From contig NW_021833064.1 of NCBI RefSeq assembly GCF_006345805.1, positions 1 through 64,000 on the forward strand: a DNA stretch of 64,000 bases, read 5' to 3'. Both the position numbers and the translations under genes were made by a program. Source of the stretch: Octopus sinensis. Lineage: Eukaryota. The number at the start of each line of letters is the position of its first letter. The first letter of the stretch is position 1. Of this stretch, positions 1 through 64,000 are shown piece after piece. The notes beneath the pieces are model-generated. The model was not told the DNA's origin. It ran no database searches and was given only the letters and a program-made list of their open reading frames with translations.

Positions 1-16
1 TTGGATGTGATGATGC

Positions 17-823
17 GTCGCCGCCATGGGAAAAGCTGGGATTGCCATTGCCATGATTGATGTGACCTGCCAATCGGAGTGGACGTCGAAAGTCCACGCC
101 AATACGTTTTCATGGCTAACGGAAACCATGGACCAGAAAAGGTTGGCTTGTTTACAAGCGGGCAGCCAGCCCCTAAGCGGCGCGTGGCTAAAGTGTTACC
201 ATTGTAATACAACTGGCTGCCTTCTTAATGATGAAGCCGTAAGAATTGGAGTTTGTCTGCGCCTCGGTCTACGCGTTTATGCACAACACCAATGCCGGTG
301 CGGCGTGTGGACTGACGAGCTTGGATATCACTCCCTCTCATGTCGAAACGGAATTGGACGTTCCTCATGGCATTCCGAACTGAACCAGATCATCTGTCGA
401 TCTCTTCGAACTGCTGGATTCCACACACAATTGGAACCTGCAGGGATTTTTGTAGAGGATGGCAGAAGACCCGATGGGATGACCACATTTCCATTCCAGA
501 GGGGAAAGTATGGTTTGGGACGTCACGTGTGTGTGAACTCCTTTTCCAATCAGAATATCAAATTATACATCGAGAATCCTGGAGCCCCGTCTGAACGGGC
601 TGAGAAGAGAAAAGCTGAGAAATACGCTGGAATTGGGAATGGGAGAGTGTTTGTCCCCCTGACTGTTGAGACGTCAGGAATACAGGGGCCTTCTACTCGG
701 ACCCTACTCCAGCGCATTGCCTCATTAATCGAAAGGGTTACCGGCGACCCGTGTGAGCACCGGTATTAATCGAAAGAATATCTATAGCCATAGTCAGAGG
801 CAATACTCTGGCTATCCGCCAAT
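17..823 (+). mobile_element. 3' part of CRE-like non-LTR retrotransposon (Zn-knuckle + restriction-like endonuclease); near-copy of 34056-34861
   Basis: ORF 26-769 has CRCG..H..SC, RPDG, K..KY and F.PL.VETSG motifs; nucleotide match to the 34 kb copy except for 1-2 bp indels. Confidence 0.85.
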
Positions 824-979
824 GACTATTTCTCTTTTGATTTGAAATATATAATCAAAAAAAGATAAACAAATAAAATAATTACTAAAATTAAAATAAT
901 CTTTTTTATTATATATTAAATGACAATTACATTGGTTAGCCATTATTTATTAATTTTTTAATAACGTGCGTATCAACGT

Positions 980-1703
980 GCTTATGGGTAAATCAGTTCG
1001 TGTTCTTATAAAAATTCTTATTGTCATTGGGATTTATATGCAATGATAAAAATTAACTACCTCAATGTTTAATTTGCATGGAAGTCTTGGCAAATGATGC
1101 TATGGTTCCTAGCAAACTAAGGAGACATTTTACTTCCAAGCATCCGGACTATTCCGAAAAATCTGTTGATTATTTTATCCATTTGAAAAAATGTTCATAC
1201 CTGAAAAATGGTTACCTGATGAAACTTTTGTGAACACAAAGGAATCATTAAAATGTTCAAACTTTACAAATTTGTTACCTTATACCGAAATTTGATGGCT
1301 ATCAAGGGTAAATCATTAACGAGGGTTTTTGAATTAAAGGACGAAATGTATGAGTTTTTTTAAATTGGAGGGGCATTCTGAATTTGTTGAAAAAATTCAG
1401 AATCCAATTTTGTCCTTAAAAACTTGCGTATTTATCTGACATTTTACAAATATTAAATGAGGTTAATGCAAGTATGCAGATAGACGTTCTGAGACTATTT
1501 ATCGTCGACGGACAAATTAAATTCTTTGAAAATGAAAATCAGTTTTGGAGAAAAAGGGTTTTAGATAACGATTATAGTATGTTCCTAATACAAATGGTTA
1601 ATTTTATATTTTAATTATAATAAAAATATAATGATGATTCGATACAGGAACTAATTAATGAACATTTAATAATTTTGAAACAAAAATGGATGCTTATTTT
1701 CTA
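980..1703 (+). pseudogene. Decayed, internally deleted Buster/ZBED5-like hAT transposase remnant
   Basis: Translates piecewise to YLSFGF..PQCLICMEVLANDAMVPSKLRRHF, WLSRGKSLTRVFEL and LAYLSDI; second copy at about 35000-35750. Confidence 0.75.
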
Positions 1704-2125
1704 GACTCCTTGGCTGAAGACTAAGCTATGGATTTGGACGGTGAGTTCGATTCCGAAGGAGCCGGTTTTCATCCTGGGGCTAATTCTCGTTATCGTTCCC
1801 TGCCCCTGAGGCAACGAGACTTCTGGCACGACACAGTTGGAAATGGGGATTCTTTACTTCCGGGCTTAGCGTGGCGTTTCGGGGTCCACCATGTCAGTGG
1901 AAATTCCTTCGGATATGGCAACGCTCAGGAGGCACTTAATGCCTACCCAAAAAGGACTCTTAGCTTCTCAGACCCTGGGCACATCGTCGTCTCAGGCCGA
2001 TCTTGCGGGAAGGATTGAACCTTTCAGAAGGATCTCCCTCGTTTGGATCGGCGCGATCACGGAATAACTATAATTAACTGGCTTTGCCCGTGTTTGGTCT
2101 TTAATAATAAATAAATAATAAATAA
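1704..2125 (+). mobile_element. tRNA-derived SINE
   Basis: A-box-like TGGCTGAAGA, B-box GTTCGATTCC, (AATA)n tail; short AGACT duplication, and removal restores hAT frame YFLDLKIEKFDW. Confidence 0.8.
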
Positions 2126-2177
2126 GACTTAAAAATTGAAAAATTCGATTGGGTTATTAGTTTTTTAATATATTTAA

Positions 2178-3452
2178 CTAGCTCGGCAGCTCGCTTCGCT
2201 CACCGCGAACTAGCTCTGCGGAGGGCCTGTTCATCAAAACAACTATAAGTTATGTAGATGTATAAAACTACCTGGTTTAATGTAACCTATTCTATCTTGA
2301 ATCATAAACGATCTTTGTCGTCCGTCTTCCTTGGCATATATGAAAAAATTTTTCTCTTGCCTACCCTCGAGCATCCACATACAGCTTCCATGTGAAAAGC
2401 ACTCACTCTCTAAAAATAACCCAACTACTTTAATGACTGTCTGGCCTTGTTTAATGTCATTGCAACTTTTTTTCATTTTTGTGGTTTATTTTTTTTTATA
2501 TTTAATTTTTTCATTTCCTTTGTAATTTCCACACTCTATTCAAGGTCGTACGTCAATTGGTGGTAAATTGTGTTAATGATTGTGCTAATGTGGTTTCAAC
2601 TATCAAAGTGATTTTTCAAAATCTGTTAATTGCACACTCTATTCAAAGTCGTGCAATCTGTAATTGCACATTCTGTCAAAGTCAAATATGATAATAGCTT
2701 TAATTTTGATTCATGTCGATAATGGTATATGCATTTAATTTTAAAGAGAAAAACATAAGATGAATTGAATTTCTTTCTTGCGAATAATTAGGAGTTCATC
2801 AGTGTTAATATTCTCGCTGTCATTTTCATCAAGGATATTCTTGATACGTGAGATTTTTGCATCGAAGGTTTTAATGGACCTCATCATGAATGTCGAGGAC
2901 ATTAACGTTGTTCATTTTAATCAAATGCAGGAAATAATTTTTTGATTTTTTGGCGGGAAGGTTTCAAGGACCTCATCATGTAATTCGAGGACATCGTAGT
3001 TGTTCATTTTAACCAAAATGCAGAAAATTTTTTTTAATTTTTTTGGGGGGAAGGTTTTAAGGACCTCATCATGTAAGTCGAGGACATCGTAGTTGTTCAT
3101 TTTAACCAAAATGCAGAAAATTTTTTTTTAATTTTTTTTGGGGGAGAAGGTTTTTAAGGACATCATCATGTAAGTCGAGGACATCGTAGTTGTTCATTTT
3201 AACCAAAATGCAGAAAATTTTTTTTTAATTTTTTTTGGGGGAGAAGGTTTTTAAGGATCTCATCATGTAAGTCGAGGACATCGTAGGGTGGAAGATTCTT
3301 GGAGGAGTTCATGATTTTAAGCTTGTTCCCCATTATTGGCTAATTATAAGGGGGAAAGATTTTGACAATTTATCTGTACTTTGCCAATTTGAAGTTGGTG
3401 TGCACACACAGACAGACAGACAGATACACACCATACCATTTTATTATTAAGA
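2178..3452 (-). mobile_element. Non-autonomous Helitron with decayed Pif1-helicase remnant
   Basis: Minus strand reads A|TC (3452) to GC-rich hairpin plus CTAG|T (2178); helicase motif QGQT..KVVGLFL...CFSHG in ORF 2243-2476; (CAGA)n near the 5' end. Confidence 0.85.
2865..3286. repeat. Tandem/minisatellite repeats inside the Helitron (about 120-bp periodicity, at least 3 copies)
   Basis: Recurrent GGACCTCATCATGTAAGTCGAGGACATCGTAGTTGTTCATTTTAACCAAAATGCAGAAAATT alternating with T/G runs. Confidence 0.85.
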
Positions 3453-4495
3453 TTTCAATTTTATACTTTAGTCCGTTTTTTTGTTATTTAGAAATTCACT
3501 TATTTTTTGCAGCTAGACCTGCGAACTATTAAAAATGACACGTAAAGATTTTCTCAAAATAAAGTTCAGTACAATTTTGTTTTAATTAAAATAAAATTTA
3601 TTTGTATTAATTATTTTTAATTATCTTAATTTTTACTAAAAAAACTTAATAAATTAAGCCACGTGTTATTACGGAGTGTTTTAGTTTGTTGTATTTTATC
3701 AATTTTTGATCACACTTTATTTTTTTATTTAATTGGATGTAGAAGGAATAATGCGAGATGTGGTTTCTTTTAATGATTAAATTATCTGAAATTTCATCAT
3801 TTTTTGTATATTTCCCGGTTTTATTCCTTTAATCTCTTTCTTTTATCTATTTTGAAACTTCTAAAATACTATTATTTTCTTACTCATGTTATTTATCAAG
3901 TTTTCTCTTATTTTTTTAAAAAATTTTCTGAATAACCATTTTTACAATTTAAATAATAAATAATATTCACGGTCGGCTCATATTGGTGGGCGACACGTTT
4001 GGCTCTACCCATTTATTTTTTAATTTTGATTGGCAATTTTATTTTTTAATTAATTTTTAAAACATAATTTTTTAAAAAAATAAGCAATTATTTTTATGTT
4101 TTTTAGAATGATCAAATTTCTTTTTGTATGCTCTATGGAAATAAAAACAGCTCCATAGAATTTTATTTGTTACATGATTGATTTTCAAATCACTTAGTAA
4201 GAAAAAAATTTCCTTTAGGGATTTCAGATTATTTTTTGAAATTGAATTCACATAAAACATTTTTTTTAGCTTAGAAAATTTTTTTTTTCGAGAAAATTGT
4301 AAATTTTTAATTTCTCCATTATCACTATTTAGTTTCATGACGACATAATAGTCGCTATTTATTGAGATGATTTGTATAAAGATGTGTCGATATCGTCATA
4401 CAAAGGTAAATGACGGTGGGCCGGATTGCCATCATTATCATGTCTAACTACAGCATGATCGCCGATTGCTAGGAATTCCTTGGCCGTTTTCTTTT

Positions 4496-5150
4496 TTACG
4501 ACATTTTTAAAGCTGCTCGAAGAGTATTTATTCTTGCCTCCTCCTGTTCTTTTTGCAGAACATTCATTGGATTAAGACTATCTTCCATCACATTGTCTAT
4601 TGTGCAATTGTTACTCAAGATCTCGTTTATTTTTATCAAATTAGAGGTTACAGAATCGTCGTCGGAAGCCAACAAGCCTTGATAATCTTCAAACATCATT
4701 CGGATATTTGGCTCCGATAAAAATTTCGAATGGTATTTTTCTTGTTGTCTCGTGAATGGTGTTGTTGTACATGAATACAATTCGTTTAAGGCAGGTTAAA
4801 TAACTGCCAAATTTATTCTCTGAAGCAGTTGTTGACGAAATCTATCTTTTTATTGATTGATTGAATCTTAATGTTAAATTACCTTGTATCTACCTTTCAA
4901 CTTGACCTTGTATCCAAGGGGCACGAGGTCTACCAAATATCTGTTTAGTGCCGAACTCGAGGCACATCGCATGCATTTTAGAATTTTCGGTATGCAGAAT
5001 TGTTGGTGGTTGATATGCATAAAACATTTTTCGAAACAATTCAGTAATCTCTTCTCTATTTTTTGTCTTTGCAATATCAACAATTCCAAATTTGGAGAAT
5101 GAGTCAATGACCACAAGAATCTATTCATTAATTTATTGATTCTTACCAAA
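4496..5150 (-). pseudogene. Integrase (rve) fragment, Ginger/GIN-like
   Basis: DSFSKF..., PTILHT.N, GRPRAPWIQGQVER in ORF 4890-5114. Confidence 0.7.
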
Positions 5151-5189
5151 GAATAACCCTCATTTTCTGAAGAATACCGCCTAAGATCT

Positions 5190-5636
5190 ATTTATTTATA
5201 ACCCCCAAGCTTGCACAACATGGCGAACCCAGCACAGACAGTCACAACTAACTAATCAAATGAAGGAGCAAAGGAACGAAGGGATTGCTTGTGCCGATCA
5301 ACATTAGCCTCCAAATCTTCATTACAGCCATCCGTCTCCAAAGAGAGGTGGGGAATTTCTGGTATGCCCAGTTCCCATTTGTCAGCCTCCTACCGTAGCT
5401 CACCGCACTTCATTTGAATCCGTACGGGTTTTTGCATAATGGAGATTCTTCATCGGTAATGTGATCAGGGGAAGGTAGGAGGTCCCCTTTCTACATCTGT
5501 GTCGTGCCAGATGGGCTCATTGCCTCACGGGTGGGGAACGTTGACAAGATTTGACCCCAGCCGAAAACCTGGTTCCATCGGAATCGAACCCACGACGTTT
5601 GAGTTCCAACATCCATAGTCTTCAGCCACTGAGGCT
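5190..5636 (-). mobile_element. tRNA-derived SINE, same head/core as the other copies but a different 3' half
   Basis: Reverse strand GCCTCAGTGGCTGAAGA..GGGTTCGATTCC..TCTGGCACGACA; ends TAAATAAATAG. Confidence 0.75.
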
Positions 5637-5689
5637 ATTAGATCCGCGATATATCTATCGCGCGGATTTTTGATGAGATGGGTATCGAT

Positions 5690-6050
5690 CTATTGAAAGT
5701 AGAATTTTTCTTTGTTTCCTCGCAAGTTCACAATCAAAATCACTGAGCCACATGTTAAAAATTTCACGGTCCATCTATGCCTTATTGGAATGGGTGAGCT
5801 AACATATTTTCCAATGTTGAAATTTTTAAAACACCTTGAACTTTTGAATCTTCCTATCATTACAGGCCTTCTTTTATCGGAACCAGAACAATTTGCGCAT
5901 AATAGTAAAGAAAGTCGATCCTTCGACAACTTTATTCCAGGCCTTGATTTAGTGCACACTTTTAGAAGGAATCGCCGATTTTATATGCGTTTTTTTGGAA
6001 ATTTTTATTGGCGTTTTTTTTTACTTTTTTGGTAATTTTAAAAATGCTCC
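5690..6050 (-). pseudogene. pogo/Tigger DDE transposase fragment
   Basis: KLSKDRLSLLLCANCSGSDKRRPVMIGRFKSSRCFKN. Confidence 0.8.
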
Positions 6051-6059
6051 GACATCTGA

Positions 6060-8580
6060 TAATCTGATTCAATTTCAGTACTTTTAATAAGACAAATTCT
6101 TTGAATTTCATCCTCCGATGAATACTCAGTTCTTTCGAATGATGATTTGTTTTCTTTATTATCCTGAGATTAAATTAAATTCCTCGATGAAACCGGCCAG
6201 TTTGGCATCAACACATTTGGTGACAAGTTTATACAAAGTTGGCATACACGTTATAGGGCGTAAGTCCTTCGGGGTCTCACAATCACTTTTTTTAGGGACA
6301 GTGTAAAACCAGCTATCAGGCGTGTACTCCCATAAATTATTCGGACTATCTCTTTACACAGAAACCCATGCAAAGAATCCATCTTCTTTAAGAAAAAGTT
6401 ATACGTTCCGTCACATCCGCATGCCTTCCAGTCAGATGCGTATTTAAGTATATCCATAATAAAATCACTTGTGAATTGAGGTTCACCGCCAGTACATCTC
6501 ACACTCACAAAATCATAAACTACTGGCCCCATATTTTTCTTGCTCCAGACATCTTCCTAAAATGACAAGCACTCACCATCACAAACCCATATAGGGTGGC
6601 TTCATTGCTTGAAGATAAATTTCGATAAACTCTTCTGCGGTTTAATTCAAAACACGCATTGTCTTTCCGGAAATCCTTCCTCGAGGAATGGATAGATATC
6701 TGTTTCTTTTTTATTCTAATTAGATTATTCAATAGAGCAGGCATTCTCAACCTTTTTTTGTTCATCGCCCCCTTAGACATTTTATCGCCCCCTTGTCCAC
6801 ATACAATTTAAAAATTTTTTGGCATTGTCCCTTAATTGGTTGTTTTTTGTATATATCATTTTTTCGTGAAATTATCTCTTCTGCCAAAACCAAGTCTTCT
6901 GTCTGCAAAAATGCGACTATTGCATCGTAAAGATTAACAAATCTTTCTAAAGCATTTCCTTTTGAAAGCCATCTTACTTCCATGTGTAATAAAAGTCGAA
7001 TAAAATCTTCACCAGCATCCTTACAAAACTTTCTAAAAAGACGATCATATTTGCTTCGTGTTTTTATTATGTTAATTGTTTTAATTACAATATTTAAAGA
7101 TTGATGTAAACCAGGACATATAATCTTCGATACCAGTTGATGGCAGTGTAAAATACAATGAACCGTAATGACCCATGGATAATTTTTTTTAATAAAAGAA
7201 ACAAATCCCTTATATCTTCCAACCATTGACATAGCACCATCACTCGCACAGGAAACCAAATTTTCAAATAATATTCCATTTGTTCCAAAAAACCCTTTTA
7301 CTACGGAATATATTGACATTCCAGTTGTACAGGTTTCCAATAATTCGACAAACAATAAATCCTCATTTAATACACATTCATTATCGAAATACCTAAATTT
7401 TATTAAAACTTCGAAAATAACCTCACAAATCCCATTAAAACAGCTTTACTATCTACAATGACGCTTTCATCAATTTGTAATGAAAACTTACTTCGCTTCA
7501 GTCTTTCAATAAGGATTTCCTTTACATTGTCATTCATTTCATCGATTCTTCGACGAATCGAATCATTGCTAAGAGGTAGGCTTTTAATAAGTTTAGAAGC
7601 ATCTTGATGCATTACATCCGATATTATTACTTCCAGTGATGGAATTATGCGATAGTATGAGAACTGGAATTTTTCGCAATAATTTCAGCAATTTTATAAA
7701 AAGCGATGTGCGCACCCACAACTACATATAAATAAATGTTTCGAATATTATATTAAATATATTATCGCCCCCTTGTAAAAAATTATCGCCCCCCGTTGAG
7801 AACACCTGCAATAGAGTCTCAATTCTGGTTAGCTACCCATTCTTAGACTTCTTATATCCGTAGCGGCAGATAACATCCATTGCCTTTCTTTTCTGCCTGA
7901 GGCAAGGTTAGTCTGGAGAATGAACGAACTATGTCAATTTCATCAGCTAATTTAGAGATTCTTCTTTCCGTGTTTTCCAACCATGTGCTCTGTGATCTGG
8001 CTCTTGTAGTTAAGGCCAAATAAGCACACTGTGCAGCATATAGAATATCGGTAATTTGATTAATATCTTGGGACGGATAATCTTTTGTAATATGATAAAT
8101 TGCAGAGTTTAATCCAGCCAGGATATCAGTTTTTTACCATCCTTCGCTGCACCTTTGGAGTTGGCTTTCGAGAGTCTCTCTGAATAGACTGAACCTTCCC
8201 AATTTGGAATTTGAGTTTCTCTAGACAATTTCTGAAACTGGAGATTTCTACGTCCACATCATCTTGCATTCTGCAAGAGTCGCATCTCCCCTGCACATTG
8301 TTATTCCTTCTAGCCATGCTCTTTAGTTGGCATAAACTGGAGCACTTTGCCGAGTACTTCTCATTGAATTTCTCCAAGACAAGGTTCCAACCACCTCTTG
8401 GCATCCTTCCAAGTCTTTGTTTCGCGGCAAGGGCAATCTGAGACACCCATTCGCCTTCAGAGACACCATTGACATTTCTGATAATCGCAGAAAGAGAATG
8501 TAAGTTAGTTTTGGCAGCATCACAAACAAGATCTTGTATTACAACATTAGCTCTTGTGGCATTATGAGGTCCCACAGGCG
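6060..8580 (-). mobile_element. Decayed R4/Dong-like (RT+RLE class) retrotransposon, interrupted by a hAT element
   Basis: ORFs 8126-8575, 6520-6780 and 6251-6532; ETLL|NNLIRIKK joins across the hAT; WKACGCDG..NFFLKK and DFRPITCMPTLYKLVTKC-type pre-RT motifs. Confidence 0.65.
6738..7808 (-). mobile_element. Internally deleted Buster-type hAT element
   Basis: TIRs CAGGCATTCTCAAC / GTTGAGAACACCTG; 8-bp TSD CAATAGAG (6730-6737, 7809-7816) with central TA; transposase LQIDES, SDGA.SM.G, VHCILH, EVRWLSKG. Confidence 0.92.
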
Positions 8581-8887
8581 ACGGTCCTGTCTTTTTTAAA
8601 CTATTTTAATTTGCAGGAAGGCCCATAGGTTTCGTTTTCCTTAACTGCTCAGAAACGTACATGCAGACACCACAACAACTAAATTATTAATGACGAGGTT
8701 CATAAACGAATTATTGCTCAGAACGACATTCAAACTATGAAGAACTGAAGAGTTCGATTGCCTTGGCAATTGTCTCGTGCTATCATCCGTCCTTAATTCC
8801 AGTCACTTTCTCTCTGTTCGTTACAATAAAAATTAATTGATTGACTGATACTGCTAAAACTAACTTTATTCTCTTTCCTCGATCATT

Positions 8888-9145
8888 GGAAATGTCAACG
8901 GTGTCTCTGAAGGCGAATGAGTGTCTCAGATTGCCCTTACCACGAAACAAAGACTTAGGCGACGTGGACGTTGAAATCTCCAGTTTCAAAAATTGCTTTG
9001 AGGGAACTTAAATAACAAATTAGGAATGTCCAGTCTATTCAGAGAGACTTCTAAAAGCCAACTCCAAAGGTCTAGCGAAGGATGGTCAAAACTGACATCC
9101 TGGCCGGATTAAACTCTGCAATTTATCATATTACAAAAAATAATC
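8888..9145 (+). repeat. Inverted, internally deleted copy of about 8080-8480
   Basis: GGAAATGTCAACGGTGTCTCTGAAGGCGAATG and GGATTAAACTCTGCAATTTATCATATTACAAAA match the reverse complement. Confidence 0.8.
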
Positions 9146-9199
9146 CGCTGCGGCTAGCATAATGAAAATTTCAAATTTGAACAATATTATTCAAGTCCG

Positions 9200-9996
9200 C
9201 TTGAACACTTAATTAAGAAAGATGGAAAAGGCTTCTTAGCCATTTAAAAGGGCCAACTGTCAAAAGGCCATCATATTTCAATTACAGCAACCAGAAGCAC
9301 ATCACCCCGATTCAATTCTTCTCGAAAATTGTTCCCCGTCCGTTCCGCACTTGCGTTGGGTCCAGAGTCGAACATCAAGAAAATCTGGAAAGACCTTCAG
9401 GATTGTTGGAATCACCTAATTAATTACTCTAATTAACTGTTGGTGATTCTTGGGTTAAATACAAATAATCCAATCATGCATTTTCAGACAGTGCACTTCC
9501 TGTTATCTTCGATGGTCAACGGTGAGTGGGTAAAAACCATTAAAGTAAGCGTTCATTCTTTTGGGAAATTACTATGGTGCTCGTTTCTACATAAATTTTA
9601 TAAAAATCTCCAGTGTGAGTAAGACACCTGCTTTATATTGGATTATTTTTAAGGAGTATCATCCAAAAAATGATATTTGTGTGGCCTAATTTATCTGTCA
9701 GGTTCGGGGGACTAGATAATATTCTACCTGAACTAATAAAGTACGCGCAAATGAAGCTTGCTAGAACCATTGCAAACATCCTGAACAAAGAATTTGACCA
9801 GAATAGCCTATTAGACCTCGGCAAAGGATGGTTAATTCCACTAAAGAAACCCGGAAAAAAGAGAGAAACCATACCCAACTTAAGACCTATTAGCCTAGTA
9901 TCGACGCTTCGGATAATACTCTCAATGGTTGCATTAGAAAGAATAAGAACTAAGATGGCCAATTTTCTTTCAACTGGTGAAATGGGTCAAAACTGA
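9200..9996 (+). pseudogene. RTE-like LINE fragment (pre-RT region)
   Basis: GLDNILPELIKY, LIPLKKPGK, NLRPISLVSTLR in ORF 9670-9996. Confidence 0.7.
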
Positions 9997-10815
9997 CAGT
10001 TACATACATTTTTTTAAATCTGCTTTATATGGGAAGTACAAATAATTGATTTGACTCAAAGTATATTTAAGGAGTATCATTCGAAAAATGATATTTGTAT
10101 GGCATAATTAGTACAATAATTGATTTCTGAAATATAAATTTAGTAAACTAATAAATATTAGATACGTGCCAAAAATCGAGTTATTTTACAACTGTCTGTA
10201 AATTATAGTTCACTTACATAATTGTCTAGAAATACTACAATTTTTTTCTTGATTATAATCAATTCCATAATTTTGTGTACAAGAATTATTGCAGATGCTT
10301 ATTGATTATATTATTAGTCAATTATAAATTTCAATGTATTCTCTAAAAGAAGTGATTTTAGTCAAAAACTCAAAAAATCAATCTACTAAACTACTAACTC
10401 AATTCGAGCAGATGCAATATAATTACTTATATAATTAAAAAAATGACTTGTTATGATTGCCATGATTTTGAAAATGAACTTAAGTGATTAACCCAGTTGG
10501 TACTATTTGCTGTCAAACAGCCCGATTGAAAGACTCCTGTTAAAAACTGTATTTTCAGTGGTTAGATAAAATCATACTTTGGTTTTAACTTGGTATTGAG
10601 TGATACATAAGAGTAGGTTGGATGGTTTGCACTAGGAGTCGGAAATGACTTGTTTTTATTAAACTCAAATATATTTTATTGTATTTGCTAATCCGACTGC
10701 ATCCCCTGCGGCGTCGCTAAAAACCGTATCAAAGAGCGACTTTCAGCGTAGACACCGCTCTAAATTCCATTATAATTAGCGTAGTTATCATAATGTTTTT
10801 AGTTGCTGTCCCCGC

Positions 10816-11899
10816 ATGGAAGATCAACTGAAATGTACCAAATGTAAAGAAGTAATTTATACAAAAAACCCACATTTGCGTCTTATGGACTCATTTTATC
10901 ACACTAACTGTCTTCAGTGTTCTGTGTGTTCTCAAGTACTCACTGACGTTTGTTACGTGAGGGACGAGATTTACTGTTTTAACGACTATACAATGTTTTA
11001 TTAAAATCTTAGTTTGTAGGAACTTTAAGTTTTGTCCGTTGTGTAACGTCCAAATTGAACTAAATACATTGGTGTATACCATCAAGTCACATATGTATCA
11101 TGTTGAATGCCTCAAGTGTCGGTGTTGTAATAAAGAACTCAAAACTGGGGACTTCTTTTCCTATGCTGATAAATCCACACTTTACTGCATGGACTATTGT
11201 CACAAAAATATATGTTTGGTAATCGAGTTATTTTTAGTAAAAACTGAAAACACTGCGGAATCAGAAAGAAAATCAAAGTCTCCTAAATATTGTTCGGAAG
11301 CGAATGGGAGTCCTGAAAAGCCTGAATCAATTAGTGAGGAAGTTCAAACTAAGCTTGTAGCCAACAATAACCTCCAAAGATGCAAACAGCGAGGACGGAG
11401 GAACATCTATCAAACCACACCAAATTGGGCTTCTTACAGAATTGTACGAAAATGAAAAAAAGCCATCGCGTCATACATTGGAAGAAATGACCAAATTGAC
11501 TGGACTGCCAATTCGCGTCATCCAAGTCAGGATGGGGGTCTCTAGTGTTAGGTCTGGTTTCAAAACAGGAGGTCCAAGGAACGGAGAAACAACCCGAGCA
11601 ACTCTAGCCTCCTACCTTCCAATCCACCTCCCAGTAATACAGAATTTGGGGTCTACAAACATCAGTTTAATCAAAGGCCACAAATCCTCCAGAATAACAG
11701 ATCTGGAAATAATTTTTTTTCGTCATTTGTGACAGATTATCAACATTATGGGCATTATCGAAACGAATCTTACCCAGAAAATATGCTGAGGAAGCCAATA
11801 AATCCAATGCTGTTTCCTCCCTCAATGCATTTCCAAACTCCTGATCAGACATCCCAGTACTATCCCAATATGAATGTCTACAGAAATCTTAATTTTTGA
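10816..11899 (+). CDS. Lhx1/5: LIM-homeobox transcription factor, Lhx1/5 (Lim1)-like
   Basis: Two LIM domains (CTKC..HTNCLQCSVC..CFND; CPLC..HVECLKCRCC..CMD) and homeodomain TSIKPHQ..KPSRH..TGLPIRVIQ|VWFQNRRSKERR; introns 10995-11019 (25 nt) and 11526-11551 (26 nt), probably also 11214-11237 (24 nt); apparent +1 frameshift near 11402. Confidence 0.85.
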
Positions 11900-12559
11900 C
11901 ATTCTGCTAGTCTAATAAATGTAGTTGTTTAAAATGTTCAGATTGCACTTTGTCTAAGGTTTAGTTTAAGAATTGTCGACCGAAATGGTTCTCATTTCTC
12001 TCCTACTTTCCTAAACTTCCAAACAGTGATTTCGAAATACGCTTCTTCCAGGAGATCAAAAATAATCTTCTTTCCAGGAGTTTTTTTTAGAGATTAAGGC
12101 GTGATCTGCTAATGAATTCCAAGAGATTTTATTTGATTTCCTCCGTGGTAATAACATAAGTTGCTTCCTCAACAAGTATTTTATTGACTGTTTAATTAAG
12201 TACATAGACAAGTCTGAAATCATAAGTGACAATCAAAAACTCATCAAAACGACCAATCTCGGCGTCTTTGGCTAGCCCCCAAAATCTGGAAACTTAATGA
12301 ATTTTTTGTATTAAAAACTAGAAATTGACAAGAAATAAAGTTATCTTTTGTCACAGTCCGATAAAGAAACAGGCCGTTAATGAAACGCCAACATCAAATT
12401 GACAAAAAATCATATCGAAAAAAAGATAAATTAATACAAATCGTCATTGGAAATGAATAATTAGTTATAAATGTGCCCGTCCATAGAATGGACACGCCGT
12501 TAAATGGACACTAGGTGATTTGAATAGGGTAACAAGCTAAAGTAAAAAAATATATTTAT

Positions 12560-13004
12560 AAAATGATTTTAAATTTTAACATAATTTAAAATTAAAATTG
12601 AAATAACTTAAATTTTCCATTGAATCCCATAAAATAATTTATAAGTAGACCTTAATAGAAAAAGTAAAATCAATGAATACTGAACGCTAATTTGGTTTAG
12701 GTTGTGAAGGGGGTAATAATTTGACAGATCTCATTGCTATTTCTCGTTTCAATCTCTAAAATTAAGTCTTCTAATCACAAATGAACTGTGCAGACAGGCT
12801 TGCTCCTTCAGAAGATTCTTGTTTTGACATTTTAATACAATATGAAGCATTTAGAATTTTTTTTCATTATTCTAAAATATCAATTATTAATTTTAAAATA
12901 TTATTTTTATTTATGAAATCGGTTTTAAAGCACATTCTGCTTTGGCATCGATTTTAATTTTTGTAATTGAATATATTTAAACGCAAATACCAGCTCAGGT
13001 ATTT
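12560..13004 (+). repeat. Internal repeat segment with a diverged second copy at about 54630-55074
   Basis: Collinear match, e.g. GAACTGTGCAGACAGGCTTGCTCCTTCAGAAGATTCTTGTTTTGACATTTT in both copies. Confidence 0.9.
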
Positions 13005-14253
13005 TGGAGTATTTTGCATTGTGCCATCCAGCCCCAGCCTAATTCCTACCATCAGTCGAATAATGGAAAGGGTAATGTTTGAACGACTCTCTGAACACGT
13101 CGAGAGAAATGGTTATCTCAAAGACGTGCAGTGGGGCTTTCGGAGGGGTCGTTCCTGTGCTGACTGTCTTTATACACTCAATTCGTCGATTGTAAAGGCT
13201 CTGGATTTCAAAGAGTGTCTGACAATTGTGTCTCTAGACATCTCAAAAGCCTTTGATATGGTTTGGCACCTCGGTCTCCTTAGACATCTGGCGAAGTGTC
13301 ACATAGACAAAGGACTATTCCTATGGCTAAAAGACTTCCTCCGCGACAGGCGCTCTGTGATAAGCTTTCTGAACTATGACTCGGATGAACTGAAACTTAA
13401 AAGAGGCGTCCCTCAAGGATCAGTCCTCAGTCCTCTATTATTCAACATTGTGATGAGCAATCTGCCGTCTCCTGTCAACACACGGACGGAAATTTTGATA
13501 TACGCCGATGATGTTGTAATCCTTGACATTTCATCGAAACCTGCCTTATCCGAACAAAGGATTATATCATATATGAATACAGTGGAGCAATGGTGCGATG
13601 AAAATATGTTCATTATTGCGCGTGAGAAGTCCGCATTACTGAGAATCACAGAAAGCAGAAATTTAATAAATTTACCGTGCCTGATCAAGAACATACCTCG
13701 ACAAAACTCAATTAAATATCTTGGCTTGTTCATCGATGAAAAGGGAAACTATCTCGAAAACGCAAAATTAAGTAAAAGGAAAGCAACTAATGCTCTGTTC
13801 TGCCTGAGGAAGTTAAATTTGGAGCCTGATACTTTCCTCTACGTTTTCAATACGGTGATCCTACCGGGACTACTATACGGAAAAGAGGGATGGTACTTCT
13901 CTAAAAAGAAGGACACCATCTTAACTAAATTTGAAAAGTCTCGCAGGCTCGCTTTGAAGCTTGCTTACCACCAAAAAGTTGAAGATCCAATCCCCCTGTG
14001 GCTTGAAAGTAAATCCTCCATGGTCGGTGAAACTGTCGAAAAAGCTATAAGTGGTTATAAATCCAACTCAATTGTCACTGGGACGTACCTGCAGAGGTAG
14101 AAAAGAAAAAAAAAAAAAAAAAAAAAAAAAATTTACTTGAGGGGGTCTCTTTTTTTTTCTGGGAAGAAGTCGATAGGGTAGTCCTATTGTTTCATTATAC
14201 AAACTCCCCCCTAACCTTTAACCCTTCTCTGTTTCCAATAAAACTTCCTATTC
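13005..14253 (+). mobile_element. 5'-truncated Jockey/I-group LINE (RT to 3' end)
   Basis: RT motifs LDISKAFD, GVPQGSVLSP, YADD; stop at 14100 followed by an A-run, AATAAA and a CCTATT tail; TSD CTCAGGTATTT (12994-13004, 14254-14264). Confidence 0.9.
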
Positions 14254-14268
14254 CTCAGGTATTTGTCA

Positions 14269-16799
14269 CCCATTTTGACATTTCATCGAAACAATCGACG
14301 TCCTTCTGGAAAAAGGGTGGGTAACAATCGGAGGGATGTACTCAAAATCCCTTTCCAATTACTCATCGCTTATCAAGGACTTTTTTGCCGATAAACACAA
14401 TCATTTGTCAATACTCCTCGGGGATCTAAATGCCAAATGCACATCTTTTGGCTGTCTGAGAACCAACAGGGATGGCATCATTCTTAAGAAGCTTTCAGAA
14501 TCTCTCAGTTTCTCGGTCATCACATCAAAAACCCCAAATCATTACTCACCAGGAGGGTGGGACTATTTGGGCGTAGCATTGGTCTCTATGTCTACTCTTC
14601 AATTTATGGAACAACCGTACACCTTAAATGATATTGGAAGTGACCATCTACCAATTTTATACAAACTCAACCTTGGACCTTTAAAGGGTAAACCAACTTT
14701 TATACGATATAACCTCTCGACTATAAACTGGGAACACTACCGAAAATGTTTTACACTTTATCTGAGCAATTTCGCTCCTAAACTTGACGAAAATCTTCAT
14801 CTGAGGACCTCGAGAAGTCTAGCAATTCCCTTATTGGATACATAAAGTCTTATCTGGAAACATATTCTACAAAAATCGTCTCAAACAATAGGAAAACTCA
14901 CATGCCAAACATGAATGTTGAAATCCTACTAAGGAAAAAACAATGTCTAAGGAACAAACTCCGGCGCTGCGCAGATTTTCGTGACCGGTCCGTTTTGGAA
15001 AGTGAAATCTTCACCATTACGGAAGAAATAAGAAAATCGGCGAAGGTGGCGAAGGATAAAAAATGGAATACTGAGTGCAAAAAGCTACATAAAGGAAGTC
15101 CAAATTTTTGGAAGGTCTACTCGAAATTAACCTCGACGTCTGAGAAAACTATACCTAAACTGCTAAAACAAGATGGATCCCCTGCATCTCATGAAGAAAT
15201 CCCGAACATATTTGCTGATAGTCTCAAAAGAATACAAGAAGTCAATCCGGATACAAATCTATCTGATTCAGCTTTGTTTGATATGGAAAAAGAGTTGGAA
15301 GACAATCTTAGCTCATTACCAATGTGCTCGGAATCTATAACGTGCAAAGACGTGGAAAATGCAGTTAGATACTCCAAAAATAACGCTCCGGGAAAGGACA
15401 AGATAACCATGCGCATGTTCAAAGAAGCTCCCAAGCAACTTTACGAATATTTGGGATGTCTCTTCTCCCGCAGTGTGAGCTTGGGATACGTCCCTTCTTC
15501 ATGGAAACTGACGGAGGTAAGGATGATACGGAAGCCTGGAAAACCTGGTTACTTGGCGACAAGTTATAGGCCTATAAGCCTAATTCCTACCATCAGTCGA
15601 ATAATGGAAAGGGTAATGTTTGAACGACTCTCTGAACACGTCGAGAGAAATGGTTATCTCAAAGACGTGCAGTGGGGCTTTCGGAGGGGTCGTTCCTGTG
15701 CTGACTGTCTTTATACACTCAATTCGTCGATTGTAAAGGCTCTGGATTTCAAAGAGTGTCTGACAATTGTGTCTCTAGACATCTCAAAAGCCTTTGATAT
15801 GGTTTGGCACCTCGGTCTCCTTAGACATCTGGCGAAGTGTCACATAGACAAAGGACTATTCCTATGGCTAAAAGACTTCCTCCGCGACAGGCGCTCTGTG
15901 ATAAGCTTTCTGAACTATGACTCGGATGAACTGAAACTTAAAAGAGGCGTCCCTCAAGGATCAGTCCTCAGTCCTCTATTATTCAACATTGTGATGAGCA
16001 ATCTGCCGTCTCCTGTCAACACACGGACGGAAATTTTGATATACGCCGATGATGTTGTAATCCTTGACATTTCATCGAAACCTGCCTTATCCGAACAAAG
16101 GATTATATCATATATGAATACAGTGGAGCAATGGTGCGATGAAAATATGTTCATTATTGCGCGTGAGAAGTCCGCATTACTGAGAATCACAGAAAGCAGA
16201 AATTTAATAAATTTACCGTGCCTGATCAAGAACATACCTCGACAAAACTCAATTAAATATCTTGGCTTGTTCATCGATGAAAAGGGAAACTATCTCGAAA
16301 ACGCAAAATTAAGTAAAAGAAAGCAACTAATGCTCTGTTCTGCCTGAGGAAGTTAAATTTGGAGCCTGATACTTTCCTCTACGTTTTCAATACGGTGATC
16401 CTACCGGGACTACTATACGGAAAAGAGGGATGGTACTTCTCTAAAAAGAAGGATACCATCTTAACTAAATTTGAAAAGTCTCGCAGGCTCGCTTTGAAGC
16501 TTGCTTACCACCAAAAAGTTGAAGATCCAATCCCCCTGTGGCTTGAAAGTAAATCCTCCATGGTCGGTGAAACTGTCGAAAAAGCTATAAGTGGTTATAA
16601 ATCCAACTCAATTGTCACTGGGACGTACCTGCAGAGGTAGATAAGAAAAAAAAAAAAAAAAAAAAAAAAAAATTTACTTGAGGGGGTCTCTTTTTTTTTC
16701 TGGGAAGAAGTCGATAGGGTAGTCCTATTGTTTCATTATACAAACTCCCCCCTAACCTTTAACCCTTCTCTGTTTCCAATAAAACTTCCTATTCCTATT
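14269..16799 (+). mobile_element. Longer copy of the same LINE (APE C-half + RT), with frameshifts
   Basis: ORFs 14336-14845 (GDLNAK, GSDHLP), 14902-16347 and 16359-16640; 15577-16796 nearly identical to 13036-14255; flanked by AGGTATTTGTCA (14257-14268, 16800-16811). Confidence 0.9.
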
Positions 16800-17298
16800 A
16801 GGTATTTGTCAATTTATAAATTTTTTATTGACAAAATCAATTTTTTTTCTAATTTGATGTTGGCGTTTCATTAACGGCGTGTTTCATAAACGGACTGTGA
16901 CATCTTTTGATAAAAAAGAAATTTAATTTAACTAAAATTAGGCACGTTTATTAATTTCTCTTTTGTTACTTTGATGTTTGCACACTTTTTATAGCTAGAT
17001 AAAAATATATGTTGTACCTTCCGCAATGGAAGATCCCAATTGGCTTAATGAAGACTTTCTAGTCATTAATTAATTTTCTACAGTAGCTAGCATTAAATCT
17101 ATTTCAGGATATATAATAAATTAACGACACATGTGACATAACTTGGGGTAAATATTTTCGAGTATTCTCCAAGCTAAAATATAAACCCGAACAGTTTCCG
17201 CACCTTCGCCTGCAGCACTCTCGCCTATTCCACCCAAAAGTTGGTCATGGGACGATCATATGATGGATTCAAGTTGGGAATGCTCCTTTACCATATGA

Positions 17299-17385
17299 TG
17301 TACGAAAGTGAAAGAAAGCCCAAATTGACTAAACTACCAATTCGCGTCATCCAAGTCAGGATGGGGGTCTCTAGTGTTAGGTCTG
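17299..17385 (+). pseudogene. Duplicated fragment of the Lhx homeobox including the 26-nt intron
   Basis: CCAATTCGCGTCATCCAAGTCAGGATGGGGGTCTCTAGTGTTAGGTCTG identical to about 11508-11556; internal deletion of about 27 nt upstream. Confidence 0.9.
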
Positions 17386-17994
17386 ATTTAGTGGAATCTT
17401 CATCTTCCCCGAAGAAACTGCAATTGTCACTACGGCCACCCTACACATTCACTTTGATATCACTGACACGTGCAAACAAGTTTACTTCGCACTCCTCCAA
17501 CGCGATACCCACACCAGACCGGGTGTCGACCGAATATGTCAGTTTGAGTGGATAGAGTAACCGATTCCTCACCATTCTCCTTAAAAAAGTTACTTTATCC
17601 TGCCTTCGACAGTCCTTCAGTCACAGAGACAGAACTCCGGGCCAAAGATAATGGTCGTGACTGACATTCCACGATGAATAATTTGCTATCAATTCAGCAG
17701 TCGTCTGTTGGGAATCTTCTGCAAAGTCGACCCCTCCCTTTCCAAAGGCAGAAGAGACAGCCGTAAATACCTTAATTAATCGCGAATGTGAGTGCTAAGG
17801 GAAACGCATCTGCGAATCCAGCCAACAAAGCATCGCCAAATTGTTCAATTTTTGAGACCCCATCTGTGTCTATCAAATTAATTTTGAGGTGAATACATTT
17901 TTTGATCATTTGTTTCGTTTTTTTGTTCTTCTAGATTCTAGAAGAATTTTTTTGTATTGTATAGCCATTAAGTCAGACCGCACTTATGTTTGGC

Positions 17995-18069
17995 AAAGTA
18001 CGCTGAGGGCCGCACCTATGTCTTTCGAGGGCCACATGCGGCCCGCGGGCCGCATGTTTGACACCCCTG
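17995..18069. mobile_element. Buster-type hAT/MITE terminus
   Basis: GCGGCCCGCGGGCCGC subterminal palindrome and GTTTGACACCCCTG TIR followed by TTCTAGAA. Confidence 0.65.
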
Positions 18070-18539
18070 TTCTAGAACAAATCCACGAAAAAAATTATTG
18101 TTGAGATAATGCTCTTTGCAGAAGGAGATTTTTTGTACTCAAGCAAAGCATCATTTGTCAAGTCATAAGTGAGTGCAACATATGAAGTTTGCTCTGCCAC
18201 TGAAACAGTTTGACGATTCGAGCCATTTACCTAATGAAAGGTTTCAACTCGATTTAATTGATCTTAAAGTTTGTTAGTTATTATTGTAGAATCAAAATGA
18301 TTGTCTTTAGGATACACATATTCAAAATTATATGAATTGGGTTAAAAAAATACACGATTTAATTATAAAAGTTATAAAAACTATCAAAAATAGTGATCAT
18401 TATAAAACATGTCAAATTACAAAAAGATAGGCGTTCAATGACTTATTTGCCCTACGGTATTCTATCATAAAAAAATTATGAAAAACAAACAGAACAGACC
18501 ATTGTCAGACTCTCCAATTTTGGTTATGAGCCGGTTTTA

Positions 18540-20820
18540 TTGTCTTTTTTTTGGTTGAATTTTGTAGCGGTTATTTCTGATTGGCATTGCCGGGCATGTC
18601 TCCAACCAGATAATGAAACAAACTCTACCATACGCTACCCTGCTCCGCTAGACCATCAGGAAATACTTGAATTGATCTCAAACCTGACACATACACGAAG
18701 ACTCCTGACAGGATTCCCAAAGCTGCCCATATATCTGTCACAGACTGTCTATGTGAGTGTATCGAAAGGGCAGTTTCTTTGGACGACTCTGAGGATTGGT
18801 TACGAATATTTTGCTTCGCTCAATACACACTATGCATACCCCATAGGAGGGCGAAAGAAGACGTCATTAGTAAAGGAGAATGTCCGCACATTCTTTTCAA
18901 GAAACCTATTGACAGACTCAGAAAAGCTCACCTACAAATCCCAAAACTATGAGAAGCCAACATCGACTATTTCGGACACTCAGAGATTAAGAAGTGCGAT
19001 CTGTCGAAAACTTTTGGAAGATGAAATCCGTGCTGCTGTGAGGACCCTTGCAGATCAATACCCGCATAATTGATTTGTCTGAACATTCCTACGCATCACT
19101 TGTTGAGCGCCACCCAAGTCCCCCAAACGACCACCGGATCCCTCCTTGCCCAGGACAATTACCCAATCTACTTGTCTCTGAAAAAGACGTAAAAGATGGG
19201 ATTCTCTACTTCGTCCCGAGCAGCAGTGGTGGACTAGATGGGCTCCGTCCGAGTCACCTCAAAGATCTTATTGCTCGTAACACTGGCAACTCTGGGGTCC
19301 GGCTCGTGCTGGCTATCACCAAACTAATAAATATGATACTATCAGGGACACTACCAGAAACAATTCGACACGTAATGTTCTTCGCCAAATTAATCGCATT
19401 CAACAAGAAGGGAGGGGAATACGCTCGATTGCTGTTGGCCTGGTATTTTGTCTGTTGACTTTAAAGCTTGTAGACAGGGCGATCCTGTCTACGTTGATTA
19501 CACAATTACAACCAGCCCAAATAGGGGTCGGCACACCGGGGGGTTATAAAGCGACAGTTCATGCTGTCCGAACATTCACCGAAAAGAACGAGAAACTCCT
19601 TTCGTAATCATCAAAATTGACATTAAAAATACCTTCAACTCGATTCGACGTGATACAATTCTGGAGGATTGCTTCACATACTACCCATCAGTATACAGCT
19701 ACAATAGCTCATATGGAAAACCATCCAGTCTGGTACACGGCCAATATCACATCCCATCGTCTTCTGGAGTCCAACAAAGAGACCCACTGGGGCCTGCCTT
19801 GTTCAGCCTGGGAATTGCCCGTGTCACAAGATATTGCTCCACTTCCCTGAGGGTATGGTATTTCGATGATTGCACTATGGGCGGCCATCCGAAGGATGTA
19901 CTAGACTGCCTGAAAAGTCTGATAGCCCAATTGAAATCCCTATGCCTAACCCTAAACACTAATAAGTGTAAATACCTGATTCTTGATACATTTAGAAAGA
20001 TCATCCCTAAAGCCACAGAAACCAAATAAAAACAACTTGAAATACTTGGATGCCCTCTCACTGGTGCAGGAATCAGTAACATTCTAATAACAAAATAACA
20101 TCAACTAAAAACAACATTCAGACGTCTGGAGATGCTGGACGCATACCTCTCCATTCCTGCTAAAAAACGCCTTGTCAGCACAGAAACTGAATTACGTTCT
20201 TCGGGGTGCACCCTGCAACCTGAAAATGGAACAGCTCAACGATATTGATTGTCTCTTCCGGACCACCATTGAACGTATCACTAATGTGAAATTCGACGAC
20301 CAAGGGTGGGACCAAGCGACCCTACCCGTTAATTTGGGCGGACTGGGAATCCCTTCACCGAAAAATCTAGCTTGCCCCGCATATCTGTCCTCTTTTGACT
20401 CCAGTCGACTGCTGATCAGAATGATTCTTCAACTTCAAACAGAATCATCTGAAATCACAGACATGAAGCATTCGCGGGGGATGATGCCTGAGCAGAAAGA
20501 TCGTTACAGGACCATCTGCGTGGATAAATATGAGAGGCTTCTGAACCAATCAAACCAACACAGACATCTAGTAACTGGAAGATGGGAATCGAATGGAGTT
20601 TGAATCAACGCACTCCTGTTGGTAGTGTCGGAACCCACCTTGACGACGATACTGTCTGCATCGGCATCAGTACCAGACTTGGACTGGAGATTTGCCGGAC
20701 TCACAAATGCCGATGTGGCGCCACCATCGATTGCTATGCCCTCTCTTGTAGAAGAAGTGCAGGACGATTCCCAAGACACAAGGCGATCAACAAAATTGTC
20801 AAGCGAGCCCTAGATCGCAG
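18540..20820 (+). mobile_element. Decayed CRE-like retrotransposon (RT to Zn-knuckle)
   Basis: SSGGLDGLRPSHL, GVQQRDP, WYFDDCT, ATLPVNLGGLG, CRCG..HKAIN spread across shifted frames. Confidence 0.85.
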
Positions 20821-21199
20821 TTTATAGAATTTTCTCACAAAACCGTTTCATATTCATACCAATGATACTGTAATTACCTTTGCATTGTGGATTATTCTCA
20901 GTTCACTAGCAAGCATGTCGTACGTATGGCGCTTTTCTACCTCAATTTTCTTTAAAACGATTTATCTCATTTTGTCGTGTCCGGCTTGTTATTCTCAACT
21001 TCTTATCTGTATTCATTGTCGTGAAAATACGAATCTCCATATAGTTATTTGCAGCCACTGACTTAACAAAATAAGTTTAACCCCATACTAAACAGGATTA
21101 GCACTAAACTAATTGAAATCAATAGAAAATCAAGTGGAATCAATAACAAACTAAGTGGGACTAACAGTAAATTAAGTGAATTCAGTAAATTAAGCGGAT

Positions 21200-21420
21200 T
21201 GTGGTCGAGACAACTGGAGGAATAAGCAGGAAATCGCCTCGCTTCCTAAAGAAACTTGGACGCTTAGCCACATTAAAAACCACGACACACGTGAGACCCA
21301 GTGGCTTTCCAATTGATCTCTGTTGCTATCTTGAGAGGCAACGCAACGTCGATAATGTCGACGGGGTCCACCGGATGGATGGCTGTGTTAACTTTTAATT
21401 ATATCTGTTTTTCAAATAAT
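21200..21420 (+). mobile_element. CRE-like 3' end fragment
   Basis: VETTGG..FLKKLG, ISVAILRGN. Confidence 0.7.
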
Positions 21421-21439
21421 ATCAATCGTTTGAGTTCGG

Positions 21440-21778
21440 CAATCTCTGTTATGGGATGCGACGTGTTCAGACACTTTCTCGGAGCTCAACCTTCCTTCTT
21501 CAGCTGTCGAGGCTGGCTCAGTCTCTCGCAAAACCGAGAAGATGAAGATTGGAAAGTACAAGGAGCTCTCTGAACGGTATCTGTTCACTCCCATCGCCGT
21601 CGAGACTTCCGGCGTCATCGGAGAAAAGTCTCTTTCCTTTCTAAAAAAGCTTGGCCGCATGATCTCCCATAAACGGGGAGACCCACGCGAGTCCAAGTGG
21701 CTTTTCGAAAGGATTTCCTTGGCCATAGTGCGTGGAAACTGTGTTTCCATTTACGAGGCCGGAAATTTAGTTAGTTAA
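21440..21778 (+). mobile_element. CRE-like 3' end fragment
   Basis: KYKELSERYLFTPIAVETSG..WLFERISLAIVRGN. Confidence 0.85.
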
Positions 21779-22469
21779 TAACTATTTGTTAATTACATAT
21801 AACTTTGAATATCAATCGTTACTAAAAAAATAAAATTTTATTTTCGAGGTTTTTTGTGGTTTTCTCAAGGTTACAGCGTTTCACTTTAGTCACGTGTTTC
21901 ATCCATTGATAGATAACTCCGAAAACTCTCCAAAATGAGACACGGATGAAAAAAAGTGGCTGGAAATTCTCGAAAAAAACATTGTACTGTTATAACAGGG
22001 CTGTACATTCATTTTCAAATCAGAGTCGTTTCGAAAGATATCGAGGGGTAAGCGGAATAAACACAGTTGATGCAGGTTATAATTATCAAATTATGTTTTA
22101 AGAAAATATTAAAAATCAATTGAAAATTCAGAGATTTGTTCAAATTTAGACTCAATTGAAAATTCAAGTATTTTAGCTTTGAATTTATTTTTAGGCAATT
22201 CTAATTATAAGTCCAAAAAATTCAAATTTGATTTAAATCCGATTTTTCGAAACTCAGCCTACTATAAGGCAATGAAAAGAAAAATCAATGTCCACAATAG
22301 TAAATATAAATTTAGTGTCGGAGATAAAGTTTAGATAAAAAAATATACATAGGTTCGAGTTAAAAAAAGATTATGGAACAAACCATTCGTTGCGGTTGGA
22401 TAAATTCGAGTCTCCATTCTATCCGGACGCTGAAATAATTAACATTTTATCAAATAATTGAGGTAAACC

Positions 22470-22991
22470 CCTCTGGATTGCACTTATTATCGTGTCAGAG
22501 GAGCTCCGGACGCTTTCCCTGACACGCTGCCCTGAACGACATAGTCAAGCGGACTCTTGAAACTGCCGGATTCCCATCACAGTTGGAACCGGTCGGCCTG
22601 GTTCGGGAGAATGGTAAACGTCCTGACGGCCTAACGACTTTCCCTTCGAAAATGGCAAGTCGCTCATCTGGGATGCAACTTGCACGGACACCTTCTCTGC
22701 CGGAAACATCCTTACGTCAGCCCAAAGCCAGGCTCCGCAGCTAACCAGGCAGAAATGATAAAAATCAAGAAATACAGTGCATTATCGCACCGTCATATCT
22801 TTTCCCCGATCGCAGTGGAAACTTCGGGAGTCCTCGGTCCCAGAACTAAAAAATTCCTTATTAAACTGGGGGACCTGGCAAGCAGAAGGAGAAATGATCA
22901 TCGGGAACGAACATGGCTTTTCCAACGCATATCAATAGCCATCTTGCGTGGGAATTGCCATTATATCTTATCCTCTGCTGCTGCTAATTAA
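22470..22991 (+). mobile_element. CRE-like RLE domain fragment
   Basis: [36 protein letters not shown]. Confidence 0.85.
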
Positions 22992-23479
22992 ATATCTATT
23001 AACACTTTTTATCATTAATTGTTACAGTAAATAGAGATACCAGGAAATAGCGATCCGAAGTAAAATAATTATAAAATTTTATATTGTCCAAATAGAGAAA
23101 TCTATAAAGACAAATACTGTGCAGGACGATTTTTTCGTTAATTTGATAATTTTATAAATTAATAAATAGCTTACTACAAAATCTGCTTTAAATCGTACAG
23201 GAATAATGAAAATATTTGCTTAAGAATAGATTCGTTTATTGTTTGAATTGTTAATTTTTTTAAATGTTTAAATGACGCTTTTGTTAACAATTTAGTCATT
23301 TTCGCGTGTTAAATCTTTATGGAGTGGTATTTTAGTTTCGATTTCATTTTATTTAAACAAAAATGAAAATATGGAAAAGTAATTCAAATTCTTTTTTTTG
23401 AAATAGCAAATAGTTGTCTATTTTCGATTGCAATCATAAAAGAACAAAAATTAAGATATAAAGAAGTTTATTCCGAAAC

Positions 23480-24170
23480 AAAATTTTTATAGTTTTCCAA
23501 CGATAGCTAGTCTATTAATATCGATCTCGTAAGGGGCCTCATGATTGATCAACATATTCGTCGAACTAATTTGGACCCTGTCGTGCTGTAAAATCCCAAC
23601 GACAGTATATTCAGTACAATCCAAATGTTCGTGGAATGGTCGACGGCGTGTTGTTGTATTCGTATCTGTGTCGGTTGTGGATGACACTTTCGTCCCCAGA
23701 GGAAAGTCAAGGATATCATCACCACTATTTTGATCGCTGTAATATCTTAGGTCACAAGATCGATAATCAGCCTTTCTCGTGAAAACTTGGCAATTAATGG
23801 AGTAATTTGTCTCCTGGTTGCGAGCGTACGACGAGCTATGCAAGTTGTACATGCACTTAGAACATGATTCACATGTTCTATGCTAATTCCATTATGCCAA
23901 GTTCTTCATATGATTGAATAATTTATCTCGACCTGGATGCCCCGTATCAGGTGACACAACCGGACATAATCATAAAGTTGTTCTTGTTCTTCAACAGTAA
24001 AAAATCGGACAAAATGATCACTCCACTTTTAACATAAGATTCGGCGGAAAGTGAATAAACTTACTCGCCCGGAGCCTGAAGGAACGAATTTCATTGGCGG
24101 TACTGAGTGTTGACGGTAAATTCGCATTGACTAGATAATCAATAATCTGATCCCTTTCATAATTGCACAT
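23480..24170 (-). pseudogene. Decayed integrase gene (H2C2 zinc domain; catalytic core deleted)
   Basis: CH..GHPGRDKLFNH..VLSACTTC on the minus strand. Confidence 0.6.
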
Positions 24171-24421
24171 CGATAGATATCCCATGCTCAAATAAAAAAT
24201 TATTATTTTTTTGCAAAAAATAAAAACATTTTCAAAAATAAAAATGATTATTACTAATAGACATATAAATTGCTTATTTATTTATATTTGAATACTATGC
24301 GCTCTATTTACTACGGATCGCTATTTCCTGGAATCCCTATTTACTGCGACATTAATTTTTTAATAATCAATCATCTCAAAAAAAATCGAGGTAAATCAAT
24401 CATTTTATTTAATAGATAAAT

Positions 24422-24860
24422 GGCCCTCTTGGCTGAAGAGTATGCCCTGGATACTGGAATTCAGCCGTCGTGGGTTCGAATCCAGAAGAGGCTACTTTGG
24501 AGTCGGGGTTAATCTCGTCGAAGTTCCTTTGCCCGTGAGGTGACGAGTACATCTGGCACGACAAGTATGTCAAAAAGGGATCTCCTTCCTATCCGGCCTT
24601 AGAAAGGCGTTACGTGGTCCACCAAATTCACTTGGAGATTTCGACTGGATTTGGAAACGCCGAGGGGGCACCTAATGCTCACCGAAAAAGGACCAATAGC
24701 TCTCCTACCCCCTGGGACATCGTCGTCGCAGGACGATGCACTTTGCATAGGATTGAACCTTTCCGGAGGATCTCCGTCAAAGTGCGTCGGGATCACATGC
24801 TAATTAGTTCGGTCTTAACTGTGGTCTTGGTGTTTAATAAATAAATAAAAATAAATAAAA
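24422..24860 (+). mobile_element. tRNA-derived SINE (diverged subfamily)
   Basis: TTGGCTGAAGA, GGGTTCGAATCC, shared TCTGGCACGACA core, AGGATTGAACCTTTC, (AATA)n tail. Confidence 0.8.
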
Positions 24861-25199
24861 TGCTAAAGGAGAGATATGGACGGTACCAATGGCAAGACTA
24901 AAAAAATGATTAATTTTAATATTTTTTGTTAAAATGCATTATTCCTTCAACTTATTCAATGATTAAAATAGTATGATTTGTTCAAGGTAAAATGTAACCA
25001 GTTGCCAATGCGTATCAGCCGCCCATGTCACAAAATGCAACGTGCTAATATGTCGATGTGTGCTCCACCTGGACAAGAACAAAATAACAATATTATTTCT
25101 AGAGCAGGATGGACAACCGCATCGAAGAGGCAGACGTCCGATGGCAAGAACATAATGATGTTAGGTGTGCATCTTAGTTTTCCAAAAGTCATTAAAACC

Positions 25200-26075
25200 A
25201 TAAAAACTAGGTTTGAAATTGAATTTAGAAAATGGAGATGAAGACTGGCATTTGCTATTCACCAAGAATGCCACTGGGGAATACTAAAGTTCATAAGAAG
25301 TGCTGTGAATTTTATTTTACTGTGAAACGCCCTATTATCGAACAAATTATAAAAGACTTCGAAATTTGTAAATTTGCTGGGCCGTTAAAAGTATTTTTGA
25401 TTAAATATACTTAGGTATCCGATTCTAGTTACCATGTAACGGCAAGAAGTCCAAATGAAAAATTCCAAGCGGATCTTATTGATGTTCAAAGATACAAAGA
25501 TTTTAACGATGAATAGAATTGGATATTAACAATTATTGACATCTACAGCAAATTCACAGTCTGCAAATCCATTAAAATTTTGTTTTCAAGTTGTTCAAAA
25601 AAGTTGGAAAATATTGGAGAATATTAAGACGTTAAAAGATTTTATGGTGGATATGTAGCCTGGCGGATTGCCAAACTGTTTCCCCGGATAATTAAAAAAA
25701 TCTGCCTTTCGGAAAACTTAACATTTAGTTCTAGAAGTTGGAAATAAATTTGAAAAAATTTTTGCCAAATTGGATATTGTCAAATTTTACAAACGAACAA
25801 CGGATTTAAATTCAAAAATCAACTGATGGATCATTAATGCGAGAAAATAAAATCAAACATATTTATGGAAGACCAAAAATCCCCAGTCACAAGTTTATAA
25901 ATTTGAAATAAATTAGGGTGCAGTTGAGCGCTTTAACCAAACATTGACACGGGGTATGATAAAACTGATGGATAAAGAAGGAAGTAGAAATTGGAAACAA
26001 TTTTCAGACAAAGTAACTTTTTCCTATAATACGACACACCACTCGGCGATCAATGAACCCCCCTTCAAAAAGTTT
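25200..26075 (+). pseudogene. Decayed H2C2 + rve integrase gene
   Basis: HQECHWGNTK..IC, PNEKFQADLIDV, IIDIYSKF, IKHIYGRP, AVERFNQTL, YNTTHHSAI. Confidence 0.75.
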
Positions 26076-26405
26076 AGTTTTTAATCTCATTCCTCCAGAC
26101 ATGAATTGATCTTATTTTAAAAGGATGAATTTAATGAGATTTTGATAGGATCCATTAATCCGGCTAGCCCATGGCTTAGGATGGCGAGAGCAGCTCTCGG
26201 ACGCCCAGGAACTGTCCCTCAAAGGCCTCCCTGAGGTCCTAGAGAAAATAATGTCTGGGTGGCAGGTAAGTCTTAGTTTGCGGCTGAGAAGTGAGCGTGT
26301 GTGCGAGACTGAAAAGGCAGGAATGCCGAAGGTCTTAATATACCCTCTACTAACAGCCTTTTTAAAATAAAAATTTTTCCTTTCTTTCGGGGAAATCCAA
26401 TTAAT

Positions 26406-26600
26406 ATGAACAATTTAATTCACAAAGCTATGAAAAGAGCTGGTTTCCCTTCAATTCTGGACCCGACGAGCCTTGTCCTTGAAAAAACAAAATGTCCAGA
26501 CGGCTGTACTCTTTTCGCTTTTGATTCCGGGAAGCAACTCGTTTTTGGCCGTCTGTGCACTTATCGCTCCAAAGATCCCAGGGAATTTATATTCCTTATT
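26406..26600 (+). mobile_element. Short CRE-like RLE fragment
   Basis: AGFPSILDP..PDGCTLF. Confidence 0.55.
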
Positions 26601-26761
26601 CAGAAGATCTCGTTAAAAAATTGTCAACAAAAATTAATATGAATTGGGTAAAAAAACATAGACGCTTAATTTTAATAAATTTTGTATTGTCGAAACAATT
26701 ATTGATTAGAAACAAATTCAAATAATTTTGACAATTACTGTGACAGGCAAAATGATAAATA

Positions 26762-29700
26762 CAGTACGACCCCGGTTTGGGGCAGACCCCATGGGTGGGG
26801 CACCCTCGGGTTTTGGGGCACCCCCGCTTTTAGGGGCAGTTTTTGAAAACAGTAAATTTTTCATTCTATTATTTATTTTTGATGACCCCGGTTTGGGGCA
26901 CTTATTTAATTACAAAATGTTAGTTTATTTATTAATTATTAATTAATACTATTATTTCACGTGTTTATTTTGACTTTAGTATGGTTCGTAAAAAGAATTC
27001 AAAGATTAATTATGAAACAAAAATTAAAATCGCTAAAGATATAAAACATGGTCAATTTTCAGAAAGAGATCTTGCTAAAAAGTATAAAACGAGCAAAGGT
27101 ATCTTTTTTAACTAATTATTAATTACAGGTACTATTTCTCGCATTAAACAAAATTTTGTTTATTATTTTGACGCGGGATTAACTGAATCCGATAGAATCA
27201 AGGAATCACATGATCCAAATAATGAATTAGATGATAGATTAGTTTTTGAAACTTTTCTACGTCTGAGATAAATTGGAGCATATTGTTCGAAAAATTCCAT
27301 GTTCAAATGATACCGTCAATAGAAGAATACGAGATCTATCCGAAAACATAAAAGAACAAGTTATTTTCTGGTTAATTATTATTAGGTCATTACTGAAATA
27401 AAAAGTGCTGCCTTTAAAAAATTTTCAATTCAATTGGATGAATCAACAGATGTAGCAAATTGCTCTCAGTTACTCGTTTATGTGCGATATATTTATATGG
27501 AAAATATTAAGGAAGAATTTTTGTTCAACTATTCCTTACCTTTAAACACAAAAGGTTCTGATATTTTCGATGCAGTTAATTGTTTTTTTGAAACAGAAGG
27601 TACATTTTTGATTTTTTACTTATGATAGGCCTATTGTGGCAAAATCTTAGTGCATGCACCACAGATGGAGCACCAGCTATGCTTGGATGTAACTCTGGTT
27701 TCCGAGGTAGAGTACAATCTGTCAATCCAAATGTAAAACATCTTCACTGTATGTTGCATCGTTATGTTCTTGCTGTGAAGACAATGCCTCTTGAACTTAA
27801 AAATGTTCTTGACGATGTTATTAAAATTGTCAATCATATCAAAAAAAGTCCTTTAAATTCGCGAATTTTTTATTCAATTTGTGAAGAATTTGGTTCAGAT
27901 GAGAAGGTTTTACTATATCACACAGAAGTTCGATGGTTATCCAAAGGAAATGTTCTTTCCAGAGGCACAGTTGAAGAATGAAATTATGAAATATTTCTTC
28001 GCGAAAATAAAAATTTATATTTATCAAAGTTATCAAATATGTATTGGGGTGTAATGCTATCTTATTTAACGGACATTTTTTCGCGAATTAATGCTTTGAA
28101 TTTATCGGTACAAACTAAGGGAGTTACCATTGTTGACTTTTTAGAAAAAACAAGGTTTTTTACGAAATATGCAATATTGTAGGTCTTTTCGTATGAAGCT
28201 CCAACTGTGGATAGATAATACAACAAATTCTAATTTTACTATGTTTGATAAGTTGAATGAAAACATTTTCCATCTAAAATTAAATGAAATAGAAAATTTA
28301 AAACATCAAATAACTTCCCATTTACTTGGATTGAAGAATGAAATTGAAAAATATATACCTGAAATTAATGAAGTAGATCTTAAGTTTTTGTCAATCCTTT
28401 TTCCGAAAAGTTAATGTTTTGCCTTCAAATATTCAAGAAGAAGTTATTGAATTAATAAATTCTTACGAGTCAAAATCTTATTTGAATCTGCACCATTAAT
28501 TGAATTTTGGTGTAAAATGACATCAAAATATCACAATATTGGATTTTATATAATCGATTTTTGCTTTTGTTTCCGACTACATATCTCTGCGAACAAGGAT
28601 TTTCATCGTTGTTTAATTTAAAATCAGTTCATCGTGCGAGGCTGAATGTTGTTCATGATATTCGGGTGTGTCTTTCGTCAAAGGATCCAGAAATCGATAG
28701 ATTAGTGATTGATAAACAACACCATCCATCTCATTAATTAAATATTTTTTTTCCTTAATTTTTTAAAAATCGATAAGGGGTACGCGAAAAATTATTTAGA
28801 TGGCAAGGGGTACGCAAGGAAAAAAAGTTTGAGAACCACTGATTTAAGGCATCAAATGGATGGCTAGACCGGTTCAAGAAAAGACACGAGTTGCTATTAA
28901 AACTATAAGTGGAGAAAAGAATTCATCTGACCTTTCTACGGTTTCCAATTTTTTTGCTGATTATGACAACTGTTTGGAAACTGTAGGAAGTGAAAATATT
29001 TTTAACTGTGATGAAACAGCTTTATACATAAAGCGAACGCCGTCGCGTCGAAATTTTGTTCAATTTAATGACAAATGCAATGGAATTAAAATGAGCAAAG
29101 AGAAAGTTACCCTTCTCCTTTGTTGTAATGCACTTGTGTGAAAAGTTAAAACCTCTATTAATTGGAAAATTCAAATCTCCTAGGTGTTTAAAAAATTTTA
29201 ACGCTGAGGATCACGGAGTACTATATGCTGCATCAAAAAATTCGTGGATGACTAGTGATATTTTTGGGAATGGTTATGGAAAGTAAATCAAGATATGATC
29301 AATGAAAAGAGAAAAATTGTCTTAATACTGGATAATGCGAGCTGTCACAGAAATACAGAATATTCCAATGGTTTATTTACTTTTTCTTCCCAAAAATACG
29401 ACCGCTTTAATTCAACCCCTAGAGAGGGGAATAATAAATCCTTCAAGTCCCTCTATTTCAATAAACTGATTGATTTTACTCTTATATTTGAAAAAGAACA
29501 GCTTTCTGATTTGAATTTGAATATGTCAATCTTAGACAAGTCATTACAGTTGTCGGGGAGGCATGGAAAATGATGTCAGAGACAACGATAATTAATTGCT
29601 GGCAGAAAATAAATGAAAACAGATCAAAAATTTCGGATAATGTACAGTTGGACGAAGAATTAATAGATGACGTGATTTCAGATGTTATTTCAATGGATTC

Positions 29701-30131
29701 GACAGATATTATTGAGGACAAAATTACTTATGATGGATATGAATCTAAAAAATCATCAATTAAAGAAATCATAAACATCGTGAATTCTCTAGAAGATAAT
29801 ATTTTCAGTACAGTCACCAATTTTTGAAAATCTACTACGAATTTAGAAAAAACCTATCAGGAGAACTGAAAAAAAACAATTCGGTGAGAAAATTACTGAT
29901 TACTTTTAATAGTATTTTTTGTTGGATTTATTAAAATTTTTAAATTTTATTAAGAAAGGACTATGTTAGAATTTTTATTAATATTAAATAATTTTAATTT
30001 ATAGTCTAAAATGCAATAAAAATCTATTGAGGAGAAAATAAAAGCAAAAAATCTTTACCCTCGCATTTTGGGGCACCCCCGCTTTTTGGGGCACTATGAT
30101 AAAAATGCTGCCCCAAACCGGGGTCGTACTG
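26762..30131 (+). mobile_element. pogo/Tigger element with both TIRs and a decayed transposase, interrupted by a hAT
   Basis: 23-24 bp TIR CAGTACGACCCCGGTTTGGGGCA(G), TA TSDs; HTH from 26981 with a 30-nt intron (27099-27128); FKASNGWLDRF, IFNCDET, SKEKVTLLLCCN, LILDNASCH. Confidence 0.92.
27275..28841 (+). mobile_element. Buster/ZBED5-like hAT, left end lost, transposase with micro-introns
   Basis: QLDESTD, TTDGAPAM, LHCMLHR, EVRWLSKG, TTYLCEQGFS; right TIR GTTTGAGAACCACTG then ATTTAAGG; introns 27360-27385, 27600-27628 and 28155-28182. Confidence 0.9.
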
Positions 30132-31199
30132 TAGACATCACTTATAGACTATTTGATTCATGAAACAAGAAATACAATTGAAAAATTAATAAAAATGCAA
30201 TATAACAAAAATAGGTATAAATAAGATGAAAATTACAAAGAAAATAATAGTAATTCAGAAATTTCAAGGTATGTAAAATAAAAGAGATCAAGGAAATAAA
30301 ATAGGACAATATCACAAAAAGGATGGAATTTCAGATAACTTAATCATTAAAAGAAACTACATCACGAATTATTCCCTTTAAATCCAAATTAAATATAAAT
30401 ATAGAAAACGACTAAATAGTGAAAAAAGTACGACATAGTAAACCCACAAGAGCCTAACGTGGCTTAATTTATTATATTTTTTATTTATAATTAAGATTAA
30501 TTAAACAATTATTAATAAAAAAACTTTATTTTAATTAAAACGATTTTACTGATAGGACGCGAATATTGACACCCATTTTTAAAGAATTTTAATTTGAAAA
30601 AAAAATTTTATTTCTCGAGTATAGAAGAGCTTCTATTGTAATTTTAACAAATTTTAAACTATGAAATTGGATTTTATTAAAAGTTTTCATTAAATGCCTT
30701 AAAACGTCAATTCCAGGCACTGTACCAGTCATTAGAATAATTCTGACAACTGTTAGAATGCTTCAGTTATCCCTCAAACAAATACAGCAAGTTGAGAAGT
30801 ATCTCTCTTTTATGCTTGCTGAATTTGTCGAATGCAATAAAAAAATATTCAAAATTTTCAAAAACGTTTTTTAAAAGAGAGATGAAATTTTTTACTGTTC
30901 TAATGACAGTTCTTGGAGATAATCAGATAATTTAAAAAATGTTTTTTAGTAGTAAATAAATGTATACTACTGCAATTTGGCATTCTTTATAAATTCGTTT
31001 TATATTGACTTTATTTGTTTTGCAATTATCTTTAAAATTTCGTGCGTGTGATAACGTCATTTTTACCACTCAAATAATTAAAAAAATTTTTTGAATTGGG
31101 TAATTCCAGTCTTGTAATTTTTATTAAACGTAATTCTCTTCTACATTTTCGTAATTTATTGTAGTAACAAGTCTCATACTTTCTTTTGATCCTATACAG

Positions 31200-31260
31200 C
31201 AGAGGTTGTCAAATAGTGTGCCGCGAGACGATTTCTAGTGTGCCGCCTGACAAATATAAA
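31200..31260 (+). mobile_element. hAT-like left terminus
   Basis: CAGAGGTTGTCAAATAGTGTGCCGCG preceded by CTATACAG (nnnTAnnn). Confidence 0.5.
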
Positions 31261-31289
31261 TTTGAACAATTTTTTTTCTCCAAATTAAT

Positions 31290-34200
31290 TCCTCTTTCCC
31301 GTCTACGCTTTGGGCGTCCCGATACAGCAACAAAGGGATGGGCAATCCCTTGCTAAAGTTTTGAAAGCGCAGATCGGTGAATTCATGTCCAATTTCGAGT
31401 CCGTCCTCTGCCCCCCTACCGAAGGGACGCACAAAGTTGAAAGAAGGCCTTCAAAGGCATCTGAGGCCGAAAGGATACGGCGGCTGGTACGGACAGAACT
31501 CATGGAAGGGGACGTAAAGGCCGCTGTACGCACCATATCCTCTGACCTGGGCACCCTTCCATACAGCACTGCTACTATTTCCGCATTGAAGGCGAAACAT
31601 CCCAGCGCCCCTGAAGATTTTCGTGAATTCCACCTCCCTAATGTCATGCCACTAGTAGCCTCGGCCGAAGACGTCTCCGATAGCCTGAAATCCTTCCGCC
31701 GCAGCAGCTCTGGCGGTGTGGATGGCCTAAGGCCTGGGCATGTTCGTGATTTGATATGCCGGCTCTCAGGGGAAAACAATACTACCTTGCTCGAAAAGAT
31801 CGTCGAACTCTCTAACAAGATTCTGTCCGGCGACTTACATAATATGTCACATGGGCGACTATGTCGCTATGGGCAGCCAGTCCTTTTACGTGTTCTATGG
31901 AACCGCAGAAAAGGTATTAAATTTGAATATAGCAATTATATATGGAAGAGTGTAGATTAATCAAATTCTAATTTAAAATTACATTTGAATTATCTTTTAA
32001 AAATGGCTTACCCAAAAGTATATTAATTTTAACAGCGTGTTACTCACACTTTGTGATGTCAGGGTTTAAGGGTTACGTCAGAAATATTAACGAATACAAT
32101 CAAATTAAGGAAGCGTTAATCGGGATATTCCCGGAGGATATGAATGTTCGAAGCAAACACCGGTTGGCCAAAAAGGCTTCCAATTTTTGTCAAAAATGTC
32201 TGAAGAATCGTCAGCAGAAACATCATTTAATTTCGAGTTAGGGTTAGATTTTGAATATATTTATGTTGTCACTTGCCAACGTTAGGGTTAAGGTTAGGGT
32301 TAGATTTTGAATATATTTATGTGGTCACTTGCCAACGTTAGGGTTTGGGTTAAGGTTAAAGTTGTTACAAACTTTGCAAAAAATTTGATGTAAATTATAA
32401 TTTGCTAATGTTGCAATTTATATTATCAAAAATAATTCACATTATAATTTGCTAATGTTGTAAATAATTGTACTATTTTAAAGCAAGCATGGTTCAAATA
32501 TAAAACATCATTTTCTCAAAAATTTAAAGTTCAATCATTAGTTCGGATCGTTTGCATTTATATTAGTTGGCCTGTTAGTAAATATTTGCTATGTAGTTGC
32601 CATGGAAACACGTAAAGGCCAGCATAATAAGTTACTAAAGCGTCCCAAATATTAATAATTTTTAAAAAAATCATATATTTAATAACATTTACAAATGAAA
32701 AATTTTGTTCGTTTTTTATTTTGGTTCAGATTACACTTTTGCCGTAAAAAGGCGGTAAATATATTTTTTGCACAAATAAAAATATTAGTTATTGTTTATA
32801 TATTGCTAAAATTCTATTTAGATATTTTTTTTGATTCGTTTCTTGGAAATTTTAGGAAAAATGTAGTGTTCGTTTTTTATTTTGGTTTACTGTATGCTCT
32901 TTTGCCCGTGAACTGATCTTCTCCTCATGTTTGACGGCCTTAAAGAAGGCGGATGGCGGAGTTCGCCCCATTGCTGTCGGAAACATTTTCCGAAGGATTG
33001 CTTCCAAGATAGCAAGCAAGGCAGGCTCTGGGGAACTTCTATCGTACTTCGTATCAACACAGCTCGAAGTTGGTGTCCGAGGAGGCGCTGAGGCCGGGGT
33101 TCACGTTCTACGTGAGTTTGTTTTTTCTTCCACGGATTCCCAACGAATTCTGGCCAAGATCGACTTAAAGAATGCATTCAATTCTGTTAGAAGAGACTGT
33201 ATTCTTGAAGCTTGCGCCAAAGAAATTCCATACATCCTACCGATTGTCAATTTGGCATACTCCAAGCCTTCCGCGCTTGTATTCGGAACAACAATACTTG
33301 ATTCTGCCAATGGAGTTCAACAAGGTGACCCTCTAGGTCCTCTTTTATGCTCCCTCGCGATTCACCAAACAACGAGATCGTGTAAAAATGATCTTAACAT
33401 GTGGTATTTGGATGATGGAGTAATTGGAGGAACCCCCGAAGGCATCTTGGAAACGCTGAAGTCTCTTGTTTTTAATTTTGGAGCGCTTGGGCTTGAATTC
33501 AATTGCGGCAAGTGCGAAATTGTGAATGTCAACACGGACGAACTTTCCTTTCGTAAGTGAATGACCGAATTCGACAAACTGCTACCTGGATGCACCTTCC
33601 CCCTCAAAGAAGACTTGATTTTTCTTGGATCTCCTATTTTTGAAAGTGGTATCAAAGCTGTTATGAAGGCTAAAATTTCGGAATTTTCCCTTCTCTCTGA
33701 AAAATTACGGTTGTGTGAATAGCACATTGGGCTCTTTTAATGAGGAACTGTCTATCAATTCCGAAGTTAACATACGTTTTGAGGACGGTCCAATGCTATC
33801 AGGAAACAGATCTTCTCGAAGACTATTCCGAGCATATGAGAGCTTGCACTGAGGACATCCTCAACGTTAGCTTCGATACGCAGTCGTGGAGACAGGCGAC
33901 TCTTCCAATTTCCCTGGGAGGGATCGGCTTGATCACCCCGGCAGATTCAGCGCACGGCGCATATTTTTCCTTAGTACTCTCGTCCAGAGATATGATCGAC
34001 ACTGTTCTTTCTCAAATAAACGAACAGAGGAAATCATTTGCTGTGGATGATTTCGTCGCCGTATGGGAAAAGCTGGGATTGCCATTGCCATCTGATGTGA
34101 CCTGCCAATCGGAGTGGACGTCGAAAGTCCACGCCAATACGTTTTCATGGCTAACGGAAACCATGGACCAGAAAAGGTTGGCTTGTTTACAAGCGGGCAG

Positions 34201-34863
34201 CCAGCCCCTAAGCGGCGCGTGGCTAAACTGTTACCCTTGTAGTACAACTGGCTGCCTTCTTAATGATGAAGCCGTAAAAATTGGAGTTTGTCTGCGCCTC
34301 GGTCTACGCGTTTATGCACAACACCAATGCCGGTGCGGCGTGTGGACTGACGAGCTTGGATATCACTCCCTCTCATGTCGAAACGGAATTGGACGTTCCT
34401 CATGGCATTCCGAACTGAACCAGATCATCTGTCGATCTCTTCGAACTGCTGGATTCCACACACAATTGGAACCTGCAGGGATTTTCGTAGAGGATGGCAG
34501 AAGACCCGATGGGATGACCACATTTCCATTCCAGAGGGGAAAGTGTCTGGTTTGGGACGTCACGTGTGTGAACTCCTTTTCCAATCAGAATATCAAATTA
34601 TACATCGAGAATCCTGGAGCCCCGTCTGAACGGGCTGAGAAGAGAAAAGCTGAGAAATACGCTGGAATTGGGAATGGGAGAGTGTTTGTCCCCCTGACTG
34701 TTGAGACGTCAGGAATACAGGGGCCTTCTACTCGGACCCTACTCCAGCGCATTGCCTCATTAATCGAAAGGGTTACCGGCGACCCGTGTGAGCACCGGTA
34801 TTTAATCGAAAGAATATTTATAGCCATAGTCAGAGGCAATACTCTGGCTATCCGCCAATGACT
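31290..34863 (+). mobile_element. CRE-like retrotransposon (RT+RLE), 5'-truncated, split by a 1055-bp insertion
   Basis: ORFs 31310-31960, 32931-33560 and 33740-34861: GGVRPIAVG, DLKNAFNSV, GVQQGDPLGP, WYLDDG, CRCG, RPDG, WDVT. Confidence 0.92.
31838..32892. mobile_element. Non-autonomous insertion with TA duplication and TTAGGG-like motifs
   Basis: Removing it plus one TA restores GDLCSFARELIFSS; right end GGTTTACTG|TA is Tc1/pogo-like; two copies of a roughly 50-bp unit containing GTTAGGGTT at about 32238-32345. Confidence 0.7.
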
Positions 34864-34999
34864 ATTTCTCTTTTGATTTGAAATATATAATCAAAAAAAG
34901 ATAAACAAATTAAAATAATTACTAAAATTAAAATAATCATTTTTTTATTATATATTAAATGACAATTACATTGGTTAGCCATTATTTATTAATTTTTTA

Positions 35000-36470
35000 A
35001 TAACGTGCGTATCAACGTGCTTATGGGTAAATCAGTTCGTCGTTCTTATAAAAATTCTTATTTGTCATTTGGATTTATATGCAATGATAAAAATTAACTA
35101 CCTCAATGTTTAATTTGCATGGAAGTCTTGGCAAATGATGCTATGGTTCCTAGCAAACTAAGGAGACATTTTACTTCCAAGCATCCGGACTATTCCGAAA
35201 AATCTGTTGATTATTTTATCCATTTGAAAAATGTTCATACCTGAAAAATGTTCATACCTGATGAAACTTTTGTGAACACAAAGGAATCATTAAAATGTTC
35301 AAACTTTACAAATTTGTTACCTTATACCGAAATTTGATGGCTATCAAGGGGTAAATCATTAACGAGGGTTTTTGAATTAAAGGACGAAATGTATGAGTTT
35401 TTTTAAATTGGAGGGGCATTCTGAATTTGTTGAAAAAATTCAGAATCCAATTTTGTCCTTAAAAACTTGCGTATTTATCTGACATTTTACAAATATTAAA
35501 TGAGGTTAATGCAAGTATGCAGATAGACGTTCTGAGACTATTTTATCGTCGACGGACAAATTAAATTCTTTGAAAATGAAAATCAGTTTTTGGAGAAAAA
35601 GGGTTTTAGATAACGATTATAGTATGTTTCCTAATACAAATGGTTAATTTTATATTTTAATTATAATAAAAATATAATGATGATTCGATACAGGAACTAA
35701 TTAATGAACATTTAATAATTTTGGAAAACAAAATGGATGCTTATTTTCTAGACTCCTTGGCTGAAGACTAAGCTATGGATTTGGACGGTCTGAGTTCGAT
35801 TCCGAAGGAGGCCGGTTTTCATCCTGGGGCTAATTCTCGTTATCGTTCCCCTGCCCCTGAGGCAACGAGTACTTCTGGCACGACACAGTTGGAAATGGGG
35901 ATCTCTTTACCTTCCGGGCTTAGCGTGGCGTTACGGGGTCCACCATGTCAGTTGGAAATTCCTTCGGATATGGCAACGCTCAGGAGGCACTTAATGCCTA
36001 CCTAAAAAGGACTCTTAGCTTCTCAGACCCTGGGACATCGTCGTCTCAGGCCGATCTTGCGGGAAGGATTGAACCTTTCAGAAGGATCTCCCTCGTTTGG
36101 ATCGGCGATCACGGGAATAACTATAATTAACTGGCTTTGCCCGTGTTTGGTCTTTAAATAATAAATAAATAATAAATAAGACTTAAAAATTGAAAAATTC
36201 GATTGGGTTATTAGTTTTTTAATATATTTAAAATACGAAATCCTTTTCTTGTCCCTGAATCAAAAAACTTGTCTATTAAAGAAAAGAACTTATTTCGCTA
36301 TTTAATGATCGATCCTTAAGATTATAGATGACGGAGTTAGACATTGGAGAATTCTGGATATATATTCAAAACATATATCCCAGTTTATCAAAACAAGCAC
36401 TGACCCTAATTTTACAGTTTTCAACGACCTATTTATGCGAAGCAGGTTTTGAAATACATTTTTTAGATTT
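35000..36470 (+). pseudogene. Decayed hAT transposase remnant, interrupted by a SINE
   Basis: Same remnant as 980-1703, continuing to DW.IRNPF and the dimerization motif FWI..YPSLSKQAL..FSTTYLCEAGF. Confidence 0.75.
35751..36179 (+). mobile_element. tRNA-derived SINE (copy of 1704-2125)
   Basis: Near-identical to 1704-2125. Confidence 0.85.
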
Positions 36471-36859
36471 TTTTCAATTTGAAACTGGGCGAAGTTTCTC
36501 CTTCCCTCCTCACACATAGTCTTTTATTCGTAAGTAGTAGTCTGATAATCTTAACCGACGATTCGTCTGTTTATCAAGTCGAAAGCTCTGGGAAGATCAG
36601 TATTTCGACGATTGTACTTTGGACGGCCAGCCTGATATTTTGTTGAGAGACCTTTTTGGATTAACTCCAAAAAAAATTTTTGTTCAAAATTTAATGTTAA
36701 GCATAGTGTGTCAGCGATATTTCTCTGTATTCCTGTAATAAAGCCTACACGATCTTTAGATGTAATTGTTTTTATTTTATCTACAATTATTTTTTCAAGT
36801 ATCCGTGTTCGATCGTAAAATAGCAAAAATTCCTCAAGCCAGAAAAATACTTATAAAGA

Positions 36860-37410
36860 TAATACAACATCGTCTAATGCCAAATGCCGAAATGATTTTA
36901 CCGCATGTCCAAGCATGATTCAGAAAGGGACAAGGTACACGTGACTATATAGAAATTGTCCTATGGATTATGGAGAATGTCCATAAAGTCCAAAAGAGTG
37001 TATACATGTGCTTCAGTGACTATTGGAAAGCTTTTGATTTCGTTATACACGACAAGTATAACTTCGTTCTGCTTTAAAAGAATTTGGATTTGATTCCTAT
37101 CTGATATTTCTTATTAAATCTCTTTATATGGACCAAGAAGCTACTGTTAGAACAGCGTATGGAGAAACCGACTGGTTTAAAATTGGTGAAGGGGTACATG
37201 GTTGCTTATTATCTCTCATCTTATTCAATATTTATGTCAAAATGATCATGTGTAAATTGGATACTGAACAATATTGCTGGGAAGAGAATTCCTGCCCAAC
37301 TGAGGACCTGCTGGCTATCAATAGTAGAAGACGTCACGGGATTGCGTTTATGAAGGCTTCTCGAAATTGGCTTATGAGATCTTCAAGGGTCGGACACGAC
37401 TTAATTGTAT
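36860..37410 (+). pseudogene. RTE (BovB-like) RT fragment
   Basis: DYWKAFD, LYMDQEATVRTAYGETDWFKIGEGV. Confidence 0.75.
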
Positions 37411-37581
37411 AACCTAAGTACTTGGGAATACTTTTTATTACCGCCATGCATAATCACTGGCGAAGTGAGCTAAGATTAGTTTAGTAATATTATTAAAATA
37501 GCCAATAATTTTTAAATAACTTGTATTAATATAAATCTAAACACTCCCTTGTGGCAAGCCACTTAAATTAGAATAAAATAA

Positions 37582-38160
37582 ATGGGGCAGCACTCTCACA
37601 AATACAACAGCCATCGATCAAGTCGCAAGAAATACTCTCAATCTAAAGCCGATGGAAGCAAGGTGAATAATGATTATAGTTTAATGGACCTTAACCAAGA
37701 AGTCCACCTCGTCTCATTCTACGCAAGAGACCGGAAGGAAATGTTAAGACAGACTTTTAGGTCACTCAGTGAATCTGAGTTGGCACACATAATTCCCCCC
37801 TGTTTGCAGGTACATGTCACTCCCCCACTACAGGACATGACCACTGACCAAATAAGGCACACTGCACTCAAGGAGGCTAAGAAAATATCGAGATCTAATC
37901 TTAAACGAATAGCCAAAGGTCGCTCTCCTGCCTCAGGTTTAGGCAAGTCTTTGAAGCAGTCCAAATCCAAGAGAGACCCATCTGCCGAGGATTTGCCTCA
38001 GTTGGATAAGGGGGAGTGTGAGGAAGCAACTGAACTTGAATTCCGAGCCAAGGCCATAAAGGCACTCTTAAAGGCCCAGTCAAAGGGAAGGACTCGGCCG
38101 ACTTCCAACACTTTATTGGAAGAAGACTCGGAGATATTCGACTTGACTGGTCTGCCTTAA
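37582..38160 (+). CDS. CAAP1: CAAP1-like protein (caspase activity and apoptosis inhibitor 1 family)
   Basis: VSFYARDRKEMLRQTF..IIPPCLQ|DMTTDQIR and C-terminal ELEFRAKAIKALLKA resemble the recalled CAAP1 motifs; probable in-frame 24-nt intron 37810-37833. Confidence 0.7.
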   Translation: MGQHSHKYNSHRSSRKKYSQSKADGSKVNNDYSLMDLNQEVHLVSFYARDRKEMLRQTFRSLSESELAHIIPPCLQVHVTPPLQDMTTDQIRHTALKEAKKISRSNLKRIAKGRSPASGLGKSLKQSKSKRDPSAEDLPQLDKGECEEATELEFRAKAIKALLKAQSKGRTRPTSNTLLEEDSEIFDLTGLP

Positions 38161-38252
38161 CAATAAAGAGTTTAGGAAGGAAGAAAATGAGCACGTCCAT
38201 AGCACAGAGCTATCTTGACAGGAAATGAGTTAAATAAATTGTTTTTTCCTTT

Positions 38253-38870
38253 TTAATTCCGTCGTTGGAGAACCTGTCGATAGTGACAGGCCTTCTTGTG
38301 CAGAAGGGAGATGTTCCTGGTTTGCAGTGTCTCTTTATTCCTCAACTCGAACAACTCCTATCAATGCAATGCATGTCCCACCGAGCGAAGTCTTCCGTTC
38401 TCTTCTGACAGTTTTTTATACCGACTGAGTAGTTTGTCCTTTCCTGGGGAGTCCATCATGGCCAAGTCCTTTCTACACTGGGACAACTGAGCCTGCAGTT
38501 GCTTCTGTTCAGATGAACTACTTTGAATAGCTGTCTGCACGCCTAAGAAAAATTGAATAAAAACCATTTGAATTTCGTTCGAGCATGTCAAGTCGACCAA
38601 TTCATTGTTCAGTCGGTGTGTCGATTTAAGTATATTGGACTTGCACTTATTCTAAGGAGTGAATATTAGACAAATAAACAAGTCGGTCGGGGATTGTAGC
38701 CATCAGTTGGTCACATTTTTGAGTCAGTCGGTCAACAGCCAACGTCAGAGAATCTATTTTGAGGGATGATGAGATAAGGAGTTTATTAAGTCCTTGGAAT
38801 AGCTTCTGACGGTCTTGTCTTAGGTGTGTGTTCTCTTTTGTTATTATTCGTCTTTTTGAGTTCTTATTCT
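38253..38870 (-). CDS. Coiled-coil protein with micro-introns, weakly WTAP/Fl(2)d-like; 5' end not resolved
   Basis: Introns 38652-38679 (28 nt), 38535-38564 (30 nt) and 38358-38381 (24 nt) join open exons ending LQRRN*; DSPGKDKLLSRYKKLSEENGRL motif. Confidence 0.6.
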
Positions 38871-39239
38871 GCACAAAATTGAATAAAGTAAAAGAACAGG
38901 GGTAGTGAAATGGGAAAATGACTTGTTCACAGAACGAGGGTTACTTGGGTAGATTGAGTTATCTATATAAGTAGACAGTTATCAACATGCCTCGTTGTTG
39001 TGAAAAACGACCATTTCTACACCTCATTATTGTGATCGCGCCTTTATTTATATGTTATAATATAAATACAAAATATTTTTTTAAAAAACTCGTACATTTA
39101 TAAGATCAAATAGTTTAATTATTAAGTGATAAAACCACAGACAAAAATTATATTGAAGTGCCAACGCATAAGATGGCCTGGCTGTTCCCCCTCACGAGCT
39201 CCAACGAAAGATGGCGAGTTTCGTCGGGGTATTTACTTT

Positions 39240-40740
39240 TATTAGCGATCTTCGTATAAAAAACAAAACAATTTTACGTTTTCAATGTTTTTCAATGCGT
39301 TGTTGCTTTTGAATGAGAAATTCTCAAATGTGCAAGTGGACAAGTTAGGCAAGAGTCTTCGGGTATACTCAACGAACCACTTGTTATTCATAAACGATTT
39401 AAAAGTGTTTGCTCTAAAGGAAGACACTGTAATGGGCAAGTTTGATAATTCTTTCAAACTGCCGGATTGGAGAAAAATGCTGAAAAGTCTGCAATTAATC
39501 TTGAAGGGTTGAGTGGCAAAGTCACGCTGCTTGACTCGATTGATGGCTACCTTGGAGTATTCGCAAACAAAGATAGGAGCATTCTAAAAAAATGATACGA
39601 TGAACTTAATTTCGGATGCAGTCGAGGAGAGAATTAATAGCCGGCCAGATTCTAAGCTAAATTCTGAAAATTTTTTCAAGACTGTCCTACTACATCGGGC
39701 TGATGTAGAAGCATGCGAATTTGGAGGTGCTTTGGGCTACCGGATATTGAAAAAAAACTTAAATTTAGAGAAATTGGGACCAAAATGTCATTAATCATGT
39801 TTTTATGAGTTAATTATCATTAGTAGGGTTTCCGAATTGGATGCAGAACTCATTGATAAAAAATCATGGAAACAATGCTTTTAAGCAGAAAATTGATAGA
39901 TTTGACCTTCGATAATTGCCAGTTATCTATGTTTTAAGATTTATAAAATGGAAGGGATGAAGTTACTTCTATGGTTTATCAAATTTGTTGCAACTGTGAT
40001 GGACAGGTGAAATATTCATCTACACTACAACATATGGGGTAAAGAAGTGCATATTACAGGGTGACAGTATGACTCCATTCCTGTTTGTTTTCTGCCTAGA
40101 AACGTTGAGTAGAGTCCTCACTCCTCAATGCAAACAAGGCGTAAACTGAGCAACATTGTCCACTTAAATGAGCGAATTTTCAATAAAATCACGACACTTT
40201 GTGGAGTGGATCAAGTTTATTTCAGAGGAAGGCTGGCATCCTTTCTGTTGAAAAAGCGCGTGGTACACACGTTGGGATCATAAAAGGTTACGTGTCGGCT
40301 AAGTATAGGCTAGATGCTACCAAGGTTAATGTGAAAGAGTTAATCAAATTTCAAATGGAATTCATAATACAAAAGATCAATATAAAATTCCTTCACAAGA
40401 CTCTCTTTAAAATCCTGAACACCTGAACATTAACGCATTGTCAACATCAAAGTGGCTAAAATTTTGGAATAACTCTCCCCGATCAGAAGGGTTATTCTCA
40501 TATTTGAAAACAGAATTTTTTCAATAGTCAACGGAAACAGCATGCCCACTTTAAAAGTAAGGCGCTGACAGTTGACCGCTTAGTAACAAAGTGCGAGAGT
40601 ATACTGTACCATGATTATATATGAAGACATAACGAGGTGGTGAGGTCCATTCATCTTCTGCTCTGCAATAAGTATGGCTTGAAACGGTTCAGAAAGTTGC
40701 AAAATCATTGAAACAATGCAATACTTTTAAGCAGAAAAGT
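39240..40740 (+). pseudogene. Fragments of an R4/Dong-like RT+RLE retrotransposon
   Basis: NHLLFINDLKVFA and RHNEVVRSIHLLLCNKYG motifs, heavily decayed. Confidence 0.6.
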
Positions 40741-40889
40741 GATTGATTTGATTAGGAGATTTTTATCGTGGAGGTGAGCATCAAAAAGTAATTATGGCCT
40801 TGAAAACGAGATAGGGCTATTACAACATGTAAAGTTTTATTTATATATTTTTTTTACAATAATGTGATTTATACAAGTAAAAAGATAGC

Positions 40890-41770
40890 TAAGCTAATTA
40901 ATGGCCTCACGAGACACCCGGCCAGCCTCGCGAATGGCGAAGCCGTTCCCTCGGATCACAGCAATCGACAGACGTTTCAGTGGCTTGTCCTTGAAATCCG
41001 TCGACCGAGCGAGCGAAGGAAGCGGAGTGTCTTGGGGCCGAAGATACCGGAGGACTCCACGGCAATTGGAGTAAAGAACAGCGAGTTGGAGAGGTGGCTG
41101 TACTTGAGAATCTTTCGGTCCTCGGCCTGCCTCGAAGCGTGCCCAGGACAGAGCAAGATTTCCCAGCGAGAACGTGTCCGAACAGGTAGAATCCCAAATA
41201 AGGGATTTCCCCTGCTTGTATGGGAAGGTGGACATGCCGTCTGGGCATTTGTCATCCCCTCTATCCAGTCCAACAGGTTCAAGGATTGACGGGACGCCAG
41301 CTGAAGCGAGGGCTTTCTGTATGATCGAGTTGAGTTCACTGTGACGGGGGGCACGACCGGCACTCCGACGGCAAGCAAGAGGGTGCAAAGCGTACTTGTC
41401 AACAGTTCCCCCCCCCCAGCGGAATTTGTGCGTCTGGCAGATTTTCAGCCCGACACGGAGGGAAATTACGATTCTTAGGCATTCCTTGTCCACCAGGTTC
41501 CCGATGGAAGGGAGAGGGAGAGCCTTTAACCAGACACCGCTGCCTTCGCAGCGACCAGCACGGAGGCAAGCGACACGGTGTTGATTGGAGACAGGAAGGA
41601 GGCCTTCGAAAATTGCCTGACAAGAGATTTCGTCCCATTGACGATGTACAGATTGAGAATTGGGCAGCTTCGAACCAAACCGAGCCTCCCACCGATCACG
41701 GGCTGCAGAGTAATCTTCAGACAATTTCCGTTCGGGGAGGTTTCTAAGAACGATGTCTGAGAGAGTACGA
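40890..41770 (-). mobile_element. CRE-like 3' portion
   Basis: ORF 40894-41724: LACRRSAGRAPRH, PDGMSTFP, WDSTC, IAVIRGN. Confidence 0.85.
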
Positions 41771-42515
41771 GAAGCGTAGTGGGCGGATAGGAATGCGGGG
41801 AGAGAAAGTCCACAAAATTTCGTGTGTGATGATATGTATGGACTGGTCAGTAAATACTACAACTTTGTACTTGAGATAGTTTAATGTAAATAAGTCTCTA
41901 CATGCTTATAACAGCCAATAAAGATTTTTCCCGACATTTAATCACCGAGAGGCGTTGGAATGCCCCTTCTCAGAGATCTAAAAAGTCAGATAAGACGAGG
42001 AAGTTGGGAAGGATTGCGTAGAGTACCAACACCTGTTTATTTCAAAGGCTCAGGACTTCAAAAAAGCTACAAAAAAGCTACAAAATAAAATATGCTCTAA
42101 CTAAAAAGTATTTTATTTAAAGGAAGAAGAACTAATCGAAGAATAGACTCCCACTCCTTTATTTACTGAGAAAACTATTTTGCAAGAAACGGATAGTCTC
42201 TAGGTACGAAATGTAGCAAATGTTGCAGTAAACCTGGCAAGCATATAAAAGTTGATGAGATTTAATGTATTAATTTTTTGTTCTATAACTATTGATCTTC
42301 CTGGGAATCCTGAATCAGAAGTATTCTCCGATTAATTCCCAGGAAAAGTCTATATTATTTTTCAAAATGCGGCCTTGAAAATTGTAGATCTCGAGCATTT
42401 TATGAAGGAATAGGTAAAATGCCCACGCAATACATTATAGAGTGCTGTTTAAATTTTTTTTGGCAAGTTAACCACTTTATTCTAAAAAAAGAATTCGGTC
42501 AAGTGTTCGAAGGCT

Positions 42516-42900
42516 TCATGGACGGGAAGCCGACGCGATCGAGAAAGAATTAGAGCGTACTATCGCAAGTGATATCCGCTCGAAAAACCATCTTGATTCG
42601 CGGGCGTCGCATGTGATAGCAGACATGCGGGACCCGATCTCCTGAACGAAGCTGATTGTCTTACCACCCAAGGAACCGGAAGTCTCAACCGCGAATGGAA
42701 GGAATTGGAACTTCTCCGTAAGTGAGGAGTACTTCCGCATCTTTTTGCATTCCGCGGTTGTGACAATAGATCCAGGGGCGGATGCGGACATCAGCAGGTT
42801 CTGAGGCGAGAAAGAGTCCACACACGTGGCATCCCAGGTAAGAGGCTTCCCCCTGTTGAAGGGAAACACAGTGATCCCGTCAGGCCTTTTTCCGTCCCCC
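42516..42900 (-). mobile_element. CRE-like RLE 3' fragment
   Basis: RPDG..FPF, WDATC, KMRKY, PFAVETSG, ISLAIVRSN. Confidence 0.85.
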
Positions 42901-43224
42901 GAAATTGTTTAAAATTGGAAGAAAAATTTGCTTTAGTTACCGGATCAGAAGCAGCTATTCTTTATTCATACTCTAGTTCTGTTATTATAAGTGTGCTTCC
43001 TTCGTGCATAGACAGTGATGATGATGTGTTTATGTACGAAGCGTATTCTCAATGGATCGCGTTTGGTGCTAAAACATCTCGAGGTCGTATTTTATCTACC
43101 TTTTGATTTGAAAATATAAAATGTTTGGAAGCTTATTAATACGTAGAAGCTTTGTAGCCTTCACATAATTTTTACAGCTATTTAATAAAGTTTTTGAACC
43201 AAAATCTTTTATCTAAATAAAAAC

Positions 43225-44050
43225 AACCTTTTGACAGCGTATGGCACCTGGGCCTCTTGAAAAGTGTCGCCGGATCTGTAGAACGGTCAATTGGTTGCGG
43301 AAAATGTTTGTCGGAATCTGTCTATCTCAAAAGAGGGGTACCTCAAGGCTCGGTCTTGAGCCATCTACTTTTTAATATTTACGTTGCTGATATTCCAAAA
43401 CCGAAACATCCTACCAGTCGTCTCATGATTTAAGCGGACGACATTCTAATAACGGATGCTTCGTGAGGAAATTAAAGGAAGAGTGTTGCATATCAAAAGG
43501 ACTGACACTCGCAAAAGAAAAGCGCACCGCTACTTGGATTGCAAAACAGGAAGCTAAGCGAAAACCGCCAAGAAACCTCCATGGGTTTACAGTAGCTGAG
43601 AACCTGAAATACTTTGGGGTTGATGTTGGATCCAAGGGTTCTTACTTCAGATACATCGACTCGAGGAGAAGGAAATGCGCTCAAATTCACTTACACCTTT
43701 GTCCGGAAACATTTTTATATGTTTATAAAACGTGCGTCGAACCATTGCTTACCTACGAGTTCGAGGGATGGTACCCTACTGCTGAGAGGGATGGCATTAT
43801 CACTAAGTTCGAAAAGACAAGATGATATGCCATCAAATTGGCAAGTGAACTCCAGCTGGACCAACCCATCCTTCAAGAAATGGAAGACGCGACGGAACGG
43901 TTGGAAGTGTTCTTGAGAGAGCCTTTTTCTCTCGAATCTCTAATTAAAAATAAAAAAGAGGGAAACAACGCAGAAGAGGCATACGTTGTCTCATTAACTT
44001 TCTCTCTCTTTTTCGGCTTTCCCTTTTAAATAAACTCATTCATTCATTCA
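43225..44050 (+). mobile_element. Decayed Jockey/I-group LINE 3' part with (CATT)n tail
   Basis: FDSVWHLGLL, RGVPQGSVLS; AATAAA followed by CTCATTCATTCATTC. Confidence 0.75.
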
Positions 44051-44259
44051 ATCTATTACAAAAGTATCAAATATTCACTTTAAGATGTTCAACTTTAAAA
44101 TATGAAGATATTAAATCTGTGAGCGATAAAGGAGACAATTAAAAAATTAAATTATTATGATACTTTTATTGAAACAGATAAATCCAAAAAACGATCTAAT
44201 TTGTTAGATTCATTTTTAAAAAATGTAGAATAAACTAAGAAATATAAATAAAATTGTTA

Positions 44260-44705
44260 ATGGCCTCACGAGACGCTCGACAGACGTTCCAAGAGCCAAG
44301 ATGACTCTCTAAAATCCTGTCTTATCTTTAATGTTCGTCGACCGAGCGAGCAAAGCTGAGAATCTTGGCCCCGAAGATCCTTAAAGACTCCAAAGCAATT
44401 GTACTAAAAATAAGCAAATTTGAGATGTGACCGTACTTGAGAATCTTGCGATACTTGGCCAGCCTCTTAGCGTGCCCAGGATCAACAGCGGACAGGTGTC
44501 TGAGCAGGTGGAATCCCAAATAAGGGATTTCCCCTGCTCGTAAGGGAAGGTGGACATGCCGTCTAGGCGTTTTGCCGTCTTTCTATCCAGGCCTACCGAA
44601 TTGAGGATTGACTGGACACTCGCAGAAGCAAGGGCTCTCTGTATGATTGCGTTGAGTTCACTGTAGCGAGGGGCACGACCGGCACTCCGAGGCGAAAGCA
44701 GATAT
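44260..44705 (-). mobile_element. CRE-like 3' fragment related to 40890-41400
   Basis: Shared TTAATGGCCTCACGAGAC terminus; GRAPRYSELN, WDSTCSDT. Confidence 0.8.
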
Positions 44706-44771
44706 GTTGTTTCAAAGAATTTAACGATCCACTCATCACAACAACGTATCTTTGGCCCCGGGTTTTTGTTA

Positions 44772-47664
44772 TTATTAATAAGCACCCCGCAAAATAACGT
44801 TAGTAAAGTTATCTCGCTTATGCCACCTTCTCCTGGATGCGTTTTGTTAATCGCTTCCAAGTCCCTCTGTTCCTCGATAGTTCCCTCAGGTGCTCAAGAT
44901 CGTCTGCTGATTTCAGCCCTTTTCCAATCAAAGTTATGTCCTGGTGCAGGAGGATTGGTAGAGTGATTCGTGGTCTTCATCGGAAGTTTGTTCCCGGATG
45001 GGGAGTGTAGTGGTGTTCCATTGCGAGATTTGCAGGAGTTTTCCTGTCCATTTTACGGTTGAGGTTGGTGACGCACCTCAAATTGCACTAATGTCTTTTT
45101 CATCCTTCTCAAACTCTCTGTTAGCAACATGTATTGCACATTTAATTTACAATTGTGCTTTAAGGATAAGACTAAATTATCCTGTAGTGGATAATTTAAT
45201 TACCTTTATAAAAGGACTTTGTCAAAGAATGATAGTCGAAGGCAAATATTTGCTGAAATAGGACTACCTCCTGAACCTATTGTTACTAAATGGGAAGGCT
45301 GTCTCTGAGCAATCAAGTACTACGCGGAAAATTTTCCAAGAGTGTTGGAAATATGCAATTCGCTGAAAGGGGAATCGCAGGAGTTTCCCTGTCCATTCTT
45401 AGGATGTGACCGAATAAGTCCCATCTATTACTTCTTATTTCTTCGTCCAACGGGTGTACATTGTACCTGGAGTAGAGATGTTTGTTTGAAATGCGTTTTG
45501 ACCAAAAGATTCCTAGGATGTATTTCAGCTGCATTCTGTGGAAAAAATTCAGATTTTCCATTTCCTGCACTGTGAGCGCCCAAAAGGAGGAGTTAGGCGT
45601 CTCTTTGGGGGGTGCCCTTGTTTGTTTCAAATACTCTGGATTTCTGGTTTCCGAGCTGGATAAATAGTTGAGTGGAGGAGAGTAGATAACGAATTATTCT
45701 GATGCAATCTTCCTCGAGTAGTGGCGTTAATATTTGTATCATCTTAATTCTACTGATTGAGTCAAATGCTTTAGATAGGTCGATTCCCATTATGTGGTAC
45801 TCTTCTTTATATTTTTGGCATGAAGCACACATCCATTTGTGGCTCCAAACAGCATCGGAAGTTGATCTTCCAGAGACGAACCCACTTTGGCTGGATCCGA
45901 TAAATTCACGTAGTGGGCCTTTAATTCTCTCCAAAGCAATTAGTGATAGAATTTTACGAAATGAGTTGAGTAGTATGATTGGTCGGTCTTAAGCTGTTTA
46001 GCTTTCCTTTTTCCTTCCCGGGTTTATGTAGGGGGATTAACTTTCTGATTCCGATGTTAATTTTGGATTGTTCTTCAAAAGTTTTGTTCAAAATGTAAGC
46101 AATAAGTTTTTGAAGCTCTTCATTTCATGAGCTCTGCATTAACATTATCTGGACTTGGAGTTTTTGAGTTGTTTAGTCTGGACACAGATTTTTTAACTTC
46201 CGATAAGGTAATTTCTTTAGATAGCTTTCTGGGCGCTCCATCGAAAGGGTAAAGCGTTTCTTCGTTTTCGAAATTGAAATATTTTTCAAAGTGGTCGGCT
46301 ATAGTGTCTGTGCGTTCCTAGTTGTAGTAAATAGTTCTTCCGAGTTCATCATGAATTGTTAGGTTTTCCGATTTCTTCTTTCGCGCTAGCATCTTTACAG
46401 ATGCAAACATTTGCGATTCGTTTTTGTACTTCCCCACTTCATTTGCAAGGTTTTGTAGCCTTGTTTCGTAGTTTTTCTGACATTTTTTCTTGATTTCTCG
46501 CATGATTTTGTTTCTTTGAATTTTGAACTCAGCTGCTTTCACTTGGTTTTGGGTATTTATGTGTTTGATACGTAGATCCTTTTGTATATGAGAGAGGGTC
46601 GTGTATTCCTTTGAAGGTTTTGGGAATTGTCCAATCGTATGTTTCGCCACTGATTTTATTTTGTTTTTGAGTTTATTCCACATACTTTCAGCAGGTAAAT
46701 TGAGATTTATCGATTCTATGGTTTGTGATATTTTAGCTGAGTAGTTATTTCTGTAGACAGGATAGTTTCTTAAGAGTTCGACTGCAAATCTGGCTTCTCT
46801 GTGTTTGTTTTTGACTCTGTTAATCCAAAATCTTCTCTTTAGGAAAAGTTTGATTACCAATAGTTTATGGTCACTCGATGTTAGCGTTCCTCTATATGTT
46901 CTGGCGTCACAGAGTAAAGCTTTCTGTGATTGTCGGGAAAGTATGTCGTCAATTTTGTTGTATATTTTGATTGAATGTCCGTCTGAGTTTCTGCGCTCTC
47001 CGATCCAGGTCGTGATATGCCTTGCAGTGTGTTGGAATGCTGTGTTGCAAATGAATAATTTTTTATTGTTCGCAAAGTTGGCCATAGTTGCTCCAGACAT
47101 GTTCCTCCAACCTCTCCCATGGGTACCCATGAAGCTCAGTTCTTTGGTCCCTTTTCCGATCTTCACGTTCCAATCTCCGCTTATGTAGAGTAGATAGCTC
47201 GTGGATATTTCCATAAGGGTCGTAGAGAGTGAACTATAAAAGTCATCCAGTTCCGTCGGGTTTTAGAGACTCTTGGAGAAGTAGGTACATATACATTTAT
47301 AATTGTAATTGTCGATTTACATCCAGTTTCCAATTGAATTAAGCAGATTCTGTCATTCACTTTCCATATTCTTTTTATATATTCCCGAAGTCTGATATCC
47401 ACCGCGAACCCCATTCCGTAGTGGTGACAGTCCGAGGGGAGCAAGATAAGCTCATGGTCAGCATTTTGTTCGTTGAGTCCTTCTTTGACTTTGGTCTCTT
47501 GCGGGCAGCGGATAGTGATGTTGTATCGTTTCAGATCCTGGCAGAGTGGCCTCCTTTTGACCGAAGACTTCAGCCCTCGAACGTTGAAGGATGCTAGCGT
47601 GAACAGAGAGTTTGAGAAGGGTGAAAAAGACATTAATGTAATTTGAGGTGCGTCACCAACCTCA
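44772..47664 (-). mobile_element. RTE-clade LINE with both ends present, an RT-internal deletion and a nested insert
   Basis: 14-bp TSD CCGGGTTTTTGTTA (44758-44771, 47665-47678); APE (SFNVRGL, QETK, GDWN, SDH), RT (QSGF, DLSKAFD, GTPQ); (TAA)n tail. Confidence 0.9.
45053..45376 (+). mobile_element. Chimeric insert: about 64 bp of the RTE's own 5' end, inverted, plus a hAT-like transposase fragment
   Basis: 21-bp flanking duplication (45032-45052, 45377-45397; 1 mismatch); TCIAHLIYNCA..IGLPPEPIVTKW..YY. Confidence 0.75.
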
Positions 47665-47794
47665 CCGGGTTTTTGTTAAATCAAAAATAATAAGGTTAAA
47701 ATTTGTAACTTTATAATTATAACTTTTTAACCTAATAATTTTGTTTAAAATACATTTATTTTAATAGAATATTGTTAAAAATTATTTTAATGAT

Positions 47795-48480
47795 GATCCC
47801 CTTGAGCCCGTGCTTTTTGCTGTAAGCGTTAATAGTATTGCCCACTCTGTCTTATCCCCTATTAACATTTGTTACCTGGATGACGCAACCATTTGTGGTC
47901 CTTCCGATGTTGTTTTTTGCTCTATTCTCTCTTCCCTTTCGGACATCGCCCTATCTATAAATGCGGACAAATCCGAAATTGTGAACATTCATTTAAACCA
48001 AGTCTGTTCACTGTCGCAACTTCCACACGCCCAAGTCAGAATTACAGCAAAACCGAATCTGACGATTCTCAGTGCTCCTATGGGTCCTTCTGCCCTTGAA
48101 TGCTCACTGTCTGGAAAATCTCAGATCTATCGAGTCTCATAAGGCTTTTTTCCTTTTTCGAAACTACTTTTCCGCCCCCAAGATCCTTTACACGTTAAGA
48201 TGTGCACTCTGTTTTTACAGAGGTGACCTTCTTTCTGACTTTGACCATCTCCTCAGACTCGGTACGAGCTCACTCTGCAATCTGGCCTTCTACGATCCAA
48301 GCTGGACCCAGGCATCTTTGCCTGTGCGCTGGGGCGGCCTTGGTATAAGATCCTATTCCGGAATTCCTATCCGCTCACTCTGCTTCTCTTTCTCGGGAAT
48401 ACGCAAATAGACTACAAGAAGCACTCGACGAAATTGTCACGACAAATCCTTGGAAATACGATATGAAATGGAGTGCACAG
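47795..48480 (+). pseudogene. CRE-like RT fragment
   Basis: DPLSPVLF, CYLDDATICG, ASLPVRWGGLG. Confidence 0.8.
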
Positions 48481-51208
48481 CTCTAAATGTTGTTGGATCC
48501 AAAACAACTCAAATTTTACAATAACGAGATATGCTTACTTTTAGAAAAGCATAAAGACCCGAGGCTAAGAATACAAAACTCAAGTAACCCTGAAAATATA
48601 GGGGAACTTCGAAAATAACGGAACTAGATATTACTAAATACAAAAAATAGATAATCGCTAATGTACAAAGAAATTGAAGAGCAACTTCAAAACATACTAA
48701 AGCAAAAAATGGGACAAAAATATTTATGGCTATAAGATTTTTAATCAAAAAAAGAGCCAAACTTGGCTGAGACAGAGGATCTCGATCAGCTATCCGCTTG
48801 GCTGGATCTAACCGTTCTTTAATTTGCAGATCGAACTTTTTCGGACTTTTTCCTCTTTATAATAAAATGTAGACATTAAAATGGAATATATCTTATTTTT
48901 TAAAAAAGAGAAATTACATTGAAAATATCTGCCTAATTCTAAAATCGTTATTTTCGGCAGAAAATTCTAAAGTAAGATGTTTCATCAAACAACTATAAGA
49001 TCGCTGATTATTTTTCTAAATAATTAACAAAAATAATATTGATTTTTTACATCATTGTTATGTGAAAGTTACTTTTTACGACTCGGAAAAGTCCTCAGGA
49101 AATGAAAAATTATGCTTCGTACATTCTGTCCTGGACAGCTAAGTAATCATGAATTAAAAACACGGAAATCAGAGATGTATTAAATTAAACATAAATTTAT
49201 AGAAAATCAAAGCAAGTTTTTTTTACTTTTGGTTTTTTCTACACCTCTTCATTTTTGATACTTTGAAAATTTGGCGCTCAAAAAACCGGAACGATTGTGA
49301 AACAAAAATGATGAACCTCTTTACAAAACTAGAATCGCAGATTGTATTCAAATTGTATTATACTATATCAAAAAAGACTAAAAATAACAAAAATTGAAAA
49401 CAGATGGCTCTAATGTGAATTGAAAACAGATGGCTCTAATTAAATCCCATCGAACATTTATTTGCAAAAATTAAAAATGATTTAAATAAAATTCGTCCGA
49501 AAGCAACAACAAGAAATCAGCTCTAAGAAAACATTAAGAAAGTTGCTGATAATTTGGAAAATTTTAATTTTACCTCCTATTTCGATCATATGTGGCAATT
49601 AATATATGGATACATCAATAATATAATTTATTGAAATTAACAGTTTGTTAACATTAACATTGAATTTTATATGAATTATTTATAATATTGGGATCGTTAT
49701 TTATCTTTTTGGGATTTGTATTTATAATATTAGGATCATTCTTTATAATAATAGGATTATTATTTATCTTTCTGGGATGCACTGTATTAGCTCTTTCAGA
49801 AATTAACAAAAGATTTATTCTAACCCAGGATTACCAAGAAAGAAAGTGAAGCTAACTTGATTAACCGATCCAGCTTTTCAATTTTCTTCGAATTCTCTCC
49901 AACAGTTCTTGGTTGTCTACGTCTTTGTCTGCAGAGGAATTCAATTGGAGTGCATTTTTTATTGACAGACCTGAATTCCTCTGCCTAGATCACCCTTTAT
50001 CTGATAGATTTTCTGGTTCCTTGCAGAAACGTAGGAAACTCCTTCCGTCCTTCAAAGTCGCCTAGTTGGAAACAAGGTCATGAAATGTTGGCGTCGTTGC
50101 TTATTACTGGCCAGATTTGACAGAAAAGCATTTTATAACCAATAAGCCACTCATGCTCTAATTTTATAGCCAATAGATTGTTCCATTCCCAAAAACAGTA
50201 AACAGCATCAAACATCGTGAGTATCTTATCAACTTATCCAAATTTTAGCTCTTCAAATAGGGGAAACCAATGAGTTTCTCTTTGCACTGATTGACGCAAT
50301 GCACATGGTTTCAGTAGCCTGCTTTTAGAGCGTACTTTGATTTTTTTCAAGCTTTGACTAGAAAACAGGCATGTCCGATAGCCGTCGTCGACGAGGGCAA
50401 GAGGAGTTTGAACAAGTCTCGGAGCATTAACGTCCCTGACAAGAGGCTTTTTCGTACAAAAAAATCTTTTCATCCCATCTTGGTGTTTTTTTAAACTTCA
50501 TTCTTTGTGAATAAAGTTTTAATTGAAAAAGATTGTTTTATTTTGTTTCAAATGGAAAAGTTGTTCTTTTAAATTATACTTGTCTCCTCAGTTTTATTTT
50601 GACAAATTTAATTCATGTAAATTTATCAGTTAAAAAATTATCCTAATCTCGTTTGAAGAAATATTTTTTCTAAAATAGTTATTTTAATCCAAAAAATAAT
50701 AGAAACCACACATCATCTCAAAATTAATCATAATTTTAGGATAAAACAGTTTTATTATAAAAATATAAAAGTGGCTTTGATAAACACTAAAAGACTTCAT
50801 TACGGAAATGCTTTCCAACCCCGCTATCACTCTGTTAGAAGTATTGAGATTTTCATTACTCAATATGTACTTTTGAGTCGGTGGGTCATTTCTTTTTATA
50901 ATTTGACACTTTTTAAGTTTTTTAACTAAGACCAATTCTTATCACGAATTCACACCAAAGCGCTCATTAATAGCAGTTGAATTTATTTCTCGTGTTTCAG
51001 TTGCCGCCATAAGAATACGCCGAAATAGACAGATATCCTAAGCGATGACATTTTATAATTAACTTTAACAGCCTTTGCGTATAATGAACCAAGAGATCGG
51101 TGGATGCATTCATAATTTTTCAAATCCTATAAATCACTAAAAAATCACACTTTGACATTCAAGAGAGATTTTTTAATTATAGAATTTTATTGAGTAATAA
51201 AAATTTAT

Positions 51209-53754
51209 GAATGAATGAATATGGTTTATTTATTACAATAGGTCCAAAAGAAAAGTGGCCGAGGAATTAGAGCTTAGGGGGCTTGATAACGAGAGCCACG
51301 AAGGTCTCAACTTCGGTTTTGCCCCAGGAGACTGTCTTATCTCCCTCAGCGAGTTCGAGTTTTTGCCAGGATCGCGTCAATCGTGTCAACACTCCGCTCA
51401 TGCAGGTCTTCCAGCGGACTGCTGAGCTCCAGGCCGAATGCCAGTTTGATGGCAAATCGTCTGGTTTTTTCGAGTTTGGCGATTAGAAGGTCCCTTTCAT
51501 CAGTTTGGTACCAGCCCTCCGAGCCATAGATTATTAGTGGCTGAACACAAGTTTGGTAGATGTGTAGAAACGTTTCTGCGCTTAGACAAAAACGCCTCAG
51601 TCCTTTTAGGATTTTCGCTCCTTGTTTCCGCTTTGCATGCACATGGGGTTTGTATGACCCGGTGGGGTCTATAGTTACTCCCAGGTAACGTAGGTTCTTC
51701 GATATAATCAGGTTCCCATAATCCTCGAAAGTCGGTTTTTTGTCACGACCCATTGAAATCCAACAAATGGTACTTTTGTCCAGAGCGAGATTCAAGCCTT
51801 TACCATTGCACCAGATTTCAAGTTCCTCCAAGTACGGTTCTAGTCTGCTCCAGGACAGCCTTCTTCTGTGTCGGGGTCCCCACATCGAGACATCCGTAAC
51901 CAAGATATCGTCTGCGTAGATAATTAGTCTGCTCGTAGGAAAATGTGGTTTCGGGACGTCGGCCAGAAATATATTAAAGAGCAAGGGGCTGAGAACCGAT
52001 CCCTGAGGAACACCTCTCCTCAGATTCACGGCCTTCGATAGCAAATTTCCACAACGAATGAACGATTTTCTCTCGCACAAGAAGTCCTTAAGCCATCCGA
52101 CAGTTTTTCGCCCAGCACCCAACTCCGCTACTTTATCTAACAACCCCAAGTGCCAGACACTGTCAAAGGCCTTGCAGACGTCCAGGCAGACCGCCGTTAG
52201 GCAGGCTTTATGTTGTTTGGCCCGAGTCAGTTCTTCCTCAAGAAGCGAGAAACAGTGACCGGTTAATCGACCAGGTCTAAAACCCCATTGTTCCCCCGCG
52301 AGTATATTATTTTGTTCCACGTAAGTCGATAAACGATTTAAAATAATTCTTTCCATTATCCTCGACGTTGTGCAGATAAGGCTAATTGGCCTATAACTTC
52401 CTGCCTGCGTATTTGGTTTTCCAGGTTTTGGGATCATTCGGACGATTGTTCGTTTCCAGCTAGGTGGGACGTGACCATTGTCCCAACTGGCATTGAATAG
52501 TTTCACCAGAATACGAAGCAAGCATCCGGGTGCCTTTTTGAACACCTCCATAGGGATGAAGTCAAATCCAGGAGCGTTGTTCTTGCAACCTCTGATTGCT
52601 TCGAACGTCTCTTCCGTGGTTATTTCTCTGCACAAGGGTCCATCCAAAACAAGTTTTGAGCGGGAATTTCGGGTCGACTCCTCGAATATTTTCAGAGGCA
52701 GGATAGACGAAGGGTCCACCTCCTGAATTCCTGCTAGCTGCTGGCGGAAGACCTCCGGGACTTCCTCAGAAGGAACAAAGCCTCCATCCACCGATTTAAG
52801 AATGATTTCTTCTCCTTTCGCTTCCGTCCCGTTCATTATTTTGTATAGTTTCCAGAATTTAGGATTTTTCTTGTTGAGTTTTAAGCATTCTCTCTTCCAT
52901 GCCTCATCTGTGTTAGCTTTAGTCAGCTCGTCGATCCGACTCTTCAGGGTGTTGATTCGGGCCTTTAGACTTCCAGAGTCCTCCGATTCAAAACACCTCC
53001 TTCTTTTGCTTTCCAGTCGCGCCTTGTCTCTGACTAGCTCAGATAGTCTAGTTTCGGACCTCTTCGCGCAAGATCCCTGGGATTTCATATGTTTTTTAGA
53101 AGCGAATCTGTCCAGAAAGGCCACCACATGCTTTCGTATGGCCATATCGAGATGATCAATACTTTCACTCGTGGACAGATGCATGTGGGAGAGAGGTTCC
53201 AAAGCTGCACCCATGAATATGGCGAACATGGGCCATTGCACAGGGGACAAGTCGTATCCCGTGAAGAGATCTGATACCAACTCCGTAGATGTCCGCAACA
53301 ACATTGATTGGGGCAGATGGTCACTCCCAGTCCGCATTTCTATCCGGGGCCTGTCGCAAAAAGGGCTCACAGACGCGGAAGAAAGAAATAGTCCGAGGCG
53401 ATCACCTCCACTGAAGCAGAAATGATTAAGTTCCTCAGAAGTCCAGACATTAAGGTCATATTTCCTCGCGATCCTCAGTAAAGCCCGACCATCTTGGTTA
53501 GAGGTCTCGCATCCATAAGCGGTATTTTTGGCGTTGAGATCTCCCGCAAGAATGGCCATCTCATTATCCTCAAAGAACTTCCTGATCACTTCAGGGTAGT
53601 TTCTGAGGTCCTTCGAGTACATTCCACCGATTGTTATCCATCCAATGGAAGTTAGGAGTTCTAGTGCGATCAGTTCCCATCGGTTCTCTTCAAGGATCCT
53701 CAAGTTCTTTACAACAATGTCGGCTTTGTAGTAAAGCGAGGATCCCGTTCCCGC
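51209..53754 (-). mobile_element. Jockey/I-group LINE, 5'-truncated, with open APE-RT ORF (785 aa, 51346-53703)
   Basis: GDLNAK, GSDHLP, SYRPISL, DVCKAFD, GVPQGSVLSP, YADD; (ATTC)n tail; 13-bp TSD AATAAAAATTTAT (51196-51208, 53755-53767). Confidence 0.93.
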
Positions 53755-53797
53755 AATAAAAATTTATAATAGCATTTTTTAAGCATCTATATTCTTT

Positions 53798-54300
53798 TTA
53801 GGATAATCTTCGTCTCTTATGCCCAACTATCATGGTCGGTACATAGAGGTCCTCGTCCACTCGTATTCCTGATTCAGAAAAATCTTTCGGTTGACACTCA
53901 ATCACTGCTTGCTCCTCTTCGGGAACCGATATTCCATGTCTTGTCTCCACCTGCATACTCTCCAATGTTTTTCTTAAAACGAGTGTTTGGATATATGCCT
54001 TCACTCTGTCTTCCACTGCGATAAAATCCAGATGACTTTTGAAGAATCTTGAGACAATTCCATTCCAAGTAAGTACAACAGGGATCATCTTCACTTTAGC
54101 CCGATGAATCGCCCCTAATTCATTTGCCAAAAAGTCATATTTGTGGAACTTTTCCACTTCAACTTGCTTTAGGCAATTCTGTGAGGTAATCCCAACTTCA
54201 ATGAGTGTAATTGTATTCCTCATCTTGTCATGGACAAAAATATCTGGTTTATTATTTGAAACACCCGTATCCGTAGAAATAGTTGTGTCCACTCGAATTT
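53798..54300 (-). pseudogene. RLE domain of an R4/Dong-like retrotransposon
   Basis: NKPDIFV..LIEVGIT..EKFHKYD..IPVVLTW. Confidence 0.8.
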
Positions 54301-54629
54301 CCTCAACTTCATGATATTAAGATGACTTTGAAACAATGATAGCAAAAATGGATCGAAGTTTTTTTTCTTCGATAATTGAAAAACAAATTGTATGTTGCCA
54401 TTGCTTACAAATATTATGTCGCGAGCGCAGCGCGCGACCGAGCGCTAGACGCGACTTTGACACCTAACAAGCCTATCATCAACAAATATATTTAGATCTC
54501 GAGAAGACGGAGAGAGCCTCGGGAGAAGCAATGGTTGTTCCAAAGAATATCCATTGCGATCCTGAGGGGCAACGTCTTCTCGATCATCAGCAGCTTAAAT
54601 TATGATAATCATTTTCGCTCATTTCATTT

Positions 54630-55530
54630 ATTAAATTATTTAAAATTTTAACATGATTAAAAATTAAAATTGAAATAACTTAAGTTTTCCATTGAATCCC
54701 TAAAATAATTTATAAGTAGACCTTAATAGAAAAAGTAAAATCAATGAATACTGACGCTAATTTGGTTTAGGTTGTGAGGGGGGTAATAATTTGACAGATC
54801 TCATTGCTATTTTTTTCGTTTTAATCTCTAAAATTAGGTCTTCTAATCAAAAATGAACTGTGCAGACAGGCTTGCTCCTTCAGAAGATTCTTGTTTTGAC
54901 ATTTTTATAAATTATGAAGCATTTAGATTTTTTCTCATTATTCTAAAATATCAATTATAAATTTTAAATATTATTTTTATTTATGAAATCGGTTTTAAAG
55001 CTCATTCTGCTTTGGCATCGATTTTAAATTTTGTTATCGAATATATTTAATCCCAAATACAAGCCTGGGTATTTAGAGTATAGGGGCTCAGAAGGGCTCA
55101 GAAAGCTCAGAAAGCTCAGAAGCCCAGAAAGCTCAGAAGCATACAGGCTCAGAACCCCAGAAAGCTCAGAAGCATACAGGCTCAGAACCCCAGAAAGCTC
55201 AGAAGCATACAGGCTCAGAAGCATACGGGCTCAGAAGCCCAGAAAGCTCAGAAGCATACAGGCTCAGAAGCCCAGAAAGCTCAGAAGCATACGGGCTCAG
55301 ATGCCCAGAAAGCTCAGAAGCATACAGGCTCATGTAACTCAATCAGAGAGTGACTCTAATCAAAGGCCGGTTCGTATACTCTCTTAGGACGAATCTCGGT
55401 AGAGCTCGACTGTCCTTGCAGTCGTCTCGTTTAACCTCGTCCAACCTTTACACTAAGTCTCTGATTTGCTTACAATAAAACTTTCCATTCCATTCCTGGG
55501 TATTTGTCAATTTATAGATTTTTTGATTGA
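54630..55530 (+). repeat. Second copy of the Ginger-internal repeat, split by a 420-bp insert
   Basis: Matches 12560-13004, then resumes GGTATTTGTCAATTTATA as at 16801. Confidence 0.85.
55075..55494 (+). mobile_element. Non-autonomous retroposon-like insert: GCTCAGAAG minisatellite + unique segment + AATAAA + (CCATT)n tail
   Basis: 11-bp TSD CCTGGGTATTT (55064-55074, 55495-55505); tail AATAAAACTTTCCATTCCATT parallels the LINE tail AATAAAACTTCCTATTCCTATT. Confidence 0.8.
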
Positions 55531-56319
55531 TCGGATCTAGAAATTGAGTGGTCGCTCGCTGCGCTCGCGACATATTATGAATTATCTCTCCACAAATTCT
55601 CCTGTCACTTTGTACGTGAAAAAGATTTTTACTAGCATATCGTGTCATTTACAGAAGAGACAGCAGAATCAAGTAACTTAAATCAAAGCTGGATGTTTCA
55701 AAAGCTGTCGATTTTACAGAAAACTAAAAATAGAAAAACCTATGCCACAAGTAATAGTTTTTAGACGACGAAATAAAATTAGAAGTATTTTTACAATGAC
55801 CCGTTATTTGTTAGAAAATTATTGCACATTCAAAATGTCATATTTTATGAAAATGGATTAGACATTTAAGTTAATTTTACAAAACATAATTTTATACCCA
55901 AAATGGTCAAATACAAACTTTTTCGCCAAAATGAACAACAAATCCGCAATATTTTAACTTTTTCGCATAATTTCAGTCTTGACTCACACATTTGAGATGC
56001 AGAAATCTATGGGTTGTCAAAACATATCGTAGTATAGAATTTTTTTCGTAGATAAAAAGTCTGACACAAGCACGCATCACAAAATACAATTTAGCGGGCA
56101 ATAAAAATTTTAAAATTTTAATTAATTTAACATACAATTAGATAAAAAATAATACTTGAAGAGCAGATTAGAGAAACAGGCAGATTTGAGAATCATCCAT
56201 AAGAAATTTCCAATTTTTGATTAAAACAAGCGGGTTCAAAAAACGTCGGATTTGAGAAGCAGCAAATTCGAGAGGTTTCATATTACATGTTTTTTCTGTT
56301 CATGATATTTTAAATCTGC

Positions 56320-58450
56320 ATGACAAGACAAGACAAGTTTTATTTCCCAACAAACCCATTAATTAAAGTTAGGAAGAAAGCCAAGAACAGAACAAGAAAC
56401 TAATTAAAGTGGGTTTGATTTCATTGTATAGGGTCATTTTATGAGACACCACATGTCTCTTCTTCGCATATACCCTAAAGAATTACATCATAATTTCCAT
56501 AAGTGACGTAACAAATCTTCTATCTTTCTGACTTTAGCGTCAGAAGCATCTTCGATTTTTGAATTTAAGTTCAATCCAAATGCCAATTTAATAGCAAATC
56601 TTCTGGTATTTTCCAACTTTTTCACAAAAATGCTACTTTCTTCGGACCTATACCATCCTTGATAGCCATATATCAAGAATGGCTCAATACATGTAGAATA
56701 CACAAAAAGGAAAGTTTCAGGCTCCAAATGAAATCGAGTTAAGGATTTCAACATTCCTGTAGCTTTCTCTCTTCGTGTTTTGATATGATCTTTAAAAGAT
56801 CCTCTTCGGTCTATCGATACTCCGAGATACTCCAATTTTCCAGAGTTTTTTTATATCTCCAGTATTTGCACATTTCACTCATCTTTTGAGGCATTATGAA
56901 CAGTCCAAGTCTATCACCACTATAAGTTGCATAGTGATTTATTTCTGCCGACGTCAATATTTTCAGTTCTCCTGATTTCATCCACTTTACAAGACATTTT
57001 CCATCTTGATTTGTTGTAACACACCCGTAATCAACATGCTTCGAGTTCAAATCCCCAACTAAAATCGGATTCACGTTTTTGTTAAAGAATTCATCAATAA
57101 TCCATGGGTATTCACGTAATTTCTTCGAATAAATACCTCCAATTGTTATCCATCCAATATTTGTTTGTATTTGAACGCTGACTAGTTCACATACATCTTC
57201 TTCAATAATTCTAGCCCTCTTTGTCTTCAAATTAGTTCTATAATAAATTGAAGTTCCAGTTCCAGAAATAGAACCATCCTTCCATGGAATATCAATTGAT
57301 GAAAATCCATTGAGTTTAAAGGAACTACCCTTCTTGATCTTTGTACACTGTGCTGACCAATGCAGTCAGCTCTGAGGCCCGCTTTCTAAGAGAGCGGGCA
57401 TTGATCAGGGTTATCCTGATTACTTCTGATTTTTTTGATTTTTTTGGTGGCTGATCCCTTTTCTTAGAATCGCCACCAAATCCAGTAAAAGCTTCGTATC
57501 CTTTTTTGTTTTTGTTACTTCTATAATGCTTTTTTCTAATTTCTCCAAATTTTGTGAGTAATCTAGTTGACATTTCGTACTTATCATCTGTGTTGAGATT
57601 TTATTTTTGTTTTCTTCTGCAGGTTCTTCTGTCTGTGTAATAGCATCTTCTGCCTTCTTTTCGACCGCTGCAGTATTCCAACTTGTCCGTCCATTTAGAA
57701 AATCAAGTTTAGCTTTCTTTGGAATATTATTATTTCCTAATCTGGCAGGTTCTTTATCTTCTTTATGTGAGATTCTTGGCTTCTTCACAAATTTCTTCAT
57801 CTTCTCACGACGAGCTTCTAATGCCTTCGGACAGCCTCCATAATTTGCCAGATGTGTAGTCGATCCACAATTAACACATTTTCTCAAATCACATGGTTCT
57901 TTACATTCCGATCTTCTATGTGGTCCTGAACAATGTAAACACTTTTCCAAGTTTTTGCAAAACCGAGCAATGTGTCCAAACTGCTGACAACGAAAACATT
58001 GAATTTCTGCATGCATGAAAATCTCATTGTTTATATAAATACCAAACTGGCTAGTTTTAATAGTTTTATAATTTTTATATAAAATTGATGCATCAAATCA
58101 CATTCTAATTCCATTGTATCATATTTTAAGCAATTTAATTGCAGAATGAATTATATGCAAAGAGTTTAATGGATTTTCTAGAAAACAGAAAATTTATAAA
58201 TCCAAGAGTATAAAGCAGCTTCGGAAAAAGTTAACATGCCATAAAATAAAAAATCTATGAAATTAGGCCTTTACAGAAAAGACTTTATTTCAAACACCAA
58301 TTTATTTAAAACGATTTTTATGGCTATTTAAACAATGATTTTTCATTCTAAACAGAGCTTTAATGAATGTGCAATCTTGAGGTATAGAGAGGTGAATAAA
58401 AACACTATTCACCTCATATTTTGTAGTAAATTCTTAATAATCGTTCAAAA
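56320..58450 (-). mobile_element. Internally deleted Jockey/I-group LINE retaining gag-like ORF1, the APE start and the 3' end
   Basis: ORF1 with three Cys/His knuckles (57420-58016); APE start ITLINARSL; fusion near 56850 to the C-terminal EYLGVSID; AATAAA + (CTTGT)n tail. Confidence 0.85.
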
Positions 58451-61134
58451 TTGAGTTATTTGGGTAAGATCAGAATTGTTTATTGTTTTGCTGTATGATA
58501 ATATACAAAGTATCATTAATGACCTATATATATTCAATAGTAATTTTCAAAATTATCAGATAAATATAATTACTCCAATACCTTTTGTTAATAAATTCAT
58601 GTGTATTGTTGACTTTTGTCTATCAAAAATAAAATTATCAGTTTACTAAGTTATCAGTTTCCATTGGATTTGCCGTTTTAATACAGTGTGACTACATTTT
58701 TAATCAATCATTTTTTACTGACTGATTCTATTTTTCCAGTTTTTAATGTATATTTACATTACAAGAAAATACTTTATTTCATTTTAAATTTGAAAATATT
58801 GTATAATATAGCGTCAACTTCATAATATTACAAATGACATTTGATCAAGGTACGGTAGAAATGATTGCCAGAATGACAGAATCTGCAAAATCTGTGTTTG
58901 CAGAACCAGCAAACAACCATTCTTGTACGTTCGTCAACAACAACACTGTGATGGCAAAGAAGACACGTTGTATATGTTATTACTTTTTTAAGCTCATTTT
59001 GAACTTTTTTTGAGAGGAGGAAAACAGGTATAATGTTTTCCTTAATGATGATTAATATTCATAGATATACTTTATTTGTTTGATCTTTATTTGTTTCGTT
59101 TTTCAATTTTTGATATTTTATAATCATGAAAAAAACAAATTCTATCGTCGAAAGTTATTTTATTACTTTTCTCACAGCGTTTTTTAACTTAAATCAATAG
59201 CATTAATATCTCTATTTATCTGATGAACCACATGCAGGGATAAGCTATCAATACGGGTCAACAAGTAGCTACTTTATTTATCAAAAAATTAATTTTTAGT
59301 TGCAATTGAAAAGGACAATTCACTTTAAATAATGTCCTTGATGTTGTTTGATTTTTTTAAATTTTTTAATGATTCCTTTTGTTTATTTTATAAAATTTTG
59401 TCAACATTTGTATTTCCCATGCTTTATATTAAAAAATTACTTTTCACATGCTCAATTCTTTCAGGCACCCTCAAAAGTTTTAGCTTAATCGGATTTATTT
59501 TATCAATTATTGAGTGGTGGGAAAAGGAATGGGTCTCCATATTCACCAATTATATTTTGTTTCAACTAATTAGATTAAAAATCTCTGAAATTTATATTCG
59601 TTAAATAAAGATTAAATTTTATGATTTTGTCAAGGAGTTTAGTGAATCTACTCCCTAAATAAACAATTGATTTTATATTAGTTTCTCTAAAATTTTGTTA
59701 CCGATAACATACTTCTTCCAAAATTTATAATTATAGTCGAGAACTATCAACTGACAAGCGTCAGAACTGATAAACGTACAGCAAATACCCCGAAAATTGC
59801 CATTCTTAAATTCGCCAATTCTTAGATTCATCTTTTTTAGAAAATTCTAGTTTTAATCTGAATTCGCCACCATTTTTCGAAATTTTTAAGTGAAAAATAA
59901 AAAAACATTGATAAATAATAAATTTTCAAAAAGCATGACGCAACTCAGTTTGGAGAATATAAAGGTTTTAAAGATCGGTATCTGTTATGTCGTGTGCAAA
60001 TATATCAGGAAACCACAAACTAAAGCCTGCTTTAATTGGAAAGTCAAAATGCCATGTTGTTTCAAAAATTATGACTATCAATGCCATTTCTCAAATTTGC
60101 CGCAACAAATTATGGAACCAAATATCGAGAATTTATGAGTATTCACTGTTTTAAGCACTTCTACTCACACTCAAAAAATATTGATTATATTCTGAAATTT
60201 TCAATTTTTCAAATTCGCAGCAAAAAATTACAAAATTAAATATGGCGAATTTATGAGTATTCACTTTATTAAACAGTTCTGCTCACACTCAACAATTATT
60301 GATTATATTCTGCAATTTGCAGAAGTCAAAAAAGAGAATTTTTCATCAGTTTTATGATTAAAATACGAAACAGCCAATAAGCTCATCTTAGGCGTACTTT
60401 GTACATATATGATTTAAAATCTATATTCATAAATTCCTACCAACTTATTGTTTTCATTGTTAACTGCTCGTTCCTGATTTTAATTGGAGACTAGAATTCA
60501 AAATTTTTTTCTGAAAGCTAGTTGGTTTTCGAGTTCCAACACTTTTTTTAGTCTTTAAAGAATCTTTTAATTTTCATTTTTTTCATTTGTCTTCAAAGAT
60601 AAGCTTTTATATAATTTGGATTAAATTCTAAAGTCTATTACCTTTTTCGATAGCCTTAAGTCTTGATACTAAATATTTATTTTTTGATAAAAACTCAATA
60701 GTTTAAAAAGATGGATGTATTTTTGTAAAAATATCAGGAAAATAATCAGACAGTAAACCTTTTTAATAAATACTGGTCAGTAAATTTGATGGTCAGTGAA
60801 TTTAACTAGAGACAGTGGTAACAGACCGGAGTCAATTTTGCTTTTTCATTTTTATACTGTTATTAATTGGTATATTTGGTGATTATTAAGCCCCTGATAA
60901 TATTCTGCATCATCTTTCAGCAAAAGTTCTCTTAATAGACTGACGTGAATTATTTACAGTAAACATCGGTTAATGGCATAAAATTATGTTTAAAACCATA
61001 ATTATAGCTATTTTACCTACTGGAAAGCCACAGCGTTAAAGTTCATCTCTTAAACACCCCTTTTAATTCAGAAAATTAGTTGATTTTTTGGGGAAAAAAG
61101 GCTCTTTGGGAAGACTTGACTGCCTACGTTGTTG

Positions 61135-61985
61135 GTATAATTATTATTATTAGAACCAAGATCACCGTCCAAAACATAAAACTAATTAATCAGGTGATCC
61201 CGGCTTCTCTGAGGAGGAGCCTCAACTTTGCCCGGTGCTCCTCCCTTGTCCCGGCACAATTTCTGTGAGGGCGCGGTAATGGAGTTTTAGGGCCTGTAGC
61301 CCCGAGGTTTCTTCCAAAGATTTCATTAAATGGGGCGATGAATAGATGTTCATTCGGTCCTTGTAGTGCTTTTCGGAAGATTTCTTGAGTTTTTTCGATT
61401 TTAACGCGGTTCGTTCCACTGATAAACCCTCCCCACGCCTCACAAGCATAACTAAGGCAGGGTTCGATGAATTGCCGGTATATTGATTGGCGTGCGGGGA
61501 AGCTGATCCATTGTTTGCATTTTCGGAGAAAAACTTTTAAGATGTTCAGTTTCTTCATGCAGCTAGTAGTAACATTTTCAACTTGTTGGGAAAACACATA
61601 TGACTATCGTAAGTCACGCCGAGGATTTTCTGGAATTTTTTAAACGGGATTTCCATGTTGTTTAGATACATGTTCACCACCATTTTCCCAAGCTTCCTTG
61701 CTGAAGTCATAAGCGTGGTGACCGATTTTTCAGGACTCGTTGATAGTCGATTTAACGAGAGCCAACTTTCAAGATTGTAAAGGTAGTTCTGCAGTTTTGT
61801 ACTCGCCGTGATCACCTCACGGCTCCGAGTAGCAATTACGATATCGTCAACGTATGATACTATTGAGTCTTTGTCGTTTGGTAGCGGGAGATCCGATAAG
61901 AATAAGTTAAAAAGAGCTGGTGAAAGGAATGAGCCTTGAGGGACTCCGTTTGGAAAATATCGTGACATCGATCTTGTATTATTTT
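61135..61985 (-). mobile_element. 5'-truncated APE-type LINE (RT C-half), (TAA)n tail
   Basis: GVPQGSFLSP, YVDD, KILGVTYD, YACEAWG. Confidence 0.85.
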
Positions 61986-62069
61986 GTTGGATAAGGTTTA
62001 TTAAGAAAAATTAATTGTGTACTCATTTGAAATACGATATTGCTATTTTATTAAATTCGACTTTTCCTT

Positions 62070-62388
62070 TCAGGGAAGCCAAGTTCCTGGTTTGGGACGC
62101 CACCCCCGTTTATTTTATTCGGCGACGATGCTACGCAAGACCTGCAGTAACTTGGGCTACGCCAGTGATCATGCAGCAATGTCACAAGACCGAAATATTT
62201 GTGTATTCCTAACTTTTTTAAGTTTTAGCCCCCTGCCTTCGAAACCTCAGGAATCGTCGGCAAGGCCGCAACTTAATTCCTCACTGACATTGGTAGGAGA
62301 ACTTCCTCAAAAACAAAGGATCGGATGGAGACGAGCTGGCTCTTCCAGCAAATCTCGGTCGCCGTGCTTCGCAGAAACTGTTATTTAA
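62070..62388 (+). pseudogene. CRE-like RLE fragment
   Basis: LVWDAT, decayed ETSG and SWLFQQISVAVLR. Confidence 0.65.
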
Positions 62389-62502
62389 AAAGTATTCTTT
62401 GAGCTTTTCCACTTACCCTTGCTAGCATCTAATTTTGTTCCTTAATATGTTTCTGTTTTTAATTTTTAATTAAAAAATAAAGAAAAATGAAAATTGTAAA
62501 AA

Positions 62503-62573
62503 TGCGCCAGCCGGGAGTCGAACCCGGGTCGCCTGCTTGGAAGGCAGGTATAATACCGTTATACAACTGGCGC
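62503..62573 (-). tRNA. tRNA-Gly(TCC)
   Basis: Full cloverleaf: GCGCCAG/CTGGCGC acceptor stem, CCTGC-CTTCCAA-GCAGG anticodon arm, CCGGG-TTCGACT-CCCGG T-arm; T-run terminator directly downstream. Confidence 0.95.
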
Positions 62574-62841
62574 ATTTGTATAACACTATTAATTATAGAA
62601 TAGATTTCGCCTCATTTATAAATTATAAAATGTATAAGATTAATGTGAGACCGCTCGTTAGGTTTTCTATATTTAAAAAGTCGTTTGATAGAAGCAGTCG
62701 AGATGTGAATATTTCTGCTTACACATTATAAAAGTCGTTTTCACATTATAAAAGTGTTATTTTCAATAAAGGATTACTTTTGATCAATTTGTTTGTGATT
62801 TAATTTTAAGAGTTTCAGATATAAATTTCTTTGGCGTAGTC

Positions 62842-63033
62842 CTAAAAGAGTTTCGCTTGAGCCATCCTTCCAAACGCCACTTTGTTCCTGTCCCTCGTTT
62901 GACCATCATCCAGATCACCTGCCACTACCAATTTCCAGATGTCAATTTTGTGACGAGACAAATCCTCTGACAATCGTTTCCTCCGGAATAGAGATGAGGG
63001 CCCTCGAATATTATATGTGACGATTGTGAACAA
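62842..63033 (-). pseudogene. N-terminus of an RTE-like APE
   Basis: FTIVTYNIRG..LSEDLSRHKID. Confidence 0.5.
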
Positions 63034-64000
63034 AAACTAAGGTCTTTCTCACGAATCAAAAACTGAAATTTTGTATAAGAAAAATAAAGCTGATTAATTA
63101 ATTTAAAATAAAAATATTAATTAATTGAGATTAAATGCCTGAACTGTGTCAGTCACTCGCATGTGACATCCAAAAGTGTCTGCAGAGTAATTAGAGAACA
63201 TTGACTGTTAACTAGGAAATAATTATGACCAGGATAAATGCGAAGAGGCAATTCTATTATTGAAGGCATGTTGTGCGAGAATTGGTTTTACTTCAAAATG
63301 TTGTTCTGGCTTTAATAAATCTTGATTGGGAAGTTTTTTATAATAATTCGGTCTTAATTTGTACGAATCTCATCGTCATTCTAGATAATCAGTTCACCTA
63401 TTTTGTCCAAAGTAACTCAGAAATTTTTAAAGGCCATAATTATTTGAGATTCGCTGACCCGATTTTTCCATTAGAACGACTAGGAATTAGAAAAATAATA
63501 AAAATCATTTGTAGATATCTCACTCAATTTTGTACTATTGATATTGGATAGAAATTTGACTATTACTAACTTTTTTTTTATTTCTGTCATCTTTTTTTTT
63601 TGTTACTAACTATTAAAGATTTTTTAAACTATTGAATAGAAAAAATCAATATTTTTTAATGCCAATGAAGTCTATGAAAAATGATTGTATTTTAATCAAT
63701 TTGCTAGAAAACAGCTTTGAATATAGATATATGATAATCAAAGCCAGTGACATAGCAACAAATACTCTCTGAATTAATTACTAATTGTTGGAAGAAAATT
63801 AATGAAAGTCGTTTTTCGAACACTGTTATTAGTGAATAATGAATTGGAGAGTTTGGATAACATAACTAAAAATATAATTACTGAAAATGAAATAAAAAAT
63901 GATGAGGAGAATATAGGGTTTTCCACACTTTTTCGCTACTTTTCCAAGCAATTCCGTCACTTTTTCAAGCAATTTCGCCATTTTTTCAAGCAATTTTGCC

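Follow-up and report, generated by a model that had tools for sequence, protein, structure and literature searches.

A recently active non-LTR retrotransposon lineage of octopus probably integrates preferentially, perhaps specifically, at one short site within a DNA-transposon repeat. In the window, the 64-kb stretch of DNA that was analysed, both copies of a repeat module are broken inside one shared 4-bp stretch of a short palindrome by TPRT-type insertions, and the junctions support three independent events at one site of this repeat. Every lineage copy examined (3/3) sits at the same target position, in two diverged host copies, and all three inserts point the same way with respect to the module. 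Assuming uniform insertion across the 64-kb window, our own arithmetic gives (14/64000)^2, or roughly 5e-8, as the chance that two more insertions land no further than 3 bp to either side of the homologous position in one or other copy. The evidence base is three insertions and three host loci; when the loci are counted as occupied or empty, an insert is present in two of these three (two in the window, one in the O. sinensis contigs), which speaks for use of the site in a sample of this size.

Three insertions in one palindrome

The first-pass annotation had described a repeat present at 13 and 55 kb that ends in a palindrome and resumes after an insert, with two LINE copies in tandem at the first location and a different insert at the second. 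All of this holds, including coordinates, sequences and TSDs. The palindrome of module copy A, AAATACCAGCTCAGGTATTT (12985-13004, + strand), reads directly as AAATACC-AGCTCA-GGTATTT, and that of copy B, AAATACAAGCCTGGGTATTT (55055-55074, +), as AAATAC-AAGCCTGG-GTATTT.

In copy A, the first element, LINE1, is 5'-truncated (13036-14253, with the insert starting at 13005, +). It retains the C-terminal two thirds of the RT (RVT_1, E=7e-35), the end of ORF2 and a 3' UTR that includes an A-run, terminates in AATAAAACTT followed by CCTATT(C), and is flanked by TSD1, CTCAGGTATTT, at 12994-13004 and 14254-14264. Its 5' junction is formed by 31 nt starting TGGAGTAT (13005-13035, +), which are not LINE-homologous and for which no source was found within the window; homology between LINE1 and LINE2 begins at 13036. 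LINE2, likewise 5'-truncated (14269-16799, +), spans the C-terminal half of the APE and the complete RT, its reading frame being broken twice (Exo_endo_phos_2, E=6e-11; RVT_1, E=1e-39) and terminates in AATAAAACTT followed by (CCTATT)2. Its TSD2, AGGTATTTGTCA, is found at 14257-14268 and 16800-16811 (+), where the module restarts and runs to about 16840.

Between the two LINEs lies a 15-bp target remnant, CTCAGGTATTTGTCA (14254-14268, +), composed of the overlapping right copy of TSD1 and left copy of TSD2. A template jump in a single event was considered as the origin of the tandem and is excluded by this remnant with its exact TSD logic. Over 1.2 kb, LINE1 and LINE2 share 99.7% identity; their 3' ends are identical, their 5' ends lie at different positions, and none of their few private differences is informative on insertion order. 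Because of the tandem arrangement, one of the two entered a half-altered site: either LINE2 entered a site lacking the left arm, or LINE1 a site lacking the sequence 3' of GTCA.

The LINE translations show the catalytic motifs GDLN, SDH and YADD. APE and RT domains in ORF2 (Pfam), together with the TPRT hallmarks of a defined 3' end, variable 5' truncation and TSDs, identify the elements as APE-type LINEs, and no RNase H domain was detected by Pfam in the 120 aa following the RT. No intact endonuclease of the focal family was seen among the window copies, which are all 5'-truncated, and its ORF1 is absent from the window.

Copy B is interrupted by a LINE-tailed insert of 420 bp (insert 3; 55075-55494, +), consisting of a 16/33-bp tandem-repeat block (55086-55332) and then about 150 bp, and flanked by TSD3, CCTGGGTATTT, at 55064-55074 and 55495-55505 (+). 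It matched nothing but itself in the window, and had no match in the O. sinensis loci. Against the 3' UTR of LINE1 and LINE2, its last ~110 nt align loosely and its last ~45 nt clearly, up to a 3' terminus of AATAAAACTTT followed by (CCATT)2. These homologous 3' ends, which precede (CCTATT)n and (CCATT)n tails, support the earlier proposal that all three inserts belong to one LINE lineage, in which insert 3 may stand for a sister subfamily in truncated form or act as a non-autonomous partner.

The TSDs are 11, 12 and 11 bp long, with microhomology between tail and target allowing 9-11 bp for TSD1 and TSD3. The bottom-strand nick falls at, or ≤3 nt from, the palindrome centre and the top-strand nick 9-12 nt downstream, giving TSDs of 9-12 bp. 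Nick positions vary by 1-3 nt among events, which is looser than in R1 or R2. Each TSD bears the variant bases of its own host copy (CTCAGG vs CCTGGG), so the three insertions post-date the divergence of the host copies, as had been suggested from the sequence at first reading.

The host repeat and its uninterrupted copies

The module is ~490 bp long, occurs twice in the window and is common to two MITE families, with the target site about 36 bp from its right edge. Copy A (left part 12553-13004, +; remainder 16812-16840) is ~93% identical to copy B (54626-55074 and 55506-55540, within MITE-B) and about 94% identical to the O. sinensis copies. The right-hand part restarts as GGTATTTGTCAATTTATA at 16801 and 55499, a sequence with no further exact match across the 64 kb (0.26 expected allowing ≤3 mismatches).

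MITE-A (12350-16901, +) holds both nested LINEs. Its TIRs of about 60 nt (12349-12409 and 16842-16902, starting GTCACAGTCCG) form a 61-nt inverted repeat that is 89% complementary, and the 7-bp sequence ATCTTTT is duplicated at 12343-12349 and 16902-16908. Since the empty site, gttATCTTTTgataaaaaa, is found in the O. sinensis loci L010 and L011, MITE-A is confirmed as a TIR transposon whose TSD measures 7 bp. MITE-B (54411-55578, +) contains copy B and has 29-nt TIRs, ATATTATGTCGCGAGCGCAGCG.., that are 93% complementary; its O. sinensis copy, at another location, is about 620 bp long, 97.9% identical and uninterrupted. The host repeat is thus a non-autonomous TIR DNA transposon (MITE), with TIRs, a TSD (on the basis of MITE-A), an empty site and no transposase, in agreement with its first description as a DNA transposon. 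Scans with Rfam and for tRNAs matched the target to no known RNA gene. A diverged module-like stretch at 23.06-23.23 kb was considered as an empty site and set aside as too divergent to judge.

The uninterrupted target, CCAAATACCAGCCTGGGTATTTGTCAATTTATAG, is present in O. sinensis in L010 (7408-8027) and L011 (3079-3697) and matches the reconstructed pre-integration site, CAAATACCAG|CCTGGGTATTT^GTCA. Because these MITE copies are uninterrupted, the right-hand module piece is host sequence; a LINE-transduced flank, considered for these 36 bp, is ruled out.

In principle, such a pattern could descend from a single original insertion that duplication or gene conversion then spread, or could be a chimera made in assembly where repeats are dense. 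LINE1 and LINE2 are adjacent and nearly identical, a situation that is error-prone for assemblers, and the single-base indels in LINE2 resemble long-read errors. Such an origin is nevertheless highly improbable: the TSDs differ in their boundaries and carry host-copy-specific bases, the inserts differ in length, 5' end and tail repeat number, and insert 3 also in sequence, and the target remnant between the LINEs fits exact TSD logic. Furthermore, the corresponding O. sinensis locus lacks MITE-A, which makes the LINEs within MITE-A lineage-specific.

Choice of the site

We propose that the site would be chosen by the element's own endonuclease, as in R1, TRAS/SART and Tx1L, and that insert 3 would be mobilised via its homologous 3' end. 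Because the TSD regenerates the site, re-entry and head-to-tail tandems can follow. The insertions are truncated to varying extents at the 5' end and have irregular 5' junctions; the focal 3'-junction sequence is CTGTTTCCAATAAAACTTCCTATT and the target-type 3' flank is (C)YNRGGTATTTGTCA. Base pairing between tail and target was rejected as the cause of site choice, the microhomology being just 0-3 nt.

Related LINEs with other tails were said not to use the site, and they do not. LINE-51 (51209-53754, - strand), with 42% aa identity in the RT, carries an (ATTC)3 tail and the TSD ATAAATTTTTATT; the internally deleted LINE-56 (56323-58005, -) has a probable zinc-knuckle ORF1, a 3' end of AATAAAACTT followed by (GTCTT)3, and the TSD CATGCAGA. 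Both lie in different targets. A sister-family copy in O. sinensis has the TSD TAAAAAATTAA at an unrelated site. These sister families (two in the window, one O. sinensis copy) show 38-42% aa identity to the focal LINE, have other tails and insert at AT-rich sites away from the palindrome. The contrast may be confounded if the focal lineage is the sole one currently active.

This bears on the possibility of a structure-driven hotspot, at which the palindrome extrudes or breathes, or a host or transposase activity nicks it; whichever LINE is active then exploits the nick or the distorted DNA, and the focal lineage alone is found there as the one active at present. For the site in its ancestral form, the nick of the bottom strand coincides with the dyad centre and that of the top strand with the end of the right arm, and the nick-site bases differ between copies A and B at 4/8 positions against ~7% elsewhere in the module. 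LINE endonucleases are also sensitive to DNA structure (PMC1950540). We nevertheless regard a hotspot of this kind as unlikely, given the weak ssDNA fold of the palindromes (-6 to -7 kcal/mol, z -1.3 to -2.3; -6.8 kcal/mol and z -2.25 in copy A) and the fact that neither of the window's two further LINE families from this lineage used the site. All three inserts share one orientation despite the symmetric stem, which has p=0.25 by chance and is weak evidence, and if LINE1 was first, LINE2 entered a site without its left arm. The suggestion in the first-pass annotation that the subfamily recognises the hairpin stands in part: the same site was hit three times, whereas recognition as a structure is not supported, given the weak fold and the tandem with its half-altered site.

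A moderate preference, in which the endonuclease favours a short motif (e.g. GGTATTT) or an AT-rich flank and an abundant module receives repeated hits without true site specificity, is in our judgement quite improbable. The module is dense in the sampled sequence, with two copies in 64 kb and one in the O. sinensis contigs, MITEs make up 11.9% of the O. sinensis genome according to the supplement to PMC10294476, and the sister families themselves pick AT-rich sites. However, all three events lie within 4 bp of one another in a 490-bp module, and RGGTATTTGTCA has no exact occurrence in the 64-kb window apart from the insertion junctions. On analogy, the best reading is a LINE lineage with APE and RT and a strong target preference that would behave like Tx1L in Tx1D.

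Affinities and comparable systems

The search of the RT against the protein database (5.8 billion) gave no match above 39% identity; the best matches were insect proteins, one of them named by its source after a jockey-group element. As far as can be seen from sequence comparison, the focal family would be octopus-restricted. In a PDB search, the ORF2 of a sister family matched human L1 ORF2p with E 1.4e-17 vs 3e-19 for R2, which would argue against the focal LINE being L1/Tx1-like, and a search with the C-terminal endonuclease half did not reach the R1Bm and TRAS1 EN structures. A Jockey/I-like clade is plausible. A knuckle-bearing ORF1 is a trait of I-superfamily elements; in the ORF1 of LINE-56 three zinc knuckles were read by eye in the translation, with one weak zf-CCHC Pfam match (E 6e-4) just below the curated cut-off (20.2 vs 20.8 bits). 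The window itself comes from an octopus close to O. sinensis, an identification made through a LIM-homeobox gene; a 192-aa ORF at 37582-38160 had no protein-database match.

Octopus-specific I-superfamily LINEs that have no reference sequence and are sister to I-LOA-R1 and Tad1 have been described as an "unknown I clade" (Martelossi et al. 2023, PMC10294476), and that paper reports no target specificity for them. The focal LINE may be a member, which we offer as a lead only. A more far-reaching reading, which we consider rather unlikely, joins these elements: the lineage would belong to this octopus-restricted, unclassified clade, its specificity would have arisen independently of R1 and Tx1, and its endonuclease would read the palindrome as a structure, nicking once at the dyad centre and once at the right arm's base, which would make the TSD equal to one arm. 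On this view the LINE, insert 3 as its non-autonomous partner and the pair of MITE families would make up a system of nested parasites, in which the module serves as a multicopy safe harbour.

The APE LINEs for which target specificity has been reported fall mainly into the R1 and Tx1 clades (PMC4640811). That site specificity in APE LINEs is set by the EN is established, as are the case of Tx1L in Tx1D and the occurrence of tandems among site-specific elements (PMC1919474, PMC4640811). A third, mollusc-specific origin would, if true, show how readily the APE domain is retuned. To our knowledge, Tx1L/Tx1D is the only well-studied pair of a LINE within a DNA transposon, and the octopus LINE and MITE would be a second. 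Target aiming by LINEs is already known in a few other groups, and the octopus case is probably a further example, in a small sample. Octopus genomes are rich in LINEs and MITEs (PMC10294476), and nesting in MITEs would be one means by which a LINE could stay active at low host cost. An endonuclease picking a site of ~15-25 bp is also possible material for programmable RNA-templated insertion.

The closest parallel is Tx1L in Tx1D of Xenopus laevis (Tx1 group, L1 clade), where an APE-type LINE also occupies a defined site in a non-autonomous TIR DNA transposon, composite elements form and the endonuclease is the determinant in Tx1L (PMC1919474, PMC4640811). The octopus LINE differs in its short tandem-repeat tail, mollusc host and short-palindrome target; its sister copy has a probable zinc-knuckle ORF1, and the RT resembles L1 ORF2p no more closely than it does R2. 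The R1 clade (R1 in 28S rDNA, TRAS/SART in telomeric repeats, Waldo and Mino in microsatellites) shares APE and RT with no RNase H detected, a gag-like ORF1 with zinc knuckles (in octopus, probably in the sister copy), and defined bottom- and top-strand nicks that give a fixed TSD of about 10-14 bp, with specificity determined by the EN. In contrast, this clade targets multicopy genes of the host or simple repeats rather than a transposon, it is essentially arthropod, and the nick of the octopus LINE wobbles by 1-3 nt. Scans of viral contigs with the LINE 3' end and target gave chance matches only, seven of them from one phage sequence, and there were 0 matches to the LINE 3' end and module in metagenome contigs and 0 to the module in prokaryote genome contigs. 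Keno and Utopia, which insert into U2 snRNA genes, resemble the octopus LINE in their multicopy "safe" target and occasional same-site tandems (PMC4640811), but they target RNA genes and Utopia uses a restriction-like endonuclease.

Repeated insertion at one site in two host transposons

The first-pass annotation had reported repeated LINE insertion into the same hairpin of a DNA-transposon repeat, and the junctions and target-site duplications (TSDs) at both copies of that repeat confirm it. The host repeat is a genuine MITE. MITE-A (12350-16901) is a non-autonomous transposon with terminal inverted repeats (TIRs) of ~60 nt (12349-12409 and 16842-16902), which are 89% complementary, and a 7-bp TSD, ATCTTTT. 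It holds one copy of an AT-rich module of ~490 bp (copy A, 12553-13004, then 16812-16840). A second copy, ~93% identical to the first (copy B, 54626-55074 and 55506-55540), is found in MITE-B (54411-55578), whose 29-nt inverted termini are unrelated to those of MITE-A. The sequence flanking the module internally is also different in the two MITEs (12553-16840 vs 54626-55540), and the module ends just inside the right TIR in both.

A short palindrome is located ~36 bp inside the module's right edge, reading CAAATACC-AGCTCA-GGTATTTG in copy A and CAAATAC-AAGCCTGG-GTATTTG in copy B, and both copies are broken there by insertions. Copy A contains LINE1 (13005-14253), a 5'-truncated LINE flanked by CTCAGGTATTT; a 15-bp target remnant 3' of it, CTCAGGTATTTGTCA; and LINE2 (14269-16799), the same LINE in a longer but likewise 5'-truncated form, with AGGTATTTGTCA on either side. 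Copy B contains insert 3 (55075-55494), a 420-bp element flanked by CCTGGGTATTT. Past the insertions both module copies continue with GGTATTTGTCAATTTATA, which has no other exact match in the window. The duplications are 9-12 bp long, and orientation is alike in all three events.

The earlier claim that every TSD matches the base variants of the host copy in which it lies was borne out (CTCAGG vs CCTGGG). Furthermore, the duplication boundaries are unlike among the three events, and so are the length, 5' end and tail of the inserts. Re-use of the site is real and far beyond chance: for two further insertions within +/-3 bp of the homologous position, p is ~5e-8 under uniform insertion in this window alone. 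The window records repeated target-primed insertion at one site, and re-entry of a regenerated site gave the tandem. The 15 bp of target left between the two LINEs are as expected from two sequential target-primed insertions, whichever came first, and are inconsistent with a template jump as the origin of the tandem. The tandem also constrains what can be recognised at the site, as sequence or as hairpin: with LINE1 as the older insertion, LINE2 met the LINE1 tail in place of the left arm; with LINE2 as the older, LINE1 went into a site that had lost everything 3' of GTCA.

Empty sites and geometry of the target

Upstream of MITE-A, at 10816-11900 (+), lies a compact LIM-homeobox gene with two LIM domains, a homeodomain and very short introns of a few tens of bases. 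Its product matches two Octopus sinensis proteins (75% and 67% identity), and the gene is one member of a small 'Lhx1/Lhx5-like' family of short genes in this species. Counterparts are present in three O. sinensis contigs used for comparison, L010 (9605-11249), L011 (5290-6932) and L012 (9615-11235). The region is ~94% identical to L010 and L011 and ~84-88% identical to L012, which makes the segments orthologues or paralogues. The ~94% alignment of window 9643-12350 to L010 and L011 ends at the left end of MITE-A, and gttATCTTTTgataaaaaa, the empty site of MITE-A, is continuous in both contigs. That O. sinensis locus therefore lacks MITE-A together with its two LINEs.

A MITE-B copy of ~620 bp, 97.9% identical to the one in the window, is found at another place in the same contigs. 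Its target is uninterrupted, CCAAATACCAGCCTGGGTATTTGTCAATTTATAG; this copy supplies the pre-integration sequence and proves the 36 bp following the insertions on the right to be part of the host repeat. Insertions, three in all, are present at two of the three module loci seen. Relative to the O. sinensis copy, MITE-B of the window has an additional 131 bp (54495-54625), bordered on both sides by ATTTA and separating the left terminal region from the module; this is either a small nested insertion in the window copy or a deletion in the O. sinensis one.

In its O. sinensis form the uninterrupted site is a near-perfect palindrome. The bottom-strand nick for insert 3 and LINE1 falls at or adjoining the centre, and the top-strand nick falls one base short of the end of the right arm. 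This nick-at-centre geometry keeps alive the possibility that a hairpin structure, rather than a sequence, is read at the site. As a single strand, the site folds weakly (-5.7 to -6.8 kcal/mol, z -1.3 to -2.3). Four of the eight nick-site bases differ between copies A and B (AGCTCAGG vs AGCCTGGG; window 12991-12998 vs 55061-55068, also L010 ~7924-7931), compared with ~7% divergence in the rest of the module. The excess may have been left by repeated cycles of nicking and repair, or may be due to chance.

The inserted LINEs, their relatives and a probable choice of site

In LINE2, Pfam recognises a whole reverse transcriptase (RT) together with the C-terminal half of an apurinic-like endonuclease; LINE1 encodes the RT from its middle to the ORF2 stop. 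GDLN, SDH and YADD motifs were found in the translations; no RNase H domain was found by Pfam downstream of the RT. Identity between the two copies is 99.7% over 1.2 kb; the differences are a single substitution, a 1-bp indel, a few changes adjoining the stop codon, the length of an A-run and an additional CCTATT unit. The reading frame of LINE2 is broken twice, and these breaks could be real or long-read indel errors. Both copies end in ...CTGTTTCCAATAAAACTT followed by CCTATT repeats. Insert 3 consists of a 16/33-bp tandem-repeat block and then ~150 bp, and terminates in AATAAAACTTT and (CCATT)2. Its homology to the LINE 3' end is clear in the last ~45 nt, with looser similarity over ~110 nt. 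The element could be a non-autonomous partner, the alternative being a sister-subfamily copy that has been truncated.

The 5' junctions are irregular. LINE1 opens with 31 nt of non-LINE-homologous sequence, and LINE2 opens (14275-14292) with an exact 18-nt copy, TTGACATTTCATCGAAAC, of an RT-internal segment (13523-13540, 16064-16081), which may be a template-switch scar or real internal similarity. The first bases past the left TSD are TGGAGTAT in LINE1 (13005-13012) and AGAGTAT in insert 3 (55075-55081). The common GAGTAT could mark where transcripts of the family begin, in which case LINE1 would be an internally deleted copy, or could be due to chance.

Two other LINEs of the window, LINE-51 (51209..53754 (-)) and LINE-56 (56323..58005 (-)), are members of the same lineage. 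Identity to the focal LINE is 42% for the RT of LINE-51, 38% for its endonuclease half, and 41% for the C-terminal region of LINE-56, which also has the AATAAAACTT motif in common with the focal LINE. It had been claimed that related LINEs with other tails do not use the site, and the data agree: the tails are (ATTC)n in LINE-51 and (GTCTT)n in LINE-56, the duplications, ATAAATTTTTATT and CATGCAGA respectively, are unrelated to those of the site, and an O. sinensis copy of LINE-51 has a different duplication again, TAAAAAATTAA.

Taken together, we regard a target-specific LINE as the best explanation, and a fairly probable one. The 3' flank of most family copies would then be (C)YNRGGTATTTGTCAATTTATA, in one orientation. 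The site would be chosen by the element's own endonuclease, as has been established for R1Bm, TRAS1, SART1 and Tx1L (PMC1919474). Pairing of the tail with the target would have just 0-3 nt of microhomology to draw on.

Target-specific LINEs have been reported mostly from restriction-like-endonuclease clades and, among APE elements, from the R1 and Tx1 clades (PMC4640811). The closest in behaviour to the focal LINE is Tx1L, the target of which is the DNA transposon Tx1D (PMC1919474). An L1/Tx1 affiliation nevertheless seems unlikely, because the sister-family RT is no nearer to L1 ORF2p than to R2 and because ORF1 of a sister copy appears to encode zinc knuckles (one weak zf-CCHC match in Pfam, three knuckles read by eye in the translation). 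A collection of 5.8 billion proteins gave no match above 39% identity to the focal RT. A published survey placed 16 LINEs of O. sinensis in an I-superfamily clade that is unclassified and is sister to I-LOA-R1 and Tad1 (PMC10294476); the focal family may be this clade, which is offered as a lead only.

Other features of the window

LINE copies with an RT, a C-terminal cysteine motif and, by eye, a PD-(D/E)xK-like endonuclease region are found at 26-2000, 34060-36035, 31310-34861, 40894-41724, 42516-42869 and 44381-44860. The first two, each of ~2 kb and separated by 34 kb, have an identity mostly of 97-100%. This LINE may be the R4/Dong/Hero type reported for octopus. Between MITE-B and the 5' end of LINE-51, a 164-aa ORF (53798-54292 (-)) gave no Pfam match; by eye it resembles the PD-(D/E)xK-like C-terminal regions of some retroelement proteins. 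An unrelated LINE fragment (45060-47664 (-)) with RT pieces and a putative endonuclease, recognised by eye and with no Pfam match, lies between the arms of a 63-nt inverted repeat (45060-45122 and 47602-47664; 95% complementarity).

ORF fragments at 6762-7355 (-) and 27622-27981 (+) have the motif (E)VRWLSKGN in common and look by eye like C-terminal regions of hAT-type transposases, with no Pfam match. A foldback-like structure of nested inverted repeats (8074-9147; arms of 60-89 nt, 85-93% complementary) encloses a 149-aa ORF with no family match. The window also contains a tRNA-Gly(TCC) gene (62502-62574 (-)) and two tandem repeats, one of five 92-97 bp units (2843-3286) and one of two 118-bp units (60086-60321).
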